Assembly (NCBI GenBank): GCA_021801565.1
Contig: JAJYXV010000003.1
Coordinates: 132,894-196,893 of the forward strand
From: a bacterium
GTDB lineage: Bacteria; Patescibacteriota; Minisyncoccia; UBA6257; GWB1-50-10
Reading direction: 5' to 3'
Length of the DNA stretch: 64,000 nt
In this document: positions 1 to 64,000 of the stretch, in pieces
Layout: the number at the start of each line of letters is the position of its first letter
Position numbering within the stretch: the stretch's first letter is position 1
The notes under the pieces: generated by a model
The model's database searches: none
The model's input: the letters and a program-made list of their open reading frames with translations, nothing else
What the model was told of the DNA's origin: nothing
Translations under genes and position numbers: made by a program

Positions 1-445
1 CGAGAAAGATCCATTTGGGATCAACTATAATGTGATTCAATCAAAAATTGCAATTGGTTCGGCGGGTTTTTTCGGAAAAGGATTCGGTCTTGGTACGCAA
101 TCGCATCTTCATTTTCTTCCAGAGGCACAAACTGATTTTATTTTTGCCGCATTTGTCGAAGAGTGGGGATTTTTTGGAGGGCTGTGTCTTATTGGAGCAT
201 TTTTCTTCCTTTTATACCGATTTGTGCAAATCGGACTTCGGGTTGGGGATAACTATTCAAAGTTTTTTATACTAGGGGCTGTTATTATCTTTACACTCCA
301 ATTTTTTATAAATATAGGCTCAGATTTGGGACTTATGCCAGTTACTGGTATTACCTTCCCGTTCTTTAGTTATGGAGGATCAAGTCTCTTGACGGCAGGG
401 ATACTTATAAGTATAATTGAGCATATCAAATTTGAATCCCGTTAA
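1..445 (+). CDS. FtsW/RodA/SpoVE-family peptidoglycan glycosyltransferase, C-terminal part (5' end lies outside the window)
   Basis: The reading frame is open from base 2 to the stop at 445. The translation (IGSAGFFGKGFGLG...PEAQTDFIFAAFVEEWGFFGG...GITFPFFSYGGSSLL) matches conserved C-terminal SEDS-family motifs. Confidence 0.75.
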   Translation, partial: EKDPFGINYNVIQSKIAIGSAGFFGKGFGLGTQSHLHFLPEAQTDFIFAAFVEEWGFFGGLCLIGAFFFLLYRFVQIGLRVGDNYSKFFILGAVIIFTLQFFINIGSDLGLMPVTGITFPFFSYGGSSLLTAGILISIIEHIKFESR

Positions 446-480
446 AGAACCGAGGAAGCGCTGTTTTTTGCGCAGTTTAT

Positions 481-506
481 CGTTTTCAAATTTGAAAACG
501 TTTTTC
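481..506 (+). terminator. 20-bp perfect palindrome CGTTTTCAAATTTGAAAACG followed by a T-run, a putative terminator after ftsW/rodA
   Basis: The palindrome and the TTTTTC tract are seen directly. The stem is AT-rich, so this is weak. Confidence 0.3.
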
Positions 507-542
507 AAATGTCTTTGTGATTAAATTTAATTTTTCTTGTAA

Positions 543-1562
543 ATGAATCCTCAACTTAAACAAGAAGGCGCGGTAAATTTTCGTGTGCTTATTTGGCTTT
601 CTATAGTTTTATTTTGCATTATCGTGATTGCATATTTTTTCTATAGTTTGCAGCCAAATAATATTTCAAAAACTGAGCGGGAATTTAAAATTGCAAAAGG
701 GGAAGGACTCCGAGAAATTGGAGCACATCTTTCACAGGAATCTCTCGTGAAGTCGCTTACCATGTTTAAGGTATATGCCTTACTTATTGGAAAGGCTCAG
801 CGATTTCAACCGGGTGCATATATGCTTTCAGATACAATGAGTGTTCCGCAGATTGTGAATGCGCTTACATCAAAAGGAAGAAGCGATGTGCTTGTAACTA
901 TTCCAGAGGGGTCAACACTTGCAGATATTGATTCAATTCTTGCGGATGCAAAGATTACCGAAAAGGGCGCAGTTAAAAATTTTCCAACAAAAAATCTCGC
1001 ATCTGATTATTCGTTTTTGAATAATATTTCTTCTCTTGAAGGATTTCTATTTCCCGATTCATATTATTTTGAGTTGAATTCGTCTCCGGAAAAAGTAGTT
1101 CGGAGAATGCTTGATGTGTTTTCTGAAAAAATGTGGCCGCTTCTTTCTGGAGAAAAAGATTGGTATACGAAGCTTATCCTTTCTTCGTTTCTTGAGAGGG
1201 AAGTTCCTGAATTTGAAGATCGGCAGATTGTTGCGGGAATTCTGTTAAAACGACTTTCTATTAAAATGCCACTGCAAGTTGATGCGACAATCAGTTATGC
1301 GAAATGTGGAGGGCAAATACGCGGATGTAATGATGTATTAGTAACGCGTTCCGATCTTCATATTGCTTCTCCGTATAACACTTACGAACGACTTGGATTG
1401 ACGCCAACGCCGATTTCAAATCCTGGGGAATCAGCTATCCGAGCGGCGCTTTTACCCGAAAAAAGTCAGTATCTCTATTACCTTTCGTCTCCAAAAACAA
1501 AAGAAACACTCTTCTCAAAGACGCTAGAGGAGCACAATATAAAACGCGCAAAATATTTATAA
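543..1562 (+). CDS. mltG: MltG/YceG-like endolytic murein transglycosylase
   Basis: 339 aa with an N-terminal TM helix. The YceG-like core (PGAYMLSDTMSVPQIVNAL ... LSSFLEREVPEFEDRQIVAGILLKRL ... LQVDATISYA) is present. Confidence 0.8.
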   Translation: MNPQLKQEGAVNFRVLIWLSIVLFCIIVIAYFFYSLQPNNISKTEREFKIAKGEGLREIGAHLSQESLVKSLTMFKVYALLIGKAQRFQPGAYMLSDTMSVPQIVNALTSKGRSDVLVTIPEGSTLADIDSILADAKITEKGAVKNFPTKNLASDYSFLNNISSLEGFLFPDSYYFELNSSPEKVVRRMLDVFSEKMWPLLSGEKDWYTKLILSSFLEREVPEFEDRQIVAGILLKRLSIKMPLQVDATISYAKCGGQIRGCNDVLVTRSDLHIASPYNTYERLGLTPTPISNPGESAIRAALLPEKSQYLYYLSSPKTKETLFSKTLEEHNIKRAKYL

Positions 1563-1571
1563 AAAGGTCAT

Positions 1572-4500
1572 ATGGTACAACATTTAAAAACAAAAGTTTT
1601 TTCTTCATATCGCGGCCCGTCACATGAGTCGCCGAATCTCATAGAGATTCAATCAAAGTCGTTTCAGTGGTTCGTCGAAAAAGGACTTCGCGAACTTTTT
1701 GATGAAATTTCTCCAATCAAGGATCACACAGGAGAAGAGCTTGAATTGCATTTCCTTGATTATAAATTTGATCCGCCGAAGTATACAGAGCTTCAAGCAA
1801 AAGAAAAGGATCAAACATATGAAGCAGCTCTTCGGGTAAATTTAAGGCTTATCAATCACCAAACAAAAGAATCTAAAGTGCAGGAGGTATATCTTGGCGA
1901 TTTTCCGATTATGACCGAACGCGGAACATTCATTATTAACGGGGTTGAACGTGTGGTCATTTCCCAGCTCATTCGTTCTCCCGGTGTGTACTTTCTTATG
2001 AATATATTCCGTGGAAGGAAATTGTTTAGCGCAAAAGTAATTCCAAATCGCGGGGTGTGGCTTGAAATTGAAACGGAAGCCGATGGATTCCTCGGAGTAA
2101 AAATCGATCGAAAAAGAAAGGCTCCGGTAACCGAATTGTTGCGTATTTTTGGTATTGAAACTCCAGAAGAAATTTTGAAAACATTCGCGGACGTTGATAC
2201 GGGGAAAATAAAATATATTGAAACAACTCTCAAAAAGGACGAAGCAAAGACAGTTGAGGATTCATATTTGGAAATTTATCGGCGTCTTCGTCCTGGAGAT
2301 CTTGTAACCTCAGAAAGCGCGCACGCAATCATTGAACCGATGTTTTTCCGTTTTGATCGATACGATTTGAGCAAGGTAGGAAGATATAAAATAAACCAGC
2401 GACTTGGATTTACAAAAAAGAATTCGGGGCTTTTAGATCGTGAAGATCTCGTAGATATTGTGAAAGAAGTAATTCGACTGAACAATAATCAATTTGCAAA
2501 ACCTGATGATATCGACCATTTAGGAAATAGAAGAATCCGGGCGGTTGGTGAATTAGTGCAGGCAAGGCTTCGTGTGGGGTTTGCAAGACTGAGGAGGGGA
2601 GTACAAGACAGGATGTCGACGTTTGATAGAAACGGTCTTCAGCCTGTGCAACTTATTAATTATAAATTACTCACTGCAGTGGTACGGGACTTTTTTGCAT
2701 CATCCCAGTTATCTCAATTTATGGATCAGGTGAATCCTCTCGCGGAACTTGAACACAAAAGACGCCTTTCCACAATGGGTCCTGGTGGACTTACGCGGGA
2801 ACGAGCCGGATTTGAAGTTCGCGATGTGCACAGTTCATATTATGGACGTATTTGTCCAATTCAAACTCCGGAAGGTTCAAGTATTGGACTTGTAAGTTAT
2901 CTTTCAAGTTATGCTCGTCTCAATGAGTTTGGGTTTTTAGAGACGCCATATTTTAAAGTTGAAAATAGTACAGTAAAAAACGAGGTGATATGGCTTGATG
3001 CATTCAGTGAACAAAAATATAATATTGCCCAGTCTGATGTAAAACTTGATGACCATAATAAAATTGTTGAAAAAAGAATTCCTGCCCGTATTGGTGGTGT
3101 TGCGGGAATGTGTGAACGAGATGAAGTTCATTTCATTGATGTGTCACCAAATCAATCAGTAAGTATTTCAACATCACTTGTTCCATTTTTGGAACACAAT
3201 GATGCAAACCGTGCACTCATGGCATCAAACATGCAACGACAAGCAGTTCCCCCCATTTATGCGGAAGCCCCACTTGTTGGAACTGGACAAGAAGAACGCG
3301 CTGCGCGCGATTCTGCTCAAATGATTATTTCTGATGTCGATGGTGTAGTGCTTGAAGCAGACGCCGATGCGGTAGTAATAAAAACCGAAACTGGAAAAAA
3401 GACATTTTCACTTTTGAAGTTCAAGCGATCAAACCAATCAACATGTATTTCACAACGTCCAATAGTGGAAGTAGGACAAAAAGTGAAAAAAGGAACAATA
3501 CTTGCCGATGGCCCCGCGACTTCAAATGGAATACTGAGTCTGGGAAGAAATCTGTTAGTTGCATTTGTTCCATGGCAGGGAGGAAATTTCGAAGATGCTA
3601 TTGTTCTTTCTGAAAGAGTAGCAAAAGACGATTTCTTTACTTCCATTCATATTGAAACATGGGTATGTTCTGTACGTGACACAAAACTTGGCCCTGAAAT
3701 GACAACGCCGGATATTCCGAATGTTTCTGAAGATAAGCTGAGAAATCTTGATGAAGAGGGAATTATTCGCATTGGGGCAGAAGTAAGAGAAAATGACATT
3801 CTTGTCGGGAAAATTTCTCCGAAGGGTGAATCAGAACTTACTTCTGAGGAACGATTGTTAAGAGCAATTTTTGGTGAGAAAGCGCGAGATGTGAAAGATA
3901 CTTCGCTTACACTTCCTCATGGAAAACAGGGGAGGGTTATTGGAATTAAAATATTTTCGCGCGACCGAGGAGACAAACTTGAACCAGGAATTATAAAGAA
4001 AATTCAAGTTGAAGTCGCACAACTCAGAAAAATTCGTGCAGGAGATAAACTTGCCGGACGGTATGGAAATAAGGGTGTTATCTCAACCATTCGTCCAGTG
4101 GAAGATATGCCGTATTTGGAGGACGGAACTCCGGTGGATGTGGTGTTAAATCCGTTGGGTGTTGCATCGCGTATGAACCTTGGACAAATCATGGAAACCC
4201 ATCTTGGACTCGCTGCACATACATTAGGATATCGCGCAGTTGTTCCCGGGTTTATTGGCGGAACCGAAGGAAATATACGGGATGAATTAAAAGCCGCGGG
4301 ATTTCCCGAAGAGGGGAAGATAAAACTTTATGACGGACTTACTGGTCAATCATTTCGACAAGCTATTACTGTCGGATACATCTATATTATGAAACTAAAT
4401 CATCTTGTTGAAGATAAAATTCATATGCGTTCAACTGGTCCATATTCATTAATTACTCAGCAGCCGCTCGGAGGAAAGGCACAGCTTGGAGGACAACGAT

Positions 4501-4754
4501 TTGGAGAAATGGAGGTATGGGCACTTGAAGGATATGGCGCCGCGCACACTCTTCAAGAAATGCTTACTATTAAATCTGATGACGTAATGGGACGTTCTGC
4601 TGCGTTTGAATCAATTATTCGTGGTCAAGAAATTAAAAAGCCAAATCTTCCCGCATCGTTTAATGTACTTATTGCCGAATTAAAATCACTCGGATTAAAT
4701 GTGAGGTATGACTATGAAAAAAGTCGGATTGATGACGGAGGAGAAGAGAAATAA
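1572..4754 (+). CDS. rpoB: DNA-directed RNA polymerase beta subunit (short, 1060 aa)
   Basis: RpoB blocks are present throughout: GTFIINGVERVVISQL, GPGGLTRERAGFEVRDVH, NMQRQAVP, GEMEVWALEGYGAAH. Confidence 0.97.
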   Translation: MVQHLKTKVFSSYRGPSHESPNLIEIQSKSFQWFVEKGLRELFDEISPIKDHTGEELELHFLDYKFDPPKYTELQAKEKDQTYEAALRVNLRLINHQTKESKVQEVYLGDFPIMTERGTFIINGVERVVISQLIRSPGVYFLMNIFRGRKLFSAKVIPNRGVWLEIETEADGFLGVKIDRKRKAPVTELLRIFGIETPEEILKTFADVDTGKIKYIETTLKKDEAKTVEDSYLEIYRRLRPGDLVTSESAHAIIEPMFFRFDRYDLSKVGRYKINQRLGFTKKNSGLLDREDLVDIVKEVIRLNNNQFAKPDDIDHLGNRRIRAVGELVQARLRVGFARLRRGVQDRMSTFDRNGLQPVQLINYKLLTAVVRDFFASSQLSQFMDQVNPLAELEHKRRLSTMGPGGLTRERAGFEVRDVHSSYYGRICPIQTPEGSSIGLVSYLSSYARLNEFGFLETPYFKVENSTVKNEVIWLDAFSEQKYNIAQSDVKLDDHNKIVEKRIPARIGGVAGMCERDEVHFIDVSPNQSVSISTSLVPFLEHNDANRALMASNMQRQAVPPIYAEAPLVGTGQEERAARDSAQMIISDVDGVVLEADADAVVIKTETGKKTFSLLKFKRSNQSTCISQRPIVEVGQKVKKGTILADGPATSNGILSLGRNLLVAFVPWQGGNFEDAIVLSERVAKDDFFTSIHIETWVCSVRDTKLGPEMTTPDIPNVSEDKLRNLDEEGIIRIGAEVRENDILVGKISPKGESELTSEERLLRAIFGEKARDVKDTSLTLPHGKQGRVIGIKIFSRDRGDKLEPGIIKKIQVEVAQLRKIRAGDKLAGRYGNKGVISTIRPVEDMPYLEDGTPVDVVLNPLGVASRMNLGQIMETHLGLAAHTLGYRAVVPGFIGGTEGNIRDELKAAGFPEEGKIKLYDGLTGQSFRQAITVGYIYIMKLNHLVEDKIHMRSTGPYSLITQQPLGGKAQLGGQRFGEMEVWALEGYGAAHTLQEMLTIKSDDVMGRSAAFESIIRGQEIKKPNLPASFNVLIAELKSLGLNVRYDYEKSRIDDGGEEK

Positions 4755-4764
4755 ATAAAAAATT

Positions 4765-7700
4765 ATGAACAAAAACGCTGATCTCAAATCAATTTCAATT
4801 GGAGTTGCAAGTCCTGAGGAGGTGCTTTCATGGTCACATGGGGAAGTATTAAAGCCTGAAACATTAAACTATAGAACGCAGAGGCCGGAAAAAGACGGAT
4901 TATTCTCAGAAAGAATTTTTGGTCCCACAAAAGACTATGAATGTTACTGTGGAAAATACAAAAAAATTCGTTATAAGGGAATTGTATGTGAAAAATGCGG
5001 TGTTGAGGTAACACGTGCTGTGGTGCGTCGTGAACGTATGGGGCACATTGCGCTTGCAACCCCAGTGACGCATATTTGGTTTTTACGAAATGTTCCTTCA
5101 AAAATGAGTTTACTTTTGAATATTTCAGTTCCAAAACTCGAAAAAGTAATTTACTATGCCGCATTCATTGTAACAGTGGTAAATGAAGAAAATAAAAAAC
5201 GTACTCTTGAAATTCTTGATAAAGAATTTAAATCGTTGAAACAGGATAAAAATGAAAACGTAAAAGAGTTAAAGGAATCAAAAGAACGGTTGAGAGATGT
5301 GGTGTCCGTGTTAGAACCGGGGCTTATTCTCACTGAATCTGAATATTATACATTAGCCGAAAAATTCGGAGATGTGTTTGAAGCGGATCGAGGGGCGGGT
5401 GCTATCAGAAAAATTTTGGAACAGATTGATTTGAAGGATTTGATGAAGAAATTGAAACATGAGCTTCAATCAGTAAAAGATGCAAATAGAGAAAAACGCG
5501 TGTTGCGTCGTCTCCAACTAGTAAAGTCTCTCTTGAAATCAGGAATTCGTCCAGAATGGATGGTGTTTACCGTACTTCCAGTGCTTCCTCCGGAATTACG
5601 TCCAATGGTAGCTCTTGAAGGAGGAAGATATGCGACTGCCGATTTAAATGATCTTTATCGCAGGGTGATAAATAGAAATAATCGTTTGAAAAAACTTATT
5701 GAATTAAAATCTCCTGAAGTAATTATCACAAATGAAAAAAGAATGCTTCAAGAAGCGGTTGATGCACTCATTGATAATTCCGCGCGCACCGGCGCACAAC
5801 TTCTGTCTTCACGACGGAGACCGCTTCGATCTCTTGCGGATATGTTAAAGGGAAAACAGGGAAGATTCAGACAAAATCTTCTAGGAAAACGAGTCGATTA
5901 TTCTGGTCGTTCAGTAATTGTGGTAGGTCCAGAACTGAGATTAAATGAATGCGGATTGCCGAAAAATCTTGCACTCGAACTTTTCAGACATTTTGTTATT
6001 AATAAAATTATTGAACGGGGGCTTGCGTATAATATTAAGCAGGCAAATCGTTTTATTGAACAACGATCGCCAGAGGTATGGGGAATTCTTGAAGAGGTAA
6101 TTGCTGATAAAAAAGTACTTTTGAACCGTGCGCCGACACTTCATCGTCTCGGTATTCAAGCATTCAAACCACTTCTCATTGAAGATCTTTGCATTAGAAT
6201 TCCTCCTCTTGTCTGCGAAGCGTTTAACGCAGATTTTGATGGAGACCAAATGGCGGTGCATCTTCCGCTTACCGTGGAAGCTCAATATGAGGCGAGTGCG
6301 CTTATGAATGCAGGACATAATCTTTTGAAACCCGCAAACGGAGAGCCGATTACGCGTCCAACGCAAGATGTTGTACTTGGATGTTATTTCTTGACGCGCA
6401 TTATGGAAGGGGTGAAGGGAGAGGGGAAAATATTTTCCGGATTTAATGAAGCAATGCTTGCATATGAACATGGATATCTTGATTTGAATGCAAAGATGAA
6501 GTGTGTTACGAGAGGACAGTTAATAGAGACGACATACGGACGATTGATTTTTAACAACGTACTTCCGGAAGGATTTCGGTTTGTGAATGAGGTACTCACA
6601 AAGAAGACTCTTTCAAAACTTGTAAGTGAAATTATTGATGTGCATGGTATTGAAAATTCACAGGATCATCTGGATGGTATTAAAAATCTTGGGTTTGTAT
6701 ATGCAACGCGTTCGGCAACCACGTGGGCGATGAGTGACACTCTTGTTCCGCAGGATAAACCGCAATTGATCGAGGAGGGAAATAAGCGAGTTGAACTTAT
6801 TGAGTCTCATTATGAAGATGGATTACTTACCGAAGATGAGCGCAGAGAAAAAATTGTTGAGGTGTGGACGAATATTCGTGAACAGATTGCACCGCTTATT
6901 CCAAAGGCAATGAAAGTTGAAAATCCGATTTTTTCTATTTTTGATTCTGGATCCCGTGGAAGTTGGGCGCAGCCGATTCAAATGATGGGAATGAAAGGGT
7001 TGGTGCTTGATGCAAACGGCAAGACAATTGAACTTCCTGTAAAATCTTCGTACAAAGAAGGTCTTGGGGTACTTGAATATTTCATATCAACACATGGTGC
7101 GCGTAAGGGTTCTACCGATACCGCATTAAAAACAGCATCAGCAGGATATCTTACCCGCAGACTTGTCGATGTATCACAAGATTTAATTATTAAAGAAGAT
7201 GATTGTGGAACGAGTGATGGAATTGATGTCATTCGTGCTGAAGGAGATAAATTTGGATATAAATTTGGTGATCGTCTATTTGGGAGAAAAGCAGCACAAG
7301 ATGTCCGCATCGACCGTAAATTGATTGTAAGAGAGGGAGAAATGATTACAAAAGAAATTGCAAAAATAATACAAGAATCGAAATTAGAGTCTATGAAAGT
7401 ACGTTCTCCGATCGCTTGTAAATCGTTTGATGGAATTTGTTCGGCATGTTTTGGCTTGGATTTAAGTAAGAATAAAATTGTTGCACAAGGAGAGGCGGTC
7501 GGTGTCGTTGCAGCTCAATCAATTGGAGAGCCTGGAACACAGCTTACCATGAGAACATTCCATATCGGAGGTGTTGCGGGATTCGATATTACCTACGGAC
7601 TTCCTCGTGTAGAAGAAATATTTGAGGCACGTCCTCCAAAGGGAAAGGCGATGCTTGCGAAAGAAGATGGAGTTGTTGAATTTATTAAAGAAGTAGGACT

Positions 7701-8412
7701 TACAAAAATAATAGAAATAAAAAATTCAAAGAGAACAACATCAAGATCAAAAAAATTAAAAGCAGGAGTAACCGAATATGTAGTTCCTCTGAATGTAAAT
7801 CTTTTTGTTAAAGTTGGTGACCGTGTAGAAAAGGGGCAGCAACTTTCAGAAGGTCCGCTTGATATTCGCGAAATTCTCTTATATAGAGGATTAGAAGAAG
7901 CACAGCGGTACATCGTAAATGAGGTGCAGAAGATTTATGTGCCTGAAGGTGCCTCAATTAACGATAAATACATTGAAATTATTGTACGCCAGATGTTTTC
8001 TCGAGTTGTAGTGAAAGACAGTGGTGATACAGAATTTACTGTTGATGAAGTAGTAGATAAACAGCGATTTCTGCGTATCAATAGAGAGGTAAGACATCTG
8101 AAGAAAAAACCCGCAAAAGCAATTATTCGTATTCTCGGTATTACTCGAGTAGCACTTACTTCGGATAGTTTCTTGTCTGCAGCATCTTTTCAGGAAACAA
8201 GTCGCGTGCTTGTAAATGCATCTGTAGAGGGAAAAACTGATGGACTCCGCGGGTTGAAGGAGAACGTTATTATCGGAAAACTGGTTCCAGTAGGAACTGG
8301 ATTTCGTGGCATTCCCGAAGAGGTATTAGCTATGAAAAAACTTATGTATGCCAACCCAGAAGAAACGAAAGAAGTAGTCGAACAAGGAGAAGAACATAAC
8401 GAGAAAATTTGA
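4765..8412 (+). CDS. rpoC: DNA-directed RNA polymerase beta' subunit
   Basis: A Zn-finger CYCGKYKKIRYKGIVCEKCG is present, together with the catalytic NADFDGDQMAVH motif and the trigger-loop/bridge-helix regions. The gene lies 10 nt after rpoB. Confidence 0.97.
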   Translation: MNKNADLKSISIGVASPEEVLSWSHGEVLKPETLNYRTQRPEKDGLFSERIFGPTKDYECYCGKYKKIRYKGIVCEKCGVEVTRAVVRRERMGHIALATPVTHIWFLRNVPSKMSLLLNISVPKLEKVIYYAAFIVTVVNEENKKRTLEILDKEFKSLKQDKNENVKELKESKERLRDVVSVLEPGLILTESEYYTLAEKFGDVFEADRGAGAIRKILEQIDLKDLMKKLKHELQSVKDANREKRVLRRLQLVKSLLKSGIRPEWMVFTVLPVLPPELRPMVALEGGRYATADLNDLYRRVINRNNRLKKLIELKSPEVIITNEKRMLQEAVDALIDNSARTGAQLLSSRRRPLRSLADMLKGKQGRFRQNLLGKRVDYSGRSVIVVGPELRLNECGLPKNLALELFRHFVINKIIERGLAYNIKQANRFIEQRSPEVWGILEEVIADKKVLLNRAPTLHRLGIQAFKPLLIEDLCIRIPPLVCEAFNADFDGDQMAVHLPLTVEAQYEASALMNAGHNLLKPANGEPITRPTQDVVLGCYFLTRIMEGVKGEGKIFSGFNEAMLAYEHGYLDLNAKMKCVTRGQLIETTYGRLIFNNVLPEGFRFVNEVLTKKTLSKLVSEIIDVHGIENSQDHLDGIKNLGFVYATRSATTWAMSDTLVPQDKPQLIEEGNKRVELIESHYEDGLLTEDERREKIVEVWTNIREQIAPLIPKAMKVENPIFSIFDSGSRGSWAQPIQMMGMKGLVLDANGKTIELPVKSSYKEGLGVLEYFISTHGARKGSTDTALKTASAGYLTRRLVDVSQDLIIKEDDCGTSDGIDVIRAEGDKFGYKFGDRLFGRKAAQDVRIDRKLIVREGEMITKEIAKIIQESKLESMKVRSPIACKSFDGICSACFGLDLSKNKIVAQGEAVGVVAAQSIGEPGTQLTMRTFHIGGVAGFDITYGLPRVEEIFEARPPKGKAMLAKEDGVVEFIKEVGLTKIIEIKNSKRTTSRSKKLKAGVTEYVVPLNVNLFVKVGDRVEKGQQLSEGPLDIREILLYRGLEEAQRYIVNEVQKIYVPEGASINDKYIEIIVRQMFSRVVVKDSGDTEFTVDEVVDKQRFLRINREVRHLKKKPAKAIIRILGITRVALTSDSFLSAASFQETSRVLVNASVEGKTDGLRGLKENVIIGKLVPVGTGFRGIPEEVLAMKKLMYANPEETKEVVEQGEEHNEKI

Positions 8413-8493
8413 TTCCGCATCCCGACTTATTTTATTTATGTGGGTGGGATTGACCGTCTGAGAGATAGCTGATATTGTATATAAGTAATTATT

Positions 8494-8931
8494 ATGGAAG
8501 ATTTTTCAACTATTGAAACACAAAAAATATATGATATTTCCTTCATTCAAAGAAGCGAGAATGTGGGTGTGGTGCGGCAGATTATAGAAAAATACGGAGG
8601 AGTTATATTAAATGAACATCCACTTGTAAAATTAAGACTTTCTTATCCAATTAAGAAAGAAACACAAGGATTTTTGGGTACAATTGAGTGTACGCTTCCA
8701 GCAGAATCAGTTCGTACTGTTTCTTCTGATGTAAAACTTGAGCATGATATTCTTCGTTTTATTGTGAATGTTCAAAACAAAATAAAGGAAGCCGCTCCGC
8801 GATCAAGTGAAGAGGGGGGATTACAACAGAGAAAAAAGAGAACAACCGTTCCACCGAAACCAAAGGGAGGATTTAACACAATACTTTCAAATGAGGCGTT
8901 ACAAGAAAAATTAGAAGAGATTCTTCAGTAA
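8494..8931 (+). CDS. rpsF: ribosomal protein bS6 (with C-terminal extension)
   Basis: YDISFIQRSE...IEKYGGVI...LRLSYPIKKETQGFLGTIE...KLEHDILRFIV aligns to the S6 pattern. The gene is followed by ssb and rpsR, the classic order. Confidence 0.68.
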   Translation: MEDFSTIETQKIYDISFIQRSENVGVVRQIIEKYGGVILNEHPLVKLRLSYPIKKETQGFLGTIECTLPAESVRTVSSDVKLEHDILRFIVNVQNKIKEAAPRSSEEGGLQQRKKRTTVPPKPKGGFNTILSNEALQEKLEEILQ

Positions 8932-8983
8932 TAATAAAAAGAAATTAGATAATAAAGGGTCGAAATATTCCATGCTTTAAAAA

Positions 8984-9445
8984 ATGAATTTAAATAAAGT
9001 TTTTATCTTTGGTAACCTCACTCGTGATCCAGAGCTCCGACAGACTCCGGGAGGACAATCTGTATGTACCTTGGGGGTCGCAACAAACTCTTTTTATGTT
9101 GACAAGTCAGGACAACGCCAACAACGAGCAGAATTCCATAATGTTGTTGTGTGGGGAAAACAAGCAGAAGTTGCTGGTCAATATCTTAAAAAAGGAGGGT
9201 CGGTATTGATAGAGGGAAGATTACAGACACGTTCATGGCAGGATAATCAGGGACAGGCGCGGAAGACAACCGAAATTATATGTGAAAGGATGCAACTTGG
9301 TCCGCGAGGAAGCGGTGCATCACATAAAGAATTCGATCGTGGAAATTTTCCTGATAACGAAGATCAGAGTGCACATATAAAAGAAGAGCTTCCGGAAATT
9401 AATATTGGAGAAGATGAAATAAAAGCAGAGGATATACCTTTTTAA
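8984..9445 (+). CDS. ssb: single-stranded DNA-binding protein
   Basis: An OB-fold N-terminus (NKVFIFGNLTRDPELRQTPGG...FHNVVVWGKQAE...LIEGRLQTRSWQD) is present. The acidic C-terminal tail ends in DIPF. Confidence 0.9.
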   Translation: MNLNKVFIFGNLTRDPELRQTPGGQSVCTLGVATNSFYVDKSGQRQQRAEFHNVVVWGKQAEVAGQYLKKGGSVLIEGRLQTRSWQDNQGQARKTTEIICERMQLGPRGSGASHKEFDRGNFPDNEDQSAHIKEELPEINIGEDEIKAEDIPF

Positions 9446-9529
9446 GTGTGCTGTCGGAAATAAAATTTTGATCCTATTGTACAATAAAAATGGGAATGGA
9501 GAATTGTGTAATTTATATATAACTAGAAT

Positions 9530-9730
9530 ATGCGACAATGTTTTTTTTGTTCACAAAATGTAAAGGAAATTGATTATCGTAATGTTGAGCTTTTGAAACG
9601 GTTTGTTTCGAGCCAGGCAAAGATAATTGATCCGCGACATACCGGAGTATGTGCGAAACATCAACGTCATCTCGCAAACTCGATAAAACGCGCGAGAATC
9701 GCAGGGTTACTTCCATTTGTTCGTCGATAG
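9530..9730 (+). CDS. rpsR: ribosomal protein bS18
   Basis: 66 aa. CFFC...IDYRNVELLKRFVS...GVCAKHQRHLANSIKRAR matches S18. Confidence 0.85.
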   Translation: MRQCFFCSQNVKEIDYRNVELLKRFVSSQAKIIDPRHTGVCAKHQRHLANSIKRARIAGLLPFVRR

Positions 9731-10304
9731 TACATACATTATATTTATGGCATTTGATAGTTTGCTCTTTGGAATTCTTCACAAATTTTTAGGAGTGTCG
9801 GGAATACTCGATGTTCTTATTGTTTTTCTTTCGAAATATCTTCCGTATATTGTGTGTGTTGCGGTTGTAATATTTCTCATACTCCACAAAAATGTTCGGG
9901 AGAAATTTTATATGTTTTTCTTTATTACTCTCTCGCTCATATTTTCTCGAGGAATCATCACGGAGGTAATCCGGTATTTTTATGCAAAGCCAAGGCCATT
10001 TGAATTTTTTGGGTTTCCTTCCCTTATTTCTGAAAGTGGACACGCATTTCCATCTGGACATGCCGCATTTTTCTTTGCACTTGCTTTTGCATTGTGGCTG
10101 TTTGATAAAAAATGGGGGAAATGGATTTTTATATTTGCAATTATAAACGGAGGTGCGCGTGTTGTTGCTGGGGTGCATTGGCCATTCGATATCATCGGAG
10201 GATTTGTTGTCGGAGGAATTTCGGTGTACCTTACCTATCTACTTCTTAGCCCATATAAACCAAAAAAGATAATAATTCAAGAAAGGTTAAATGCGAATGA
10301 ATAG
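9717..10304 (+). CDS. PAP2-family phosphatase (undecaprenyl-diphosphatase-like), polytopic membrane
   Basis: The PAP2 motifs KPRPF, PSGHAAFFFALA and HWPFDIIGG are present. Confidence 0.75.
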   Translation: MFVDSTYIIFMAFDSLLFGILHKFLGVSGILDVLIVFLSKYLPYIVCVAVVIFLILHKNVREKFYMFFFITLSLIFSRGIITEVIRYFYAKPRPFEFFGFPSLISESGHAFPSGHAAFFFALAFALWLFDKKWGKWIFIFAIINGGARVVAGVHWPFDIIGGFVVGGISVYLTYLLLSPYKPKKIIIQERLNANE

Positions 10305-10731
10305 ATTTATGCCATTGTGGATATTATTTTCAATTTTTTCGGCGGTGTTTGCCGCATTGGTGGCAATCTTAGGAAAGATTGGGATTGCGAACATTGATAC
10401 AACGCTTGCAACAACGGTTCGCGCAGTGGTAATGGCTCTTTTTCTTGTTTTTGTTTCTCTCGCGCTTGGAAAAGGGAGTTTTCTTTCTGCTATAGGAAGC
10501 AAACCCCTTCTCTTTATTGTACTTTCCGGGATTGCTGGAGCACTTTCGTGGCTTTTTTATTTTTTTGCCTTAAAAATAGGACCCGCTTCTGCAGTTGCCG
10601 CACTCGACCGGTTGAGTGTCGTATTTGTCCTTATTTTTGCACTTCTGTTCTTGGGAGAACAATTCACATTAAAATCAGGACTTGGAGCACTTTTTGTGAC
10701 TATAGGTGCAATACTTATGGTATTAAAATAA
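10291..10731 (+). CDS. small EamA/DMT-family membrane transporter (single EamA domain, 4 TM)
   Basis: 146 aa with four predicted TM helices and an EamA-like hydrophobic pattern. The start may be the downstream Met at 10309. Confidence 0.55.
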   Translation: MRMNRFMPLWILFSIFSAVFAALVAILGKIGIANIDTTLATTVRAVVMALFLVFVSLALGKGSFLSAIGSKPLLFIVLSGIAGALSWLFYFFALKIGPASAVAALDRLSVVFVLIFALLFLGEQFTLKSGLGALFVTIGAILMVLK

Positions 10732-10815
10732 TCCATTATTGCAGAATTTTTTTTGTGTGATATATTCGGTACATACCGTAATAAGGTCGTACGGTATTTT
10801 GAAAAATAATTTGTT

Positions 10816-11052
10816 ATGGCAAAAGTGATTATATATTCAACGCCGACATGTGTATTTTGCAAAATGGCAAAAACGTATTTTAACGAACATAATGTCCAGT
10901 TTGAAGACAAAAATGTAATGACTGATATCTCCGCACAAGAAGAAATGATTAAAAAGTCGGGTCAACTCGGAGTTCCGGTAATTGATATAGACGGGAAGAT
11001 TATTGTTGGTTTCGATAAACCGAAAATTTCATCTCTTTTAAATATAAAATAA
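10816..11052 (+). CDS. glutaredoxin-like protein (YruB/NrdH type)
   Basis: 78 aa with a CVFC active site near the N-terminus and a thioredoxin-fold pattern (GVPVIDIDGKIIVGFD). Confidence 0.8.
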   Translation: MAKVIIYSTPTCVFCKMAKTYFNEHNVQFEDKNVMTDISAQEEMIKKSGQLGVPVIDIDGKIIVGFDKPKISSLLNIK

Positions 11053-11145
11053 AATTTTATTCCCCGGCGATCTTTCGCTGGGGAAATTGGGGAGATGCCA
11101 ATGTAGCCCCGCCAGAGGCGGGCAAGTCAGTTGGTAGATTTACCC

Positions 11146-11217
11146 GCCGAAGTAGCTCAGTGGTAGAGCAATCGCTTCGTAAGCGATGGGTCGTGAGTTC
11201 AACTCTCACCTTCGGCT
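11146..11217 (+). tRNA. tRNA-Thr (anticodon CGT)
   Basis: Cloverleaf folded by hand. The acceptor stem is gccgaag/cttcggc, the D-arm gctc-agtggta-gagc, and the T-arm gtgag-ttcaact-ctcac. The anticodon loop ttCGTaa has stem atcgc/gcgat. Confidence 0.85.
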
Positions 11218-11312
11218 CAAAATATAATGGAATGGGAGGATATCTTTTCACTGTAGATAAGGGAGCGGAATAATCCACAATTGGAGAAATATATAAGGAG
11301 TATAATTAATAC

Positions 11313-11579
11313 ATGAGCAAAAAACTTCTTATTGCGACCATAGTTGCATTGGTTCTTCTTGCTGCGGGGTATTGGTATTGGAAAAGCACCTTACTTTCTC
11401 CTGAAGAGCAAGCACTTCAAAAAGCCGAAGAAAGTACAAAAACTATCACAGAAAGTGCCACACAAGGAGTGCTCCCGCCTTTGAATGTTCAATCAAATCC
11501 CGTCGGTAATCTTCCTGATACAAATCCGGTAAATAAAACAAATCTATTTTCGGACATTAAAACAAATCCATTTCGATAG
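11313..11579 (+). CDS. hypothetical small membrane-anchored/secreted protein
   Basis: 88 aa with an N-terminal hydrophobic helix. The call rests on the ORF and a good RBS context only. Confidence 0.4.
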   Translation: MSKKLLIATIVALVLLAAGYWYWKSTLLSPEEQALQKAEESTKTITESATQGVLPPLNVQSNPVGNLPDTNPVNKTNLFSDIKTNPFR

Positions 11580-11611
11580 GGGTCATTTTATTTATATCAA
11601 CAATAAATTAT

Positions 11612-13486
11612 ATGAAACATCAATATTTTTTAAGTATATGTGTGCTTGTGGTGGGTGTTGTGATTTCTACGTTTCTTATTTCAGATAAAGCCGCTGGGCA
11701 AACGGGAATAACTTCTGAGGGTAATGTAAATATTACATATCCAGTAGCAGAACTCGGCAATTGTGCAAATGAAACTGCTTGTCGCGCTTACTGTGATGAC
11801 GCGGCGCATTTGAACGCCTGTCTTACATTTGCCGAAAAAAACAAACTTATGTCGAGAGACGAACTTCAGACAGCGAAAAAATTTGCAAAAGTGGGAAAGG
11901 GTCCGGGGGGATGCACAACAAAAGAATCATGTGATCTCTATTGTGATGATGTTTCTCATATTAATGAATGTGTAACGTTCGCGGAACAGAATGATTTGAT
12001 GTCTCAAAATGAGCTTGCGGAGGCAAAAAAAGTACAAGCGGCTATTGCGAAAGGCGTGAAACCGCCAGCGTGTGGAGGGAAAGAAAAATGCGACAAGTAT
12101 TGCAGTGACCCGACGCATATGGAAGAATGCTTCGCTTTTGGGAAAGCTGCTGGTTTTATGAGTGATAAGGAAATTCAGGAATCGGAAAAAGTACTTACCG
12201 CAATAAAAAAAGGCGTGAAACCGCCTGCGTGTAATGGAAAAAAAGAATGTGATACATATTGCAGGGATACAGCACATATGGAAGAGTGTATGACATTTGC
12301 TCTCGCCGCAGGGTTTATGAGTAAGGAAGAAGCGGCAGATTCACAAAAGATGCTTCAAGCGATAAAAAAAGGTGTGAAACCACCTGCATGCAATGGGAAA
12401 GAGGAGTGTGAAAAATATTGTAATGAAGAAAGTCATATTGATGAATGTATTACATTTGCGGAGGCCGCAGGATTTATGAGGCCAGAGGAAGCGGAAATGG
12501 CGAGAAAAACTGGCGGAAAAGGACCTGGTGGATGTACGAACAAAGAAGAATGTGAAGCATTCTGTAATAATCCAACAAATCAGGAATTATGTTTTAGTTT
12601 TGGAAAAGATCATGGAATGATTCCAGAAGGAGAACTCCAAAAAATAGAAGAAGGGAAAAAACAATTTTCCGAGTCACTTCATCAGGCTCCTCCGGAAGTA
12701 CTTACTTGTATTTCAAGTGCAGTAGGGAACGATAATTTTGAAAAGTTAAGAGATGGTACTATGATGCCGTCGCGCGATTTGGGAGATAAAATGGGAGAAT
12801 GTTTTCGGCAGATGGGAGGAGGAACTGGTGCGCCAGGAGAAGGTGGGTTTATGCCACCAGCGGGACAATCAGGTCCTGGGGGATGTAAAACACCCGAAGA
12901 ATGTAAATCTTATTGTGCTACCAATCCTGAAGCGTGTAAAAATTTTGGATCGTTTCAAGGAGAAAATCGACGGGACGAAGGGGGATCCGGCAATTCGCAG
13001 GGCGTGCCAAGTGGCACAATAATACCGCCAGGGCAAAGTGGTCCCGGAGGATGCAGGACCGCGGAAGAATGTAGATCATTTTGCGAATCAAATCCGGAAG
13101 CATGCGCAAATTTCAGACCAAATATAGGACCGCAAAATGGAGAACTAAATGAAAAACGAGAAATCATACCTGGGGGACCGAATGGACGAATGGAACCGGG
13201 TGAACGAAGAGAAATAATGATACCAGATAAGTCTGAGACAATGGGGTTGGAAAACGGAGGAGTAATACAAAAGTTTTTTGAACAGATGCCGAAGTTTCCT
13301 CTGAATGCGGGAAATCCGCTCAATCCATGTCCACCTGGAGCGCAATGTGGTTCTGGACAAAATGTACCACAAGGTATCGCGCCACGATTGGAACCTGAAG
13401 GAAATTTTATGCCACCACAAGGTCAGCAGTCAATGCAGCAATTTCAACCTCCAATAAATATTTCACCACCTTCAACAAATAATTAG
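11612..13486 (+). CDS. secreted cysteine-rich tandem-repeat protein (about 8 copies of a ~50-aa C-x3-EC-x2-YC-x7-EC module) with a Pro/Gly/Gln-rich C-terminus
   Basis: An N-terminal signal/TM is followed by repeats CxxxxxCxxYCxDxxHxxECxTFAxxxxxMSxxExxxxxKxxxAIxKGVKPPA. The C-terminus carries GPGGC..EEC..C..NPEAC.NF variants. Confidence 0.7.
   Translation: MKHQYFLSICVLVVGVVISTFLISDKAAGQTGITSEGNVNITYPVAELGNCANETACRAYCDDAAHLNACLTFAEKNKLMSRDELQTAKKFAKVGKGPGGCTTKESCDLYCDDVSHINECVTFAEQNDLMSQNELAEAKKVQAAIAKGVKPPACGGKEKCDKYCSDPTHMEECFAFGKAAGFMSDKEIQESEKVLTAIKKGVKPPACNGKKECDTYCRDTAHMEECMTFALAAGFMSKEEAADSQKMLQAIKKGVKPPACNGKEECEKYCNEESHIDECITFAEAAGFMRPEEAEMARKTGGKGPGGCTNKEECEAFCNNPTNQELCFSFGKDHGMIPEGELQKIEEGKKQFSESLHQAPPEVLTCISSAVGNDNFEKLRDGTMMPSRDLGDKMGECFRQMGGGTGAPGEGGFMPPAGQSGPGGCKTPEECKSYCATNPEACKNFGSFQGENRRDEGGSGNSQGVPSGTIIPPGQSGPGGCRTAEECRSFCESNPEACANFRPNIGPQNGELNEKREIIPGGPNGRMEPGERREIMIPDKSETMGLENGGVIQKFFEQMPKFPLNAGNPLNPCPPGAQCGSGQNVPQGIAPRLEPEGNFMPPQGQQSMQQFQPPINISPPSTNN
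11762..12671 (+). repeat. tandem ~150-159-bp coding repeats inside the Cys-rich protein gene
   Basis: At nucleotide level, AAAGG(C/T)GTGAAACC(G/A)CC(A/T)GC(G/A)TG recurs at about 12049, 12213 and 12367. The same is visible as protein repeats. Confidence 0.65.
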
Positions 13487-13495
13487 ATTTGAGAT

Positions 13496-14103
13496 AATGA
13501 CCTCCTCCCCGGACTCCACTTTGTTGCGTCCGGGGTTTCCTTTTTTGGCATGAGGATTCAAAACAACTTGATGCGTTTTGGCATATCGTGTTTGCTTTGC
13601 CACTCAATGTATTTTTTGATCTGTGATTCATTGAGTCCAATGGTGGATGAAAAATATCCAACACTCCAGATGCCGTCCTTCTCAAGATAAATGTCTTTGA
13701 TATATCTAAACTTCTTTCTAAGCGCTAAGCTACTTGCTGATTTCAATTTCTGGACGGCATCTGATACTGCGATATTCGGCGGTATTTCAATTTGAATGTG
13801 TACATGATCATTATTTGCATTCATGGATTCAATCCAGAGTGTTGGATATTTCTTGCATGTTTCGGACAGACTTTTTTTCAATTCGGGAAGTACATACGAT
13901 TTGAGTATCTTCCGTCGATATTTTGTACCCCACACAATATGATATTGGTGTTGGTATGAAGAATGATTGAGATGTTGAATCCTCATGAGACTAGCCTACC
14001 ACAGCTACGCTGTGGTAGGTAAGCGGTTCCATTCATCCCCGCACTCCGAGAGCTCTATACAATGGATGACGCTCTCTTCGTGCGGGGTTTCCTGGTAATT
14101 AAA
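13496..14103 (-). mobile_element. IS200/IS605-family insertion sequence (tnpA only) with subterminal hairpin ends
   Basis: A Y1 transposase gene sits inside. The left hairpin is ccccggac-N13-gtccgggg (13508-13537) and the right hairpin is ccccgcac-N-gtgcgggg (14034-14077). Both ends recur as a tnpA-less copy at 24568-24747. Confidence 0.8.
13558..13986 (-). CDS. tnpA: IS200-like Y1 (HUH) transposase TnpA
   Basis: 142 aa. It carries YHIVWGTKYRR, the HUH motif HVHIQIEIPP and the catalytic Tyr region SVGYFSSTIG. Confidence 0.9.
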   Translation of the reverse strand: MRIQHLNHSSYQHQYHIVWGTKYRRKILKSYVLPELKKSLSETCKKYPTLWIESMNANNDHVHIQIEIPPNIAVSDAVQKLKSASSLALRKKFRYIKDIYLEKDGIWSVGYFSSTIGLNESQIKKYIEWQSKHDMPKRIKLF

Positions 14104-14106
14104 AAA

Positions 14107-14150
14107 CACCACTCTTTGTAAATGAAAGAGTGGTGTTCGATTTTATTTTG
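14107..14150 (+). terminator. hairpin caccactcttt-gtaaatg-aaagagtggtg followed by a T-rich tract
   Basis: Seen directly. It abuts the IS end. Confidence 0.4.
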
Positions 14151-14443
14151 TTGTATTTTTAACTATAATTGGGACATGAATTCTGATGGAAAAAATTATC
14201 GGAACTTGCTTGAACATACCCTGCTAGAGTGACTTTGTTTGGCTGGCGTTTGGTAGGGGCATAGATTGCGGAATAGAGCTAAAAAAGAAGAAAATATCGC
14301 ATATGAAAAAGGAAGGTACTATGACGTGTCATAGCGGCAGAGGTAAGGAAAGTTACTAATAACTAATTACCGATGATTATATAAATTCAAAATTCAAATT
14401 TTAGAAATCAGAGATTACTACATTTAATTAAAATTTAAGTTCT

Positions 14444-15148
14444 ATGGATCAAAACAAATATAACGGCGTTTACCTTTCGGTACTTGCGGGAGCGGGAGGA
14501 GATGATGCAAAAGATTGGGCACAGATGCTTCTTCGGATGTATGAAAAATGTGCAGACAAGAAAGGATGGAAAAAACAATATGTGAATGATATTACAATTT
14601 CACTGAGAGGCGACGGGGTGTATGAATATTTGAAAGGAGAATCGGGGGTACATCGTTTGGTACGTATTTCTCCGTTTGACGCAAAAAAATTGAGACACAC
14701 TTCATTTGCACTTGTTGAAGTGTTACCAATTTTGCCACAAGTGGAAGTTTCAAAAATTCAAATTCCAGAAAAAGACATAAAAATAGATTTTTTCCGCTCA
14801 TCAGGACCTGGAGGACAGAATGTCAATAAAGTTGAAACCGCAGTGCGGGTGAGTCATTTACCAACAGGAATTGTGGTTTCTTCGCAGTCAGAACGCTCAC
14901 AGAGTGCGAATAGAGATAAAGCAATGGAGTTGTTGAAGATAAAACTTATTGCACTTATGCAGGAAAAACATGAAACCGCAATAGAAAACTTAAAAGTAAA
15001 AGTAAAACCTGAGTGGGGGCACGAAATTCGATCGTATGTACTTCACCCATATAAACAGGTGAAAAATCATGAAACGGGACTTAAAATTTCTCGTGTTGAT
15101 GAGGTATTAGATGGAAATCTTGATCTATTGGTAGATATTGGGCGGTAA
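14444..15148 (+). CDS. prfB: peptide chain release factor 2-like protein lacking N-terminal domain 1 (234 aa)
   Basis: The RF2-type SPF motif (RISPFDAKKLRHTSF) and the GGQ motif (SSGPGGQNVNKVETAVR) are both present. The protein begins at the AGAGGDDAKDWAQMLLRMY region, which is the start of domain 2. There is an in-frame stop 15 nt upstream. It is followed by ftsE and ftsX, as in Bacillus. Confidence 0.8.
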   Translation: MDQNKYNGVYLSVLAGAGGDDAKDWAQMLLRMYEKCADKKGWKKQYVNDITISLRGDGVYEYLKGESGVHRLVRISPFDAKKLRHTSFALVEVLPILPQVEVSKIQIPEKDIKIDFFRSSGPGGQNVNKVETAVRVSHLPTGIVVSSQSERSQSANRDKAMELLKIKLIALMQEKHETAIENLKVKVKPEWGHEIRSYVLHPYKQVKNHETGLKISRVDEVLDGNLDLLVDIGR

Positions 15149-15219
15149 ATAGGGTATAATAATACAAAAGGAGCGAGGAGCTCAATTTTATTGCCTCCTC
15201 TTTATTAGATAAAATTGAC

Positions 15220-15903
15220 ATGATTATTTTTCAAAATGTAACGAAAACCTATAACCATGGGATGGTCGCCCTCGATAAAGTAAGCTTTAAAATACAGCCG
15301 AATGAGTTTGTCTCGATTGTGGGACGTTCCGGAGCTGGGAAATCAACCATTATTAAGCTTTTAATTGGTGAGGAAAAACCTACAAAGGGACAGGTATTTT
15401 TCGGTTCATATGAAGTGAATAAATTAAAGTCAAAGGAACTTCCTGAATTTAGGCGACACATTGGTGTTATCTTCCAGGACTTCCGTCTTCTCTCAAAGAA
15501 AACTGCATTTGAGAACGTTGCCTTTGCACTTGAAGTGAATGGACGACCACAGAAAGAAATTAACGAACTCGTTCCTCAGGTAATGGAAATGGTGGGGATT
15601 AAAGATAAAATGCTTAATTTCCCGGCAGAACTTTCCGGTGGGGAAAAACAGCGGGTTGCGATCGCACGCGCAATGATTAATCGTCCCGATGTGATCATTG
15701 CCGACGAACCAACAGGAAACCTTGATCCATTTAATACGTGGGAGGTTATAAAGTTACTTACAAAGATTAATGAACTAGGAAGTACGGTTATCCTCGCAAC
15801 GCATGATAAAGAAATTGTGAATACTTTGGGGCAACGAGTGATCACTGTCGATGGCGGTCGTCTCATCAAAGACGAGGCAAATGGTCGTTTTATTATTGGA
15901 TAA
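15220..15903 (+). CDS. ftsE: cell-division ABC transporter ATP-binding protein FtsE
   Basis: Walker A (GRSGAGKST), ABC signature ([14 protein letters not shown]) and Walker B ([11 protein letters not shown]) are present. The gene is adjacent to ftsX. Confidence 0.9.
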
Positions 15904-15909
15904 AATTAT

Positions 15910-16818
15910 ATGATGGTAAAAATATCAAGAATTATTCGTTACGGGGTGAGCAACTTTTTTAGAAACGGATGGCTTTCGCTTTCCACGATTGGCATTATGA
16001 TTCTCGCACTTATTGTGTTTGAAGGGCTTATTGTTTTTAATGTGATGGCAAAAGGAACGGTGAATGCATTACAAGATAAAATTGATATCAGTGTGTATTT
16101 TAAGAGTAATGTTGCTGAAGATTCTATTTTAAATATAAAACGATCTCTCGAAGGGTTGGTTGAAGTAAAAGCGGTACAATATGTCTCACGGGACGAGGCG
16201 CTCGCAGAATTTAAGAAGGCACATGCAGACGAGGAAGTAATTACGCAAACACTTGACCAACTCGAAGAAAACCCTCTTCTTGCATCGATAAATATAAAGG
16301 CGAATGATCCGCGCCACTATGATACGATTGCAGAATATCTGGATAAACCAGTTTTTAAAAATCTTATAGAAAAAGTGACCTACACACAGAATCATGTAGT
16401 GATTGATCGCCTAGTTGCACTTGTTGATACTGTAAAAAATGGGGGAGCATTGCTTACCGTATTTCTTTCTTTCCTCGCGGTAATGATTACATTTAACACC
16501 ATTCGATTAGCAATTTTTTCAAACAGTGAACAAATCAGCGTCATGCGTCTCGTGGGAGCTTCAAATAATTTTATCCGCGGACCGTACATTGTTGAAGGGA
16601 TTATGTATGGTATTATCGCGGCGATAGTGGGATTTCTTGTGTTCATCCCGATTATTAATTTTGTTTCTCCTTATGTTTCGAATTTTATTCCTGAAATAAA
16701 TCTGAATGAATATTTTAATCAAAATTTTCTTTCACTTTTTACTTATCAGTTGCTCTTTGGAATTGGATTGGGAATTCTCTCGGGTGTGGTGGCGATCAGA
16801 AAATATCTGCATGTTTAG
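15910..16818 (+). CDS. ftsX: cell-division ABC transporter permease FtsX
   Basis: 302 aa with 4 TM helices and a periplasmic loop, the typical FtsX topology. It lies immediately downstream of ftsE. Confidence 0.85.
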   Translation: MMVKISRIIRYGVSNFFRNGWLSLSTIGIMILALIVFEGLIVFNVMAKGTVNALQDKIDISVYFKSNVAEDSILNIKRSLEGLVEVKAVQYVSRDEALAEFKKAHADEEVITQTLDQLEENPLLASINIKANDPRHYDTIAEYLDKPVFKNLIEKVTYTQNHVVIDRLVALVDTVKNGGALLTVFLSFLAVMITFNTIRLAIFSNSEQISVMRLVGASNNFIRGPYIVEGIMYGIIAAIVGFLVFIPIINFVSPYVSNFIPEINLNEYFNQNFLSLFTYQLLFGIGLGILSGVVAIRKYLHV

Positions 16819-16875
16819 TTAAAATGTAAATTAAAACCCTCTGATTATGTATCAGAGGGTTTTAATTTACTGAAT

Positions 16876-16949
16876 TGGTCGGGATGCAGGGAGTCGAACC
16901 CTGACTACAAGACCCCCAGCCTTGCGTACTACCGCTATACTACATCCCG
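16876..16949 (-). tRNA. tRNA-Pro (anticodon GGG), CCA encoded
   Basis: The reverse complement folds as a cloverleaf. The acceptor stem is cgggatg/catcccg, the T-arm caggg-ttcgact-ccctg, the anticodon loop ctGGGgg, and the 3' end is CCA. Confidence 0.8.
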
Positions 16950-17140
16950 GTATATTTATCCCGTAGGAAGCGGAGCTTCCCTTCGGGGCTACAGCCCGAA
17001 AAGATCTATTTTATTATACTCAAAGATAGGTATATTAATAGTTAGGGATGAACCCGGTAGTGATCCACTAATTGGCTGACTCTAGGTAGACATTTTTATA
17101 TTTTTAGTTTAGAATATAAAACAGTTTTTAAACATATGAG

Positions 17141-17356
17141 GTGAATATGTCAGATAAAACAATTGCACCGGACAGATCCTTTGATCCAACAAAAGAAACT
17201 CAAGAAGAATATGAGTTTTCTGCTGTGTTTCCGATCATTGAGTTAAATCTTTCTCAGGGAACGATTAGTATCTTAAAAGGAGATAAACAGCAATTGAAGC
17301 CCTATCCGGGGGATAGGGGCGATGAAGCGGTTGTCGGCGATTTATATAAAAAATAA
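17141..17356 (+). CDS. hypothetical small acidic protein
   Basis: 71-aa ORF followed by a terminator hairpin. No recognisable motif. Confidence 0.3.
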   Translation: MNMSDKTIAPDRSFDPTKETQEEYEFSAVFPIIELNLSQGTISILKGDKQQLKPYPGDRGDEAVVGDLYKK

Positions 17357-17364
17357 TTTTTAAA

Positions 17365-17396
17365 ATCCCCCCATTAAATACTGGGGGATTTTTCTT
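17365..17396. terminator. bidirectional rho-independent terminator (atccccc-N11-gggggat, T-runs on both strands)
   Basis: The hairpin lies between the convergent ORF 17141-17356 and rpmB. Confidence 0.55.
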
Positions 17397-17591
17397 TTAT
17401 TTCTTTTTTGTTTTACTTAACGTTCTTAAACATGCAGTGCACACCTGTGATCGTTTTCCTGGGTGGAGAAGATTTGTCCACTGCAAATTTGCCTTCTTTT
17501 TTGTAAGGTTTGTCTGATTATAATGTCCGCGGAGAAGTTTTCTTGTTCCCCCCATTTTATATGATTTTCCACATTTTTCACACGCTCGCAT
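17397..17591 (-). CDS. rpmB: ribosomal protein bL28
   Basis: 64 aa. MRACEKCGKSYKMGG...RGHYNQTNLTKKKANLQWTNL fits the L28 pattern. Confidence 0.7.
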   Translation of the reverse strand: MRACEKCGKSYKMGGTRKLLRGHYNQTNLTKKKANLQWTNLLHPGKRSQVCTACLRTLSKTKKK

Positions 17592-17652
17592 ATATTTAAA
17601 TTACAGATGTATTATATCTATTTTTTGAGAAAATGCAAACTTTTTTTGTATC

Positions 17653-18309
17653 TTACCCGATAACTGTTTCTTTATAGCTCTTATCTCTGAAATCTATTTC
17701 ATAAAATTTCATATTTTCTCCTGACCCAACTTGCAGAATGATATTATTTTGAGCTTGAGAAATTTTGAATAGGACACTTCCAGAAATCGCGCTTTTTGCA
17801 GGCATTGAAGAGAACCGTCCGTTTGTTTTAAAGGGTTCTATATTATCACTATCTAATGCAACAATGCTAAATATTTTTGATGGATCAATTGATGAATATC
17901 CAGCTGCTTTGTTTGTATATATTTTAAAATTGACCGAAAGCGTATTATCGGAATTTTTATTTACGCTTTCTACAGAGAGGGAGAGATTTGTTTGAGGAAG
18001 AAGATCTGGATTTGATTGAATATCCATAAGAATCGCTGTTGGCACCGCAGCAATACTCGTGACTATATCTGTAGTTTGTTCTTCGGATGATGTTGTATTT
18101 TTAGCTCCTTGCGTCTCTTGTTTTTGTGGTTGTTCAACGGGCGTTGCCTGCCGCTCTTTATTTGCGAGTTCAAGTCCCATTTCCACATTTCTTACATCAG
18201 TACGGAGGGTTCCAATTGAGTCAAACGTAAAAAAGAACCCGGTAACAGCAAATATAAACACGATCGCAATTGCTATATATATACCGATATTTTTTCTTTC
18301 CATGCTCAT
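17653..18309 (-). CDS. hypothetical membrane-anchored extracytoplasmic protein
   Basis: 218 aa with an N-terminal TM helix and a Ser/Thr/Gln-rich linker. No motif recognised. Confidence 0.45.
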   Translation of the reverse strand: MSMERKNIGIYIAIAIVFIFAVTGFFFTFDSIGTLRTDVRNVEMGLELANKERQATPVEQPQKQETQGAKNTTSSEEQTTDIVTSIAAVPTAILMDIQSNPDLLPQTNLSLSVESVNKNSDNTLSVNFKIYTNKAAGYSSIDPSKIFSIVALDSDNIEPFKTNGRFSSMPAKSAISGSVLFKISQAQNNIILQVGSGENMKFYEIDFRDKSYKETVIG

Positions 18310-18340
18310 ATTATAGCATGGGGGCTGATTTTCATATATA

Positions 18341-18976
18341 ATGTTTATTATTATGGAGTTTATTATTTTATTTCAGATCATTGTTCTTATATTTTCAGTA
18401 GTGATACACGAAGTATCGCACGGATATGTTGCTGAGGAATTAGGAGATTCCACTGCCCGTGATATGGGGCGATTGACATTGAATCCGTTGAAACATATTG
18501 ATCCGTTTGGTTCCATTATTCTTCCGCTTCTTATGTCTCTTATTCCAGGAGGAATTATTCTTGGATGGGCGAAACCTGTGCCGTACAATCCCTTCAATTT
18601 AAAAGATCCTAAAAAAGGAGGAGCACTTATCGCTGCAGCTGGTCCGGCGAGCAACCTTGTTGTTGCATTCATATTTTCTATTTTTTATCGCCTCTTTATG
18701 TATGTGCCAAATGTGGGCGGAGCACTTATTACACTTGAACCTCTCTTTGCTTCAATAGTAATGATTAATATCATGCTGGCCATCTTTAATTTAGTGCCGA
18801 TTCCACCGCTTGATGGATCGAAAATTCTTTTTGCGCTAATTCCGAGGAAATTTGGATATGTGACAGAAATATTCGAGCGGTATGGATTTTTTATTTTAAT
18901 TATTTTTATATTTTTAGGGGTTGAGTTTCTTTCTCCAATTGTTCGTTTTTTGTACCGTCTTTTTATAGGGTTTTAA
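18341..18976 (+). CDS. site-2 protease family (peptidase M50) Zn-metalloprotease
   Basis: The HEVSH zinc motif sits in the first TM helix and the NLVPIPPLDGSKI (LDG) motif is present. The protein is polytopic. Confidence 0.7.
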   Translation: MFIIMEFIILFQIIVLIFSVVIHEVSHGYVAEELGDSTARDMGRLTLNPLKHIDPFGSIILPLLMSLIPGGIILGWAKPVPYNPFNLKDPKKGGALIAAAGPASNLVVAFIFSIFYRLFMYVPNVGGALITLEPLFASIVMINIMLAIFNLVPIPPLDGSKILFALIPRKFGYVTEIFERYGFFILIIFIFLGVEFLSPIVRFLYRLFIGF

Positions 18977-19012
18977 AAAAAACGGTACAATAGTACCGTT
19001 TTTTGTTTTGTT

Positions 19013-19330
19013 TTATAAACTGATTTCGAGAGAAATCACCCAGAGTGGACGTTCATATAAGTATAGTGGATCATATCCGGATGTTTCTATTTTTTTCTCG
19101 TGATATTTTACATCGAATCCATCTTTTTCCAGACATTCAATGAGTTCTTTCGCCTCACTTCTTGATTTTTCAAGTTCTGTTTTAGCAGCGAATGGCGTGA
19201 CAATAAAATTAATTGATTCTTTTTTATTTTCTTTTCCTCTCCAAATTTCCTGCCAGCACCGCATAAGGAGATAGTATTTCCGTACCAGAGAGAAGAATAT
19301 TTCCATGTCTTCCTCTTTTAGGATTAACAT
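19013..19330 (-). CDS. hypothetical protein
   Basis: 105-aa ORF. No motif recognised. Confidence 0.3.
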   Translation of the reverse strand: MLILKEEDMEIFFSLVRKYYLLMRCWQEIWRGKENKKESINFIVTPFAAKTELEKSRSEAKELIECLEKDGFDVKYHEKKIETSGYDPLYLYERPLWVISLEISL

Positions 19331-19458
19331 AAAACCTCCAAGGGTTGTTATTAAATTTATACTGTGGATATTTTAGTCTATATCCACAAATCTGACAATA
19401 TTGAAATGAGCGGGGCTGTTTATTTGGGTTGATCTCTCAATAAAATTTATGTGAGGGA

Positions 19459-19488
19459 TTGACAGAAAGTGAGGTTTTGCCTTATTCT
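19459..19488 (+). promoter_or_regulatory. candidate sigma70-type promoter (TTGACA, 17-18 nt spacer, TATTCT) upstream of the rpsL leader
   Basis: The TTGACA hexamer lies at 19459-19464. A GC-rich leader hairpin cctgcc-tgcggta-ggcagg lies at 19544-19562. Confidence 0.3.
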
Positions 19489-19677
19489 TATACCTGCTGC
19501 GTTTGCAGTAGCGTTTTTATGCCCAGTGAGTGCCTGCCTGCGGTAGGCAGGAAAACTCGATTTGTCCGCTTTGATGCGAACGGGATGGATGGGTAATAAA
19601 AACAAAAAGTCTATTATATAATAAACACTTATAAAAAGGAAAAAAGATATAAAAATATCGAGTTTCTACTACTGGGT

Positions 19678-20091
19678 ATGCCTACCGTATCTCAATTAAT
19701 CAAAAATGGAAGGAAGAGAATCTTAAAGAAGAAAAAGGTTCCAGCTCTTGGCACCTATTTTAATTATTTATTGAACAAGCCAGTTGACTCATCTTCGCCG
19801 TTTAAGCGGGGAGTTTGTCTTAAAGTATTCACCACTACGCCAAAAAAACCGAACTCGGCGCTTCGAAAAGTAGCGAGGGTACGTCTTACGAATGGAATGG
19901 AGGTGACCGCATATATTCCGGGAGAAGGACATAATCTCCAAGAACATTCTGTGGTGATGATCCGCGGGGGACGCGTAAAAGATCTTCCTGGAGTTCGATA
20001 TCATATCGTTCGCGGGGTACTTGATACGCAGGGAGTGAATGCACGCAAACAACAGCGATCAAAATACGGGGTAAAGAGGGAGAAAAAATAA
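19678..20091 (+). CDS. rpsL: ribosomal protein uS12 (with a short insertion)
   Basis: [11 protein letters not shown]...[18 protein letters not shown]...[21 protein letters not shown] is present. Confidence 0.95.
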
Positions 20092-20169
20092 TTATGGAAT
20101 ACATAACAAAACAATTAGTCGTAACGAAGCCTACTGTAGATTGCTTGATTGCGATCTATTTCTAACAGG

Positions 20170-20640
20170 ATGAGAAAAAGGGGAAGTTACAAAAAAAATG
20201 AAGTGAGCGGAGATTGGATGCATGAACGCATCGATATGTCGCGTTTTGTCAACTATTTAATGACAAATGGAAAAAAATCCGTTGCGGAAAAAGTGTTTTA
20301 TGATGCACTTGATGAGGTAAAAAATATTACTAAAGGCAATTCAGTAGAGATTTTTGAAAAAGCAATTATGAATGCATCGCCGCTTCTCGAGGTGGTGTCG
20401 AAACGTGTGGGAGGCGCGAATTATCAAGTTCCCCGTGAAGTGAGGCCAGAGAGAAAATTTTTTCTTGCATCGCATTGGATTATTGATACCGCAAAAAAGA
20501 AGAAGGGAGCACCGATGGCAAAACGTCTTGCCGAAGAGTTAATTGCAGCTTCAAAGAACGAGGGTGCCGCGATTAAGAAGAAACAGGATATGCATCGAAT
20601 GGCGGAAGCGAACCGTGCATTTGCAAGTTATGTAAGGTAG
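20170..20640 (+). CDS. rpsG: ribosomal protein uS7
   Basis: NYLMTNGKKSVAEKVFYDAL...LLEVVSKRVGGANYQVPREVRPERK is present. An alternative start lies at 20149. Confidence 0.88.
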   Translation: MRKRGSYKKNEVSGDWMHERIDMSRFVNYLMTNGKKSVAEKVFYDALDEVKNITKGNSVEIFEKAIMNASPLLEVVSKRVGGANYQVPREVRPERKFFLASHWIIDTAKKKKGAPMAKRLAEELIAASKNEGAAIKKKQDMHRMAEANRAFASYVR

Positions 20641-20715
20641 ACTACGAAATACGAATTTTGTACAAATGTACGAAATCTGTTTTTGTGTATTTATATTTAA
20701 TTAAAGAAAAATTTT

Positions 20716-22827
20716 ATGCCTAGACAATATCCAATGGAACGAGTTCGTGATATCGGAATTATCGCTCATATTGATGCAGGAAAAACCACTGTGTCTGAGC
20801 GTGTTCTTTTTTATACCGGAATTTCTCATAAAATCGGAGAGGTGCATGAGGGAGAGGCTATTATGGATTGGATGGATCAAGAACGGGAACGGGGAATCAC
20901 GATTACTGCTGCAGCAACCACATGTTTTTGGACTCCAACATATATCGATCACTCGTCTCCTGAGGCAAAGAAAAATGAATATCGGATTAATCTTATTGAT
21001 ACCCCTGGGCACATTGATTTTACCGTCGAGGTGAAGCGATCACTTCGTGTACTTGATGGAGCGGTTGTAGTGTTTGATGGAGTAGCGGGTGTTGAACCGC
21101 AGTCAGAAACAAACTGGCGCTATGCCGACGAATACAATGTCCCGCGTCTTTGTTTTATTAATAAACTTGATCGTATGGGTGCGAGCTTTGAAAGAAGTTT
21201 TGCTTCAATCATTGATCGGCTTACTCCGAATGCAGTTGCAATTCAGCTTCCTATCGGAAGCGAGGAGGCGTTTTCAGGCGTCATTGATTTATTTGATAAG
21301 AAAACATATCGATTTGAAGGTGAACGCGGAGAAAAGGTGGTTTCTGAGGAGGTACCAGAGCAGATGAAGGAGCTCGTCGAAAAAAAGCGACACGAACTTG
21401 TTGAGAAAATTGCAGAAACCGATGACCAATTGATCAGCGATTATTTGGAAGGAAAGGAAATTTCTGTTTCTGCATTGAAGAAAGCGCTTCGCGCGGCAAC
21501 ACTTGCAGGGAAATTAGTTCCTGTACTTGTTGGTTCTGCTCTTAAAAACAAGGGAGTGCAACTTGTTCTTGATGCAGTTGTTGAATATCTTCCATCACCG
21601 CTCGATAAACCTCCAGTGAAGGGATTAAACCAAAAACACGAAGAAGTTCAGATTGTTGCAAAAGATGATGCACCGCTTTCTGCGCTTGCGTTTAAAATTG
21701 CAGCTGATCCGTTTGTAGGAACACTTTCGTTTTTCAGAGTGTATTCAGGAGTATTAAAACGTGGAAGTTATATTTTGAATGCGTCAAAAAATACACAAGA
21801 ACGCGTTGGACGTATTGTTCGTATGCATGCAAATCACAGAGAAGAGGTGGAAGAAATTTATGCGGGAGACTTAGGAGCTCTTGTTGGATTGAAAAATACA
21901 GGAACGGGGGATTCATTATCCGATCCGGAAACTCCAATTATTCTTGAAAAAATTACGTTTCCAGAACCGGTTATTTCAATTCGTATTGAACCGAAAACAA
22001 AAGCTGATCAAGAAAAAATGGGTCTTGCACTTCGCCGTCTTGCAGATGAAGATCCGACATTTCGTGTGAGCGGAAATGATTCGGGAGAAACAATTATTGA
22101 AGGTATGGGCGAACTCCATTTAGAGGTGCTTGTTGAACGCATGAAGCGTGAGTTTAGTGTGGAATCAAATGTCGGTCGTCCGCAGGTTGCGTATAAGGAG
22201 ACAATAAAAAATTCTGCAAAGGGAGAAGGGAAATATATTCGCCAGTCGGGTGGACGTGGTCAATATGGTCATGTGAGATTGGAAGTTGAACCGTTGGAAC
22301 GTGGCCAGGGATTTGAATTTGTTGACGCAATTAAAGGAGGGGTCATTCCTCAGGAATTTATCGCTCCTATCGAAAAAGGGGTAAAGGAAGCGATTACAAA
22401 AGGCGTGCTTGCAGGATATCCGGTGACCGATGTAAAAGTGACACTGTATGATGGATCATTCCATGAAGTTGATTCATCTGAGATTGCATTCCAAATTGCA
22501 GGTGCAATGGCGTTCCAAGAAGCTGCAAAACTTGGGAAGTTGGTATTGCTTGAGCCGATCATGAAAATACAGACAATTGCTCCAGGAGAATTTTTGGGAG
22601 ATATCACGGGTGATTTAAGTTCAAAGCGTGCAAAAATTAATGAAATGGGAGAACGGGGCACTGCACGTTTGGTGGATGCTGAAGTACCACTTTCAGAAAT
22701 GTTTGGATATGTGACAAAACTTCGCTCAATGACGCAGGGAAGAGGGTCATTCACTATGGAATTCAGCCATTATGCGGAGGTTCCGGGAAATGTTGCTCAA
22801 CTTATTATTGAAGGGAAAAAGAAATAA
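20716..22827 (+). CDS. fusA: elongation factor G
   Basis: G1 (AHIDAGKTT), G3 (DTPGHIDF), NKLD and the full EF-G domain order are present. rpsL-rpsG-fusA is the str operon order. Confidence 0.97.
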
Positions 22828-22925
22828 GCGTTTTTCTCACTCTGTTTTGTTATATTTTGAAAACGCGAAACCCCGCATTAAAAGTGTCACAAAACTACAC
22901 TCAAGGACGGACTTTATACGCTTTT

Positions 22926-22958
22926 CGGTTCGGGGTAGATAGCACCGAACTTTTTATT
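22926..22958 (+). terminator. hairpin ggttcgg-N11-ccgaac followed by TTTTTATT after fusA
   Basis: Seen directly. Confidence 0.45.
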
Positions 22959-22993
22959 ATATAATCAGATGCGGAGAGGATAGTTTTTATAGT

Positions 22994-23278
22994 ATGAAGA
23001 TTCTTAAACTTTTTCTTTTCTTGATTGTATTTGGTATTCTTGTGTGGGGATTTTATCGCCTAAGGGGGGAGCGAGAAACGCTTGTGGAAGAGGTAAAAAA
23101 ACTTCAAGAAACCACTGACTCATTAAAAAAAGAAAACTCATCTTTGGTTGAAAAAATTGAATATTTAAAAAATCCTGAAAATTTAATGAAAGAATTGCGA
23201 GCGCAATTGAACTATAAAAAACAGGGGGAGAATATGATTATTGTGATCCCTCCAAAGACGACAAGCACGGCACCATAG
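22994..23278 (+). CDS. FtsB/DivIC-like septum-formation initiator (TM helix + coiled coil)
   Basis: 94 aa. An N-terminal TM is followed by a heptad-rich segment and a C-terminal LRAQLNYKKQGENMIIVIPP that resembles the FtsB C-terminus. Confidence 0.5.
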   Translation: MKILKLFLFLIVFGILVWGFYRLRGERETLVEEVKKLQETTDSLKKENSSLVEKIEYLKNPENLMKELRAQLNYKKQGENMIIVIPPKTTSTAP

Positions 23279-23503
23279 GAGAAATTCTAAATCCTAATTA
23301 CTAATTTCTAAATAATATTAAAATTCAAAAATACAAATTTAAAAAATAAACAAAGAGACTTTGCGGGCTTGCCCGCCGAAGTTTTCTGAAACGAAGGCGG
23401 GATTGGTTCGGTGCCCGCCCAAAACTTTGTGTTAAGGCGGGTCCGCAAAAATGTCGACATTGTCGCTTTTGGCGGAGTAGAATTTGCGTGATACAATACA
23501 AAA

Positions 23504-23764
23504 ATGTATTACACATATGTTCTTTTGTGTAAAGGTAAGGATAGAGAAAAGATGTATTTTGGATTTACAGGGGATTTAAAGTTAAGAATAGGACAATATC
23601 GAAAAAAAATGGTAAAAACTACAAGGAGTTTTAATGAGATTGAACTTATCTATTACGAATCGTGTAGAAATAAAACGGACGCAAGAAAGAGAGAAATTCA
23701 ACTAAAAACGGGATTTGGACGGGGTTATTTAAAAAGAAGGTTAGAAAATGATATTAAAAATTAA
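23504..23764 (+). CDS. small GIY-YIG nuclease family protein (COG2827/YhbQ-like), copy 1
   Basis: MYYTYVLL..KMYFGFTGDLKLRIGQYRKK carries the GIY-YIG motifs. It ends 4 nt before tRNA-Gly. Confidence 0.75.
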   Translation: MYYTYVLLCKGKDREKMYFGFTGDLKLRIGQYRKKMVKTTRSFNEIELIYYESCRNKTDARKREIQLKTGFGRGYLKRRLENDIKN

Positions 23765-23768
23765 TTTT

Positions 23769-23839
23769 GCGGGTATGGTTTAGTGGTAGAATGCGACCTT
23801 CCCAAGGTTGAGACAGGAGTTCGATTCTCCTTACCCGCA
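23769..23839 (+). tRNA. tRNA-Gly (anticodon CCC)
   Basis: The acceptor stem is gcgggta/tacccgc and the T-arm aggag-ttcgatt-ctcct. The anticodon loop ttCCCaa has stem cgacc/ggttg. Confidence 0.8.
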
Positions 23840-23867
23840 CACAAAAAGCGACAGAAATATACAATAA

Positions 23868-24224
23868 GTGGTGTATATGTTTTCAAAAAAGAATTTTCAA
23901 GATATTCCCATAGAAGGGACATCTCATATATCTGGTTCACGAAAAATAATTACTGCAAAAGAAGAGACAACTTCCAAGTATTTTGAAGCACATACTTACG
24001 GTTATTTACCATCTGGTGTGAAATGGGAAATGCACGAACATGATAATATTGTTGAAATTTGCGTTGTCACAAAAGGTAGGGGAATAATCAGAGATTTTCA
24101 AGGCAACGAGGAAATTTTTGTTGTGGGAGATAGGTTTATATTTCCCCCTAACACAAAACACGAGATCGAAAATAATTCGACTGAAGAAGCTGAATTTTAC
24201 TTTTTTAGATTCAAAGATCAGTAA
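23868..24224 (+). CDS. cupin-domain protein
   Basis: HEHDNIVEICVVTKGRG...GDRFIFPPNTKHEIEN follows the cupin two-motif pattern. Confidence 0.5.
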   Translation: MVYMFSKKNFQDIPIEGTSHISGSRKIITAKEETTSKYFEAHTYGYLPSGVKWEMHEHDNIVEICVVTKGRGIIRDFQGNEEIFVVGDRFIFPPNTKHEIENNSTEEAEFYFFRFKDQ

Positions 24225-24304
24225 AGCTTTTTAAATTTACACGGGCTCTTAGGGCGTTTAATTAAAATAACGTACAATTATCTGCACAAAAAAAAACGCG
24301 ATAA

Positions 24305-24517
24305 TTATCGCGTCTTTTTTGATGAAAACAAATCACAGAAAAAGTCAGAGATTTTAAGAATTATTTTGATTGCGGGAATACATATTTTTTCCCCAATTTT
24401 TTCTCCCAGTGTTTGTTCGTGGAATCGAAAGGGAATGGGATATCCGCCGTTGACTCTTATAATTGCATCGTTTGCCAGATCTTCTAACAGTGCATCCATT
24501 TCTCTTGAGATTTCCAT
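24305..24517 (-). CDS. hypothetical protein (ORF continues in-frame into the MITE; true start uncertain)
   Basis: The ORF 24305-24676 runs into the inserted MITE. The Met at 24517 is the first start outside it. Confidence 0.25.
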   Translation of the reverse strand: MEISREMDALLEDLANDAIIRVNGGYPIPFRFHEQTLGEKIGEKICIPAIKIILKISDFFCDLFSSKKTR

Positions 24518-24567
24518 AAATCCTCCGCCTATTTTTATATTACTTTCTTCTTTATACCTCTTTATGT

Positions 24568-24747
24568 AAATGACCTCCTCCCCGGACTCCACTTTGTTGC
24601 GTCCGGGGTTTCCTTTTGATGGCACGCTTTGCGTGAGACGGCGGTATTCGCTTCGCGAAACCATATAAGGTTCCATTCATCCCCGCACTCTGGCGGCTCC
24701 GTCAGTGGATGACGCCGCCGCCGTGCGTGGTTTCCTGGTAATTAAAA
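24568..24747 (-). mobile_element. MITE (PATE-like) derived from the IS200/IS605 element: left and right hairpin ends with no tnpA
   Basis: 24568-24617 is identical to 13496-13545 (aatgacctcctccccggactccactttgttgcgtccggggtttcctttt). 24672-24747 matches the other IS end (ttccattcatccccgcac...gtttcctggtaattaaaaa). Confidence 0.75.
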
Positions 24748-24748
24748 A

Positions 24749-24776
24749 GCGCAACGATTTTGTTGCGCTTTTTTTA
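24749..24776 (+). terminator. hairpin gcgcaac-gatttt-gttgcgc followed by T7, immediately flanking the MITE
   Basis: Seen directly. It probably terminates the convergent OMP-like gene on the minus strand. Confidence 0.5.
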
Positions 24777-24779
24777 TCT

Positions 24780-25433
24780 TTAAAACGTTAATACCGCTTC
24801 AATTCGGGTTGTGAGCTTATATCGCTCACGGGAATCTTTTTGTCCGGTAGTCATGACCCTTCCTAGAATATCAATATTTTTAGTGGGCGAGACCTGAACA
24901 ACAACTCCATAACCATAGTCCGACTCAGCTGTTAATCCTCCGGCAAACCAGTAATTTTTTTCGATGTAATATAAGAGGTCACCTCGTCCGGAAATTGCAT
25001 CCGCAGCATATAGAAATCCACGGAGTTCGAAATTATCAGACGGAGCATAATATGTTCTCATCTGGAATTCAGCAACAGTTTCTTTTTGAGCCCTATCATT
25101 TGTGAAGTATTTAGGCCCAACAAGAAAATCGAACGTAGCATTTTGCAAGAACAATGATACACCACCAGCGACAGATGCAGAAGAGTCGCCAATTACGCGT
25201 CCGCTGGCGATCAGTCCCAACTTGCTATTCTCATGCTTGTAACGCATGAGAAAATTTAATTCAGTATATTTTTTATTATCCATTCGGTCGTAGTCAATTT
25301 GGTTGACCTGACCTCCACGGAAACTCCAACTAAGACGGCCATTATTGCATCCTTTCTGCCCATTCGTTTGAGGACAAAAGATAGTTACTATCATCGAAAC
25401 TACTAGAAAAATGAAAAAAGTTTTCTTTTTCAT
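24780..25433 (-). CDS. secreted beta-barrel outer-membrane-protein-like protein (signal peptide, amphipathic beta-strands, C-terminal Phe)
   Basis: 217 aa with a signal peptide (MKKKTFFIFLVVSMIVTIFCPQ). Alternating hydrophobic strands such as YGYGVVVQVS and YKLTTRIEAVLTF are present. The last residue is Phe, the OMP C-terminal signature. Confidence 0.45.
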   Translation of the reverse strand: MKKKTFFIFLVVSMIVTIFCPQTNGQKGCNNGRLSWSFRGGQVNQIDYDRMDNKKYTELNFLMRYKHENSKLGLIASGRVIGDSSASVAGGVSLFLQNATFDFLVGPKYFTNDRAQKETVAEFQMRTYYAPSDNFELRGFLYAADAISGRGDLLYYIEKNYWFAGGLTAESDYGYGVVVQVSPTKNIDILGRVMTTGQKDSRERYKLTTRIEAVLTF

Positions 25434-25574
25434 CGCACCTCTCCTTGTAAAAGGTTAGTTAATTTGCTGAATGTATTTTATCATCAATTTGTGGTTGAGT
25501 CAACTTCACACATTTTATAAAAGTGCAGAATAAATTTTCGCTTGTCATAAGTAATAATACATATAGAATAGAGA

Positions 25575-26633
25575 ATGCTTATGGAATTTGGATTTTGGAA
25601 AAAACTTCGCCCCGTTAGAAATAATTTATATGGCGACAAAAAAATTTCTAACGGGGTAAAAAAACCTTTTTTTGCGATTGCGCCAATGGCAGATGTAACT
25701 GACATTGCATTTCGGGAGACTATTGCAAAATATGGAGCTCCCGATGTGTTTTGGACCGAGTTTGTTTCATGCGATGGGTTGTGTTCGCACGGAAAAGAGA
25801 AGTTATTGATTGATCTGAAATATACAAAAAAACAAAAACCGATTGTGGCACAACTTTTTGGCGCAATGCCGAAACATTTTTATGAATGTGCGTTGCTCGC
25901 GCAAAAACTTGGATTTGATGGTATTGATATTAATATGGGATGTCCTGATCGCGCAGTGGAAAAACAAGGAGCTGGCGCAGCACTTATGAAAAATCCGAAA
26001 CTTGCGCAGGAAATTATTAAAGAAACAAAACGCGGTGCAGGAAAATTACCGGTGTCGGTGAAAACGCGTCTTGGATATAACAAGGATATGATGGAGGATT
26101 GGCTTCCGTATATTTTTGAAATGGAGCCTGCGGTGATTACGGTGCATGGTCGAACACGAAAAGAGATGTCGAGAGTTCCTACGCGGTGGAACAGAATCAC
26201 TGACGCAGTTTTCTTACGCGATGGGTATTTTTCTCATGGAGAAGAAAAACCGCTTATTATCGGGAATGGGGATATTTTGAGTGTCGAGGATGGGCTAGAA
26301 AAGGCAAAAGAATCGGGAGTCGATGGAATTATGGTGGGAAGAGGAATATTCGGAAATCCATTCTTTTTTGCAAAAAACAGAAAAGAAGTTCTTTTGAAAA
26401 AACGATTATCGGTAATGCTCGAACATGTCCGTCTCTTTGAAAAGTATTTTGGAAATTCAAATATCCATCGCTCTACATCGCTCAAAAACTTTGATAATAT
26501 GAAGAAGCATTTTAAAGCGTACGTTTCTGGCTTTGATAACGCGAAAGAATTGCGAATAAAACTTATGAGTACGAAAAGTGCGAATGAGGTGGAAGATGTT
26601 ATGGATGAATGGTCTAAATTAAATAAAATTTAG
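25575..26633 (+). CDS. tRNA-dihydrouridine synthase
   Basis: FFAIAPMADVTDIAFR, GFDGIDINMGCP and the VSVKTRLGY TIM-barrel flavoenzyme motifs of the Dus family are present. Confidence 0.85.
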   Translation: MLMEFGFWKKLRPVRNNLYGDKKISNGVKKPFFAIAPMADVTDIAFRETIAKYGAPDVFWTEFVSCDGLCSHGKEKLLIDLKYTKKQKPIVAQLFGAMPKHFYECALLAQKLGFDGIDINMGCPDRAVEKQGAGAALMKNPKLAQEIIKETKRGAGKLPVSVKTRLGYNKDMMEDWLPYIFEMEPAVITVHGRTRKEMSRVPTRWNRITDAVFLRDGYFSHGEEKPLIIGNGDILSVEDGLEKAKESGVDGIMVGRGIFGNPFFFAKNRKEVLLKKRLSVMLEHVRLFEKYFGNSNIHRSTSLKNFDNMKKHFKAYVSGFDNAKELRIKLMSTKSANEVEDVMDEWSKLNKI

Positions 26634-26742
26634 ACAGCAGATTTCCATGTACTTTCCCATTTTATAGGTGGTCTTGTGCTATTGACATATTATCATGTAT
26701 ATGTTACACTTGAAAGCAGAACATAAATAAAAAGGAAAAAAT

Positions 26743-27069
26743 ATGTTGCAATTTTTGCAATTGTTTTTTGTATCGTTGTTTTCTTTTGTTGTTGCGCTCG
26801 CATCATTTATTTTCATGTTGGGTGCGGGAAGAATTACGCGACAGATTGCATTCGGTATTTCATTGTTGTTTGGCGGCATGACATTCGTTTACGCCGCGCA
26901 TGCAAATGAGATATTGCATTCTGCAGTTGTCGTTCATTCTTCTTCGTCAATATTTGCTGGAGACATCCTTAGTTTTACCGTTCATGTGTTGTTTTGGGGC
27001 GGCATTGGGATAGTTCTCTGTCTTTTACTATCAGCATTTCAGTGGACACGCGCAAGGTTAATTAACTAA
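26743..27069 (+). CDS. hypothetical small membrane protein
   Basis: 108 aa with 3 hydrophobic helices. Confidence 0.35.
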   Translation: MLQFLQLFFVSLFSFVVALASFIFMLGAGRITRQIAFGISLLFGGMTFVYAAHANEILHSAVVVHSSSSIFAGDILSFTVHVLFWGGIGIVLCLLLSAFQWTRARLIN

Positions 27070-27137
27070 ATAATCAAAAACAAAAGGAATCGGATACGTA
27101 CATATCTCTACAGGGTTGGCAAACCTCTCGTGAGATC

Positions 27138-27389
27138 GTGGAACATGATGGCAAGTTATATTTTGAGGTGGCAGAACAAGGTCATTGCAGTACTTGCCAG
27201 TCACGAATTAGTCATGTTTATGCCGTGGTATCGCGCAAAAAATTGCAAGTTACCTATGGACATTTACTTGACCGGTTTCCACGTGATGCACGCACCCTTT
27301 GGGTGGGTCTAGAGAAGCCGAAAGCCGAGATGAGTAGCGAGGAGATTAAAACTCTCTTTCGGGAAAATCTTGAACTTCCTATTCTTTAA
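27138..27389 (+). CDS. hypothetical protein
   Basis: ORF only. Confidence 0.2.
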   Translation: MEHDGKLYFEVAEQGHCSTCQSRISHVYAVVSRKKLQVTYGHLLDRFPRDARTLWVGLEKPKAEMSSEEIKTLFRENLELPIL

Positions 27390-27514
27390 ATCTTAGGCAC
27401 GTCAATGGAAAAATCCAAACAAAACATAATTTAGGTTATGTCTCTGGTTAGGTGGGAAGCCTTCCCGCCTGAAACTGAAAACTGCTGAGAAGTAGACAAA
27501 AAGGAAAAGATTTA

Positions 27515-27550
27515 GATCGCCATTGTACATTGCTTGGCGGTCTTTTTATT
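27515..27550 (+). terminator. hairpin gatcgcc-N-ggcggtc followed by a T-run
   Basis: Seen directly. Confidence 0.4.
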
Positions 27551-27602
27551 TTATGTTTTCATGTTTTTGTGTATGATGTAATACGGTTAGAGTATTAACT
27601 TT

Positions 27603-28793
27603 ATGAGACGTTTATTGAAACAACATTTTGGATTTCACTCGTTTCTTCCATATCAGGAGGATATTATTGCCGATATTCTCCAGAAGAAAGATGTCATTGC
27701 GGTACTTCCCACGGGTGCAGGGAAATCATTGTGTTATCAACTTCCCGCACTTGAACTTCCCGGGGTGACATTGGTGGTGTCTCCGCTTATTTCACTTATG
27801 AAGGATCAGGTAAATTCACTTGAAGGGAAGAATATTCCCGCGGCATACTTGAATAGTAGTCTTGGGGTGAAAGAAACAAGGCAAATAAAGGAGGATGTAC
27901 TGAGTGGAAAAGTAAAGTTGTTATATGTCGCTCCCGAGCGTTTGGTGAAAGATGGATTTTTAGACTTTCTTCTTGATTGCGGCATTTCACTTATTGCGAT
28001 TGACGAGGCGCATTGTATTTCCGAATGGGGACATGATTTTCGTCCTGAGTATCGAAAACTTGGAATGCTTCGTGAAAAATTTCCTGGAGTTCCTATTGTT
28101 GCACTTACCGCGACTGCAACACGAAAAGTAAGAGATGATATAAAAATGCAATTGAAATTTAAGGAAGGGATGTACGGCGAACACCGCGCAAGTTTTAATA
28201 GAGAGAATCTTAATTATATTATTCGTCCGAAGGATAATGCATATTATTACATTCAGGCATATGTGGAGGATCACCCGAACCACTCGGGAATTATTTATTG
28301 TCACAGTAGAAAGTCAGTTGAGCGCATGGCAGAAGATCTGGTAATGGATGGAATTGAAGCGGCACCGTATCACGCTGGACTTCCACAAAAAGAGCGTACG
28401 GAAAATCAGGAAAAATTTCAAAAGGGAAAACTGCGGATTATTGTAGCCACGATTGCATTTGGAATGGGTATTGATAAACCAAATGTGCGTTTTGTGATTC
28501 ACTATGATATTCCAAAAAATCTTGAGGGGTATTATCAAGAAACGGGGCGTGCGGGAAGAGACGGGTTACCGTCGGATTGTATATTGTTTTTTGGATATGG
28601 TGATAAGATGAAACATGAATTTTTTATTCGGCAGAGTAAGAACGAGCAACGCGCAACAATTGCTCAGTATCAGCTTGATAGAATGGTTGAATTTTGCACA
28701 TCGGGGGAATGTAGAAGAAAAACACTTCTTGCATATTTTGGTGAGGCATATCCAAATGAGAATTGCGGGATGTGTGATATATGTAACTATTAA
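27603..28793 (+). CDS. recQ: RecQ-family DNA helicase (short form: helicase core + Zn-binding, no HRDC)
   Basis: Motif I (LPTGAGKS), DEAH (IAIDEAHCISEWGHDFRPEY), motif VI (QETGRAGRDG) and a C-terminal Cys cluster (CRRKTLL...CGMCDIC) are present. Confidence 0.9.
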   Translation: MRRLLKQHFGFHSFLPYQEDIIADILQKKDVIAVLPTGAGKSLCYQLPALELPGVTLVVSPLISLMKDQVNSLEGKNIPAAYLNSSLGVKETRQIKEDVLSGKVKLLYVAPERLVKDGFLDFLLDCGISLIAIDEAHCISEWGHDFRPEYRKLGMLREKFPGVPIVALTATATRKVRDDIKMQLKFKEGMYGEHRASFNRENLNYIIRPKDNAYYYIQAYVEDHPNHSGIIYCHSRKSVERMAEDLVMDGIEAAPYHAGLPQKERTENQEKFQKGKLRIIVATIAFGMGIDKPNVRFVIHYDIPKNLEGYYQETGRAGRDGLPSDCILFFGYGDKMKHEFFIRQSKNEQRATIAQYQLDRMVEFCTSGECRRKTLLAYFGEAYPNENCGMCDICNY

Positions 28794-28814
28794 CTTTAAG
28801 CAAATATATTTATC

Positions 28815-28840
28815 AGGCACTATGACATGTCATAGTGCCT
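28815..28840 (+). terminator. 26-bp perfect palindrome aggcactatgacatgtcatagtgcct followed by a T-rich tract (recQ terminator; member of a recurring palindrome family)
   Basis: Seen directly. Related copies lie at 14319-14334 and 36359-36380. Confidence 0.5.
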
Positions 28841-29101
28841 AAGTTTATGTTTTTATTAAGATCATTTACCCATTCGTACGAATTAGTCCATAAGGAATTT
28901 AACATTTTTGTGGGTTTGTAAACTGTTCATTGGGAAAATAGGTGGTAAAATAGAAATATGAACAAATCACGGAAAGTAGCAAAAAAGAAACACGCAAAAA
29001 AACAGGGAAAAAAGGTTTCGGTGCGTTATCGATAATCCATAACTTGTCCCGTAAGAGTTTTACGTCGCAATAAATAACGGCATTTTCTTATTTTTAATAA
29101 T

Positions 29102-30277
29102 ATGACACTAAGAAACTCAAGCGGGATTCAACGCGGGATTGCCACATTTACACTCGATTATGGGAAGTGCCCAAAGTGGCTTTTTGACCGCATGGTGATG
29201 CTGGGGCGTGAAATGATGCATGTAATCGTCGCAGAAGAGGGTCCCGACGCCTTTATACGGCGTATTGGGGATCCGGTGTGGTTCCAGTCCTTAGGGACGG
29301 TCTTGGCATTTGATTGGAATGCGTCTGGGCTTACGACGATACTTACCGCGGCACTCAAAGAAGCAATCCGAGGGGAAGAATGCAACCTTGGAGTTTTTAT
29401 TTGTGGGGGGAAAGGAAAGACATCTCGAAAGACACCCGATGAAATATTTACATGGGGATCTCGATTGGCGCTCAGTGAAAAAAATATGCGCGCACTTTCA
29501 TATAATTCACGCATGGCGGCGAAGGTGGATAGTGCACTTATTCAAGATGGATTTCAAATATATCATCATACATTTTTCTTTACAAAAAATGGAGCATGGA
29601 CAGTGGTGCAGCAGGGGATGAATAAGGAAAATCAAACTGCGCGCCGATATCATTGGCATTCGGAAACGGCAAAGGATCTTATTCGTGAACCGCATTCGGG
29701 AATTTCGAGTCAAATAAAAATTCCAAATGTTTTAAATATGACGGCGAATGAAAGTGAAAAAAATCGGGAGATAAGTGCGGATCTTACGCGTCAGAGTTTT
29801 GGGACGCTTATGAAAGATATTCAGCTTCTTCGGAGATATTATTCTCCACTTTCAAAAATGGTTTCGTTGGGAAATGGTGAGGGAAAACAGCTTACACTCC
29901 TTGAACTTGAAAACAAAGAGTTTCATACCCATCCCGTAATTACTGAAGATTTTTCAAAAAGCGCATATCTTGAGAAAATTTTGTGGAAACTATGCGATGA
30001 ACAGCCGGAGAGCTATGAAAAACTTCTTTCAACCGAAGGGGTGGGTCTAAAAACAATTCGTGCACTCGCACTTGTGTCGGAAGTCATTTATGGCGCAAAA
30101 CCTTCATATGAAGATCCTGCGCGTTATTCATTTGCGCATGGGGGAAAAGATGCAACCCCATATCCCGTTGATAGAAAGACATATGATATGACCATTAATA
30201 CCATGAAGAAATATGTGGAAAAAACGAGAATTCCGCTTCCGGAAAAAAACAAAATTCAAAAACGTCTGGCTGTTTGA
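29102..30277 (+). CDS. uncharacterised conserved protein with a helix-hairpin-helix motif (resembles DUF763-type proteins from memory); locally GC-rich
   Basis: 391 aa. An HhH-like EGVGLKTIRALALVSEVIYG is present. The gene is visibly richer in G+C than its neighbours. Confidence 0.45.
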   Translation: MTLRNSSGIQRGIATFTLDYGKCPKWLFDRMVMLGREMMHVIVAEEGPDAFIRRIGDPVWFQSLGTVLAFDWNASGLTTILTAALKEAIRGEECNLGVFICGGKGKTSRKTPDEIFTWGSRLALSEKNMRALSYNSRMAAKVDSALIQDGFQIYHHTFFFTKNGAWTVVQQGMNKENQTARRYHWHSETAKDLIREPHSGISSQIKIPNVLNMTANESEKNREISADLTRQSFGTLMKDIQLLRRYYSPLSKMVSLGNGEGKQLTLLELENKEFHTHPVITEDFSKSAYLEKILWKLCDEQPESYEKLLSTEGVGLKTIRALALVSEVIYGAKPSYEDPARYSFAHGGKDATPYPVDRKTYDMTINTMKKYVEKTRIPLPEKNKIQKRLAV

Positions 30278-30342
30278 TTGTTTTATGGGCATATAAAAAA
30301 ACTCTATATGTATAGAGCTTTTTATTCTTATGCTTTTGTTAG

Positions 30343-30747
30343 TTAGCATACTTCCCGAACCTTAACCGGAACGAGAAAAGAATTTAGCACGCCCATTATT
30401 TCTTTCATCTCTTTCCTCTTTTTTTCATTCAACTCTGTTGTATCAGACAGAGAATCGTAATATCCGATTGGAATATCGCACACAATATCTCTTTTACTTC
30501 CGTTACCAATTCCCTTGATGTGAAAATATATTAGGCCGCTTATATTGTATGGTAGAATTAGTGTAGGGGTATCGAAATTTTGTGAATTCAAATTAGGAAG
30601 AAATGATTCTTTGATAGTTACAACAAAACCTCTATCTCGTGCTTCTAATGCAAAATGTTTAAGGCACTCATAGTTTTCAGGAAAAAGATGAAAAACTACC
30701 CTTTTTGCTATTATTTTAATCTTTAGGAGAATGGATAACTTCGTCAT
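30343..30747 (-). CDS. hypothetical protein
   Basis: 134-aa ORF. Confidence 0.3.
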   Translation of the reverse strand: MTKLSILLKIKIIAKRVVFHLFPENYECLKHFALEARDRGFVVTIKESFLPNLNSQNFDTPTLILPYNISGLIYFHIKGIGNGSKRDIVCDIPIGYYDSLSDTTELNEKKRKEMKEIMGVLNSFLVPVKVREVC

Positions 30748-30911
30748 GACGCACGCTCCTTTGTTTGTGAATGGTTATTAACTGTTTTAATAATACAATA
30801 TAGGTTTATTTATGTCAAATTAAAAAGAATGTTTTAAAAAATACACACATTAGTTTGAGTGTATTTTTATTTCTTCTGAGTTTATGGTTTTAATGTTAAA
30901 ATTTAGAATGA

Positions 30912-33908
30912 ATGAAAAGAGGAGAAGAAAAATTTAATGAATTATATTTGAAATTAAATCCCGCACAGAAAGAAGCGGTAGATGCGATTGAAGGACCAGT
31001 GATGGTTGTGGCGGGACCAGGAACGGGAAAGACACAGATCTTAACACTTCGCATCGCAAATATTTTGAGAAAAACCGATACGCAGCCGGAAAATATTTTA
31101 GCGCTCACGTTTACTGAATCGGGAACAACGTCAATGAGAAAGAGATTAGTTGAAATTATCGGAAGCCCGGCATATGGAGTGGTGATTAATACGTTTCATG
31201 GATTTTGCAATGATGTGATAAAAAATTATCCGGAAGAATTTCCGCGCATTATAGGTTCCCAGAATATTACAGAAATTGATCAGGTGCGCGTTTTAGAATC
31301 TATTATTGATTCGTTGCCGCTTAAAGAATTAAAACCGTTTGGAGACACATTTTATTATTTGCGCGCGACACTTTCGAACATTAATAAACTGAAGCAAGAA
31401 GGAATAAACACCGGGAAATTTTCTGAGATAGTAAAAAAAGAGGAAATTGATTTTCACAAAATTGAAGATCTATATCACGTGAAAGGCGCGCATGCGGGGA
31501 AAATGAAAGGAGAATACCAAAAACTTTTAAAGCAGATAGAGAAAAATAAAGAACTCGTTTCCATATTTGATGAATATCAGAAAGAACTTGCACGGAGAAG
31601 ATATTATGACTATAGCGATATGATTATGGAAGTATATGAAGCATTTATGCGGAACAGCAATTTATTACTAATGCTTCAAGAACAGCATCAGTATATATTG
31701 GTTGACGAGCATCAGGACACGAATAATGCGCAAAATAAGATTTTGGAACTTCTTTCAAGTTTTTATGAAAACCCGAATATATTCGTAGTAGGGGATGAAA
31801 AGCAGGCAATATTTCGATTTCAAGGGGCATCACTTGAAAATTTTCTTTATTTCAAAAAAAAGTATCCAAATGCGAAATTAATCACACTTGAGGAAAATTA
31901 TCGTTCAACACAAGCGATTCTTGATTCTGCGCATAGTCTTATTTCCACTGAGAAAAAGTTGAAAGCTCGTCCATCCCATATCAACAAGAAAATCGAGATA
32001 TATCCGTGTATATCTATGGAATCAGAGTATTTTTTTGTCGCCGAGGAAATATCAAAAAAAATAAATAAAGATCATATACTTCCGCACGAGATAGCGGTTC
32101 TCTATCGGGATAATAAAGATGTTATTCCACTCGCCCAGGTATTTGAGAAATACGAAATTCCGTTTGTGGTCGAATCTGACCAAAATATTCTTGAGGATAT
32201 TGATATTCGGAAGTTGTTGCTTCTTCTCCGCGCAATTGATGATTTCAGTCGAGAGGATCTTTTTATTGAAGCACTTCATATAGATTTTTTACGCATATCT
32301 CCAATTGATATTTATGTGCTGGTGGATTATCGGAACAGAGAAAGATCATCTGTTCTTGATATCATGCGTTTTTCGGAAGTTATAGATTCGCTGAAGCTTG
32401 AATCGTCCGATACTATAAAAGAATTTTATAAAAACTTTTCTCACTGGAAGTTGATAAGTAAAAACAAAGACTGCGTTGTGTTTTTTGAAGAATTAGTGCG
32501 TGAATCTGGGTTCCTCTCTCATATTCTTCGTCTGCCTAATGCGGTCGAAAAAATGGATAAACTGCTTCGGTTGTTTGATGAAATAAAATCACTTGCCGAA
32601 GTGCATCGCGGGTTCACACTTGGAGATTTTCTGAAATATCTTGAAACCCTTGAAAAACATCATGTTGCAATAAAAAAAAGCGGAACACGCAAGATTCTCT
32701 CACAAGTGCGCTGCATGACTGCACACCGAGCAAAAGGACTTGAATTTGAATGTGTATATATTATCAATGCATATAACGGACATTGGGGAAACAAAAGAAA
32801 GTTAAATGTATTACCGCTTCCCACAAGAGTGTTTTCACTTTTTGATGAAACACTTACATACAACGAAGATGATGACGAACGGAGATTATTTTATGTGGCA
32901 CTTACTCGGGCAAAAAAAGAGGTAATAATTACCTATGCGAAAACCGATGAATCTGGAAAAGAAAAAATTCCGACACAATTTTTAAGTGAAATACAGAGCG
33001 ATCTAGTTGAAATAAAAGACACTGAAGAATTTGATAAAAAACATTCTTTGCAACGGGAAACTCTTTTTGCTCCGCGCACGATATCGGGAGTTGAGATAAA
33101 GAATAAAGAGTTCGTAAGAGAAATATTTTTGAGGAATGGATTATCAGTAACCGGTTTAAACAATTATCTTACGTGTCCGTGGCGATATTTTTACACGAAT
33201 TTACTCCGTATTCCAAAAGCAAAAACAAAGCATCAAATGTATGGCACTGCAATTCACGGAGCACTTCATGATTTTTTTGAGACGTTAAAACAGAGAGAAA
33301 TAGGAAAAGAATTTTTGGTACAAAAATTCGAATTTTATCTTGGACGTGAACCGCTTACTCAGAATGATTACACGGAATCAATTGAAAAAGGGAAAATATC
33401 ACTTGGCGGATATTATGATGTATATAATGGAAAATGGAACACTCGCACACTTACTGAGTTTGATATTCAAGGAGTCATGCTCTCTCCGGACATTCGTCTC
33501 ACGGGGAAAATAGACAAAATTGAAATATTGAATGATAAGGGTGAGGTAACTGTAGTTGATTACAAGACCGGAAAACCGAAGTCGCGCGGAGAAATAGAGG
33601 GACTTACAAAATCTTCTCACGGTCCGCCAGCTGGCGGAATAAAGCGCCAGCTCGTGTTTTATAAATTACTTCTCGATCTCTATAAAGAAGGAAAGAAATT
33701 TACTATGATTTCGGGGGATATTGATTTTATAGAGCCTGACGAAAGAGGAAACTACAAAAAAGAACAATATAAGATACTTCCAGAAGAAATAGAAGGGCTT
33801 AAGGACACTATTATGAACGTTTCTGATGAAATTTTAAATCTTTCTTTTTGGGATTCTTTTTGTGATGAAAAAGATTGTGAGTTTTGTGGGTTGAGAAGAA
33901 TGATGTGA
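30912..33908 (+). CDS. UvrD/PcrA-family helicase fused to a C-terminal RecB/Cas4-like PD-(D/E)xK nuclease with Fe-S Cys motifs (AddA/AdnB-like single chain)
   Basis: Helicase motifs I (AGPGTGKTQIL), II (VDEHQDTN) and VI (YVALTRAKK) are present. The nuclease carries CPWRYFY...D-x13-DYKTGK and a terminal CDEKDCEFCG. Confidence 0.85.
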   Translation: MKRGEEKFNELYLKLNPAQKEAVDAIEGPVMVVAGPGTGKTQILTLRIANILRKTDTQPENILALTFTESGTTSMRKRLVEIIGSPAYGVVINTFHGFCNDVIKNYPEEFPRIIGSQNITEIDQVRVLESIIDSLPLKELKPFGDTFYYLRATLSNINKLKQEGINTGKFSEIVKKEEIDFHKIEDLYHVKGAHAGKMKGEYQKLLKQIEKNKELVSIFDEYQKELARRRYYDYSDMIMEVYEAFMRNSNLLLMLQEQHQYILVDEHQDTNNAQNKILELLSSFYENPNIFVVGDEKQAIFRFQGASLENFLYFKKKYPNAKLITLEENYRSTQAILDSAHSLISTEKKLKARPSHINKKIEIYPCISMESEYFFVAEEISKKINKDHILPHEIAVLYRDNKDVIPLAQVFEKYEIPFVVESDQNILEDIDIRKLLLLLRAIDDFSREDLFIEALHIDFLRISPIDIYVLVDYRNRERSSVLDIMRFSEVIDSLKLESSDTIKEFYKNFSHWKLISKNKDCVVFFEELVRESGFLSHILRLPNAVEKMDKLLRLFDEIKSLAEVHRGFTLGDFLKYLETLEKHHVAIKKSGTRKILSQVRCMTAHRAKGLEFECVYIINAYNGHWGNKRKLNVLPLPTRVFSLFDETLTYNEDDDERRLFYVALTRAKKEVIITYAKTDESGKEKIPTQFLSEIQSDLVEIKDTEEFDKKHSLQRETLFAPRTISGVEIKNKEFVREIFLRNGLSVTGLNNYLTCPWRYFYTNLLRIPKAKTKHQMYGTAIHGALHDFFETLKQREIGKEFLVQKFEFYLGREPLTQNDYTESIEKGKISLGGYYDVYNGKWNTRTLTEFDIQGVMLSPDIRLTGKIDKIEILNDKGEVTVVDYKTGKPKSRGEIEGLTKSSHGPPAGGIKRQLVFYKLLLDLYKEGKKFTMISGDIDFIEPDERGNYKKEQYKILPEEIEGLKDTIMNVSDEILNLSFWDSFCDEKDCEFCGLRRMM

Positions 33909-34223
33909 TTAAAGCGGTTTTTTGACCAATAGAAGGCTTTTTTGTTTTTCTTTTTTTATTGCGTAATATGTTCCGAGCCATCCCCCAATAACCATTGGTA
34001 TAATATAGAGAAGGTTTTCAACATAATTAAGAACGCCAAAAGCACTAATAGCATAAAGAAGAGCTCCGAATGTAGCCGCAGAAGACGCTTTCAGGTTTGC
34101 TACAAAAAGCGTGTATCGAGCGTATAACCAATCATAAACAAAATATGCGATAAACATCGCAAGTACCAACCATAAATCAAGATCATTCCACGCCCATACA
34201 AGTTTTTCTATTATATTTTCCAT
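33909..34223 (-). CDS. hypothetical small membrane protein
   Basis: 104 aa with 3 TM helices. Confidence 0.3.
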   Translation of the reverse strand: MENIIEKLVWAWNDLDLWLVLAMFIAYFVYDWLYARYTLFVANLKASSAATFGALLYAISAFGVLNYVENLLYIIPMVIGGWLGTYYAIKKEKQKSLLLVKKPL

Positions 34224-34385
34224 TATTATATTTTAATATATATTTTTATTTTTGTAAATAGAATGAATTAACATGGATAAAATTTTATTCTGTTTTTTAA
34301 ATAAAGCAGTTTACATGTAATTAAATTTGGAAGGAGAAAAAAATTGTGAATACATAAAAACGGGCCTCTTAGAAAAGGCTTGTTT

Positions 34386-35348
34386 TTATTTTTCGCTTTT
34401 TATTTTGTTGAGGATCTTTTTTACTTCATCGATCCCATTTCCTTCGGTGAGGGAAATGGGAATTGGGGATATCTTCAATTTTTTTAGTTCATTCATTTTT
34501 TTCTTTATTTCTGTTTCTTTGAATAAATCACTTTTTGTGAGGAACACATATTCTTTTTTTTCCGCGAGAATTTTGCTAAATGAAGAAAGTTCGTTTTGTA
34601 TAATGCGATAGTCGCGAGTTATGTTTTCTGACTCCAATGAAATAAGATGAAAAAGCACTTTTGTGCGTTCAATGTGCCTCAAAAACTTTATTCCCAATCC
34701 TTTTCCTAAAGAAGCGCCTTCGATAAGTCCGGGAATATCTGCGAGAATAAGTTCATAATACATTCCGAGATGTGGCTCAAGCGTAGTAAATTGGTAGTTT
34801 GCCACCTTACTCTTTGCGTTTGTGAGTGCGTTTAATAAACTTGATTTTCCGGCATTTGGGAGACCAATAAGACCAACGTCGGCAATAAGTTTTAACTCAA
34901 GGCGGATTTCAAATAATTCTCCTGGAGTTCCGTATTGAAATTCCTTTGGGGAAGTGTTTACTGATGATCGAAAATGAAAATTTCCCTTTCCGCCCCTTCC
35001 TCCTTTTGCAATCAACACTTGTTCTCCGATTTTTGTTATTTCCTCGTCAATGCCGTTTGTAAGATTGTGTATAACGGTTCCAACCGGAACAGGAATAATA
35101 AGATCCTTTCCCATTCGCCCGTCCCGAAATTGAGAACGTCCTTCCTGTCCATTTTCTGCGCTCAGTTCCTTTTTGAAGCGGTATTGATTTAATGCACTTA
35201 AATCTACAACACCTTTTGCATATACGCTTCCTCCATTCCCTCCATGTGTTCCGGTAGGTCCGAGGCTTTTCATGTTGCTATTGAATGCTACTGCTCCATT
35301 TCCTCCATTGCCGGCTTTTACTTTTATAATTACATCATCAACAAGCAT
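34386..35348 (-). CDS. obg: GTPase Obg/CgtA
   Basis: The Obg fold with Gly-rich GNGGNGAV/HGGNGGSV repeats is present. The G-domain carries GLIGLPNAGKSSLL and DIPGLIEGA. The start is taken at MLVDDVII (35348), not at the longer ORF start. Confidence 0.85.
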   Translation of the reverse strand: MLVDDVIIKVKAGNGGNGAVAFNSNMKSLGPTGTHGGNGGSVYAKGVVDLSALNQYRFKKELSAENGQEGRSQFRDGRMGKDLIIPVPVGTVIHNLTNGIDEEITKIGEQVLIAKGGRGGKGNFHFRSSVNTSPKEFQYGTPGELFEIRLELKLIADVGLIGLPNAGKSSLLNALTNAKSKVANYQFTTLEPHLGMYYELILADIPGLIEGASLGKGLGIKFLRHIERTKVLFHLISLESENITRDYRIIQNELSSFSKILAEKKEYVFLTKSDLFKETEIKKKMNELKKLKISPIPISLTEGNGIDEVKKILNKIKSEK

Positions 35349-35423
35349 GAATTCATCATATATCCTTTTTTTTATTTTGTAACGATTGAGAAAATGATAA
35401 TGTGATGGTAAAGTGGAATTGTT

Positions 35424-36296
35424 ATGGATAATTTTCTTGTTCTTACAACCCATCCATCCGGAGGATATGAACTTTTGGATAGCGGAGAAGGGGAAAAATT
35501 GGAACGCTACGGAGAATTTATTCTTTCGCGTCCCGATCCGCAGGCATTGTGGAAAAAAGAAAAACCGGATGCAGAATGGAAAAAGGTTAGTGCATTTTTT
35601 TCACGTGATGCGCAAAATGCGCAGTGGGTAATAAAAAATAATCTTCCTGAAAAATGGAGTGTTGAAATTGATGGGTTGCATTTTTGGATACATCTCGGGG
35701 CATTCAAACATACCGGCGTTTTTCCTGAACAAGCTTCAAACTGGAGATGGATTGAAGAACAAATAAAGGAATCAAAGCGGAAAGTTTCGGTGTTAAATTT
35801 ATTTGGGTACACGGGAGGAGCAACACTTGCAGCGGCACGTGCAGGAGCAAGCGTGTGTCATCTTGACGGATCGAAGGTCGCAATAAACTGGGCGAAAGAA
35901 AATGCCAAATTTTCCGGATTAAAAAATGCTCCGATTCGATGGATTCTTGATGATGCAATAAAATTTCTGAAACGTGAAATAAAGCGGGGGAAAAAATATG
36001 ATGGAATTATTATGGATCCTCCCGCATTTGGTCATGGGCCGGGAGGGGAGTTGTGGAAAATTGAAGACGATTTAATTCCGCTTTTTGATTTATGCGGTGA
36101 AGTGTTATCTTCGGAGCCAATTTTCTTTTTGGTGAATGGATATGCCTCTGGTTATTCGGCAATTGCATATAAAAATAATCTTGCCCATGTTATGGAGGCG
36201 TATAAAGGTGAGATAGAAATAGGCGAACTCACTATTGAGGAATCAAAAACAAAACGCCTGCTTCCCTGCGGTATTTTTGCCCGATGGAGTAAGTAA
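35424..36296 (+). CDS. class I SAM-dependent methyltransferase (RlmI/YwbD-like rRNA MTase family)
   Basis: An N-terminal GGYELLDSGEGEKLER and an MTase fold (VLNLFGYTGG...DPPAFG) are present. Confidence 0.7.
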   Translation: MDNFLVLTTHPSGGYELLDSGEGEKLERYGEFILSRPDPQALWKKEKPDAEWKKVSAFFSRDAQNAQWVIKNNLPEKWSVEIDGLHFWIHLGAFKHTGVFPEQASNWRWIEEQIKESKRKVSVLNLFGYTGGATLAAARAGASVCHLDGSKVAINWAKENAKFSGLKNAPIRWILDDAIKFLKREIKRGKKYDGIIMDPPAFGHGPGGELWKIEDDLIPLFDLCGEVLSSEPIFFLVNGYASGYSAIAYKNNLAHVMEAYKGEIEIGELTIEESKTKRLLPCGIFARWSK

Positions 36297-36358
36297 TGTG
36301 TAAAAAAAATAATAATTCACATCCGGCCATGCCATAGCATAGCGGGTATGGGTTGAGA

Positions 36359-36395
36359 CCACTATGATGCGTCATAGTGGCTTTTGTGTCTTAGG
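36359..36395 (+). terminator. palindrome ccactatga-tgcg-tcatagtgg followed by CTTTTGTG (same family as 28815)
   Basis: Seen directly, downstream of the MTase gene. Confidence 0.45.
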
Positions 36396-37136
36396 TTTTA
36401 TATTTTTGTTGACGAAGATGTATTTATGTTTTATTCTTTTGATAGATATTTTAAACATAGTGGAGAAATAATGGATAAGGAAAAATTACAACAGAGAATT
36501 GCTGAACTATTAAGTGGTATTGGAGCAATTCATAATCAAGGTTCTTTTCTCCGTCTTCTTCTCGTGTTACTCAAATTGCGGAAGATTAAAGAAAAGCCAT
36601 ATCAATGGGCAGTCACTAAGGTTCTTATGGAATTACTCAACGTTCTTCCAAGGCAAGTGCCAAAGTGGAAAGGGGATTCGATTGAAATTTGTCAAAAAAT
36701 TGCACTTGATATTTTTTCGACACTTTCCGATATGGAAATAAAGGAAGTAAAGGGAGTGATTGAAAATCTTCTTCCGGAACGCGAAAAAATAAGGACTTTT
36801 GTAAAACATACCATAAGAACAAAAGTGAAAGATGCGTGGAATAATCTTGATGAAGAAATGACGGATGAAAAACGAATTTTTGAAGCAGCAAACGAGGCTT
36901 GTGCGATGGATCAGCTTGATGCGTTCAAATTTTTCAATCGTCTGAATAATTCTGTTCATTCGTTTTATGAAATAATGAAAAAATACCTTGAGGCAGAAAA
37001 GTTTGAAAGAGTTGAGGAAAACGATCGTTGTATCATAGGACGGAAGGGGAATCGCTGTATTATAATTACTGCAACGATTTCTCAAGGATACGTTTATGTT
37101 GGAATTGATACACTTTTTATTCCTCCCCAGAGATAA
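36384..37136 (+). CDS. hypothetical protein
   Basis: 250-aa ORF followed by the terminator aaccccttttcacaaggggttttt (37142-37167). Confidence 0.3.
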   Translation: MCLRFYIFVDEDVFMFYSFDRYFKHSGEIMDKEKLQQRIAELLSGIGAIHNQGSFLRLLLVLLKLRKIKEKPYQWAVTKVLMELLNVLPRQVPKWKGDSIEICQKIALDIFSTLSDMEIKEVKGVIENLLPEREKIRTFVKHTIRTKVKDAWNNLDEEMTDEKRIFEAANEACAMDQLDAFKFFNRLNNSVHSFYEIMKKYLEAEKFERVEENDRCIIGRKGNRCIIITATISQGYVYVGIDTLFIPPQR

Positions 37137-37176
37137 ATTATAAACCCCTTTTCACAAGGGGTTTTTATCTGACCTT

Positions 37177-37218
37177 ATATCCTCACTTCATCCACATATG
37201 TGGATGAAGTGAGGATAT
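37177..37218. repeat. 42-bp perfect palindrome ATATCCTCACTTCATCCACAT|ATGTGGATGAAGTGAGGATAT
   Basis: Reverse complement checked by hand. The two 21-nt arms match exactly with no spacer. Confidence 0.9.
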
Positions 37219-37289
37219 GGTGATTTTGTTATAAAATATATCTTTTTATTGAAAAATATTGAATTTGTTGGTACGATATTTTTGCCATT

Positions 37290-37331
37290 GCCGGATCGCC
37301 TGCTTGCGCAGGCAGGTCTAATGGTAGGACA
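37290..37331 (+). other. tRNA-Gln 5' segment duplicate (nt 1-9 and 10-25 of the downstream tRNA, split by a 17-nt GC palindrome)
   Basis: gccggatcg matches tgcgggatcg with 1 mismatch. gtctaatggtaggaca (37316-37331) is identical to tRNA nt 10-25 (37603-37618). The insert cctgcttgcgcaggcag is palindromic. Confidence 0.6.
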
Positions 37332-37336
37332 TAAGT

Positions 37337-37585
37337 ATGTGGAATGTGTACATTTTGAAAAGTGAGGGTCGTAATTGGTTTTATGTTGGGAGCACCAATG
37401 ATCTAACGCGTTGCATCAAAGAACACGAAAACGGAAAGGTACAATCGACAAAAAGTTATCGTCCACTCACCTTAGTTTTTACCAAAGAATTTGACGAGGA
37501 ACGAGATGCAGGGGCATATGAGCGTAAATTAAAAAAATGTAGAATTGAGAAAGAGAGCATAATTAAGAAATTTAATTTATGCTAA
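37337..37585 (+). CDS. small GIY-YIG nuclease family protein (COG2827-like), copy 2
   Basis: WNVYILKSEGRNWFYVGSTNDLTRCIKEHENG carries the GIY-YIG motifs. It ends 7 nt before tRNA-Gln. Confidence 0.72.
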   Translation: MWNVYILKSEGRNWFYVGSTNDLTRCIKEHENGKVQSTKSYRPLTLVFTKEFDEERDAGAYERKLKKCRIEKESIIKKFNLC

Positions 37586-37592
37586 ATGATAT

Positions 37593-37663
37593 TGCGGGAT
37601 CGTCTAATGGTAGGACAGCGGACTCTGAATCCGTCAATCTTGGTTCGAATCCAGGTCCCGCAG
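37593..37663 (+). tRNA. tRNA-Gln (anticodon CTG)
   Basis: The acceptor stem is tgcggga/tcccgca, the D-arm gtct-aatggta-ggac, and the T-arm cttgg-ttcgaat-ccagg. The anticodon loop ctCTGaa has stem gcgga/tccgt. Confidence 0.8.
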
Positions 37664-37765
37664 CACGAGTCAGCACGGTATCGAGGCAAGACCACCTTGC
37701 CTCAGCAACGACCGACTTTCTCCGTCCTTGAAAATGTCATACCGGCTGAGTGCCGTATTCAAGAC

Positions 37766-37798
37766 AAAAGGCCGCCGATACATCGGCGGCCTTTTGTC
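37766..37798 (+). terminator. strong rho-independent terminator aaaggccgccgat-a-catcggcggccttt followed by a T-run
   Basis: A 13-bp GC-rich stem followed by TTTTGTCTG. Confidence 0.7.
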
Positions 37799-37864
37799 TG
37801 TGCAGCTTAGGCTTGACTCCAAAACCATATTCATATATTCTTTTAATGCAGAAGATTTGAATAC

Positions 37865-38230
37865 TTGAATATGGCAAAGGCACACATTATAACAAAAGAT
37901 GGCACGAAAGTAACAATCGAAGGTACCCCTCAGGAGGTGGCTTCTTTAGTCACGCAATTAAAGGGAGGGATACCGCAGACTTCTGTCATATCAAAAACAA
38001 CTAAAAAACACAAAGGACAGGCAAAAGCTACCCCAGTAAACCTAATATCCGAATTTATTGATGGAGGTTTTTTTAAGAAACCTAAAGAGCTTGGCGCTAT
38101 AAAAATTGCGCTCGAGGAGCAGGGACACTACTATCCAGTTACCTCGCTATCCCCGGCGTTGTTGCGACTCGTTCGTAAACGACAACTACGACGAATCAAA
38201 GATAAGAAACGTTGGTTATATGTTAATTAA
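37865..38230 (+). CDS. island paralogous-family protein 1 (shared ~60-aa GFF...GY..S.L..AL.R module)
   Basis: LISEFIDGGFFKKPKELGAIKIALEEQGHYYPVTSLSPALLRLVRKRQLRR aligns with the corresponding segment in the next three genes. Confidence 0.45.
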   Translation: MNMAKAHIITKDGTKVTIEGTPQEVASLVTQLKGGIPQTSVISKTTKKHKGQAKATPVNLISEFIDGGFFKKPKELGAIKIALEEQGHYYPVTSLSPALLRLVRKRQLRRIKDKKRWLYVN

Positions 38231-38235
38231 AATAT

Positions 38236-38562
38236 ATGTCTAAAGAAGAAAAAACAATTAAGGATTTACTAACTCGAGTTAAGAAACTCGAAAAGACTGT
38301 TTTTGCCGAGAATAAGGCAAAACCAAAGCTTGATAATAAGCAAATCTTTGTAGGAGCAACAGGTGGATTAAGGCTTTTAATATCTAAAGGATTTTTTGAT
38401 AAAAAAAGAAGTTTCGGGGAAATAAAAAAAGCACTCGCAGACCGGGATTATCACTATAGTAATCAGGCGATACAAACACCCCTTAATAAACTCTCAAGGA
38501 TTGGAGGGCTATTAGTGGGCTTAAAAGAGAGTGGTAAGAAAGCTTATGCAAAAAGAAAATAA
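38236..38562 (+). CDS. island paralogous-family protein 2
   Basis: LLISKGFFDKKRSFGEIKKALADRDYHYSNQAIQTPLNKLSRIG is present. Confidence 0.45.
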   Translation: MSKEEKTIKDLLTRVKKLEKTVFAENKAKPKLDNKQIFVGATGGLRLLISKGFFDKKRSFGEIKKALADRDYHYSNQAIQTPLNKLSRIGGLLVGLKESGKKAYAKRK

Positions 38563-38794
38563 TAAAATTGCAAAGAGTGCCCCGGATAGTCTAAAACTTC
38601 TTTGGTTAAAAGGTTTTTTTAAGTCGTGGAAAAATTATGGCCAAATTGTCAAAAATTTATCCGGTCAAGGATATAACTTTTCAATGCCAGAATTAGGCAT
38701 GGCGTTAAAACGTGCAAAGCATCTTACTAGGAGAGGTAAAAGAACCGGCTATGAGTATATTCAAAAGTATCCCTTTACCTCAGATGAAAAATAA
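38546..38794 (+). CDS. island paralogous-family protein 3
   Basis: LLWLKGFFKSWKNYGQIVKNLSGQGYNFSMPELGMALKRAKHLTRRG is present. The start is chosen at the ATG overlapping the upstream stop. Confidence 0.45.
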   Translation: MQKENNKIAKSAPDSLKLLWLKGFFKSWKNYGQIVKNLSGQGYNFSMPELGMALKRAKHLTRRGKRTGYEYIQKYPFTSDEK

Positions 38795-39473
38795 GAACTC
38801 AATTTCACTACCAGAATTATTGAAAGTCCTTTGGCAGGAAGGATTCTTTTCAGATGAAAAAGAGCTTTCAGAGATATCTGGAGGTTTTGCTGCAAAAGGT
38901 TATCATTTTAAATCTTCAAGTCTCAGTGTGGCCCTTATACGCGCAGTCAAATCAAGTGGGTTTTTGAATAGGATAAAAGAGTCTGGTAAATGGAAATATA
39001 TTCAGAAACATCCAATAACATCGCCATCTGGGCAACGCATTGCTTTGTTCGAAAGATACGACTTGCATCCCAAAGTAAAAGAGGTTGCCTTCAAACAGTT
39101 TGAAGATGGGTATTTTAAAGAAGCAATTCAGAATGCGCTTGTCGAAGTTATTGAGCAAGTAAAAATCAAAGCAAAAAGACCTAAAAATGCAAATGGACAT
39201 GATCTCGATGGAGATGACCTAATGAACCAGGTTTTTGGTTGCGATAATCAACATCCTAAAATTAAATTTAATAATTTAAAAACAAGTCTTGATAAAGCAG
39301 AACAAAGAGGGCTAATGAATTTATTCAAGGGAATCGTCGGAATTAGAGACAAAAAAGCCCATCTTAATTTTATACAAAAAGATCATCTTAAAACTATTGA
39401 ATATTTATCTCTCGCTAGTTTATTAATGCGGCTTTTAGATGAATTTGCCTTAACTCGCAGGAAAGATAAATAA
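38784..39473 (+). CDS. island paralogous-family protein 4 with a C-terminal TIGR02391/Hypoth_Ymh (Abi_C-like) domain
   Basis: The N-terminus carries LLKVLWQEGFFSDEKELSEISGGFAAKGYHFKSSSLSVALIRAV. The C-terminus carries FEDGYFKEAIQNALVEVIE...GHDLDGDDLMNQVFG...IKFNNLKTSLDKAEQRGLMNLFKGIVGIRDKKAHL...YLSLASLLMRLLDE. I recognise this from memory as the TIGR02391/Abi_C pattern. It has not been verified. Confidence 0.5.
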   Translation: MKNKNSISLPELLKVLWQEGFFSDEKELSEISGGFAAKGYHFKSSSLSVALIRAVKSSGFLNRIKESGKWKYIQKHPITSPSGQRIALFERYDLHPKVKEVAFKQFEDGYFKEAIQNALVEVIEQVKIKAKRPKNANGHDLDGDDLMNQVFGCDNQHPKIKFNNLKTSLDKAEQRGLMNLFKGIVGIRDKKAHLNFIQKDHLKTIEYLSLASLLMRLLDEFALTRRKDK

Positions 39474-39474
39474 T

Positions 39475-40215
39475 ATGGATTTTTCGAAAAATATAAGAGC
39501 ATTTTTAAGCAGTTTGCCGATAAAAGATTTGAGTGGCCACCAAATTTTTTTGGCAATAGCGACTTATTGTGCGAGCGGTGACACTTCTGATCAAGTTAAC
39601 ATTGCTGATGTACGCGATAGATGGCCAATGTCCTTATTAAGGAAAAAATATAATACAAATTTTTATACCCGAGCCCAAACGGAAGGATGGGTTGATCCAG
39701 TTGGGCAAGGGATTTTTATTATAAAAGATGAAGGATTACAACATCTCGAAGATTTAGTTGGATCTATCAATAAGAACATTGCTTCTTTAAACAATACTGG
39801 CCTTTTTATTTTTGATAAAAAAGATACCCACTCTTTTGATAAATTTTTGCGCACTATTTTTGCAAATGCCAAATCCAGAGTGCTTATAGCAGATTCTTGG
39901 GTTGATGAAACAATTTTTGACAATGTACTTGATAGTATTCCTAAAACACTTGATATCAACTTAATTTATGGCCAAAAGAAAGGAATATTTGATAGTCGTA
40001 TAGTCCGCTTTAAAAAACAATATTCAAAGTTTGTTGTTAAAAGATATAAAGATCTTCATGATAGATTTTTAATCGTTGATAATATGGGTTGCGTCATAGG
40101 CCCATCTTTAAAAAATGCTGCCGAGAAAAGTCCCGCCTTGATAGTTGTTCTGGACAAAAAGGATTCTTTGCTATTAATTAAATTTTTCCAAGTGTTATGG
40201 AAAAAGGCAAAGTAG
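39475..40215 (+). CDS. hypothetical protein with a degenerate PLD/HKD-like motif (HDRFLIVDNMGCVIGPSLKN)
   Basis: 246 aa, translationally coupled to the previous gene (TAATATG). A single HxR-x4-D-x6-G-x-S-x2-N motif lies near the C-terminus. The assignment is weak. Confidence 0.35.
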   Translation: MDFSKNIRAFLSSLPIKDLSGHQIFLAIATYCASGDTSDQVNIADVRDRWPMSLLRKKYNTNFYTRAQTEGWVDPVGQGIFIIKDEGLQHLEDLVGSINKNIASLNNTGLFIFDKKDTHSFDKFLRTIFANAKSRVLIADSWVDETIFDNVLDSIPKTLDINLIYGQKKGIFDSRIVRFKKQYSKFVVKRYKDLHDRFLIVDNMGCVIGPSLKNAAEKSPALIVVLDKKDSLLLIKFFQVLWKKAK

Positions 40216-40243
40216 ATTTTATTAAATAATTTTATTCACATCT

Positions 40244-41605
40244 TTAGCTGACCAATAATATCTCTTTCTCTTTTAGTAGAATTTTGTTTTTTATACAGTT
40301 CAGTAATTCACGCTTTTCTTCAATAGTTCCATGGCTTAAGACGTGATTTGAATACCGCTTTGCATCAAAGTCTTTTTCTAGTGATCCATCATTGTGGATA
40401 TTTAGAAATGATTTTTGGAATTTTGTCATTCGCTTATACTCTTCATCAAATTTCTTTTTGATGACGCCCTCATTCATCTCCAGCTCCCCAATAACTGCGA
40501 CCAATTGCTTGATTACTTCCTCTTCTCGGATATACCCTTCCTTACATTGAAGGTTTCGTGATCGATTGCAACCATAGTAGACATAGTGAGCCACATCGCC
40601 GTTGGCGAGTTTTTTATATTTATCTTCAGCGGTTACGCCTGATCCGCATCGCCCACAAGTCATTATTCGTGAAAATACGAATTGTTTATCTGTGTATTTA
40701 ATTTCCGATCGCTTTAATTTTTCTCGCGCTTTCTCAAACACTTCTCTTGTGATAAGAGGTGTATGTTGTCCCTTATACCAATTTCCACTACCCATCGGAT
40801 ATTCAAACGTTCCATAGAAAAAGGGTGTTTGCAGTAAGCGATAGATGTTACTCAGCGTGAGTGGTTTATTACTCGTTGCACTCCGAAAATTCATATCAAA
40901 TTTCAGCCAGTGATATATTTTTCTTCCGCTCCATCCTTCAAATGCAACTTTCTCAAACATCTGTTTTATAACTGGCGCTCGTTCGGGATCAACCATCACA
41001 TATCCTTTCCGATCAATTCGTTTTTCATTTAAATATCCTGTTGGAGCGGGTGCGGGCCATAATCCCATTTCACAGCGCATTCGCAATCCTCGTTTTACAT
41101 TTACGCTCTTGTTATCATTTTCCAGTTTTGCCTGTGAGCACAAAATCATTAGAAGAAACTTCTCATTCGGAGAATTTGTGAAATGCTGGCCGTATGTTTT
41201 TATCTCGAGCAGCAACTTCTGATCCATAAGATCAACAAGTGATCCCAAATCTCCAGCGTTTCTTGATAATCTATCCGGCGCCCATGTGAGTATCCCTGTA
41301 TATCGTCCGCTTCGAATATCTTTAACGATTTCGTTAAAAACTGGACGCTCGCCAGAATCTTTCGCCGAATGTGATTCTCTCCGAATATCCACAATCTCCA
41401 GTCCATCACGTTCGGCAAGCTGAAGCATCTCTTTAATCTGTGAATCAATAGAGAGAACTTGCCGCTCTTCACTCTCTGTCGATTTCCGAGCATAGAGACA
41501 GTATCTAACCTTTACTGGAAGCTCTGTGGATCTTTGAGCCTGAGCTCCTACCGACCCCACTGATTGTTGTGATGTATTCATACAACACAAGGGAGCCGGA
41601 ACCAT
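40244..41605 (-). CDS. large serine recombinase (phiC31-type integrase family)
   Basis: The N-terminal resolvase catalytic domain (YCLYARKSTESEERQVLSIDSQ ... RLSRNAGD) is followed by a recombinase domain and a zinc ribbon (CGRCGS...YYGCN). 453 aa. Confidence 0.85.
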   Translation of the reverse strand: MVPAPLCCMNTSQQSVGSVGAQAQRSTELPVKVRYCLYARKSTESEERQVLSIDSQIKEMLQLAERDGLEIVDIRRESHSAKDSGERPVFNEIVKDIRSGRYTGILTWAPDRLSRNAGDLGSLVDLMDQKLLLEIKTYGQHFTNSPNEKFLLMILCSQAKLENDNKSVNVKRGLRMRCEMGLWPAPAPTGYLNEKRIDRKGYVMVDPERAPVIKQMFEKVAFEGWSGRKIYHWLKFDMNFRSATSNKPLTLSNIYRLLQTPFFYGTFEYPMGSGNWYKGQHTPLITREVFEKAREKLKRSEIKYTDKQFVFSRIMTCGRCGSGVTAEDKYKKLANGDVAHYVYYGCNRSRNLQCKEGYIREEEVIKQLVAVIGELEMNEGVIKKKFDEEYKRMTKFQKSFLNIHNDGSLEKDFDAKRYSNHVLSHGTIEEKRELLNCIKNKILLKEKEILLVS

Positions 41606-41786
41606 TCAAACAAGTCCAGATGTATGAAGTGGATAACTTACTTTACTTCTTTCCTGAAATACGCGAGGAATACAAAATATGGAAATAAAGGTCGAAATGC
41701 GCTAAAATTTATTAACAATTGAATAGCCTTAATATACATAAGGCAGGATCTAAACCATCGGAGTAATTCGGTAGCATGATCTAAAA

Positions 41787-41830
41787 ACGTTTCACAGTAT
41801 TAAGCTCCTCGTCAGAGCACTGTGAAACGT
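41787..41830. promoter_or_regulatory. 12-bp perfect inverted repeat ACGTTTCACAGT-N20-ACTGTGAAACGT in the divergent promoter region between the recombinase and protease genes
   Basis: Arms at 41787-41798 and 41819-41830, reverse complement checked. Confidence 0.5.
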
Positions 41831-41847
41831 CATACAGGGAAACTTGT

Positions 41848-42915
41848 ATGGGTGGAGAAATCCATCGCTGGCGGGGAGCTTTATGTTTTCCGCCAGAACA
41901 GAATCACGATGCGAATATGAATTTAAAGAGTATAAAGATAAACTCAAAAATTTTTATAGCAGGTGGAATAATTGTTCTTATATTACTTGGCATATTGGGC
42001 ACATTTGTTGTGATTGATAAATTTAGAAGTTATCAAAGAGAACAATCAGAAAAAAATGCGCAAGCAACAGAAAATCTTGCTTTGCAACAAAAAACGCTTG
42101 ATGAAGCAAGACAGGAAATCGAGAAACTCAAATCAGAAAATAAAAATATTGACCAAAAAATAGAGCAGAAATCAAATGAATTAAGCCGAGTAGTTGCCAA
42201 AGCAGTGCAGAATAATTCACAGCAGGGATCAGTGGAATCTACGATCCAGGCAAGTGAGATAAATCAGTACCTATCTGGCGTTGGAGAAATTATATGTTAT
42301 GGCGATGTACAGAAAAGTGGGAGCGCTTCGCTTTGGAAGTTTGGTAATGATGGCTATGTTTTAACGAACTACCATGTAATATCAGGTCCAGGAAATTGCA
42401 ATCTAACTATTGATGGTAATGGCGTGTATAAACTTGATAAAACGAGTGTCCGATCATGGAATTCCGCGACCGATGTTGCGGTGGTGAAAATAGCTCCCTT
42501 TGGAGAAATGGCAGATATTTCATCTCCAATATCAGAGTTGAATTACAGCATTTCATATTTAAAGGAGTGTCCGGCAAAAATGCCACTTGGTTCTCCAGTT
42601 ATAGCTATAGGATTTCCGGCATATTCCAGAACCACAACCATGATTAATGGAGTGGCGAGCAGCCACTCTCAACGGACAATTACAAATGGCATTATCAGTG
42701 CGTACGATGATTCGGTTCAAATGCCAATAGGTAGTTTACCTAACGTAAATTATTTTGTTTCAGCAAAAATAGATAGTGGTAACTCCGGAGGTATTACTTT
42801 TTCTAAAAATGAAAACGGTCTTTGTCTTTTGGGCATCCCAACATGGTTATCACTTGGAAAATTTGAAGCAGGAGGTCTCATACAGAATATTTTTAATGTT
42901 TTATACGAGAAATGA
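41848..42915 (+). CDS. membrane-anchored trypsin-like (S1 family) serine protease with a coiled-coil linker
   Basis: A TM helix and a coiled coil are followed by the catalytic His (LTNYHVISG), Asp (DVAVVKIA) and Ser (GNSGGITF). The likely true start is MNLKSIK (41917). Confidence 0.6.
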   Translation: MGGEIHRWRGALCFPPEQNHDANMNLKSIKINSKIFIAGGIIVLILLGILGTFVVIDKFRSYQREQSEKNAQATENLALQQKTLDEARQEIEKLKSENKNIDQKIEQKSNELSRVVAKAVQNNSQQGSVESTIQASEINQYLSGVGEIICYGDVQKSGSASLWKFGNDGYVLTNYHVISGPGNCNLTIDGNGVYKLDKTSVRSWNSATDVAVVKIAPFGEMADISSPISELNYSISYLKECPAKMPLGSPVIAIGFPAYSRTTTMINGVASSHSQRTITNGIISAYDDSVQMPIGSLPNVNYFVSAKIDSGNSGGITFSKNENGLCLLGIPTWLSLGKFEAGGLIQNIFNVLYEK

Positions 42916-43229
42916 AAAATACTCAAGACTACAAAACTATAGCGGGCGCATGGAAGATTGCTCAAGAATTTGCCGATGCAGAAGCAAAAAATGCAGAATC
43001 TTTTTATTCACTCAATAATACCTTGCCATACAAAAAAGATATTATCGCGTTAGCACTATTAAATCTCCTCACCTCGAATGATTTTAGAAATGAGCTGTTG
43101 TGCAAAGGAGAAGGGGGCGAAAAAATTCTGCAAACAATATCAAGTCTTATGTTCAGCTTAGCTACTGCATATTTTCCAGACGAAACGGAGTATCGAGAAC
43201 TAATCGAGACAAAAAAATTAATGGACTAA
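42912..43229 (+). CDS. hypothetical protein
   Basis: 105-aa ORF. Confidence 0.3.
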   Translation: MKNTQDYKTIAGAWKIAQEFADAEAKNAESFYSLNNTLPYKKDIIALALLNLLTSNDFRNELLCKGEGGEKILQTISSLMFSLATAYFPDETEYRELIETKKLMD

Positions 43230-44308
43230 GATCTTTTCCTACTTGATGACTCAAGCATTTTTCTAACGGCGGCACCCAAAAGATCTTCGTTTACAATGGG
43301 AACATCAATACAATATCCAGCCATGAAGGGCGAAGTCGGTTCTAATCTTTTGCAGGGACATGGTATTTTTTCTTTTGCGGGAAATTGAGCTATCAATTCT
43401 TTATCACACTCCCTAAGATTGTATCGGAAGGTACCCATATGTAATAGATACTCTTGTCGCCAGACATAATCATCAAGTTTTTCCTGTAGAGTTTTAATAC
43501 TTTCCGGAGTTGAAAATTTTTCTGGCCATAAAATCTTTTCGTGTTTATCGAGCAGAGGGTATGCTCTGAAGGCTCCCTTTAATCTTCCTTTTTCTATATT
43601 TTCTTTTATGTTCATCATAAAAGAATTGGCATGAACAAGATTTCCAACGATCATAATTTTTGTGTTTTCATCGCCGATAGGTAAAATTTCAGATTGGAAC
43701 CATTGATATGTCTCATCTCTTTCGCGTAGGCTAATAGATTTCGCATCTTCAATATCATCAATGATAATTAAATCGGGGCGATGTTGGCCATGTTTAATCC
43801 CTCTAATGCTTTGTCCACTTGAAATAGCAATAATACGAGCTCCCACCAAAGGAAGTTCAATACTCAATGCTCCCCATTCACTTTTATTGTCGATCTTGAA
43901 AGGACCAAGGTCGCCTCGTAATAATTTATTATTTTCCAGTTCATGACATATGTGAGAAAGAAGCGTTTTCACCTGTTGTTGGCTTTTGCTTATCATTACC
44001 ACGCATTTCTTTTGCTGTATTCCTAAGATTGCCCATAACACATAAGAAAGGCTTATAATGGTTGATTTACCTCCGCCTCTGAAGGCCATAATCGCAATAA
44101 CGTTATAGACAGTATCTTCAGTCAATAAAAACATCTCCTTTTGGAATGGAGCAAACTTATAACCAAAATGGTGGTTCAAAAATATGAGAGAAAACCACAC
44201 ATGACTCCTAAAAACGAGATGCCGGCGAACCGCTTTGTCGGTAATGATCTTATCTCTCATTTTTTCAATTTCTGTTTGATTCGAGTTTTTTGAATAGGTT
44301 GAATTCAT
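43226..44308 (-). CDS. phage terminase large subunit-like protein (ATPase domain; short)
   Basis: Walker A (AFRGGGKST) and Walker B (PDLIIIDDIEDA) in terminase-like spacing. It is translationally coupled to the upstream small-subunit-like gene. Confidence 0.6.
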   Translation of the reverse strand: MNSTYSKNSNQTEIEKMRDKIITDKAVRRHLVFRSHVWFSLIFLNHHFGYKFAPFQKEMFLLTEDTVYNVIAIMAFRGGGKSTIISLSYVLWAILGIQQKKCVVMISKSQQQVKTLLSHICHELENNKLLRGDLGPFKIDNKSEWGALSIELPLVGARIIAISSGQSIRGIKHGQHRPDLIIIDDIEDAKSISLRERDETYQWFQSEILPIGDENTKIMIVGNLVHANSFMMNIKENIEKGRLKGAFRAYPLLDKHEKILWPEKFSTPESIKTLQEKLDDYVWRQEYLLHMGTFRYNLRECDKELIAQFPAKEKIPCPCKRLEPTSPFMAGYCIDVPIVNEDLLGAAVRKMLESSSRKRS

Positions 44309-44706
44309 TTTGGAGAAAATAATTGAATTGCCCTTTCCACAGTCTCCCTTTGCTCTTGGACAAGTTCTTCTTCGACGATGGGTTTTGTGGCAATCTCAAC
44401 TCGTAATGCATATTTCGGATGGTGATGGCGAAGCCATAAGTGGATCGCTGAAAAGTTTTTATCTTTAATCATTGAGATGAGTTGTGCTTCGCTTAGATCA
44501 TTTATCGATTCTTCACCCTCTTCGATCGCTTTATCTATGGCAGAAGCAAATTCTTTATCCTCGATTTTCCATCGATAAAAACTAGCCCTGCTTATTCCTG
44601 CCTTAAGGCATGCAACTTGAATAATCGGAAATTTCTTCAACTGTTCAAGCAAACTTTCTTTTTCTTTTTGTTGACGTTCTTTAATTGTATCGTTATCGTT
44701 TTCCAT
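44305..44706 (-). CDS. phage terminase small subunit-like protein (HTH)
   Basis: The HTH VACLKAGISRASFYRWKIEDKEF is present. The gene sits directly upstream of the TerL-like gene. Confidence 0.5.
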   Translation of the reverse strand: MENDNDTIKERQQKEKESLLEQLKKFPIIQVACLKAGISRASFYRWKIEDKEFASAIDKAIEEGEESINDLSEAQLISMIKDKNFSAIHLWLRHHHPKYALRVEIATKPIVEEELVQEQRETVERAIQLFSPK

Positions 44707-45006
44707 ACTATTTTTATTATTACTTTTTACTCTTCGCCTTGATTGTCACCTTTATAAAAATAAAAAAGGCGTGCCAAAAGAGCTCCGCCTTTTTCTATGA
44801 TTGAAATTGTAATGTTGTAGTCAAAAGACTACACTGCCATTCTACATCTTTTCATAAAAATTTAACATGGTAGAATTGTGAATAACTTTTATATTAATAT
44901 AAATAAGACATTATAGTGTCTCATTTGAATATGGCTTTTCTATGTCTCAATTGTCTCATTTACGAAAAAGCTCCGTCAGACCAGCGGAGCTTTTTATTGC
45001 TATATT

Positions 45007-45246
45007 CTAGCCCTTATATTTTTCTGGATCTTCGCCGTAAGTGTATTCTCTCTCGATTACATTTTTCTTATTATGGATCTTAATCTGACCAAGATTGCAA
45101 TTTTCAAGAATATCTCTTGCGGCCTGGATTGCGTCAAGTTTATTCTGCACTACGACGGCAGCGCGTTGCGTTCCCTCGCGCTTAGCTGCCCATTCAATTC
45201 CATTTTCGGTAAATCGGGGCGTAATGTGGTAAACTACTCTTTTCAT
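45007..45246 (-). CDS. hypothetical protein
   Basis: 79-aa ORF. Confidence 0.3.
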   Translation of the reverse strand: MKRVVYHITPRFTENGIEWAAKREGTQRAAVVVQNKLDAIQAARDILENCNLGQIKIHNKKNVIEREYTYGEDPEKYKG

Positions 45247-45812
45247 GTGCTATACTGTTATTGCATGTAACACGACCTTTGGTCGTAAACGAAAAACCGG
45301 AGCCGTTATCATCGGTTCCGGTTTTTCTAATATTAGTTGTGTATTTGAAGAATCGGAGGAAGGTTAGGTCTTGGTCGCAAAAATTGTGCTTTGAGGTAAC
45401 CTCCGATGATAGGGTCTGACTAGTTCTGACTTTTCAATTTACTCTTACATTATAGCGCATTTTTCGAAAATTTTCAATCTTTGATCCGACATAAGCCAAG
45501 ACCTAGAGGGGTCAGAAAAATGCTAGAACGCAACGCAAAAAAGCCTTATACTGATTGAAGAGTTGTGGCACTAGACCACACAACACAGCATATGCAAAGC
45601 CGCTTGCCTTTTTAGGTGAGCGGCTTTGCATTATATTGTTGGTCTGGATTCGAACGGGAAAAGGGTTGGGAAAACGGAAGTTTTCCTGTGGTGGAGGTAC
45701 TGGAACCGCAAGGTGTCAGAAAATTTTGAGAATACAAAATTTTGTTTGATTGCCAGGTCCCGCAGCACTTCGGCAAGCTCAGTGCAAGCACATCTGAGAG
45801 GTATAATAAAAA

Positions 45813-46102
45813 CATGTGGTATATATGCATGCTTTTTTGTGATCAGAAGACTTTTTACGTCGGGATAACTGATGATCCGAAAAAGAGATTAGTAGAACAT
45901 CGAAGGGGGTGCTCATTTTATACAAAAAAGTTTTCTGATCTAGAGTTCATATTATTGTGAACAATATTCGAGTAAGCATGAAGCTGCCTTGCGGGAAAGA
46001 CAAATCAAGGGATGGGCGAGAGCAAAGAAGCAGATGTTATTAGATGGTAAGCTTGGGTATAATATTTGTACTGAGATTGTCGAAGCTCTTCGGAATGGAT
46101 GA
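45813..46102 (+). pseudogene. GIY-YIG nuclease family gene (COG2827-like), copy 3, frameshifted
   Basis: The N-terminal part MWYICMLFCDQKTFYVGITDDPKKRLVEHRRG is in frame 0 and stops at 45960. The C-terminal part HEAALRERQIKGWARAKKQMLLDGKLGYN continues in frame 2 to the TGA at 46100. Confidence 0.55.
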
Positions 46103-46138
46103 CTTGCCCTGAGTATACCGAAGGGAATCCCTGTCCGG

Positions 46139-46178
46139 CAGCACGAGTCGGTGCAGTATCGAGTGAGAATGGAGAGCG
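46139..46178 (+). repeat. 40-bp direct repeat copy A (CAGCACGAGTCGGTGCAGTATCGAGTGAGAATGGAGAGCG)
   Basis: Identical to 47101-47140. It is related (21/26) to the sequence immediately 3' of tRNA-Gln (37661-37686). Confidence 0.85.
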
Positions 46179-46275
46179 TCATTGTAAGCGACTCTCGTCT
46201 CGTGGTTCAAGGCAACCAAGACCCATACCCTTTTCCTAGAAATCGAACTAAAATTAAAAATTATATTTAGGAATT

Positions 46276-47058
46276 ATGAATTTAGCCGTTTTATTTTGGT
46301 TTTATAAAGAGCCAGAAGTTTGCGAAAACAGATTACAGCTTATTAAGAAATATAATTCTAATCTAAAAATTTATGGACTTTTTGGTGGCGAGCTCTCGGA
46401 TACTGAAATATATAAAGAAAAACTAGGAAGATATTTGGATGATTTTTATGTGTTTGATTCAAATAAAAATGTTGACTGGAAATGGATTAATGGTGATTTG
46501 ATGATTTTGGATTGGTATAACGAAAAGGGCAGAAATTTAAACTGGGATAGTATTGTCGTCGTCCAATGGGATATGCTTATTTTTGACTCTTTATTAGATC
46601 AATTTTCTGGAATAAATAAGAACCAAATTTATCTGTCTGGATTAAGGAACTTGGATAAAGAAATTGAAAACGAATGGGATTGGACGAAACCGGGTGAAAA
46701 AGAAAGGCAAAATTATCTAAATTTTCTGAAGTATGTAAAAAAGAATTACGGATATGCAGACGATCCACCTCTTTGCAGCTTGTTTATTCTTCAGGTTTTT
46801 CCAAAAATATTTTTTGAAAAATATCTGACGGTAAAAAATAAGGAAATTGGCATGCTTGAATATAAAATTCCAATTTATGCCAAAATATTCAGAATTCCAT
46901 TTTATAAAAAAGATTTGGGTACCCGATGGAACGATGATCCAAAACCTCTAAATGCAATACCGGAAGAAATTTCGAGTGACTACATTAAAGAGGAACTTAT
47001 CAAAAAAGACGGTTGGAGAATTTTCCATCCTTATTATAAAATTTGGCTAAATTTCTAA
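46276..47058 (+). CDS. hypothetical protein (Trp/Tyr/Lys-rich), single-gene cassette between 40-bp direct repeats
   Basis: 260-aa ORF. No motif recognised. Confidence 0.4.
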   Translation: MNLAVLFWFYKEPEVCENRLQLIKKYNSNLKIYGLFGGELSDTEIYKEKLGRYLDDFYVFDSNKNVDWKWINGDLMILDWYNEKGRNLNWDSIVVVQWDMLIFDSLLDQFSGINKNQIYLSGLRNLDKEIENEWDWTKPGEKERQNYLNFLKYVKKNYGYADDPPLCSLFILQVFPKIFFEKYLTVKNKEIGMLEYKIPIYAKIFRIPFYKKDLGTRWNDDPKPLNAIPEEISSDYIKEELIKKDGWRIFHPYYKIWLNF

Positions 47059-47100
47059 GCGGGGTTTGAACCTACCACGGGTTTTAACTCGAGAGTCGGC

Positions 47101-47140
47101 CAGCACGAGTCGGTGCAGTATCGAGTGAGAATGGAGAGCG
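47101..47140 (+). repeat. 40-bp direct repeat copy B
   Basis: Identical to 46139-46178. Confidence 0.85.
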
Positions 47141-47243
47141 AAGTTTTGAGCCAGGGCTCTCTTATTATCAGCTCTAAACGTTTGAGATCTATAACCTTTC
47201 TTGGATAAACAAAAACCACTCAAGTGATAAGTACTTAAGTGGT

Positions 47244-47825
47244 TTATATGGTTTTCTTCGTATATTTCTTCATCAGGAAAAGCATGAAAGAAATAATGAA
47301 GATAGTACGTACAGAGTAAATCATCGCAAGAACATTGCCGTGCTGGTAGGCAGGATAGAATGCAATTGCTCCGGCTAAGAGGAATAGAGTCCAATTAGTG
47401 AACGACTCGTGATTCTCTTTCGTGTGAATTAATTTATGCAGTGTCGGAAAATATCCGACTAGAATAAGTGTTTGCACCAAAAGATTCGTCGCAAATGCAT
47501 TCTTTGAAAATACCCAGAAGCAGACGATAATACCAGCCACGATTAAATAAATCCGTTCGAATCTTTCTAATTTGATGGTGCTTCTCTTAAGTAATGAACC
47601 CAGAATGATAACACACATCAGAAAATCCCCGAGACTGTAAGCGTTGCTTACAAATTCCCACGAGGTAACTGAAAAGACCGAAAGAACGTTTAATAGGGTA
47701 GCACACACGAATACAATCCACGTGCCAATCGCCGGGGCAGTCGTGCTTGCGAGAATATCTCTTACGTATCGATATCCGGCATAAAAATATATGATGGACA
47801 ATAGTATGAGAGATAAACCTTCCAC
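47244..47825 (-). CDS. hypothetical polytopic membrane protein
   Basis: 193 aa with 5-6 TM helices. Confidence 0.4.
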   Translation of the reverse strand: MEGLSLILLSIIYFYAGYRYVRDILASTTAPAIGTWIVFVCATLLNVLSVFSVTSWEFVSNAYSLGDFLMCVIILGSLLKRSTIKLERFERIYLIVAGIIVCFWVFSKNAFATNLLVQTLILVGYFPTLHKLIHTKENHESFTNWTLFLLAGAIAFYPAYQHGNVLAMIYSVRTIFIISFMLFLMKKYTKKTI

Positions 47826-47954
47826 TGCGTCATCTCCTTATGTAGTTTGTAAAATTTTGAACTGTTTATAGTATAGCACTATTATATCAAATTTGTCAAG
47901 TTTCATTCTTGAGATATTAGTTTGTGATACAATAATATCAACTTTATTTTATAT

Positions 47955-48389
47955 ATGGATCTAGAAGTAAACATACAAGATACGATTTTGAATATCAGAG
48001 TTGCAATTTTGATTAAAACGAAAAATGGTTTTGTGCTCGAAAAAAGTCCGAACGGATATTTTTATTTTATTGGGGGAAGAATAAGAATAAATGAAACCTC
48101 AGAAGAAACCGCGAAAAGAGAAATTCTTGAAGAGATGAGCATTAAAATTGAAAAATTAACATTTAAAACCATCATCGAAAACTTTTTTATATCAAAAGAG
48201 AATCAGTCTATTCATGAAATCTGCTTTGTTTACATAGCCGATGATGAATTAGAAATACATGATTTAATGCCAGGTCACGTAGAATGTCCGAGTGCCGATT
48301 TTAGAAACATGGATATTAGGCCAAAAGTTATAAAAGATTATATTTTGAATAACGACAATAGATCACATGTCATTTTTAAGGATTTTTGA
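47955..48389 (+). CDS. NUDIX hydrolase
   Basis: The Nudix box GGRIRINETSEETAKREILEEMSI is present. Confidence 0.6.
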   Translation: MDLEVNIQDTILNIRVAILIKTKNGFVLEKSPNGYFYFIGGRIRINETSEETAKREILEEMSIKIEKLTFKTIIENFFISKENQSIHEICFVYIADDELEIHDLMPGHVECPSADFRNMDIRPKVIKDYILNNDNRSHVIFKDF

Positions 48390-48470
48390 TGGCTCTTGTC
48401 GCATTGTTTTGGTGCGTTTAATATATCACTCGAATATTTTGGTCTATTTTCTCTCTGGCCTCTAAAAATT

Positions 48471-49136
48471 ATGAAAAAAATAAAAGATCTAGATGAAAAT
48501 TTTATAGGTTGGATTAAAACTCAATTAGGCAAAAATCTTGTTATAAGGAAAGAAAAATATGGAGATCAAAGCGAGGTTTATTGTATTAATACACCTCGCG
48601 GCAGTTATTTTTTGAAAATTGCCGAAAATCTTGAAACTGAGTGTAAAAAACTAAAATGGTTAAACGGAAGACTTCCCATTCCTGAGGTAATCAAATTTGA
48701 ACACATTGGGGATAAAGACGTTTTGTTACTCTCGGCAGTTGAAGGAAAAAATCTTGCGGAACTTAAAAAAGAATGGCCGGCGGAAAAGGTTGTAAGTATA
48801 CTTGCTAAAGTTTTATTTCAATTTCACACTATTTCGACAAAAGATTGTCCTTTTGGAAGTCAAGGAAAGGGAAAAGTATTAGTGCATGGAGATGCATGCC
48901 TTCCTAATTTTATATTCAAAGACGATGTGTTTTCTGGCTATATAGATTTGGGAGACATGCGGATAGATACCCCTCATATAGATCTTTCTGCTGCGGTGTG
49001 GAGTTTGCAATATAACCTCGGTTCCGGATTTGGTTTAAATTTTTTAGAAAAATATGGAGTAAAAAACGCCACAGAGGAATTGGTGGAGAAATTAAGATTA
49101 CAATATGAAGAAACGCAAAAAGAGTGGGGATTATGA
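48471..49136 (+). CDS. aminoglycoside-phosphotransferase (APH)-family kinase-like protein
   Basis: The Brenner motif VHGDACLPNFIF and IDLGDMRIDTPHIDLSAAVWSL are present. The layout resembles APH(3'). Confidence 0.6.
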   Translation: MKKIKDLDENFIGWIKTQLGKNLVIRKEKYGDQSEVYCINTPRGSYFLKIAENLETECKKLKWLNGRLPIPEVIKFEHIGDKDVLLLSAVEGKNLAELKKEWPAEKVVSILAKVLFQFHTISTKDCPFGSQGKGKVLVHGDACLPNFIFKDDVFSGYIDLGDMRIDTPHIDLSAAVWSLQYNLGSGFGLNFLEKYGVKNATEELVEKLRLQYEETQKEWGL

Positions 49137-49212
49137 AAACGCGCGTTATTCATATTGATTGGCTTGTTTTTCGTTTTTCCCTTATAATTTCTATATTGTA
49201 ATTATTATATTT

Positions 49213-49659
49213 ATGACAACAATTTTAATCGGTGTTTTAGGTGCGGTAATTAGTGCTATGACGGGAACTCTTTGGTATTCTGGTTTGACCCCGATGGGGA
49301 AATGGCATATGCAGTATCTCGGATTTGATAAATTGTCGGAAGAAGAAAAGAAAAAAATAATTGCGAAAGCGAAGCCAAAAATGTGGAAGAGTTACTTGGC
49401 GCAAATAATTCTTTCTTTTTTAACATCATTCTTTATCGCCTTTGTGGCAAGCTATACTGTCAAAAATGGGGGACAAGCCAGTGCGGTTTTTTATTATGTC
49501 ATCATGATCTGGGTCGCTTTTACAATGCCAATGATTGGACAAAATATTCTCTGGGGTAAATCCGAAGGCGGTCTTGCATGGAAAAGATTTTTCTCAGATA
49601 GTTTTTACAATTTGATTACCTTTCTCATTATCGCAGTTGTGGCGATCTTAATAATTTAA
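49213..49659 (+). CDS. hypothetical membrane protein
   Basis: 3-4 TM helices. The ORF may start at 49159. Confidence 0.35.
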   Translation: MTTILIGVLGAVISAMTGTLWYSGLTPMGKWHMQYLGFDKLSEEEKKKIIAKAKPKMWKSYLAQIILSFLTSFFIAFVASYTVKNGGQASAVFYYVIMIWVAFTMPMIGQNILWGKSEGGLAWKRFFSDSFYNLITFLIIAVVAILII

Positions 49660-49712
49660 ATTCAAAAATATGCTCATATGGAGCTTTTTAATTTTCATAT
49701 ATTTTAATTTTC

Positions 49713-50012
49713 ATGAAAATTAAGCTTAAGCGGGATAAGTTCAAAAAGACTCGCGGCGGTTCTTCGCGACTATTAGCGGTAAAGTGCGAGAAATGCGACG
49801 AACTACTTTGTTATTATCAAAAAGACGGATCGGGATTGCTCAAGCGCATGTATATCGACCGAATCGCAAAAATATATACGGATATCGATAAAAAGTTGGC
49901 GTGCCATAAATGCGGTCACATCCTTGGCATGCGTTATATTTATGAAAAAGAAAAACGCCCGGCATTTAAGCTCTTCAAGGGATCTGTAAAAAAGAAAATA
50001 GTCAAAACCTGA
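49713..50012 (+). CDS. zinc-ribbon protein (CxxC...CxxC)
   Basis: CEKCDE...CHKCGH are present. Confidence 0.35.
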   Translation: MKIKLKRDKFKKTRGGSSRLLAVKCEKCDELLCYYQKDGSGLLKRMYIDRIAKIYTDIDKKLACHKCGHILGMRYIYEKEKRPAFKLFKGSVKKKIVKT

Positions 50013-50037
50013 TTCAAATTTAAATATAATTTAATTT

Positions 50038-51645
50038 ATGAAACGGATTTATAGGGGGATTGTTGTATATGGTGCCCCGGGAACCGGCAAGACCACATTG
50101 GCGAAATCTATTGTCTATAATTTTTCCAATGCAAAGTATGTTGAGGCATCAAGTTTGGTTGTTTATCCCGCCTCAACACTTCAGAAGCTTCCTGTAAAAG
50201 AAAACGGATTTATCCAGGTAATTTGGAAAATTTATAAAAAACCGATTAATAAATATTTTTCCCGAGAAAATGCACGGGATTTTTTCACGTATCTTAAGAA
50301 TAAATATTCTTCTTCGGTGATTGCGAAAACAATCATTTATTTACACAAAAGAGATTTCTCAAAGAAATTTCTTATCGTGGCGGGGATACGCGGATATCGA
50401 AATTCTCTCTACTTTAAGAAAAATGGATATTTCGTTCTTTATCTGAAGGCACCAAATAAACAAATCACAAAGAGATTGGCGAAACGAGAAAATTTTTCTC
50501 GAAAATTTGCAGAAAAAGAACGAGAAATCGAAGAACGACTTTTTTCCACAAATAAGGTAGAAAAAATTGCGCATCTCTCGTTCAATACTGCTGTTACTAC
50601 AGAGAGGGAAATTATTTCACAATTGAAGGCACTTGTGGAGATACAAGAATGCAAACAATGCATAAATTCAAGCGCTAATTTATCATATTCCATCGGAAAG
50701 CTTGGTTTGTGCGAGGTGTGTGAAAAATATAAATTCTATTTTAGTAAAAAATCTCTTGAACAAGAATTAAAACTTTTCCTGTCCTTAAAAAAGAGTGGAA
50801 AAGGAAAATATGATGCAATGGTGGGTATCTCTGGTGGAAAAGACAGCACAGCGATGCTCTACGAGGTGAAAAAAATGGGTTTTACTCCTCTCGCGTTTTC
50901 ATTGGATTCTGGATACTATCCGAGGCACATATCAAAAAGAGCGAGGCAAGTTGCCAAACAATTGGGTGTTGATTATGAAAAAATTGATGCGAGAAAATAT
51001 ATTCGTCCTGCTGATCGCGCAAGTTTTCAAAACACAGCTGATTTATATAACGAACGCGAATCTCCCGAATTGAAAGAAAAGTTTCGAAAATGGTACACAG
51101 AAGGACGAAGACATTATTCCATAAAGTGTGAACATCGCATTCCTTTCATCCGGACGTGTCAGTTGTGCAGGCGTGTGATTATCCGGTCGTATTATGGAGA
51201 AGCGTTACGGCATGGTGTGCGAGTGGTGGTTCTTGGAATTAACGAGTGGGCGGGACTTAGCCAAAATAGTGAATCTAAAAAATTTGTTTTTTCTGCAATA
51301 AGAAAATTACAACCATTTAAGAATAAACCCGCGGTGCATGTGGTGCATCTTCCATTCCTTCTTCAGAGAAAAATCGGAGATACAAAAAAGATTTTGAAAA
51401 AACTTGGGTGGAAAATTCCTCGAGGAGAAGATCTGGTGGAATCAAATTCTAATTCCTGTCTTTTTGCCCGTGCTGCGGAAAGCAAGGCGCGGAGAATGCT
51501 CGGATTTCATCCCGATGCAACCCGTCTCGCAAGAGAGGTAACAGTTGGATTTATCACAAAAAACCAAGCGCGCAAGGCATTGGAAAAAACGCATAATTAT
51601 AAGTATTCTGTGAAAGAAGTTTTGAAAAAAGCAAAAGTAATTTAA
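50038..51645 (+). CDS. fusion protein: N-terminal P-loop NTPase/kinase-like domain + Cys pairs + PP-loop (SGGKDS) ATP pyrophosphatase domain (TtcA/TtuA-like)
   Basis: VVYGAPGTGKTTLAKS is the Walker A. CKQC...CEVCEKY are the Cys pairs. GISGGKDSTAML is the PP-loop. C-terminal CEHRIPFIRTCQLCRR is also present. Confidence 0.6.
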   Translation: MKRIYRGIVVYGAPGTGKTTLAKSIVYNFSNAKYVEASSLVVYPASTLQKLPVKENGFIQVIWKIYKKPINKYFSRENARDFFTYLKNKYSSSVIAKTIIYLHKRDFSKKFLIVAGIRGYRNSLYFKKNGYFVLYLKAPNKQITKRLAKRENFSRKFAEKEREIEERLFSTNKVEKIAHLSFNTAVTTEREIISQLKALVEIQECKQCINSSANLSYSIGKLGLCEVCEKYKFYFSKKSLEQELKLFLSLKKSGKGKYDAMVGISGGKDSTAMLYEVKKMGFTPLAFSLDSGYYPRHISKRARQVAKQLGVDYEKIDARKYIRPADRASFQNTADLYNERESPELKEKFRKWYTEGRRHYSIKCEHRIPFIRTCQLCRRVIIRSYYGEALRHGVRVVVLGINEWAGLSQNSESKKFVFSAIRKLQPFKNKPAVHVVHLPFLLQRKIGDTKKILKKLGWKIPRGEDLVESNSNSCLFARAAESKARRMLGFHPDATRLAREVTVGFITKNQARKALEKTHNYKYSVKEVLKKAKVI

Positions 51646-51793
51646 ATTTTGTGGGGTGTGATAGGATATGTATATGTATAAAGAAGTTACTGCAGAATAT
51701 TGGCGTAAATATTTAGGATTACCGGAAAACTACCAGGTTGGGTGGCAGTTTCCGAATTGCTGGATTTACAATAAATTATTTATCTAAAAATTT

Positions 51794-52297
51794 ATGCATT
51801 TTTACGCTTTTGCGATTGTAAATATAGATGAGTCCATGAGAAAAAGAATTCCTGAAATCATGGAAGAAAGGGATAGGGAGACGAAGAGAATGGATAACGA
51901 ATTTGAAAAAATGACCTTTGATGAAATTTTGGATTCTCACGAAAAGAGAAAACCAAATGGATATGAGAAGTTATTATATGCACTGAAACAAAAAGTAAAA
52001 AAACCACTTGATAAATATTGCGCATATGGAAACACTGAAGACGAGAATAGAAAATTTGATAGTTGGGTATTGATGGATGTTTTTACTCCCAGCCGTCTTA
52101 TGAATGACACTGAAATGCTCAACGATCTCTTTCCTCAAGCAATAATGAATTCAGATTGCAGTTGGATTGAAAGTGAATGGAGTGAGAATGACGAGGAAAA
52201 CGAAAGACTGACATTAAAATGGGACAAGTTCGTGAAAAAAACTCTTGAGGAGAACAGGGAAAAAAGCGTTGTCTTGTTAATTCATTGCGATTCTTAG
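51794..52297 (+). CDS. hypothetical acidic protein
   Basis: 167-aa ORF. Confidence 0.3.
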   Translation: MHFYAFAIVNIDESMRKRIPEIMEERDRETKRMDNEFEKMTFDEILDSHEKRKPNGYEKLLYALKQKVKKPLDKYCAYGNTEDENRKFDSWVLMDVFTPSRLMNDTEMLNDLFPQAIMNSDCSWIESEWSENDEENERLTLKWDKFVKKTLEENREKSVVLLIHCDS

Positions 52298-52324
52298 GGG
52301 AAGATTATAATACTAGAAAATTTT

Positions 52325-53182
52325 ATGGAACAAAAAATAAAAAAAGGAAGAATTATAGCTTTTGACTTTGACGGGACCATTGCGAAATATAATGGGTTTG
52401 TATCACATCATGATGTTCAGGAGCCGATAGAAGAAACAATAAAAGCAATGCGTTTACTGAAAGAAAAAGGATTTAGGATTCTTATATATACAACGCGAGG
52501 AAATGAATTTGTTAAAAAATACTGTGAAGATTTTTCAATTCCTGTTGATTTTATTAACCATAATCCTGAAATGCAGGGAGAAAATCCAGGGAAGCCAATT
52601 GCATATGTATATGTAGACGATAGTGTTATCAGATATACAGGACAATCAGCAGAAGCCTTGGTATCAGAAGTCGAAAATTTCAGGGCACATTGGAAGGTCC
52701 CGATTAAAAAAAATATGTCTGACGAAAAATTAAAAGCAATATGTGAGCATTTAAACTATGAGTTTTGGATGTTTTTTGAATTAGCTAGAATACAGTCAGG
52801 GAGGGGATTTTCAACAAACGAACAGATTAAGAACGCATTGCTCGAATCTTTTATTATTCACTTTCGCAATGTAGTTGATTTTTTATATTCCCCAAATAAT
52901 TTAAAGTCCGACGATGTTTCTGCAAATCAATTTTTTGATGACCAAAATAATTGGCCTAAAATACGCCTCCCCCTTAGTCCAAGAATACGGGATGCGAGGA
53001 GTCGCATTGGAAAGGAAGTGGCTCATCTCACCTACACTCGCTTATTGATACCGCATAATAAAAAATCTTGGCCGTTTCTCTTATTAGCCCAAGACGTACA
53101 GAAAGTATGGGTACAATTTCTTAAGGTAGTTCCATCATCAAGACTTAATCAAAAATTGATGAAAGCAAGAGACAGTGTTTGA
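52325..53182 (+). CDS. HAD-superfamily hydrolase domain protein with a C-terminal domain of unknown function
   Basis: HAD motif I IIAFDFDGTIAKY is present near the N-terminus. Confidence 0.5.
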   Translation: MEQKIKKGRIIAFDFDGTIAKYNGFVSHHDVQEPIEETIKAMRLLKEKGFRILIYTTRGNEFVKKYCEDFSIPVDFINHNPEMQGENPGKPIAYVYVDDSVIRYTGQSAEALVSEVENFRAHWKVPIKKNMSDEKLKAICEHLNYEFWMFFELARIQSGRGFSTNEQIKNALLESFIIHFRNVVDFLYSPNNLKSDDVSANQFFDDQNNWPKIRLPLSPRIRDARSRIGKEVAHLTYTRLLIPHNKKSWPFLLLAQDVQKVWVQFLKVVPSSRLNQKLMKARDSV

Positions 53183-53245
53183 TAGAATATATGCCGAATA
53201 TGCGGTAGTTGATGTTTAGGTCGAATATAAAATATAATTTAATTT

Positions 53246-53809
53246 ATGAAAGAAATTGAAATTCTTGTTGATGTATTGGAATCAAAAGAAAGTGCGCTTA
53301 AAAAACTTGAGCAGTTTCATTTTGTTGGGAAAAAGAGTGTTTTGGATATTTATTTTTCTGATCCATTACGGATAAATCTTCAGCCAGATAAAGAAGGAAG
53401 ATTAAACAATTGTTTTCGCGTGCGCACGAAAGATGAGAAAACTTCCATTGCATATAAAGTTGATCATTTCACCGAGAAAGGGGAATGGACATATTCTGAT
53501 GAGCACGAAACTGAGGTGGGTGATTTCGAGATCATTCGAAAAATCATTGAACATTTGGGATTTGAAATACTTCTACAGATAGATAATGAAAAGAATACTT
53601 ATATCACGGATGATTATGAAGTTGTTCTTGAAGATGTAAAAGATTTAGGAATTTTCTTGGAAGTTGAGAGATTGAAAGTAGATGATACGGAAGATATTTC
53701 CGAGGTTAAAAAAGAAATTTGGAATTTTATTCAAACGACAAAAATTAAAGTAGGGAAAGAATTAAATGCCGGAAAACCTGAATTAATGCTAAAGAAAAAG
53801 CTTTTATAG
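53246..53809 (+). CDS. CYTH-domain protein (class IV adenylate cyclase / triphosphate tunnel family)
   Basis: MKEIEILVDV (EIE start motif), CFRVRTK, TYKVDH and FLEVE acidic patches match the CYTH pattern. Confidence 0.55.
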   Translation: MKEIEILVDVLESKESALKKLEQFHFVGKKSVLDIYFSDPLRINLQPDKEGRLNNCFRVRTKDEKTSIAYKVDHFTEKGEWTYSDEHETEVGDFEIIRKIIEHLGFEILLQIDNEKNTYITDDYEVVLEDVKDLGIFLEVERLKVDDTEDISEVKKEIWNFIQTTKIKVGKELNAGKPELMLKKKLL

Positions 53810-53875
53810 AAAACTACCTGATGTAATACAAAAACCCCGATGTGAAATCGGGTTTTTTTGTTATTTCATATTTTT

Positions 53876-54343
53876 TTATTCCACTACAATTGTTCCTTTC
53901 ATCCCTTTATCGAGATGACCTGGGACACTGCAATAAAACTGAAAGCTTCCAGTCTTATTTGCGGTGAATATCACATTTGTCTTTTTACCCGATTTAATAG
54001 TTTTTGACTTCACATTTAGTTCATTAATGACAAAGTTATGCGGATACTTACCGGTGTTGGTAAAAATAACTCTTACTCGTGCACCCTTTTTTACATGAAT
54101 TTCATTCGGTAAAAAACTAAACTCATTTCCAGCGATTGCCACGGTTTGTATTTTCTGCATTTTCTGTATTTTTTTCACCTTTTTTACAGCAACGGTTTTT
54201 TTCACTTTTTTGATTAAGTGCTTCCCACTACTCACTGCTTTCGTTGAAGTTGATTGAGGGGGAACTTGTGCGGATACTGGAATAGCCAAAAAGGCTAATG
54301 CAACCAGCATAAATGAAGCAGTAATAATTCCTTTTCTATACAT
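53876..54343 (-). CDS. secreted cupredoxin (plastocyanin/azurin-like type-1 copper protein)
   Basis: A signal peptide is present. The copper ligands are HNFV ... CSVPGHLDKGMKG (Cys-x2-PGH-x3-GM). Confidence 0.8.
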   Translation of the reverse strand: MYRKGIITASFMLVALAFLAIPVSAQVPPQSTSTKAVSSGKHLIKKVKKTVAVKKVKKIQKMQKIQTVAIAGNEFSFLPNEIHVKKGARVRVIFTNTGKYPHNFVINELNVKSKTIKSGKKTNVIFTANKTGSFQFYCSVPGHLDKGMKGTIVVE

Positions 54344-54598
54344 AAAACAAATACCTAAAGTCTTTTCTGTTCGACCTTTCTTTTATTTCTATACCTTCTA
54401 TACGTTTTTTCTAGGGAAAAAATTTCAAAATTTGGATTATGATACCGTGTTCTATTTTGATGCGTATCCTTGTTTATTAGCAGATAGATGAAGGGGGATT
54501 TGTTTATTTTATAAGCTATATTGAGATGCTAGTGTCGCCGGACAAAATGTATTATTATTATGTTCTGAAACGTATTAATAAAACGAGTATATTTTTAT

Positions 54599-55231
54599 AT
54601 GAAAAAAAAGTTGCTATCTATTTCTCTTATCCTTTCTTTTATTATTTATGCCGCGTATGAACGCATAACCGGACTTAGTGCATTATCCGTGGCGATAAAT
54701 AGAGAAAGCAAAAAAAATAATGTACCGATAGCTGATTCGACGTATATACCTACAACGCCGGTTATTCAACCACATCGTGTTCCTAGTGAAGACGACTATG
54801 AAGATGATGATGGATTTTTTGGTTCGCTTTTTGGCAAAAAAATTCCTTCTCCAACAAAACCTCCGGTACAAACAAGTCAACCAAAACCCGCCACTCCGAC
54901 ACCGGTTTCTCAGCCGACGCCTACCACCCCGACCGCCAACCCTGGTCTCTATCGCAGTGGGGAATATATCGGTTCGGTTGCTGATGCATATTATGGTAAC
55001 GTACAGGTAAAAGTTGTCGTTTCAGGTGGAAAAATTGCTGATGTACAATTTTTGAATTATCCGCAGGACAGAAATAACTCAATCCGGATTAATACTTATG
55101 CGATGCCGATTTTAACATCAGAGGCAATTCAAGCGCAGAATGCAAATGTTGATGCGGTTTCCGGTGCAACGGCAACAAGTGCAGCATTCAACGAATCGCT
55201 TGCATTCGCACTTGCTCAAGCAAAAAATTAA
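54599..55231 (+). CDS. extracytoplasmic FMN-binding domain protein (FMN_bind, RnfG/NqrC/PplA-like) with a Pro/Thr-rich linker
   Basis: An N-terminal TM/signal and a PTKPPVQTSQPKPATPTPVSQPTPTTP linker are present. The FMN_bind core is YGNVQVKVVVSGGKIADV...DAVSGATATS, whose Thr is the flavinylation site. Confidence 0.7.
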   Translation: MKKKLLSISLILSFIIYAAYERITGLSALSVAINRESKKNNVPIADSTYIPTTPVIQPHRVPSEDDYEDDDGFFGSLFGKKIPSPTKPPVQTSQPKPATPTPVSQPTPTTPTANPGLYRSGEYIGSVADAYYGNVQVKVVVSGGKIADVQFLNYPQDRNNSIRINTYAMPILTSEAIQAQNANVDAVSGATATSAAFNESLAFALAQAKN

Positions 55232-55232
55232 A

Positions 55233-55991
55233 ATGAAAAAAATCCAACTTATCATGGGCATGCCGATCATTGTGGAAATAGACGATCGTGAGGCATCATC
55301 CGAACTTTTTAATGAAGTCTTTTCATATTTTGTCTCTGTAGATGAAAAATTTAGTACATATAAAGAAACAAGCGAGATTAGTGCCATAAATCGCGGGGAG
55401 CTTAAAGAAGAGATGTGGAGCAACGACATGAAAGAAATTTTTGCTCTTTCCGAAGAAACAAAACGATTGACTGGCGGCTATTTTGATATAGTAACGCGGA
55501 ATGGCACGTATGATCCTTCCGGCCTTGTAAAGGGATGGGCAATTTTGAAAGCGGCGAATATTTTGCGTAGTCATGGAGTGAAGAATTTTTATATTGAAGC
55601 CGGTGGAGATATAGAAACAAGCGGCAAAAACACAGAAGGGAATTCGTGGTATATTGGCATCCAAAATCCATTCAATAAAAAAAGAGAAGTGGTAAAAACA
55701 GTATATTTACGCAATAAAGGAATTGCTACTTCAGGCACCTACCTCCGCGGTCAGCATATTTATAATCCAAATGATAAAAACAAACCACTGAAAGATGTGC
55801 TGAGTTTAACCGTTATTGGACCAAATGTATACGAAGCTGATCGTTTTGCCACTGCGGCATTTGCCATGGAAAACGCGGGTATTGAATTTATTGAAAGACT
55901 TGAAGGATTTGAAGGGTATCAAATCAACCATGACGGAAATGCTATAATGACGAGCGGATTTGCCAATTATATTTCCAATTCATATGTTTAA
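55233..55991 (+). CDS. FAD:protein FMN transferase (ApbE family)
   Basis: FDIVTRNGTYDPSGLVKGWAI, YIEAGGDI and the GIATSGTYLRG ApbE motifs are present. The start is taken at MKKIQLIMGMP. Confidence 0.85.
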   Translation: MKKIQLIMGMPIIVEIDDREASSELFNEVFSYFVSVDEKFSTYKETSEISAINRGELKEEMWSNDMKEIFALSEETKRLTGGYFDIVTRNGTYDPSGLVKGWAILKAANILRSHGVKNFYIEAGGDIETSGKNTEGNSWYIGIQNPFNKKREVVKTVYLRNKGIATSGTYLRGQHIYNPNDKNKPLKDVLSLTVIGPNVYEADRFATAAFAMENAGIEFIERLEGFEGYQINHDGNAIMTSGFANYISNSYV

Positions 55992-57519
55992 TTTTGTTGA
56001 TGATTTTTTGAACAGAACCACGATGTATCGGCTTGTCCTTTATGTTTTGCTTTTCTTTTTTGTTGTGGCACTTGCGCTTTCATTTTTCAAGTTACTTCCG
56101 TATGCTCCGGCGGATCTACTTTTATCCGCTGTTATTATTACAACAGTGTCATGGATAACAAATTTCGTTTTTGCGCGCGTATTTGAAGCGCCGGCAAATG
56201 TGGAATCAGTCTACATTACCGCACTTATTTTGTTCTGTATTATCACCCCCCCGCAGGGAAATGACTATTCCCAATTTCTTTCACTTGCCTTATGGGCGTC
56301 AATATGGTCAATGGCATCAAAATATATTTTTGCGATAGGTAAAAAACATATTTTTAATCCGGTGGCATTCGCCGTGACACTTACGGCATTTACAATTAAT
56401 GAATCAGCAAGCTGGTGGATTGGCACTATGTATATGCTTCCGTTTGTTTTTATCGGCGGTGTGTTGATTGTGAGAAAAATCCGTCGGGTTGATTTGATAT
56501 TTAGTTTTTTTATCGTTGCGTTTGTTACTATTATTAGTTTCGCCTTTATAAAGGGTACTAGTCCGGTGATTGCACTTTATAAGACCATTGTTAATTCGGC
56601 ATTTCTGTTTTTTGCTTTTGTGATGCTTACCGAGCCCTTAACGACTCCTCCCACAAAGTGGTTTCGCGTTGGATATGGCGCGCTTGTTGGATTTTTATTT
56701 GTACCCGCTATTCATATAGGCTCACTGTATTCAACTCCAGAACTCGCACTTGTTATCGGCAATATCTTCTCTTATATCGTGAGCCCGAAAGAGAAACTCA
56801 TTCTTTGTCTTAAAGAGCGAGTGAAGGTTGCAGATAATACATATGATTTTGTTTTCACAAATAATCGGAATTTTACGTTTCGACCCGGTCAATATATGGA
56901 ATGGACGCTTTCCCACCGTGATCCGGATTCGCGAGGGAACCGTCGATATTTCACCATTGCTTCGTCTCCTACAGAAAAAGACGTGCGTATTGGAGTCAGG
57001 TTTTATCCTGAGCCAAGCAGCTTTAAAAACAGAATCGCGTTTTTAGAGAAAGGAGATACAATTGTTGCATCCCAATGTGCCGGGGATTTTGTATTGCCCG
57101 ATAAAAAAGATCAAAAAATCGCTTTTATTGCTGGCGGCATTGGCGCGACGCCGTTTCGGAGCATGATGAAATATCTGTTGGATAAAAATGAAAAGCGACC
57201 GATTATAATGCTTTATTCAAACAAGACGATAAGTGACATTGCCTATAAAGATATTTTTGACAGCGCGGAATCTATGCTCGGCATAAAAACTGTTTATGCC
57301 GTAACCAATTCAGATAAAAATGAGATGCAACCGAGATGGCCGATTGTTTATGGATTTATTGATGCGGAAATGATAAAAAAAGAAGTGCCGGACTACCTTG
57401 AACGCACATTCTATGTTTCAGGCCCGCGTTCTATGGTTACCACTTTTGAGAAAACATTGCGCGATATGGGTGTCACACGGAGCAAAATAAAAACTGATTT
57501 TTTCCCTGGTTTTGTATAA
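55984..57519 (+). CDS. polytopic membrane domain fused to a ferredoxin-NADP-reductase-like FAD/NAD(P)-binding module
   Basis: About 270 aa of N-terminus with at least 6 TM helices is followed by FRPGQYMEWTL...RRYFTIASSP (the RxYS flavin motif) and GGIGATPFRSM (NAD binding). Confidence 0.7.
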   Translation: MFNFVDDFLNRTTMYRLVLYVLLFFFVVALALSFFKLLPYAPADLLLSAVIITTVSWITNFVFARVFEAPANVESVYITALILFCIITPPQGNDYSQFLSLALWASIWSMASKYIFAIGKKHIFNPVAFAVTLTAFTINESASWWIGTMYMLPFVFIGGVLIVRKIRRVDLIFSFFIVAFVTIISFAFIKGTSPVIALYKTIVNSAFLFFAFVMLTEPLTTPPTKWFRVGYGALVGFLFVPAIHIGSLYSTPELALVIGNIFSYIVSPKEKLILCLKERVKVADNTYDFVFTNNRNFTFRPGQYMEWTLSHRDPDSRGNRRYFTIASSPTEKDVRIGVRFYPEPSSFKNRIAFLEKGDTIVASQCAGDFVLPDKKDQKIAFIAGGIGATPFRSMMKYLLDKNEKRPIIMLYSNKTISDIAYKDIFDSAESMLGIKTVYAVTNSDKNEMQPRWPIVYGFIDAEMIKKEVPDYLERTFYVSGPRSMVTTFEKTLRDMGVTRSKIKTDFFPGFV

Positions 57520-57560
57520 CCAGTACATGGGATAAATTAATTTAGAAGTGATAATATTAT

Positions 57561-57953
57561 ATGATGAAGCTTTTCGAGAAAATATTTCCTTCTGAACCAG
57601 AAAATAACATTAGAAACCTGCATAAAGATTTTAAGATTATTCATGATGGGTTTTGGTGTTTCAATAGGGAATTTAGCCCTCTTACAGATCGCGAGTTGAA
57701 TATAAAAGCAAAGATAATATTTGAAGATCCGTCACTTTTGGACGACTGCAAATTTCTTGCAAAGATTGGAAAAAATCTTGATATGAATATTCCGCTTCCA
57801 TATATCGGTTTTGCATACGGAAAAAATGAAGAGGAAGAAGCGCTTAAAAAATGGGTGGAAAAATTTCCCTATGTCGAATTGATACGCGGATTGGATAGGG
57901 AAGGAGTGATAAAAGAAGATAGTGAGGTGGTACAACTAAAAACATTACAATAA
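57561..57953 (+). CDS. hypothetical protein
   Basis: 130-aa ORF. Confidence 0.3.
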   Translation: MMKLFEKIFPSEPENNIRNLHKDFKIIHDGFWCFNREFSPLTDRELNIKAKIIFEDPSLLDDCKFLAKIGKNLDMNIPLPYIGFAYGKNEEEEALKKWVEKFPYVELIRGLDREGVIKEDSEVVQLKTLQ

Positions 57954-57955
57954 TA

Positions 57956-58852
57956 ATGAAAATATTTTTTACAGGAATAATTTTGGCGCTCATTATTGTT
58001 GGAGCGTGGTTTTTATATGCAAATGCTCCGCAACGGAACAATGGCATATCGGAACCAAAATTTGAAAATAAGGTTTTGTATATGTGTAAAAATTCAAAAA
58101 CAATTCAGGCGGTGTATCTTATTAGCGCTTCCATCAAGGCAAAGCCGGGCGAACGGCCCATACCAAACGGGAGTGTTGATATTACATTAAGCGATGGACG
58201 CACATTATCTCTTCCACAAACAATTTCGGCAAGCGGTATTCGTTATGCAAACAGTGATGAATCAATTGTCTTCTGGAGTAAGGGCAATGGAGCGTTTCTC
58301 CTTGAACACAATAAGGAAACATATATGGATTGTATAGCGATTGCGCCCGAATCAGGAAATCTTTCTAAAATTTATGCAAACAGCGCCGAAGGTTTTTCGC
58401 TTCGCTATCCCGCCGACTATTTAGTGAACACAACATATCAATATGAAGCACTTGGGCCAGGGAAAGAAATTAAGGGCGTGAAATTTACCATTCCGCTTGA
58501 AATGAGCACGGGCACGAATCTCTCCGGATATGATACAGGTATATCAATCGAAGAAATCCCAAATATTCAAAATTGCACCGCAAATCTATTTATTTACCAA
58601 AATATGAAAGCGGTTTCTGTGAGAGATGCAGATGTTGAATACTCTGTTGCGACCACAACTGGTGTTGGATTGGGAAATTATTATGATGAAACGGTGTGGG
58701 CATTTCCAGGAACAAATCTATGTATAGCGGTGCGATACCTTATTCATTCCATGAATATACAGAATTACACACCAGGAGCCGTTCACGAGTTTGATCGCAA
58801 AACTCTTCTCGAGCAGTTTGATGCGATACGGCGAACGTTAACGTTATTATAA
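57956..58852 (+). CDS. membrane-anchored secreted protein with a possible MliC-like (lysozyme-inhibitor) N-terminal domain
   Basis: A TM anchor is present. SASGIRYANSDESIVFWSKGNGAFL...C is a loose match to the MliC pattern. Confidence 0.35.
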   Translation: MKIFFTGIILALIIVGAWFLYANAPQRNNGISEPKFENKVLYMCKNSKTIQAVYLISASIKAKPGERPIPNGSVDITLSDGRTLSLPQTISASGIRYANSDESIVFWSKGNGAFLLEHNKETYMDCIAIAPESGNLSKIYANSAEGFSLRYPADYLVNTTYQYEALGPGKEIKGVKFTIPLEMSTGTNLSGYDTGISIEEIPNIQNCTANLFIYQNMKAVSVRDADVEYSVATTTGVGLGNYYDETVWAFPGTNLCIAVRYLIHSMNIQNYTPGAVHEFDRKTLLEQFDAIRRTLTLL

Positions 58853-58859
58853 AATTAGT

Positions 58860-60134
58860 TTATCTCCTTTTTCTAAATAAGCTTGAATTGGAATATGGTC
58901 TTTTTCCGTGAAATTTCTTTTTACGATCGCGGGGATGGAACTTTCTTTTCTGCTTTCGCGGATCAAATTTTTCTTCTAGTTTATCAACTTTAAATTTTGA
59001 AGGCATCGGTGGGGGAAGAGTTGGGGTTTTTGATATGGGAAGTGTTCCTCTGATTAATCGTTCGATCGAGTGGACATCTCCTTTTTGATTCGGTTCAGCA
59101 AACGAAATTGCATGACCAGTGATTCCTGCCCGCGCGGTGCGACCGATGCGGTGCACATAATCTTCCGCATTTTCTGGAAGGTCATAATTCAGTACCAATT
59201 CAATATTTGTGACATCAATACCGCGTGCGGCAATATCGGTTGCAATAAGCACTCGATATCTTCCGGTTTTAAATCCCTCTAGTGCATCTTTTCTCTGGTT
59301 GAGCGATCGGTTTCCGTGCATTTCAATTGATTTATGCCCAAGTGCACGCACGAGCGCGGTTATTTTTTTTGCACTATATTTTGTCCGACAAAACACCAAC
59401 ACCGAACCGCGATAATCCTGAAGCACTTTTTCTAAAAGCCGCGGTTTTTCTTCTCGCTTCACAAAAAATAATTCTTGCGTCACATCTTTTACAGTGGTTC
59501 CTGAACGTGCAATTTCGACTCGTACTGGGAGTCTCATATATGTTTTTGCGATATTAATAATTTGTTCGGGCATGGTTGCCGAAAAAAGCATTGTTTGTCG
59601 GTTGCGGGGAAGTATAAAAAGAATACGTTGCAGTTGTGGGGCAAATCCCATGTCGAGTATCCGATCGGCTTCATCCAATACCAAAACACCCACTTTTTGT
59701 AATGTAAGCGTTTTTTGCTCTAAATGGTCAAGAATTCTTCCTGGAGTTCCGATAATAATTTGCGGATTACGGTGAAGATCCCGGATTTGTTTTGAGATAG
59801 ATTCTCCGCCGATGATTACCGCTGTTCGTAAACTAAGCGGTGTGCCAATTTTTCGAAGTGTTTCGTCAATTTGCAGTGCGAGTTCGCGTGTTGGCACTAT
59901 CACCAGACCATTTCCCATTCCCTGAAGTACGCGTTGAATGAGCGGTATTCCGAACGCAAGTGTTTTTCCCGTTCCTGTTTGTGCAACGCCCATTAAATCT
60001 TTTCCCTCAATTAAGATAGGGATTGAACGTTCCTGTATGGGAGTTGGAATTTTAAAATTAAGTTTATTAGTAATGACTTCGAGAATTCCCGGAGCAATGC
60101 CTAATCCATAAAAATCTTTTTTGCTTTCTGTCAT
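58860..60134 (-). CDS. DEAD-box ATP-dependent RNA helicase
   Basis: The Q-motif, AQTGTGKT, PTRELA, DEAD (VLDEADRILDMGF), SAT and HRIGRTARAG are present, with a basic C-terminal tail. Confidence 0.9.
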   Translation of the reverse strand: MTESKKDFYGLGIAPGILEVITNKLNFKIPTPIQERSIPILIEGKDLMGVAQTGTGKTLAFGIPLIQRVLQGMGNGLVIVPTRELALQIDETLRKIGTPLSLRTAVIIGGESISKQIRDLHRNPQIIIGTPGRILDHLEQKTLTLQKVGVLVLDEADRILDMGFAPQLQRILFILPRNRQTMLFSATMPEQIINIAKTYMRLPVRVEIARSGTTVKDVTQELFFVKREEKPRLLEKVLQDYRGSVLVFCRTKYSAKKITALVRALGHKSIEMHGNRSLNQRKDALEGFKTGRYRVLIATDIAARGIDVTNIELVLNYDLPENAEDYVHRIGRTARAGITGHAISFAEPNQKGDVHSIERLIRGTLPISKTPTLPPPMPSKFKVDKLEEKFDPRKQKRKFHPRDRKKKFHGKRPYSNSSLFRKRR

Positions 60135-60214
60135 CTGTCCTTAATTATACTATTTGATTTTGTTTGTGTCAATTTTTTCTGCGTTTTTTTGAAAATATGT
60201 GATATTCTGAATAT

Positions 60215-61009
60215 ATGAAATGGCCAAATACATTAACGTTCATACGACATGGAGAGTCAAAATATAATGAGTTGAAAGTAAAAAAAAGCGTACATAAAGA
60301 TTACGACCGTTTTTGTAAATTATTTGATCGTGATTTTAAAACAGCAAAAAATGAGCGATGGGTGAGTGACGAGTTGCGAGAACTTGCAGAGAAAGTGTGG
60401 CATGCGACAAATCTTTCGATGAGTGATTATGATACTCCGCTTACAAAAACTGGTATCATACAAGCAAAGCAAGTGGGAAAGAAATTGGAAAAGACGGTTG
60501 AATTTCCCGATGTCATATATGTTTCTCCGTATGCGCGGACACGACACACGTTCGATGCGATGCGGAGCGAGTGGAAGGAATTAAAGAAAGTAAAGACGGT
60601 ATACGAAGAACGTATTCGCGAACAAGAACATGGGCTTGCAACTGTTTTTAATGACTGGCGTGTCTATAATGTGATGAATCCGCTTCAGGGATTGCTTTAT
60701 AAATTAGAGGGTGGGTATGAATATCGTTTTTTAAATGGAGAGAGCAAAACTGATGTTCGTGACCGTGTGCGCGATTTTTTGGGGACGCTAGTGAGAGAAC
60801 ATGCAAAGGAAAATGTCCTTGTAATTTCGCATCATCTTACCATTCTTTCTTTCCGTGCAAATCTAGAGCACTGGGATAGAGAACAATTTACTTATATCGA
60901 TAGAAATGAAAAACCGATAAATTGCGGAGTAACGGTGTACAAGGGACATCCTGAATTGGGAAAAGACGGAAAATTGGTGTTAGATATATACAATAAAAAA
61001 TTGTATTAA
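60215..61009 (+). CDS. histidine phosphatase superfamily (phosphoglycerate-mutase-like) protein
   Basis: LTFIRHGESKYN (RHG motif) is present, with a downstream His (ISHHLTI). Confidence 0.75.
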   Translation: MKWPNTLTFIRHGESKYNELKVKKSVHKDYDRFCKLFDRDFKTAKNERWVSDELRELAEKVWHATNLSMSDYDTPLTKTGIIQAKQVGKKLEKTVEFPDVIYVSPYARTRHTFDAMRSEWKELKKVKTVYEERIREQEHGLATVFNDWRVYNVMNPLQGLLYKLEGGYEYRFLNGESKTDVRDRVRDFLGTLVREHAKENVLVISHHLTILSFRANLEHWDREQFTYIDRNEKPINCGVTVYKGHPELGKDGKLVLDIYNKKLY

Positions 61010-61148
61010 AAGAAATTGCGCGCGCGACAGAGTTTTACAAAAATCGGCATTTTGAAATATTTATTTTAAAGAATTAAATTTTTTTCTCGATTTGCTATAC
61101 TAAAGAAAGTAGATAGTATTTGAGAATCAAACAAAAGGAAGGTGCGAG

Positions 61149-61814
61149 ATGAAAAAGATTTTCTGTTTCAGTTTCGTTTTGTTTCTTTTTTCTTCTCTTT
61201 TTATTTTGAATGGATGTTATACAACTTTTAGAGTTCAAGAAAGAGAAAGCACATATGAATCGGTTGTTTCTGATTCAAACAAAATAATAATTCAAAACAA
61301 TTATTTTTACGACAATCTCTGGATGCGATCTGGTCTCTATCTCGGGTACAGATACCCATATTGGTACAGTGATGCTTACTGGTATAACCCGTGGCATAAC
61401 CTTTGGTACGGATTCTATTGGAATGGATATAAATTTGGATATTGGGACTATTGGTATAATCGTCCTTATGTAAATTGGAGTGACCGGTGGAACATATATA
61501 GACCTCCACATGTCAATAATGAAGATATCCGTTTCAGAATCCGGGGAAATGATGGAGAACGCAGAGTGAGACCGCCCAACACCCAAAGACCGGAGGATCG
61601 AAATTCACATCGAGATAAAACAAGAAGAGTGCGTGACGAACGTCCACTGGAAAGACAATCACCGCCAGTAACAGAACCTCGGAGAGGTACAAATGTTGAA
61701 CGAAGGCGGGAGCAACCTGTTATTTCTCCACGAAATACCGACACGAGCCGCGGAAAATCTTCCCAAGAAAAGACGGAAAAACGCGAGCAAACCAGTGATC
61801 GAAAGCGTAAATAA
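61149..61814 (+). CDS. putative lipoprotein with a Trp/Tyr/Asn-rich aromatic repeat region and an Arg/Glu/Asp-rich tail
   Basis: A signal peptide ends in LNGC. YWYNPWHNLWYGFYWNGYKFGYWDYWYNRPYVNW is followed by a highly charged low-complexity C-terminus. Confidence 0.4.
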   Translation: MKKIFCFSFVLFLFSSLFILNGCYTTFRVQERESTYESVVSDSNKIIIQNNYFYDNLWMRSGLYLGYRYPYWYSDAYWYNPWHNLWYGFYWNGYKFGYWDYWYNRPYVNWSDRWNIYRPPHVNNEDIRFRIRGNDGERRVRPPNTQRPEDRNSHRDKTRRVRDERPLERQSPPVTEPRRGTNVERRREQPVISPRNTDTSRGKSSQEKTEKREQTSDRKRK

Positions 61815-61873
61815 TTGTTACATAAAAAATCCCTGAAAAATTTCAGGGATTTTTTGAAAAATAACGAATGGAG

Positions 61874-62215
61874 CTATTGCTGTGTGCTCGAGGTATTTTG
61901 TTGATATTGATTCCACCCGCGCATCATTCTTCCCGGAATAAAATTATCTCCGTAATCGCCGGTGTTATATCCATAAAACATCATCGGATATCCGCCGCGG
62001 TGCATATTCCATCCGAAACCGCCGCCATATCCATAGACAGCACTTTTGAATTCACCGACTTTTACTCCCAGTGAGAACACGGCAATAAGGATAAGAATGC
62101 CAAGTATCCAGCGGAGAAGAATGTGTTTTCCTCCGTGGCAACACATTTTTTTACACCACCCGTTTTCACACATATGTTCGCATACCCCAGTATGCTCTTT
62201 TTTGTTTTCTTCCAT
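61874..62215 (-). CDS. small membrane protein with an N-terminal Cys/His cluster and a Gly/Tyr-rich C-terminus
   Basis: CEHMCENGWCKKMCCHGGKH is followed by a TM helix and then YGYGGGFGWNMHRGGYPMMFYGYNTGDYG. Confidence 0.35.
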   Translation of the reverse strand: MEENKKEHTGVCEHMCENGWCKKMCCHGGKHILLRWILGILILIAVFSLGVKVGEFKSAVYGYGGGFGWNMHRGGYPMMFYGYNTGDYGDNFIPGRMMRGWNQYQQNTSSTQQ

Positions 62216-62302
62216 AATTAATTGTTATTTTGACCTTTCCATCTATTATATACTACATTAGATGATTATGTTTTATTTCATCTGTTTATAGGGGATGCGG
62301 GG

Positions 62303-62689
62303 ATGACGGTGTTAAATAATGAGAAAAAAGAAATCAATGGAATGCAAATTGTTGGTGTTGATTACAGGGATTCATTGAATCGCACCAAACTCGAAGAAAT
62401 GTTAAAAAATCTCATTGATAAAAATAAACCAAGCGTACTCTTGAAACACGCGCCGTTTGATTTGGATATTACAGAAAAAGCGGGAGTAAATATGGAACTT
62501 TCAGGACACACCCATCGCACGCAAATGTGGCCGCTCAATTTCATTACACAGCTTGTATATAAAGGATATGATTGCGGATTAAAATCTTTTGGGAATATGA
62601 GTGTATATACTTCGGATGGGGTAGGGACGTGGGGGCCGCCGGTTCGTGTAGGAACAAATGCAGAAATTGTTTCTATAGAATTTGAGTAA
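62303..62689 (+). pseudogene. C-terminal fragment of a calcineurin-like metallophosphoesterase (N-terminal metal-binding half absent)
   Basis: The C-terminal GHTH motif (MELSGHTHRTQMWPLNF) is present. There is no room upstream for the GDxHG/GNHE half. Confidence 0.4.
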
Positions 62690-62724
62690 GGGAAAATGCC
62701 CCATAATTGTGGGGCATTTTTAAA

Positions 62725-63009
62725 CTATTTTGTAATTTTCATCACCGTATCGAATTCATCTTCATGTATTTGGATGAGTTCGTTTTTAGTAAATGCGTCT
62801 ATCATTGCAGCTGCAAACTTGTGAGAGACTTTTAATCTCTTCATTTCTTTAAATTCTCCTACTTCTCGTAAGTTAAATGGCCGTATATATAATCTTCCTT
62901 TATGTTTTTCGACCATTATTTGTGAAGAAGTTAAAACGATGAATCGGGTGAACTCGTTTTTTTCATTTTTTACTTCAATCACACATGCCTCGTTAGATCC
63001 TTCATTCAT
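62725..63009 (-). CDS. hypothetical protein
   Basis: 94-aa ORF. Confidence 0.3.
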   Translation of the reverse strand: MNEGSNEACVIEVKNEKNEFTRFIVLTSSQIMVEKHKGRLYIRPFNLREVGEFKEMKRLKVSHKFAAAMIDAFTKNELIQIHEDEFDTVMKITK

Positions 63010-63227
63010 TTTTGTGTTCCTGTTTTGTTATTTACTATCTTCAAGTATAACATATTTTATTGATTTGTCAACCGAGTAGTGAAAATTCAATAAACATAAA
63101 TGTAAGGTCTATAATATAAAATGTTTTTTCTTATATTATGGGAAGTAATGGATTAGATGTTTTTATTTGTCGAAGACGAAATTGAATTTCTACTACTCGG
63201 TCAATTTTTTTATGCTATAATGATTGT

Positions 63228-63623
63228 ATGAAAGGATATATAAATAATATAGAAAAGGAGACAAAGGAAAATACAAATTTCCGAAAGGTATTATACACTG
63301 CGAAAAACACGCAGTTGGTCGTTATGCATTTGAATCCAGGGGAAGAAATTGGCGAAGAGGTGCATACACTTGACCAGTTTCTTCGCGTTGAGGAGGGAAG
63401 TGGTGTCGCAGTTCTTGATGGTATCGAGACAAAAATCGAAAGCGAATATGCAATCATTGTTCCCGCCGGAACGAAGCATAATGTGATAAATAAGGGAAAT
63501 GGACCGATGAAACTTTATACCCTATATTCGCCTCCCGAACATAAAGACGGAACGATTCATGTAACAAAGGTAGATGCAATAGCTGATGTAGCAGATCATT
63601 TTGACGGAGTGACGACAGAATAA
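63228..63623 (+). CDS. cupin-domain protein
   Basis: HLNPGEEIGEEVH...EGSGVAVLDG...AIIVPAGTKHNVINKG follows the cupin_2 two-motif pattern. Confidence 0.65.
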   Translation: MKGYINNIEKETKENTNFRKVLYTAKNTQLVVMHLNPGEEIGEEVHTLDQFLRVEEGSGVAVLDGIETKIESEYAIIVPAGTKHNVINKGNGPMKLYTLYSPPEHKDGTIHVTKVDAIADVADHFDGVTTE

Positions 63624-63685
63624 GAGTAACCAGTAATTCGTAACTAGTAACAAAAAAATCCCCGTGAAGTTACGGGGATTTTTTT

Positions 63686-64000
63686 TTATATCCTTACTTG
63701 TGAATAGCTGTGCTTTTTCGTCACACTAAAAAACACAGTTAACGTAGAGATAGTAATTATAATGCCAATATATACAATGAGTGACAAATACTTTTCTTCT
63801 GGTTGAATCGGACGATCTCCGAAAAGATAGAAAAAAGCGGTTTCTTGTAGAAGTATGGACAAGTACATAAAAAAACCGGTAATCAATGAGCAAAGTAACC
63901 CAGCAATTACATCTATTTTTTTATGTTTCCCTATCCATTTTTTTCCAAAATTGGTGGATAAGTAGATAATTCCAAGAGAAAATCCAACATACCAGAGAAC
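63686..64000 (-). CDS. hypothetical membrane protein, N-terminus beyond the window end
   Basis: The minus-strand frame is open from 64000 to the stop at 63686 and contains hydrophobic helices. Confidence 0.35.
   Translation of the reverse strand, partial: VLWYVGFSLGIIYLSTNFGKKWIGKHKKIDVIAGLLCSLITGFFMYLSILLQETAFFYLFGDRPIQPEEKYLSLIVYIGIIITISTLTVFFSVTKKHSYSQVRI

Follow-up and report, generated by a model that had tools for sequence, protein, structure and literature searches.

A hairpin-nuclease-tRNA cassette that probably interrupts and replaces a tRNA-Gly gene, and the recurrence of its design next to tRNA genes across Patescibacteria

We analyzed a stretch of 64,000 nucleotides of patescibacterial DNA (hereafter the window), whose proteins have their closest relatives in Patescibacteria (CPR) MAGs, and found that the region before its tRNA-Gly(CCC) gene is probably the left junction and the body of a miniature selfish cassette (hairpin-nuclease-tRNA), which inserted into a tRNA-Gly gene and supplied a replacement for it. 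This reading, drawn from sequence comparison, builds on the architecture of the locus, its recurrence in other genomes, the covariation within the hairpins, the unoccupied sites of relatives, and the matching halves of the resident tRNA gene in two loci. In the window, the leader of the resident gene and nt 1-17 of the tRNA come first; a double hairpin of 63 nt separates them from the next 7 nt of the old tRNA, after which stand promoter-like sequence, the nuclease gene, and a complete tRNA-Gly gene. The parts of the locus are as follows.

23363-23396, plus strand: native leader of the resident tRNA-Gly gene, GCGGGCTTGCCCGCC-GAAG-small hairpin-CGAAG, shared with other loci
23397-23413, plus strand: stub of the resident tRNA-Gly, nt 1-17, GCGGGATTGGTTCGGTG, 13/17 identical to the intact downstream gene
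23414-23441, plus strand: hairpin 1 of the double-hairpin module, CCCGCCCAAAAC...TTAAGGCGGG, matched by covariance model R1, with stems that covary across loci
23442-23476, plus strand: hairpin 2 of the module, TCCGCAAAAATG tcgacattgtcg CTTTTGGCGGA, which holds the palindrome aatgtcgacatt (23450-23461)
23469-23497, plus strand: promoter-like TTGGCG-N17-TACAAT with TG before the -10 box (consensus match only)
23477-23483, plus strand: stub of the resident tRNA-Gly continued, nt 18-24, GTAGAAT, 7/7 identical, with numbering contiguous with 23397-23413
23504-23764, plus strand: GIY-YIG nuclease gene, 86 aa, catalytic domain only, of the UPF0213/Slx1-like branch (Pfam PF01541)
23769-23840, plus strand: intact tRNA-Gly(CCC), the working copy (ARAGORN; Rfam tRNA, 67 bits)

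An earlier note on this DNA had placed a GIY-YIG ORF between a degenerate 5′ piece of tRNA-Gly with a palindromic insert and an intact tRNA-Gly gene. In substance this was right, and the complete tRNA-Gly does start 4 nt past the nuclease stop codon, as it said. All the strings that it quoted are present (gcgggt at 23437-23442, the palindrome aatgtcgacatt, and ttttggcggagtagaat at 23467-23483), and several of them have to be assigned differently. The string gcgggt, taken for nt 1-6 of the tRNA, is in fact a hairpin arm, and the real nt 1-17 lie at 23397-23413. The insert is not about 24 nt long but 63 nt, and it consists of two hairpins. ttttggcggagtagaat had been read as the D-arm, which is correct for its gtagaat part, but ttttggcgga is again a hairpin arm. 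The three GC hairpins described upstream of the ORF exist; however, the first two (23363-23401) are part of the leader native to tRNA-Gly, and unoccupied sites have this leader too.

The plain local alignment of tRNA-Gly with the upstream region gave a score of 14, which was equalled by 517 of 1000 and by 2921 of 5000 shuffles. With the 24-nt excision of the earlier note, the same score was reached in 2733 of 5000 shuffles. Thus, the claimed similarity fails in a local alignment with shuffled controls, which the note itself had named as its refutation, and it was rescued only by a parse that takes the hairpins into account and by comparative data. The plain alignment would suit the explanation that the hairpins are terminators of the upstream gene and that the tRNA-like words are coincidental. 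We find this scarcely credible for the following reasons. When the 63-nt module was taken out, its flanks gave a contiguous 20/24 match to tRNA-Gly nt 1-24, and this score was reached in none of 20,000 shuffles. Among all possible 63-nt deletions, the best-scoring one was exactly the module (23414-23476). In addition, a covariance model of the hairpins (R1), built from 16 other loci with the window left out, matched the window at 23410-23480 with E values of 5e-9 (plus strand) and 8e-11 (minus strand), and this was its sole match in the window. The same architecture occurs in dozens of genomes, and a terminator scan found no terminator-like site. With the shuffles and an independent model match at E ~1e-9, the opinion of the note that chance is unlikely was borne out.

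The correct register was first shown by relatives of the locus (numbered L001 and so on). For instance, in L003, whose nuclease is 79% identical (tblastn), an exact copy of tRNA-Gly nt 1-17 stands upstream of the ORF, followed by the hairpin and then by GTAGAA. The stub of nt 1-17 at this place matches at 17/17 positions in L003 and at 14/17 in L001. Furthermore, the module of the window fits the family consensus better on the minus strand, and thus it is inverted relative to most family members. The promoter-like site at 23469-23497 is weak by itself, because the promoter scan gave 3 sites when 1.8 were expected. This site ends 6 nt before the ATG of the nuclease, which suggests a leaderless mRNA.

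ARAGORN finds four tRNA genes in the window, and a second locus shows the same organization. The GIY-YIG ORF of this locus and the other three tRNA genes of the window are listed here.

11146-11218, plus strand: tRNA-Thr (ARAGORN)
16876-16949, minus strand: tRNA-Pro (ARAGORN)
37337-37585: GIY-YIG ORF, 82 aa, directly before tRNA-Gln (Pfam PF01541, 48.3 bits)
37593-37664, plus strand: tRNA-Gln(CTG) (ARAGORN)

The stub of tRNA-Gln consists of TGCCGGATC, an 18-nt palindrome, and GTCTAATGGTAGGACA. After splicing, it matches the tRNA at 24 of 25 positions, and none of 5000 shuffles reached this match. The pattern is kept in three relatives of the Gln family (L111-L113), where TGCGGGATCG, CCTGCCTGCGCAGGCAGG, and TCTAATGGT stand before the ATG and tRNA-Gln stands after the ORF. 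The likeness between the two loci that the earlier note had pointed out is therefore real. The Gly-linked and Gln-linked nucleases of the window share only 29% identity, and hairpin modules inside the window are found only at tRNA loci. A broken third GIY-YIG copy is also present in the window, near 45.8 kb.

Unoccupied relatives of the tRNA-Gly locus were found by searching with the downstream cupin gene. In L092 and L094, the leader GCGGGCTTGCCCGCC-GAAG-hairpin-CGAAG stands directly before an intact tRNA-Gly gene, with no cassette. The same leader stands directly before the left stub at the occupied sites of the window (23363-23396), L022, and L003. Thus, the stub is the 5′ end of the resident gene in its native place. 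No hairpin module was found in the unoccupied cupin-linked loci. Presence (the window, L003, and L022) and absence (L092 and L094) of the cassette are seen at the same site in related genomes, the target gene is disrupted, and its flanks become contiguous once the element is removed. Around the split of the window stub there is no target-site duplication. In L098, which has the same synteny, the site holds a different GIY-YIG subfamily, accompanied here too by hairpins and a fragment of a tRNA. We also considered that the tRNA-Gly(CCC) of the window had been imported as a GCC-type body, and this idea was weakened since the isoacceptor beside the cupin gene varies among relatives.

In a dozen loci, the intact tRNA is followed by a second hairpin module and then by nt X+1 to 72 of a tRNA, where X is the split point. 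In L039 and L022, this downstream 3′ half pairs in the acceptor and anticodon stems with the left stub and not with the intact tRNA; the pairing test is discriminating in these two loci only, and the anticodon stems were checked by eye. A resident 3′ part is also retained in L015, L033, L042, L055, L076, and L080. Together, the resident halves and the second module give a full layout of R[1..X]-hairpin-r[X+1..Y]-nuclease-N(intact tRNA)-r'[..X]-hairpin-R[X+1..72], in which the usual places of X are the anticodon loop (34/35) and the D region (12, 17, 22). The form in the window is the one without the right half.

Species-representative genomes were scanned with the family alignment, which gave 80 loci. 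A same-strand tRNA overlaps the stop of the ORF or lies no more than 15 nt away in 66 of the 80 loci; five more have the tRNA at up to 120 nt, and in another five the contig ends within the locus. The stop codon of the nuclease falls at nt 8-10 of the tRNA in 40 loci. The linked tRNA is tRNA-Gly (CCC, TCC, or GCC) in 62 cases and Asn, Gln, Ala, Val, Asp, or Thr in the rest. In addition, secondary copies were found at Leu, Ser, and Thr tRNAs, and a genome can hold several paralogous copies at different tRNAs. In 67 of 77 loci, the 150 nt ahead of the ATG contain a hairpin module. A copy of the 5′ part of the linked tRNA stands upstream with significant similarity in 46 of 77 loci, and it is often exact over nt 1-34. 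When the stubs were parsed in two segments, the module (54-70 nt) interrupted the stub and its flanks were not duplicated. The commonest split follows nt 34 (anticodon loop, 34/35), and others follow nt 12 or 17 (D region); in Val and Asp it is after nt 22, and in Gln, Leu, and Thr after nt 9-18. The family alignment gave no match in viral contigs.

The hairpin stems have compensatory changes in 15 of 22 pairs and almost no G-U pairs, and the module was found in both orientations. The two orientations and the scarcity of G-U pairs point to a role at the DNA level or a strand-symmetric role. Some stubs hold two modules, and the split position (12, 17, or 34) differs between sister nucleases. 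We also found, upstream of some tRNAs, hairpin-interrupted remnants that have no ORF (L061, L071, L072, L079, and L003-Arg). These features, together with the absence of a target-site duplication on insertion, would be expected if the hairpins were independent MITE-like or double-hairpin elements that insert at tRNA-like loops. In that case, the nuclease would merely lie upstream and might mobilize them in trans, and the stub would be an unrelated partial tandem duplication. We think that this is unlikely, because the modules almost never occur away from the nuclease-tRNA unit (only 2 such sites in about 370 kb of surveyed loci) and the type of hairpin covaries with the nuclease clade. Moreover, the stubs are enriched beside the nuclease: an upstream 5′ copy was present for 58 of 86 nuclease-linked tRNAs, but for only 9 of 64 tRNAs without a nuclease. 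It should be noted that this explanation overlaps with the cassette reading and does not exclude it.

The nuclease of the tRNA-Gly locus matches Pfam PF01541 at 23504-23761 with 43.5 bits (cut-off 22.6, E = 4e-11). We found 555 relatives, whose named sources are Patescibacteria or unclassified MAGs, and the family profile collected 703 clusters (50% identity) at E<=1e-10. The catalytic Tyr, Gly, Arg, and Glu (Y5, G20, R28, and E64) are invariant in 34 relatives, and so is a C-terminal motif, QLKTGFGRGY, that is distinctive of the family. The near-invariant His32 is Tyr in the protein of the window, whereas L001 keeps His. The AF2 model (pLDDT 90) has a beta-beta-alpha-beta-alpha-alpha topology. 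Its best structural matches are UPF0213 proteins, the plant Holliday-junction resolvase HIGLE, UvrC, and Slx1 (1zg2, 1ywl, and 7wme among the structures), with I-TevI far lower, so that the closest structures are GIY-YIG nucleases specific for DNA structure; none of these scores is strong, which is normal for about 80 residues. The E values to the UPF0213/YhbQ and Slx1/HIGLE branch are weak as well (0.0016 by sequence, 0.016 or worse by fold). Pfam and the AF2 model gave no DNA-binding module for a long target, and all 86 aa belong to the catalytic domain. The Gly-linked protein was not assigned to any specific family by NCBIfam. A rough tree groups the nucleases by tRNA identity and by hairpin type, whereas the place at which the hairpin interrupts the stub does not follow the tree. 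Nucleases linked to Gly, Asn, Val, and Asp have the double hairpin, those linked to Leu, Thr, Gln, and Ala have a single long hairpin, and the Gln family of the window has an 18-bp perfect palindrome.

The strong conservation of the active-site residues, the protein, and the hairpin stems over deep divergence raises the question of whether the unit benefits the host. The nuclease might be a housekeeping factor for repair, processing, or recombination control that is cotranscribed with the tRNA, and the stub and hairpins might be a cis-regulatory leader. In agreement with this, many Microgenomates have one and the same syntenic site (tRNA-Asp ... tRNA-Gly) occupied, which might reflect long vertical inheritance and a function for the host. 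Furthermore, the stub equals the tRNA over 34 nt in many loci though the tRNAs differ between loci, the ORF stop inside the tRNA couples expression to tRNA processing, and the promoter-like boxes overlap the hairpin and the tRNA-derived sequence. However, relatives with unoccupied sites have a normal leader and tRNA, and the stubs range from perfect to heavily decayed across loci. Nested or serial copies (L019, L055, L046, and L006), the remnants without ORF, and one frameshifted copy also speak against a host function, as do the either-way orientation of the module and the paralogous copies at different tRNAs within one genome. We therefore regard domestication as improbable and prefer a selfish cassette.

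If the cassette is selfish, it may spread by recombinational copying, in which a break in an unoccupied tRNA gene would be mended with an occupied copy as the template, and the tRNA sequence would provide the homology. Such use of the tRNA would account for the constancy of tRNA identity within each nuclease clade. The break would be made by the minimal Slx1/UPF0213-like nuclease, which probably acts on a DNA structure (hairpin loops or cruciforms) and not on a long sequence, and the clade-specific hairpin is likely to be its substrate or binding site. The cassette tRNA is the same around X as the unoccupied target, and thus a sequence-specific homing nuclease would cut its own copy. This identity, as far as the sequences tell, argues against a simple sequence-based immunity. 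Since the resident gene is split and the cassette probably supplies the sole intact copy, loss of the cassette would cost the host that tRNA. A later deletion between the repeated 3′ parts may have produced the common “left-only” form, as in the window. The copy in the window looks old and decaying, because its stub is 13/17, its right half is gone, and His32 has changed to Tyr.

The position of the split varies between sisters and some stubs have two modules; thus, the insertion of the hairpin may be separate from that of the ORF. A circular intermediate or hairpin-by-hairpin recombination would fit the layout; the left and right modules of one locus usually differ in sequence. More generally, there may be a class of selfish elements in Patescibacteria that break tRNA genes in the D or anticodon region, carry a replacement tRNA, use a minimal structure-specific nuclease on their own clade-specific hairpin or cruciform, and find the target by homology of the cargo tRNA and not through recognition of DNA by the protein. 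We offer this generalization only tentatively. An even bolder variant is that the stub and hairpin are transcribed and could guide the nuclease.

The tRNA genes of Patescibacteria often contain group I introns, mostly in the anticodon loop (PMC13011429), and many members of our family are split at 34/35. Thus both occur in tRNA genes of this phylum, and often in the same loop, and one could ask whether tRNA-Gly is interrupted by a self-splicing group I intron with an intron-encoded GIY-YIG homing endonuclease. This is very improbable. No intron family was detected in the window at 23200-23950 (E up to 10) or in L060 (E up to 5), the noncoding insert is only about 60 nt, and a complete tRNA follows the ORF, so that removal of the insert does not rebuild one gene. 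In addition, the tRNA-intron endonucleases in the survey of Patescibacteria are HNH enzymes, most of the introns have none, and GIY-YIG is never mentioned (PMC13011429). The cassette is without a ribozyme, its ORF is not in a spliced intron, and the gene is replaced and not spliced. When the window locus and the canonical locus L060 were scanned with Rfam 15, only the tRNA was matched, and the hairpin module matched no curated model.

Integrative elements with attachment sites in tRNA genes encode an integrase, duplicate the 3′ part of the tRNA, and are kilobases long. The cassette resembles them in that it is inserted in a tRNA gene, a tRNA segment is duplicated, and one intact copy is kept. 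However, no integrase was found at the locus (the neighboring ORFs in the syntenic L001 carry DivIC and cupin Pfam domains), and the repeat is of the 5′ part of the tRNA and not a direct repeat of the 3′ part as in integrase islands. The element is about 0.4 kb long and has a hairpin at the junction. The target-site duplication of MITEs and transposons is absent too, and the bases on either side of the module are neighbors in tRNA numbering, both in the window and across the loci.

Further parallels are found among free-standing nuclease elements. In mitochondria, endonuclease ORFs reportedly bring a replacement gene end, as is said of Allomyces atp6, and double-hairpin elements are said to occur (work ascribed to Paquin, Laforest and Lang 1994 and Paquin et al. 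2000). As in that case, the ORF of the cassette brings a copy of the target gene, the gene stays functional, a displaced resident fragment persists, and there are GC-rich double hairpins. The Allomyces element is organellar, has a protein-coding target, and displaces the 3′ end, whereas the cassette is bacterial, targets tRNA genes, leaves a 5′ stub (sometimes also a 3′ half), and has its hairpin exactly at the gene break. In phage T4, SegB is an intronless GIY-YIG gene in a tRNA gene cluster, and it is thought to spread with the flanking tRNA by break repair, through intronless homing with co-conversion (PMC2330249); it is a multidomain, site-specific enzyme. The cassette is like the T4 Seg genes in that a GIY-YIG gene without an intron lies among or next to tRNA genes. 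The cassette differs from SegB in that its nuclease has 86 aa and the catalytic domain only, that a hairpin module accompanies a resident tRNA which is split and replaced by a further copy, and that the cassette is chromosomal in Patescibacteria, without a match in viral contigs.

The UPF0213/YhbQ and Slx1/HIGLE proteins, which gave the best sequence and fold matches, are likewise small and built around the catalytic domain, but the nuclease of the cassette has the QLKTGFGRGY motif. In the literature searched, we did not find a fixed genomic partnership of these proteins with tRNA genes and hairpins. Likewise, no description of the present arrangement was found in the literature on GIY-YIG, Patescibacteria/CPR, tRNA genes, double-hairpin elements, and UPF0213/YhbQ. 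Thus, the cassette belongs to a known kind, the free-standing nuclease elements with gene restoration, and it stands out by its breadth and its unusual logic of replacement. The design, recurring next to tRNA genes across Patescibacteria, is apparently undescribed.

If the proposed reading is true, selfish DNA has a further way to persist in essential genes that needs neither an intron nor an integrase, namely to split the gene and bring a spare. It would also give a function and a natural substrate to many tiny proteins annotated as “GIY-YIG nuclease family” in candidate-phyla bacteria, and it would explain tRNA gene fragments, and possibly isoacceptor turnover, in these reduced genomes. There could also be practical interest in so small a nuclease (about 85 residues) that has a defined hairpin partner. 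The arrangement also matters for annotation, since gene callers run ORFs into the hairpin and the tRNA stub, and many of these ORFs have their stop within the tRNA.

In 40 of 71 loci (L008-L087, related loci in other genomes), the nuclease ORF lacks its own stop codon and terminates at U8-A9-G10 of the tRNA; others terminate at tRNA nt 13-15. Because the stop lies inside the tRNA, a co-transcript cut by RNase P would yield a non-stop mRNA. At the opposite end, gene callers often stretch the nuclease ORF upstream into the hairpin and the stub, the tRNA 5' copy that the hairpin splits; for example, an N-terminal 'RDHLSAQAGLMVG' is found in the Gln family.

Candidate hairpin-split fragments also lie upstream of two tRNAs in the window:

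11095-11145, + strand: ORF-less version of the cassette design (split stub, GIY-YIG nuclease ORF, intact tRNA), upstream of tRNA-Thr 11146-11218
16950-17000, - strand: possible hairpin-split copy of the tRNA-Pro 5' end, upstream of tRNA-Pro 16876-16949

The former consists of gccaatGTAGC, the hairpin cccgccagaggcgggcaag and TCAGTTGGTAGA, with likeness to tRNA-Thr nt 1-11 and 12-23. It was the rank-4 match in the window of the hairpin model, a covariance model of the hairpin module (E = 0.55), and its two-segment score, for alignment of the tRNA 5' copy as two pieces around the hairpin, was 24, below the null 95th percentile (25). In the latter, CGGGCTGTAG corresponds to tRNA-Pro nt 1-10 (9/10) and is followed by the hairpin ccccgaagggaagctccgcttcctacggg and ATA; this site was the rank-3 match (E = 0.36), which alone is not significant. 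Both sub-threshold matches directly precede the two other tRNAs of the window (Thr and Pro).

The tRNA-Gly locus carries a further conserved element:

23363-23396: conserved tRNA-Gly leader, GCGGGCTTGCCCGCC-GAAG-variable hairpin-CGAAG

The leader lies immediately 5' of tRNA-Gly genes and is also present in L092, L094, L022, and L003, that is, at sites both with and without the cassette. Its candidate roles include a processing signal, a promoter element, or an older remnant. In addition, its CCCGCC is able to pair with the first tRNA bases.

The window tRNA-Gly(CCC) (23769-23840) was compared with the tRNA-Gly genes of L003, L092, L094, L095, and L098. It was identical to tRNA-Gly(GCC) of L003 at 68/71 positions and of L092 at 66/71, whereas only 46-55/71 were shared with the relatives' tRNA-Gly(CCC) at the cupin-linked site. 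Furthermore, the Gly isoacceptor beside the cupin gene differs among relatives (CCC, GCC, and TCC). These comparisons suggest that the anticodon has switched here or that the tRNA at this position has turned over.

The window also includes a third GIY-YIG gene:

~45816-46100: YhbQ-like GIY-YIG gene, interrupted by a stop or frameshift

Both sides of this gene (region 45738-46189) carry copies of the tRNA-Gln 3' end and the flank that follows it: 45738-45768 matches 37636-37666 at 77% identity, and 46125-46163 matches 37647-37685 at 82%. A third copy of the 3' end region lies at 47087-47151, and no intact tRNA is present at this locus (45738-46189, 47087-47151). The locus may represent a different element type, which duplicates tRNA 3' ends.

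Other repeats were also observed:

25610-25656: inverted repeat CCCCGTTAGAAAT...ATTTCTAACGGGG

This motif recurs within the left tRNA-Gly stub of L003 (~2785-2875) and in L020, close to and upstream of tRNA-Thr, and resembles a small mobile palindrome distinct from the cassette. Meanwhile, a 49-nt exact repeat with a GC hairpin (13496-13544 and 24569-24617) is accompanied by neighbouring repeats (14025-14117 and 24669-24760, 79-87% identity). These lie inside or beside two minus-strand ORFs (13558-13986 and 24305-24676), of which one is just downstream of the cupin gene, and probably represent paralogous genes. In L092 (~1760-1990), the last ~20 nt of tRNA-Gly(GCC) recur ~190 nt further on, an arrangement resembling another small insertion at the 3' end of the tRNA. 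L091 has tandem copies of a ~44-nt unit following tRNA-Gly(TCC).

Follow-up and report, generated by a model that had tools for sequence, protein, structure and literature searches.

Why should the gene of a small GIY-YIG nuclease lie between a broken copy of the start of a tRNA-Gln gene and an intact copy of the same gene? This layout occurs within a 64,000-nucleotide stretch of a Patescibacteria genome, analysed here as a whole and called the window. A first-pass annotation, made from the letters of the window, had described a GIY-YIG gene sandwiched between a duplicated 5′ segment of tRNA-Gln and the intact tRNA-Gln, and alignment confirms that description (37289–37331 and 37593–37663/4). 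The parts of the locus are as follows.

37249–37277, forward strand: predicted sigma-70-like promoter, TTGAAA-17 nt-TACGAT, from a consensus scan
37289–37298, forward strand: pseudo-tRNA-Gln stub, part 1, TGCCGGATCG, equal to tRNA nt 1–10 with one mismatch
37299–37316, forward strand: 18-nt palindromic insert (PAL), CCTGCTTGCGCAGGCAGG, exactly between tRNA nt 10 and 11
37317–37331, forward strand: pseudo-tRNA-Gln stub, part 2, TCTAATGGTAGGACA, identical to tRNA nt 11–25
37337–37585, forward strand: GIY-YIG nuclease gene of family 1, 82 aa, UPF0213/Slx1-like, catalytic core only (Pfam PF01541, 1.3e-12)
37593–37663/4, forward strand: intact tRNA-Gln(CTG) (ARAGORN; Rfam 61.8 bits)

Overall, the stub (37289–37331) corresponds to tRNA-Gln nt 1–25 with one mismatch and is interrupted by PAL. 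The near-match to the tRNA 5′ end that had been noticed at first extends to nt 1–10, where T+GCCGGATCG (37289–37298) differs from the tRNA by a single C for G at nt 4. The reported 16-nt identity with tRNA nt 10–25 also stands: GTCTAATGGTAGGACA at 37316–37331 is an exact match to 37602–37617, and this 16-mer occurs at only these two places in the window, with none expected (100 shuffles). A palindromic insert is present as annotated, although its length is better given as 18 nt than as 17, and the ORF does end 7 nt before the tRNA but encodes 82 aa, not 83, an in-frame TAG (37325–37327) blocking its extension upstream. Gene callers run the ORF through the leader. PAL is one base off the perfect palindrome of relatives (CCTGCCTGCGCAGGCAGG), and one match of its type was found in the window where none was expected. 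The leader, including the PAL hairpin, has a predicted folding energy of −22.8 kcal/mol, only a marginal gain over shuffled sequence (z = −1.9), and an Rfam search over 37100–37900 at gathering and E-value thresholds matched the tRNA model alone.

Upstream, TTGAAA-17-TACGAT is probably the original promoter of tRNA-Gln, judging from its consensus and position; the predicted start of transcription lies a few nucleotides 5′ of the stub, and both hexamers and their spacing are kept in a syntenic relative (L001). The stub, confirmed here as a displaced 5′ part of tRNA-Gln, has in front of it what seems to be the promoter of the tRNA itself. An AGGA in the stub D-arm (37326–37329), 7 nt 5′ of the ATG, could act as a ribosome-binding site.

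The 82-aa protein is a member of the GIY-YIG superfamily (PF01541) by sequence, catalytic residues and fold. It scores 48.3 bits against the Pfam model (cut-off 22.6, E = 1.3e-12), with the catalytic domain taking up residues 1–67. Residues Y5, Y16, G18 and E62 are invariant, R26 and H30 reach 90% conservation or more (n = 18 sequences), and the AlphaFold model (pLDDT 87) has strands at 2–9, 15–20 and 44–52 together with helices. Within the superfamily it belongs to the UPF0213/YhbQ/Slx1-like subfamily as a stand-alone core, sharing with these proteins the same minimal catalytic core and finding among them its best sequence and fold matches. The family profile matched BH0048 (3.3e-10), EF2693 (8e-8) and SLX1 (2e-4) in the PDB, and Foldseek placed BH0048 first, then Slx1, and I-TevI only tenth. 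A separate DNA-binding domain of the I-TevI/Seg type is absent from the 82 aa, and the protein scores 16 bits with the NCBIfam model of group I intron endonucleases (cut-off 56). Slx1 itself has a partner, Slx4, whereas no partner is evident at this locus. Literature searches on UPF0213/YhbQ/COG2827 returned nothing relevant, neither a link to tRNA genes or palindromic inserts nor a described function.

The same layout is widespread, with more than a hundred uncultured bacterial relatives sharing it. The contexts of eight of the 17 protein homologues were inspected; in each, the same leader is present and the gene is followed within a few nucleotides by tRNA-Gln (3–8 nt where the gap was read). 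A metagenome scan yielded 119 unique sites, including 63 with a GIY-YIG ORF, 15 that are ORF-less with a spacer of only 17–82 nt, one with an HNH endonuclease in the slot (PHROG 3e-28) and several with decayed ORFs; since the search pattern demanded the palindrome plus TCTAAYGG, these layout proportions are biased, and the protein-first sample of 8 is the only one free of bias. The leader pattern was found in none of 2.9 million viral contigs, so carriage by phages is unsupported. No description of such a cassette turned up in the literature searched, and a nuclease gene living inside a tRNA gene in this way is apparently undescribed.

The window holds further genes of this kind, in keeping with the first-pass label of "copy 2" for the gene at tRNA-Gln.

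23437–23483, forward strand: pseudo-tRNA-Gly stub, consisting of GCGGGT (nt 1–6), a hairpin TCCGC...GCGGA (23442–23476) and GTAGAAT (nt 18–24)
23504–23764, forward strand: family 2 GIY-YIG gene, 86 aa (Pfam 4.1e-11)
45814–46112, forward strand: frameshifted GIY-YIG pseudogene (joined translation against Pfam GIY-YIG, 9e-13)

Here tRNA-Gly(CCC) (23769–23839) starts 4 nt past the family 2 stop codon. Family 2 has more than 555 homologues, and all four independent contexts that were fetched adjoin tRNA-Gly(CCC). In L277, L279, L280 and L281, the tRNA-Gly stubs are split at differing positions by TCCGCC..GGCGGA and CCCGCC..GGCGGG hairpins, the second being varied to CCAGCC..GGCTGG in L277. The family 2 design also occurs at tRNA-Ser and tRNA-Gln, with hairpins unlike those of family 1, and the suggested tie of small GIY-YIG genes to the site just upstream of tRNA genes is seen for Gln, Gly and Ser. 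Which hairpin is present follows the nuclease family, whatever the tRNA: CCTGCC..GGCAGG accompanies family 1, whilst a TCCGC(C)..GCGGA hairpin lies 5′ of the family 2 ORF in eight of eight independent loci, usually with a second GC-rich hairpin, and is retained even in a tRNA-Gln context (L138/L246). Upstream of the frameshifted pseudogene, 16 nt of the tRNA-Gln 3′ end are repeated (45753–45768), and downstream, at about 46126–46149, lies a tRNA-Gln-like 3′ remnant whose acceptor strand TCCGGCA complements the TGCCGGA of the stub.

Between the cassette and this pseudogene lies an element of another sort.

37666–45590, no strand assigned: 7.9-kb island at the tRNA-Gln 3′ end, with an AGCA (4-nt) repeat at both junctions
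40244–41605, reverse strand: large serine recombinase gene within the island (recombinase domains)

In strain L272 (98.9% identical), the tRNA 3′ end is joined directly to window position 45591 onward. The 16-nt repeat at 45753 was considered as the far att site of the island and was rejected, as L272 places the junction at 45587–45590. The cassette resembles integrase-borne islands in its use of a tRNA gene and in the restoration of that gene from element sequence, and the island next to it is a true example of them. However, in such islands, a family that the 7.9-kb neighbour fits, it is the 3′ part of the tRNA that is duplicated and a recombinase is encoded, whereas the cassette duplicates the 5′ part, spans about 300 bp and carries a nuclease only, with neither a recombinase nor a tRNA 3′ repeat.

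How the two tRNA segments are related can be read from the many loci. At 52 of 77 loci, stub nt 1–10 are identical to the start of the adjacent tRNA, where shuffling gives 7.4 on average and 16 at most; the stub co-varies with the tRNA acceptor stem over at least 12 acceptor types. The stub breaks off anywhere from nt 15 to nt 52 (mode 25), and this variable 3′ end looks like erosion. The perfect palindrome CCTGCCTGCGCAGGCAGG is present at 106 of the 119 unique homologous sites, and at least 14 full-length tRNA-Gln copies in the metagenome scan bear it. Reversed layouts (intact tRNA, nuclease gene, palindrome-disrupted tRNA) and three-part layouts were also found; they show the gene between two tRNA copies, one of them disabled, and so replace the single insertion near the D-arm/anticodon-stem junction that had been proposed. 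All 21 stem pairs are present in 77 of 79 tRNA-Gln genes adjoining a PAL-bearing copy, whereas only 4 of 17 full-length palindrome-bearing copies retain them, with 20 of 27 broken pairs in the acceptor stem. The broken stems, set against nearly perfect neighbours, suggest that the disrupted copies are probably pseudogenes. An intact tRNA-Gln lies near most loci that have full-length palindrome-bearing copies. ARAGORN missed or mis-bounded every palindrome-bearing tRNA copy.

We think, with slightly more belief than doubt, that 37249–37663 is a single transcription unit under the tRNA-Gln promoter, comprising a PAL-split stub, a nuclease gene and a working tRNA-Gln(CUG), and that it belongs to a Patescibacteria (CPR) family of cassettes nested in duplicated tRNA genes. 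This reading builds on the observed architecture, which recurs and is conserved, on a promoter that fits the consensus and on catalytic residues that are intact. The nuclease gene would lie between two tRNA copies, one of which stays intact while a GC-rich palindrome puts the other out of action and leaves it to erode. Co-transcription would give the gene the use of a strong tRNA promoter, the leftover AGGA of the D-arm may supply its ribosome-binding site, and RNase P, cutting at the tRNA 5′ end, would detach the mRNA. Its otherwise unprotected end may be capped and stabilised by the GC hairpin. The cassette's origin looks selfish, presumably by an insertion or duplication in which the tRNA was restored, followed by vertical inheritance in this lineage with purifying selection on the protein. 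A role as mRNA cap alone leaves two observations unexplained, namely that the palindrome is near-invariant (106/119) while the ORFs share less than 60% identity, and that the same 18-mer occurs in housekeeping genes. The Allomyces mitochondrial atp6 GIY-YIG element, a mobile endonuclease ORF that carries a replacement piece of its host gene, is similar in that part of an essential gene is displaced, a duplicate is supplied and a pseudo-fragment stays beside the restored gene. In atp6-type elements, however, the 3′ end of a mitochondrial protein gene is replaced, whereas the present cassette duplicates the 5′ end of a bacterial tRNA gene, and the displaced piece, with its promoter, is split by a palindrome.

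Vertical inheritance is suggested by the syntenic relative L001, in which the nuclease has 74% amino acid identity to that of the window while neighbouring genes have 64% and 27%, as expected for a nuclease under purifying selection. Near-identical nucleases beside different tRNA backgrounds were sought and no pair was found. With synteny and 74% identity in L001 and no mismatched pairs, the module appears to behave as an old vertical unit here and not as a recent invader. A co-divergence test for horizontal transfer had no informative pairs, the correlation between nuclease and tRNA identity being 0.06. The first-pass annotation took the arrangement to be mobile rather than an ancestral leader of the tRNA; that view is partly undercut, as relatives across Patescibacteria have the same arrangement, syntenic in L001.

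The cassette could instead be actively homing, its enzyme cutting a cassette-free tRNA-Gln and repair copying the gene and the tRNA 5′ part from the occupied allele. The stub and intact tRNA would then be the only homology arms, allowing spread between genomes with differing flanks. We consider this unlikely, even though the genes flanking the cassette do differ among lineages, the slot is occupied by two unrelated nuclease families (GIY-YIG and HNH), and ORF decay and loss match the life cycle of homing endonuclease genes. At 25 of the 77 loci the acceptor sequence of the stub is not that of the adjacent tRNA, which separate origins of the two copies would predict. The pair of flanking tRNA-Gln(CTG) copies in L189 shows numerous sequence differences, compensatory changes among them. 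There is also a precedent in SegB of phage T4, a GIY-YIG homing enzyme whose free-standing gene lies in a tRNA gene cluster (PMC2330249). Like SegB, the gene here stands beside tRNA genes, is co-inherited with them and is not intron-borne; but SegB is full-length with a DNA-binding region and lies between intact tRNA genes with no duplicated tRNA fragment, whereas here the protein is an 82-aa UPF0213/Slx1-type core. The homing-endonuclease style of targeting first suggested for this gene accordingly fits poorly, as the protein is closest to UPF0213/Slx1 and not to I-TevI or the Seg enzymes. Furthermore, the intact tRNA and the stub have identical D-arm sequence, which leaves self-immunity unexplained, and a search for an orthologous tRNA-Gln site free of the cassette found none. 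The failure to find mismatched pairs, the synteny and purifying selection in L001 and the empty result from viral contigs weigh against homing as well.

The palindrome has a distribution of its own. Rather than marking the junction of a cassette, it is an independent and precise 18-bp insertion within the stub, with no target duplication, and is found elsewhere in genomes too. Within tRNA-Gln it lies at positions 10/11, 35/36, 36/37 or 37/38, and further copies lie in frame within housekeeping genes, GatB, UvrD and PolA among them. Its reading frames in protein genes are strongly biased (29:8:4), which indicates that these copies are translated and not spliced out. It was found in 25 viral contigs, whereas neither of two control palindromes of matched composition was found in any. 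Variants include 11 C-to-T changes (all but one G.U-compatible) and 6 G-to-A changes (one compensatory); their strand bias, taken as a test for an RNA hairpin, was not significant, and we make no claim for RNA over DNA. An assembly or adapter artefact is excluded by the homologous positions in data from many sources, the frame bias and the natural variants. Literature searches for the palindrome sequence and for the peptide LPAQAG found nothing relevant. A related hairpin, mentioned in the annotation as lying in the rpsL leader, does exist, at a position slightly different from the 19544–19562 first given.

19533–19551, forward strand: PAL-like hairpin, CCTGCCTGCGGTAGGCAGG, intergenic (one match, none expected)

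Such behaviour raises the possibility of a nuclease–palindrome partnership, in which the palindrome or hairpin beside the gene, once extruded, would be the substrate of its Slx1-like, structure-specific enzyme. The 18-bp palindrome would be the non-autonomous partner, which spreads and knocks out competing tRNA copies, making the cassette-linked tRNA indispensable. Stated broadly, Slx1-like mini GIY-YIG nucleases and their cognate GC palindromes (CCTGCCTGCGCAGGCAGG for family 1) would form an unrecognised mobile pair in Patescibacteria. The nuclease gene would nest in a tRNA gene and draw on its promoter, while the palindrome would enter rival tRNA copies, which it disables, and other sites, some of them in frame in housekeeping genes. 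We regard both the local and the broad version as doubtful. The pairing of hairpin type with nuclease family rather than tRNA, the precise insertions at several tRNA-Gln positions and in housekeeping genes, the strong over-representation in viral contigs, the structure-specific type of the nuclease fold and the clustering of palindrome-disrupted tRNA copies round the nuclease gene all argue for it. Against this, the one non-CPR palindrome locus inspected (L088) has no nuclease gene, only four ORFs at 119 palindrome loci of the genome scan fit the GIY-YIG model (one of them in a tRNA-Gln cassette), the palindrome is present at the HNH locus too, and non-tRNA copies are few, at about one per 145 kb. 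To our knowledge, no GIY-YIG enzyme has been shown biochemically to move a palindrome. Short dispersed GC-rich palindromes in AT-rich genomes are familiar from REP/RAYT systems, Rickettsia palindromic elements and yeast mitochondrial GC clusters, and some small palindromic mobile repeats lie in frame within protein genes and others in RNA genes. The element here differs in being only 18 bp, a perfect palindrome and near-invariant across phyla. With a GIY-YIG nuclease as the neighbouring enzyme, no HUH Y1 transposase gene near the locus and no GTAG/CGTC tag on the palindrome, the resemblance to REP/RAYT is one of logic only.

An improbable alternative is that the leader benefits the host, the stub and hairpin being a functional 5′ leader of a tRNA operon that controls processing or folding, e.g. 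by competing for the tRNA 3′ acceptor strand, and the GIY-YIG protein a housekeeping nuclease sharing the operon. The co-variation of the stub with at least 12 acceptor types is consistent with this, as are the higher nucleotide identity of promoter and leader (86.5%) than of the ORF (75%) between L001 and the window and the persistence of stub, hairpin and tRNA in ORF-less versions. In the window, tRNA-Pro and weakly tRNA-Thr are also preceded by a copy of their first 10–11 nt and then a GC hairpin, but these matches are individually weak (Pro p = 0.03, Thr p = 0.5), and none was seen for 25 tRNA genes (0/25) of Arg, Cys, Ile, Leu, Lys, Met and Thr across the loci examined. A 99.5% identical strain shows four differences over 844 nt, three of them within the stub and palindrome, a pattern unlike that of a constrained regulatory element, and reversed layouts have the palindrome-bearing copy 3′ of the ORF.

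That the palindrome is a new bacterial tRNA intron, removed from the RNA to leave a functional tRNA-Gln, is very improbable: full-length copies (at least 14) do include some with the insert at the classical 37/38 position of the anticodon loop, their anticodon and T stems remain perfect, and in L171 the sole tRNA seen 3′ of the nuclease gene bears the palindrome (the related L206 has none), but the acceptor stems are mostly broken, the hairpin has no bulge-helix-bulge motif or ribozyme match, copies in protein genes are evidently translated, and an intact tRNA-Gln is nearby in most loci. A group I or other known tRNA intron was rejected, the insert being a plain hairpin with no Rfam match beyond tRNA. 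For a recent paper on Patescibacteria tRNA introns, tRNA-Gln, D-arm inserts and GIY-YIG genes lie outside its coverage.

If cassettes nested in duplicated tRNA genes are the right reading, small nuclease genes in reduced genomes would live in essential tRNA genes by a standard route, in which the tRNA is duplicated, one copy is kept working and its promoter is taken. For annotation, stubs and palindrome-split copies confuse tRNA finders. The 18-bp palindrome would offer a concrete candidate substrate for UPF0213/Slx1-like proteins, and its in-frame presence in GatB, UvrD and PolA bears on how very short sequences may spread through genomes and across phyla.

At tRNA-Gln in the window, a GIY-YIG nuclease gene lies between a dead 5' copy of the tRNA (the stub), itself interrupted by a palindrome, and an intact tRNA-Gln gene. 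The components are as follows, with a second GIY-YIG locus at tRNA-Gly and the island adjoining tRNA-Gln (window positions).

Features of the GIY-YIG loci and the neighbouring island
23442-23476, + strand: hairpin TCCGC...GCGGA splitting a tRNA-Gly stub before the family 2 gene, with GCGGGT (nt 1-6) before it and GTAGAAT (nt 18-24) after it
23504-23764, + strand: family 2 GIY-YIG gene, stop codon ending 4 nt 5' of tRNA-Gly(CCC)
37289-37298, + strand: stub part 1, TGCCGGATCG, tRNA-Gln nt 1-10 with one mismatch
37299-37316, + strand: palindromic insert CCTGCTTGCGCAGGCAGG, 18 nt between the stub halves, one base off a perfect palindrome
37317-37331, + strand: stub part 2, TCTAATGGTAGGACA, exactly tRNA-Gln nt 11-25
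37337-37585, + strand: GIY-YIG ORF (family 1), 82 aa with a GIY-YIG domain match, ending 7 nt before tRNA-Gln
37593-37663, + strand: intact tRNA-Gln(CTG), found by ARAGORN and Rfam
37666-45590: 7.9-kb island at the tRNA-Gln 3' end, AGCA repeated at both junctions, absent from strain L272 (98.9% identical)
40244-41605, - strand: large serine recombinase, within the island
41747-41866: LOOT RNA (Rfam RF03000, 88 bits), within the island and overlapping the start of a trypsin-like peptidase gene (41848-42915)
45814-46112, + strand: third GIY-YIG gene, frameshifted, amid tRNA-Gln 3' fragments

The tRNA 5' repeat that the first-pass annotation had described upstream of the nuclease is real, and its 16-mer GTCTAATGGTAGGACA occurs in the window only at 37316 and 37602 (shuffles expect 0). 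The palindromic insert is present but measures 18 rather than 17 nt, the ORF ends 7 nt before the tRNA but encodes 82 rather than 83 aa, with an in-frame TAG (37325-37327) blocking upstream extension, and the comparison hairpin lies at 19533-19551, not 19544-19562. Repeat, insert, ORF and hairpin all being verified, the earlier observation stands, apart from these minor corrections. Its interpretation, a nuclease cassette inserted into and restoring tRNA-Gln with homing-like targeting, holds in part: the nested layout is recurrent, but recent mobility is not supported. Between the upstream gene's terminator and the cassette promoter there is also a perfect hairpin with a 20-bp stem (37176-37219), a segment swapped in strain L276 for ~400 nt coding for a 77-aa cysteine-rich, hydrophobic ORF.

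The same layout was found across related genomes and metagenomes, in 8/8 protein contexts and at 63 metagenome sites. The 82-aa protein has 17 detectable relatives, and in all eight contexts checked tRNA-Gln (CTG or TTG) follows the nuclease by a few nt (3-8 nt where read), the leader comprises tRNA nt 1-10, the 18-bp palindrome CCTGCCTGCGCAGGCAGG (PAL), TCTAAYGG, more tRNA sequence and then ATG, and the flanking genes vary from lineage to lineage. Metagenome contigs were scanned with a degenerate pattern permitting any transition in the stem, giving 139 sites (119 unique, 106 with a perfect PAL), and a family 1 ORF was present at 63 of the unique sites. At 15 sites the stub is followed by 17-82 nt and then the intact tRNA, with no ORF, and several scanned sites hold decayed ORFs; at one locus from the genome-contig scan (L093) an HNH endonuclease (PHROG 3e-28) takes the place of the GIY-YIG gene. 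Stub and adjacent tRNA share identical first 10 nt in 52/77 loci (shuffled mean 7.4, maximum 16), and the last tRNA position retained in the stub ranges from 15 to 52 (mode 25). Three sites carry tRNA-Glu stubs sharing the context TCG|TCTAACGG; tRNA-Glu loci (L225 887 onward, L134, L188) contain tandem partial copies split either by PAL, in one case as a variant with two compensating changes (TCTGTCTGCGCAGACAGG), or by different long D-loop GC palindromes. Public gene calls are 15-35 residues too long for several homologues (P0004, P0007, P0009, P0011; e.g. contig L012, 369-668), starting at TTG or GTG within the stub and translating through the palindrome, and ARAGORN missed every palindrome-bearing tRNA copy or gave it wrong boundaries.

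The nuclease gene sits between two tRNA copies. Some loci (L172, L189, L164, L240) have the reversed order, in which intact tRNA-Gln comes first, then GIY-YIG and then a full-length tRNA-Gln holding a single PAL or two of them, and others (L154, L173, L202, L224, L235) a three-part order of stub with PAL, GIY-YIG, intact tRNA and PAL-disrupted tRNA. PAL interrupts otherwise full-length tRNA-Gln at at least 14 sites; additional PALs occur in the anticodon loop (35/36, 36/37, 37/38), and a related palindrome in the T loop. With PAL deleted in silico, all 21 stem pairs are kept in 4/17 PAL-bearing copies versus 77/79 intact neighbours, hence the disrupted full-length copies are probably pseudogenes. 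The acceptor stem is the site of 20 of their 27 broken pairs; the 10 nt 5' of PAL are decayed or of other origin and the remainder is still tRNA-like.

Profile searches matched the 82-aa protein to the UPF0213 proteins BH0048 (3e-10) and EF2693 and next to SLX1, with I-TevI and UvrC marginal, and the fold ranking of an AlphaFold model (pLDDT 87) agrees. Residues Y5, Y16, G18 and E62 are invariant in both families, R26 and H30 nearly so. By profile and modelled fold the protein belongs to the GIY-YIG superfamily and its UPF0213/Slx1 branch; it is thus a minimal core of the structure-specific type with no DNA-binding domain, and it lacks one defining feature of classical homing endonucleases.

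Family 2 is larger (>555 members). In 4/4 independent contexts fetched the gene abuts tRNA-Gly(CCC), preceded by a tRNA-Gly stub split by TCCGCC..GGCGGA and CCCGCC..GGCGGG-type hairpins (CCAGCC..GGCTGG in L277) after nt 12, 13, 17 or about 35, depending on lineage. Family 2 genes also occur 5' of tRNA-Ser (L020, L029) and within a tRNA-Gln stub (L138/L246), again with TCCGCC..GGCGGA directly before the ORF, thus hairpin type tracks nuclease family and not tRNA species. The tRNA linkage is not universal, some GIY-YIG genes in the examined loci being without it. Upstream of tRNA-Thr and tRNA-Pro (11088-11145 and 16950-17010, minus strand), imperfect copies of the first 10-11 nt precede a GC-rich hairpin (CCCGCCAGAGGCGGG for Thr) without an ORF; these weak matches (p = 0.5 and 0.03) may represent decayed cassettes.

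PAL is an entity in its own right. Scanning one genome per species gave at least 119 loci; among the matches listed about half are the perfect 18-mer, far above the degenerate-pattern expectation, and hosts are mostly Patescibacteria with some Bacteroidota and Proteobacteria MAGs. It was present in 25 viral contigs, whereas neither of two composition-matched control palindromes occurred in any. Insertion at tRNA sites is exact, without target duplication, and on contigs with the family 1 nuclease the non-tRNA density is ~1 per 145 kb. Within long ORFs, including UvrD, PolA, TopA, RecJ, CysRS, ArgRS and GatB, PAL reads as LPAQAG (29), PACAGR (8) or CLRRQ (4), and one Saccharibacteria GatB differs from solved GatB structures by a 6-7-residue insertion that is exactly DLPAQAG. 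In-frame CCTGCCTGCGCAGGCAGG insertions in housekeeping genes were seen across contigs L013-L131 (e.g. L075 4497, L101 2175, L074 927, L031 7032), and in a Sphingobacteriales MAG (L088) PAL ends a longer repeated unit of ~50 nt. A functional partnership of nuclease and hairpin is possible, because the nuclease is structure-specific in type and hairpin type is paired with nuclease family.

A promoter-like TTGAAA-17-TACGAT (37249-37277), kept in the syntenic relative L001, lies a few nt 5' of the stub, as for a tRNA promoter. Stub, PAL, ORF and tRNA may form a single transcript, with AGGA of the D-arm remnant, 7 nt 5' of ATG, as candidate ribosome-binding site. The mRNA would be freed by RNase P cutting at the 5' end of the tRNA, and the GC hairpin would shield its exposed end (5' in the window layout, 3' in the reversed one); the predicted leader fold gains only marginally over shuffled sequence.

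The layout resembles free-standing endonuclease genes that restore the gene they split. Mitochondrial ORFs bringing a replacement gene end are a further example of gene-restoring endonuclease elements. T4 SegB, in a tRNA cluster, exemplifies the free-standing genes (PMC2330249). Integrase islands restore the tRNA 3' end, and the cassette acts like their mirror image; a genuine island of this kind adjoins it at 37666-45590. It differs from these known systems in duplicating the tRNA 5' end, in its UPF0213/Slx1-type mini-nuclease, in the disabling of the second tRNA copy by a palindrome and in recurring at several tRNA species. Neither the arrangement nor the palindrome was found described in the literature searched, and PAL is potentially the more novel component.

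The island also encodes Hypoth_Ymh and HTH proteins and the trypsin-like peptidase. At the corresponding tRNA-Gln, L001 carries another serine-recombinase island, distinct from this one. At the left junction of the island, the 3' end of tRNA-Gln is followed by the motif CACGAGTC.G...GTATCGAG (37665-37690), which recurs after the pseudo GIY-YIG/tRNA remnant (46143-46165) and on other contigs (L218, L093) and may be where the serine recombinase attaches on the island side. The stretch from the right end of the island to the pseudo GIY-YIG contains a piece similar to a tRNA T-arm and 3' acceptor strand (GTTCGAATCCAGACCAAC; 45641-45668, minus strand); with the tRNA-Gln 3' fragments at 45753 and 46133 it makes this region a graveyard of tRNA remains.

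Gene order in L001 is Obg, methyltransferase, hypothetical gene, leader, GIY-YIG and tRNA-Gln; the nuclease is 74% identical to that of the window and its neighbours 64% and 27%, with nucleotide identity of 86.5% across promoter and leader and 75% across the ORF. Near-identical nucleases beside different tRNAs were absent among 55 loci, the viral contigs scanned held no leader, and no cassette-free orthologous tRNA-Gln site was found. Turnover is nevertheless seen, as ORF loss and as the HNH gene occupying the same slot. Further signs of it are that the stub acceptor is unlike that of the adjacent tRNA in 25/77 loci, that two clearly different tRNA-Gln(CTG) genes flank the nuclease gene in L189, and that of the four differences across 844 nt between the window and a 99.5% identical strain, three fall within stub and PAL. 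We read the cassette as old and selfish in origin, but nowadays mostly inherited vertically.

Follow-up and report, generated by a model that had tools for sequence, protein, structure and literature searches.

What kind of DNA follows the tRNA-Gln gene of this genome, where it ends and what moves it were the questions raised by a stretch of 64,000 nucleotides (hereafter the window), in which genes for a large serine recombinase (LSR) and for terminase-like proteins lie directly downstream of the tRNA. The host is an ultra-small bacterium of the Patescibacteria, a largely uncultured group whose mobile elements and phages are little described. The ends of tRNA genes are usually targeted by tyrosine integrases, and to our knowledge the targets of characterised serine integrases are protein-coding genes or intergenic sites, not tRNA genes. 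An earlier note on this DNA had delimited an island at 37651-45768 by a 16-bp direct repeat and read it as a phage satellite or a decayed prophage. The present analysis indicates that window 37666-45590 is probably a site-specific integrative element of 7.9 kb, moved by its LSR and belonging to a family widespread in Patescibacteria.

An empty tRNA-Gln site, for which the earlier note had suggested looking in related genomes, was found in two sister-strain contigs, L105 and L107, whose flanks are 99.2-99.5% identical to the window. Comparison with these island-free contigs placed the insertion at window 37666-45590 (7,925 bp), with base-exact junctions between the empty and occupied alleles of one species and an overlap of 5 bp, CAGCA. 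The B arm and the core constitute the final bases of tRNA-Gln(ctg). That the tRNA-Gln 3' end carries a discrete mobile island with LSR, TerS and TerL-like genes was confirmed; its right end, formerly set at 45768, was found 178 bp further inside, at 45590, and the repeat that flanks the insertion measures 5 bp instead of 16. The coordinates of all features are collected in the table.

The 16-mer CCAGGTCCCGCAGCAC is a real repeat: the window holds exactly two copies, at 37651 and 45753, and no third at up to two mismatches; two copies were reached in 0 of 100 shuffles, and the similarity around the pair extends to 31 nt at 77%. It does not, however, bound the insertion. The distal copy is kept in L107 as well as in L105 (6203-6218, 165 nt downstream of the tRNA), and the 16-mer was rejected as an att duplication because it is already present in the empty strain. 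A classical tRNA island at 37651-45768, with the 16-bp repeat as its ends, a tyrosine integrase since lost and the LSR as a passenger, would agree with the occurrence of the 16-mer only twice in the window and with the 31-nt tRNA-like extension, which is typical of tyrosine-integrase att sites. Besides the retention of the distal copy, the deletion endpoints at 37665/45586, the lack of any tyrosine recombinase inside the element (Pfam, PHROGs) and the fact that 50 of 80 genomes have related LSRs beside a tRNA 3' end all contradict it; L105 and L107 refute it for the present insertion, and it retains next to no credibility. A classical tyrosine-integrase description could apply to an older event behind the 16-mer scar. 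The earlier note would have abandoned its island had the repeat been a chance one; the element is no product of a chance repeat, though the 16-mer is not its boundary.

The presence/absence polymorphism might also have arisen without site-specific recombination, through homologous or illegitimate exchange at short repeats; many CAGCA(C)-containing repeats do surround the locus, and no excised circle was seen. This is very improbable, as 5 bp are insufficient for RecA-dependent exchange and the endpoints match both the arms conserved beside tRNA-Gln in other species and the end of homology of an independent copy of the backbone, the 95% identity to contig L020 stopping at window 45589.

The element ends lack a long direct repeat, and attB and attP share a short core only, as in LSR-moved elements; this 5-bp identity fits the LSR, which is the sole recombinase among the 11 ORFs of the element (Pfam, PHROGs, PADLOC). 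The P'-arm motif also adjoins tRNA-Gln in seven other contigs (L024, L027, L028, L030, L066, L194, and L196) as well as in about 30 contigs from JGI. Elements with LSRs 88-89% identical have this tRNA-adjacent arm in conserved form, and it is conserved across species too. The ACYAGACC-N8-CAGCACG-AGTCAGC architecture seen with the P arm recurs in the JGI arrays L199, L239, L244, and L246, and the reconstructed attP architecture was found as contiguous sequence in JGI contigs. A dyad scan of attP and attB gave weak scores at the core and no clear dyad symmetry, and by eye attP displays only a loose CTAGAC...GTCAG symmetry. In the proposed mechanism, the LSR would join attP (...ACTAGACCACACAACA-CAGCA-CGAGTCAGCACGGTATCGAGG...) to attB (...CCAGGTCCCG-CAGCA-TATGCAAAGCC...) at the end of tRNA-Gln, with the crossover falling within the CAGCA common to both, and the element would come to lie between the tRNA and its terminator, leaving the tRNA intact. 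This integration mechanism is well supported; we infer that the LSR catalyses it and that the crossover dinucleotide is CA, the first two bases of the core. Contig L004 departs from the window sequence at 37660/37661, and the LSR account is weakened by this contig and by the att-like arrays, which would need site pairs that canonical serine integrases avoid. No recombination directionality factor was identified, and neither an excised circle nor an attP junction of this particular element was seen.

Coordinates of the features of the element and its surroundings (window positions)
Feature	Position	Strand	Basis and remarks
tRNA-Gln(CTG)	37593-37664	+	ARAGORN; Rfam tRNA 61.8 bits; integration target
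attL core CAGCA	37661-37665		Left limit of occupied/empty identity; L105 5617-6039 = window 37243-37665
P' arm	37666-37703	+	CGAGTCAGCACGGTATCGAGG and hairpin GAGGCAAG/CTTGCCTC; putative LSR binding half-site
Perfect inverted repeat, 18 nt	37762-37799		Repeat search; terminator-like, just inside left end
Three small paralogous proteins (121, 108, 87 aa)	37865-38794	+	Cargo; winged-helix-like by eye
253-aa protein	38712-39473	+	N-terminal paralog domain, C-terminal Hypoth_Ymh (Abi_C/HEPN-like); defence-type cargo
246-aa protein	39475-40215	+	PADLOC PDC-S05 6.7e-18, NsnC 1.5e-6; candidate defence-type cargo
LSR, 453 aa	40244-41605	-	PF00239, PF07508, PF13408; phrog_95 integrase 2e-64
LOOT RNA (RF03000)	41747-41866	+	Rfam 88.2 bits against gathering 46.4, model positions 1-121
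Trypsin_2 protease, membrane-anchored coiled-coil, 355-aa ORF	41848-42915	+	PF13365 5.1e-12; cargo
105-aa ORF	42912-43229	+	Mostly inside 95% block common to L020
Short TerL, 360 aa	43226-44308	-	phrog_38 2.9e-37, profile positions 258-518 of 760
TerS-like HTH protein, 133 aa	44305-44706	-	PF13022 6.6e-7; PHROG terminase small subunit families
DUF2188 protein, 79 aa	45007-45246	-	PF09954 6e-11; PADLOC PDC-S16 3.1e-13; heads leftward operon
Putative sigma-70-like promoter	45449-45477	-	Best match TTGAAA-17-TATAAT, toward DUF2188-TerS-TerL; consensus match only
P arm	45536-45585	+	Holds ACTAGACC, 8 nt from core
attR core CAGCA	45586-45590		Right limit of insertion; L105 6035-17507 = window 45586-57062
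B' arm	45592-45631	+	Intrinsic terminator (terminator scan); directly after tRNA-Gln in empty strain L105
Second 16-mer	45753-45768	+	Older tRNA-Gln 3'-end-like scar, CAGCA core; outside element
Scar copy B	46125-46189	+	Variant tRNA-Gln 3' fragment, CAGCA, P'-arm-like sequence (repeats, alignment)
Scar copy C	47087-47151	+	CAGCA, P'-arm-like sequence

The LSR contains a catalytic domain (PF00239 1.7e-18, residues 37-181) with the motif YARKSTE read from the translation, and the C-terminal domains Recombinase (PF07508 4e-12) and Zn_ribbon_recom (PF13408 3.5e-8). At least 8000 homologs were obtained at E ≤ 1e-60, and those with an organism name are Patescibacteria. The earlier note had considered the pairing of an LSR with a tRNA 3' end unusual. 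A survey of the loci of related LSRs in 80 Patescibacteria genomes established that the pairing is real and general for the family, 50 of the 80 adjoining tRNA 3' ends: 50 loci have a tRNA downstream of the LSR, and in every one of them the first such tRNA is convergent (28 Gln, 18 Ser); 86 tRNAs lie downstream of the LSR across the 80 loci as against 6 upstream. The target tRNA is predicted by LSR relatedness, nearest neighbours agreeing in 39 of 50 cases where 21.5 were expected and where the maximum over 2000 shuffles was 35. No description of this large family, with its serine recombinases beside tRNA gene ends, was found.

The region downstream of tRNA-Gln also holds older att-like scars, the 16-mer among them. 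Scar copies B and C, the former read by comparison with the P' arms of other species, bracket a 260-aa ORF (46276-47058), a homolog of which is the first cassette beside tRNA-Gln in contig L246. In L239, L244, and L246, the tRNA-Gln end is followed by arrays of short gene cassettes with copies of an att-like site between them.

Profile searches upheld the gene calls of the earlier note (LSR, TerS-like, TerL-like, coiled-coil protease, and the paralog/Abi_C block) as well as the absence of capsid and portal genes from the element (Pfam, PHROGs). The backbone consists of DUF2188-TerS-TerL (ATPase only), the LOOT RNA and the LSR, with the cargo in two variable slots. The LOOT RNA is divergent from the LSR and is followed by a hairpin, CTGGCGG/CCGCCAG, at 41868-41896; it lies at the corresponding place in L014, L019, L020, L194, and L196 and was detected in 40 of 85 sources (model R1). 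Rfam lists it as an sRNA gene only, and searchable text gives no function for it. The translated TerL contains the Walker motifs GGGKST and LIIIDD, and alignment A4 shows no variation at its residues K81, D184, and D185; Foldseek matched it to the ATPase domains of T4 gp17 and P74-26, and pLDDT in the AF2 model exceeds 90 over most of residues 10-290 but falls below 50 at 294-340. Full-length homologs (∼500 aa, with PF17289) align only up to about residue 291 of this TerL, which lacks the RNase H-like nuclease domain PF17289, and no downstream remnant of that domain was present in any frame. Short TerLs of 347-370 aa have a common C-terminal motif conserved down to 41-46% identity, indicating selection rather than random truncation. 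In the majority of family members TerL is full-length and includes the nuclease domain.

The tRNA-side cargo slot holds defence-type genes; the protease and the 105-aa ORF occupy the other slot, which lies between TerL and LOOT. The three small paralogs, which have no Pfam match, are related to each other (BLASTP E 1e-5 to 1e-8) and to the N-terminus of the 253-aa protein (up to 1e-14), the latter matching PF09509 (5.9e-22) and the PADLOC families PD-Lambda-3_B (4.7e-9) and Aga_HEPN (2e-7). The 246-aa protein has no Pfam match, and the 105-aa ORF has none in Pfam, PHROGs or PADLOC. The true start of the protease may be the ATG at 41914; L020 carries different genes at this position. The cargo of relatives comprises mainly restriction-modification, CBASS-like, and OLD-like genes.

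About half of the 80 Patescibacteria genomes have the gene order methylase-TerS-TerL-[variable cargo]-LSR. Of 84 related loci, 43 have TerS ahead of TerL and 48 have a DNA methylase; a LexA/S24 repressor occurs in 12 loci with the TerS-TerL-cargo-LSR order, and an orphan ParB-methylase is carried by nearly half of the family members. The window element is without the methylase and the LexA-like repressor that many of its relatives have. In L020 the backbone is 95% identical (99% for the DUF2188 protein) though host genes are only ∼64-68% identical, which points to recent transfer; the LSR gene of that element has a nucleotide identity of 73%, and the element occupies a different integration site. 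The element could in principle be a decayed prophage, a remnant of a tailed phage that has lost its structural, lysis, and replication genes and keeps the terminase genes as relics: TerL is cut down to its ATPase domain, capsid, portal, and replication genes are missing, and the methylase and repressor that occur in many relatives are lacking as well. Decay is nevertheless improbable, since the minimal architecture without structural genes recurs in about 40 species, no portal, major capsid or tail family recurs within 10 kb in the 84 related loci, the short TerLs keep their C-terminal motif, the presence/absence difference within one species is exact, and the backbone reappears at 95% identity in a distant host.

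As to lifestyle, a phage satellite that uses helper capsids, with its own TerS and TerL ATPase steering packaging, and that serves also as a host defence island, is a reading to which we would give slightly less than even chances. Among the features by which PICIs are recognised, the element has an integrase with attL/attR, a size of 7,925 bp (range 5-15 kb), and a TerS-like protein with a TerL ATPase; the replication module of PICIs is absent, neither a primase/helicase nor a Rep being found in the element ORFs (Pfam, PHROGs, PADLOC) or in the families recurring in relatives. The satellite reading is weakened by this absence, by the lack of an identified helper phage (in IMG/VR, too, TerL finds its best matches in islands of this kind) and by a TerL without the nuclease for cutting DNA during packaging. 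Alternatively, the terminase genes might themselves be defensive, the nuclease-less TerL ATPase and its TerS-like partner poisoning or misdirecting the packaging motor of infecting phages while the island spreads otherwise, e.g., by natural transformation followed by LSR integration. The conservation of ATPase-only TerLs, the match of neighbouring genes to candidate defence families, the mostly defensive cargo of relatives and the missing replication module speak for it. We consider it rather unlikely, as most TerLs of the family are full-length with PF17289 and nearly half of the members carry the orphan ParB-methylase, which together fit DNA that itself travels through virions.

More speculatively, Patescibacteria may harbour a large undescribed class of serine-recombinase elements with tRNA-Gln and tRNA-Ser ends as platforms, on which whole elements and recombinase-less cassettes would be stacked in integron- or SCC-like arrays with attP-like junctions between them. 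The backbone (methylase-TerS-TerL, LOOT RNA, LSR) would then be a new kind of capsid-less, replication-less satellite, LOOT a dedicated regulatory or packaging RNA, and the ATPase-only TerL a derived variant working with or against the helper terminase. We hold this wider picture tentatively, as possible but short of likely. The locus defines attB and attP to the base for a serine integrase targeting a tRNA gene end, and the LSR family, with its thousands of close homologs, may interest those who mine LSRs for genome-engineering tools. The LOOT RNA gains a genomic home on a mobile element and so becomes testable as a part of it. The family represents a main vehicle of defence genes in Patescibacteria together with evidence of recent gene flow, and a conserved nuclease-less terminase ATPase in an element lacking capsid and replication genes suggests that phages are either hijacked by a new strategy or disturbed in their packaging in a new way.

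The element resembles the serine-integrase elements and phages phiC31, Bxb1, A118, and SPbeta in its three-domain LSR (Resolvase, Recombinase, zinc ribbon), its short attB/attP core (5 bp here) and its conserved chromosomal target. It differs in that tRNA-Gln and tRNA-Ser 3' ends are targeted, that it is 7.9 kb long and without virion genes, and that the LSR is often parted from its att arm by cargo. The staphylococcal SCC cassettes (SCCmec, pseudo-SCC composites) are moved by Ccr serine recombinases. By analogy, the family may be likened to them as LSR-driven cassettes that sit at a single housekeeping gene, at its 3' end, with accessory or defence cargo, and in the apparent build-up at one site of tandem or composite arrays and of remnants without a recombinase; the target is rlmH in SCC and a tRNA here, and the Patescibacteria hosts and the TerS, TerL, and LOOT RNA backbone are further differences.

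We know of no satellite family with a nuclease-less terminase ATPase but neither capsid nor replication genes. With PICI, cf-PICI, PICMI, P4-like elements, PLE, marine VEIMEs, and PICI-like tycheposons, the element shares a small size, an integrase, TerS, defence cargo and the absence of a full virion module. Unlike them, it has no detectable primase/replicase module, carries TerL as well as TerS without capsid genes, and has an LSR in place of a tyrosine recombinase; tRNA sites are used by tycheposons too, of which a minority carry an LSR (10.1101/2020.12.28.424599). The arrays of L239, L244, and L246, with the tRNA-Gln end as an anchor site followed by cassettes, may be compared with integrons by analogy, with the difference that a serine recombinase and double-stranded att-like sites stand here in place of the tyrosine recombinase and folded attC sites of integrons.

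Comparison with related genomes, as suggested in the earlier note, revealed an empty tRNA-Gln site in two sister-strain contigs, L105 (GCA_027423605.1) and L107 (ENA ERZ27237541). The window itself corresponds to contig DAIBZE010000003.1 of MAG GCA_027423585.1. Both sister-strain contigs were found by protein look-up of the downstream 260-aa gene; exact-protein look-ups of the large serine recombinase (LSR), the upstream GIY-YIG gene and the protease yielded no empty alleles, only occupied ones. The flanks of the two contigs are 99.2–99.5% identical to the window. In the alignment, L105 5617-6039 corresponds to window 37243-37665 and L105 6035-17507 to window 45586-57062, with an overlap of five bases, CAGCA. 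As the L105 alignments stop at 37665 and resume at 45586, the insertion is 37666-45590 (7,925 bp). Both ends were independently supported: the 95% nucleotide identity to the backbone copy in L020, a related element, ceases at window 45589, and contig L004 matches the window at 100% identity between 41725 and 37661, diverging beyond the latter position. A terminator hairpin directly follows the tRNA in the empty strain, and the same hairpin is located at window 45592-45631.

The island had earlier been delimited as 37651-45768 by a 16-mer, CCAGGTCCCGCAGCAC. The restriction of this 16-mer to two places in the window was confirmed, with exactly two copies (37651 and 45753) and no third within the window even with two mismatches allowed. 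Two copies were reached in 0 of 100 shuffles, and the similarity of the two places runs to 31 nt at 77%. The 16-mers are not the island ends, as the empty strain has the distal copy too, at L105 6203-6218, 165 nt past the tRNA. This copy is a scar of earlier origin and not the att site of the window element. Only a few related loci (L055, L063, and L080) have a long direct repeat of the tRNA end beyond the far end of the element, and such repeats are hence not a general boundary marker.

Contig ends at 41725 in three assemblies and contig starts at 41739 or 41746 in others had raised the idea of a separate 4-kb LSR unit (37661-41725). This was rejected since the break falls on a 1-nt indel between co-occurring, near-identical window-type and L020-type elements, and is most likely an assembly-graph effect rather than a recombination site. 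A palindrome, GCCTTAATATACATAAGGC, is present at window 41726-41744 between the LSR and the LOOT RNA; it carries the 1-nt indel relative to L020, and several public assemblies break exactly there.

Features of the tRNA-Gln island, its downstream scars and LOOT copies in related loci
Feature	Position	Strand	Remark
tRNA-Gln(ctg)	37593-37664		integration target
Three small ORFs	preceding 38712-39473		paralogs of the Hypoth_Ymh protein
Hypoth_Ymh protein	38712-39473		domain C-terminal
LSR	40244-41605	-	three-domain
LOOT RNA (RF03000)	41747-41866	+	Rfam 88 bits, threshold 46
Trypsin-like protease	41848-42915		N-terminal membrane and coiled-coil part
Terminase large subunit (TerL) match	43226-44308	-	ATPase half only
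TerS-like HTH protein	44305-44706	-	
16-mer scar	45753		
Copy B (att-like scar)	46125		3' fragment of variant tRNA-Gln, then P'-like arm
Copy C (att-like scar)	47087		
LOOT copy, L014	11868-11988		
LOOT copy, L019	7379-7495		
LOOT copy, L020	11906-12025		
LOOT copy, L196	9715-9829		

The empty site (attB) of the sister strain reads ...CCAGGTCCCG-CAGCA-TATGCAAAGCCGC..., with GAATCCAGGTCCCG-CAGCA-TATGCAAAGCCGCTTGCC as the attB junction, and the reconstructed attP junction of the element is GGCACTAGACCACACAACA-CAGCA-CGAGTCAGCACGGTATCGAGG. A scan of attP and attB for dyad symmetry gave weak scores at the core; by eye, attP shows a loose CTAGAC...GTCAG symmetry. Serine integrases share a short attB/attP identity, for which about 5 bp is fitting; tyrosine integrases at tRNA genes typically have repeats of tens of bases. 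The gene calls of the earlier note (LSR, TerS-like, TerL-like, protease, and the paralog block) were upheld, as was its report of no capsid or portal; tail genes and a tyrosine recombinase were likewise not found in the element, and none of its eleven ORFs other than the LSR encodes a recombinase. The 5-bp attB/attP identity and the presence of this single recombinase point to the LSR as the responsible enzyme. That the LSR inserted the element into the tRNA-Gln end, with CAGCA as the core, is very probable and well supported.

The element arms were conserved as well. The motif adjoining the tRNA-Gln end, (C)AGTCAGC.CG.TATCGAGG...GAGAGC, is kept across species, and this P' arm is near-identical in L194 and L196 (Brennerbacteria MAG), whose LSRs are 88–89% identical to that of the window and whose layout, LOOT< LSR> [defence cargo] <tRNA-Gln, is the same. 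A P'-arm pattern scan of JGI metagenomes gave 52 matches, of which about 30 are genuine, each located after a tRNA-Gln end or after other arms ending in CAGCAC; the other ∼20 are in unrelated contexts, have nothing of the flanking motif and appear fortuitous. The attP reconstructed for the window element, ACTAGACC-N8-CAGCACG-AGTCAGCA, is built in the same way as a recurrent JGI junction, ACCAGACC-N8-CAGCACG-AGTCAGCG.

The pairing of an LSR with a tRNA 3' end, singled out earlier as unusual, was found to be general in this family. At least 8000 LSR homologs were obtained at E<=1e-60; the best 120 of these showed 67–100% identity, and all the organism-named ones among them are Patescibacteria. 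Scanning one genome per species with the LSR gave 80 loci, with titles nearly all of Patescibacteria or unclassified bacteria and about nine otherwise (Gammaproteobacteria, Oscillospiraceae, two archaea). Names of homologs and titles of records are the basis on which the window is assigned to Patescibacteria. A tRNA is present downstream of the LSR in 50 of the 80 loci, and in all 50 the first such tRNA is convergent, with its 3' end toward the LSR (28 tRNA-Gln, 18 tRNA-Ser, and four others). Downstream, 86 tRNAs were counted, and upstream, over a comparable length of DNA, 6. The target tRNA is the same as in the nearest LSR relative in 39 of 50 cases, against 21.5 expected and a maximum of 35 in 2000 shuffles. 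Beside a tRNA-Ser in L076 (9899-12635) and L079 (9974-12710), two LSR genes of the family lie tail to tail (convergent, ∼20-nt overlap).

Gene clustering of the related loci revealed a recurrent order, i.e., a LexA-type S24 repressor (12 loci, on the opposite strand), a 136-aa ORF, a (ParB-)N6/N4 DNA methylase (48 of 84 loci), TerS (43 loci), TerL (37 loci, mostly 480–530 aa with a nuclease domain), 0–13 variable genes and the LSR, and no recurrent structural phage family. The variable genes are mostly on the opposite strand and include recurrent families sized like type I restriction-modification subunits.

The TerL of the window belongs to a shorter form. Homologs of ∼500 aa with PF17289 gave only ∼76% coverage of the window protein, while a subgroup of 347–370 aa gave 87–98%. 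In tblastn, the alignment of full-length proteins to the window ends at about aa 291, with no nuclease remnant near the short TerL in any frame. At identities as low as 41–46%, the short TerLs still have the C-terminal motif Y(C/R)IS(A/V)P in common. The AlphaFold model, confident for most of residues 10–290 and not for 294–340, matches the ATPase domains of the T4 gp17, P74-26, D6E, and HK97 terminases. The four other short-TerL loci examined (L014, L018, L019, and L020) all showed the order TerS, short TerL, 0–3 genes, LSR. The Brennerbacteria element L196 (LSR 88% identical) encodes a 401-aa TerL at 7768-8973, between the ∼500-aa full and 360-aa short forms; this length hints that the nuclease domain may have been lost stepwise.

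The LOOT RNA, absent from the earlier note, is separated from the LSR start by 141 nt, and the two are divergent. It occupies the same relative place in L014, L019, L020, L194, and L196, and a conserved hairpin, CTGGCGG...CCGCCAG, is located 3' of it. A covariance model, R1, built from seven copies with an RNAalifold structure lacking the long LOOT hairpin, recovered the Rfam matches and detected LOOT in 40 of 85 sources (counts approximate), almost always between TerL and the LSR on the strand opposite to the LSR. LOOT behaves as a backbone module and not as a leader tied to a single gene, since cargo occurs on either side of it. In the searchable literature LOOT is listed without a published function, and the main text of the 2017 paper does not discuss it.

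Att-like sites with the CAGCA core occur in series downstream of tRNA-Gln in empty and occupied strains alike, and the 260-aa ORF lies between copies B and C. In the JGI contig L246 (3340-10726; also L239, L244, and L199), four direct copies of CAGCAC plus P' arm follow tRNA-Gln with gene sets between them, and the first cassette is a homolog of the 260-aa ORF. The array also contains membrane proteins, a kinase-like gene, a TerS-like gene, and an LSR fragment, and resembles an integron or SCC cassette array. L004 (4066-4443; sample ERZ27236928) carries the left 4 kb of the window element, but at CAGCA the sequence passes into a cassette end in place of tRNA-Gln; this flank contains a 57-aa ORF together with an arm similar to what precedes copy C. 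Such a junction is not accounted for by canonical attP x attB recombination. We read the series of sites and L004 as probable accretion at one hotspot, similar to staphylococcal SCC composite islands.

Further rearrangements were observed nearby. An 82-aa GIY-YIG gene (37337-37585) is directly upstream of tRNA-Gln and a second, frameshifted one (45814-46101) follows the 16-mer scar and precedes copy B, which suggests that a unit of GIY-YIG gene plus tRNA-Gln end was partly duplicated. A perfect 42-nt palindrome (37177-37218) separates the 236-aa gene from the GIY-YIG gene; in other strains of the species its place is taken by a ∼400-nt segment with a 77-aa ORF (L009 1269-1668; L105 5217-5616), which is a second presence/absence polymorphism unrelated to the island.

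L020 and the empty-site contig L107 come from one sample; the L020 element sits at a different site, beside truB. Its DUF2188-TerS-TerL-ORF backbone shows 95% nucleotide identity to the window and its LOOT differs by one base, yet its LSR is 73% identical in nucleotides (63% in protein) and the host genes are 64–68% identical. These identities and the different site show that the element moved recently from one host to another and that the recombinase module was exchanged. The P arm of L020 (the terminal ∼55 nt of the element) is present twice in direct orientation, 2 kb apart (6665-6720 and 8717-8772), and between the copies, beside truB, are three ORFs of 289, 210, and 100 aa. The shortest of the three has 71% nucleotide identity to window 49734-50014, outside the island.

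From the TerS and TerL genes, small size, defence cargo and inter-host spread, together with the orphan methylase and LexA-like switch of the relatives, a helper-dependent phage satellite is a plausible lifestyle. Against this reading, there is no replication module, the terminase nuclease is absent in this lineage and no helper was identified: none was found in a viral-contig scan, where a single-TerL query gave no match and an alignment query returned the same islands as best matches. That the terminase proteins act in interference is a serious alternative, and one compatible with the satellite reading. The earlier note had considered a PICI-like satellite or a decayed prophage. The element is outside the PICI family as defined, because a replication module was looked for and not found; nor is it a prophage, having no capsid, portal or tail genes and no structural family recurring in its relatives. 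No earlier description of the element family was found in the searchable literature. The kinds of components are already known, i.e., a serine integrase, terminase subunits and a listed Rfam motif. Relative to that literature, it is their combination that is new: an LSR family systematically using tRNA 3' ends, a backbone that has TerS and TerL yet lacks capsid and replication genes, a TerL with the ATPase part only, a backbone role for the LOOT RNA, and cassette arrays at a tRNA.
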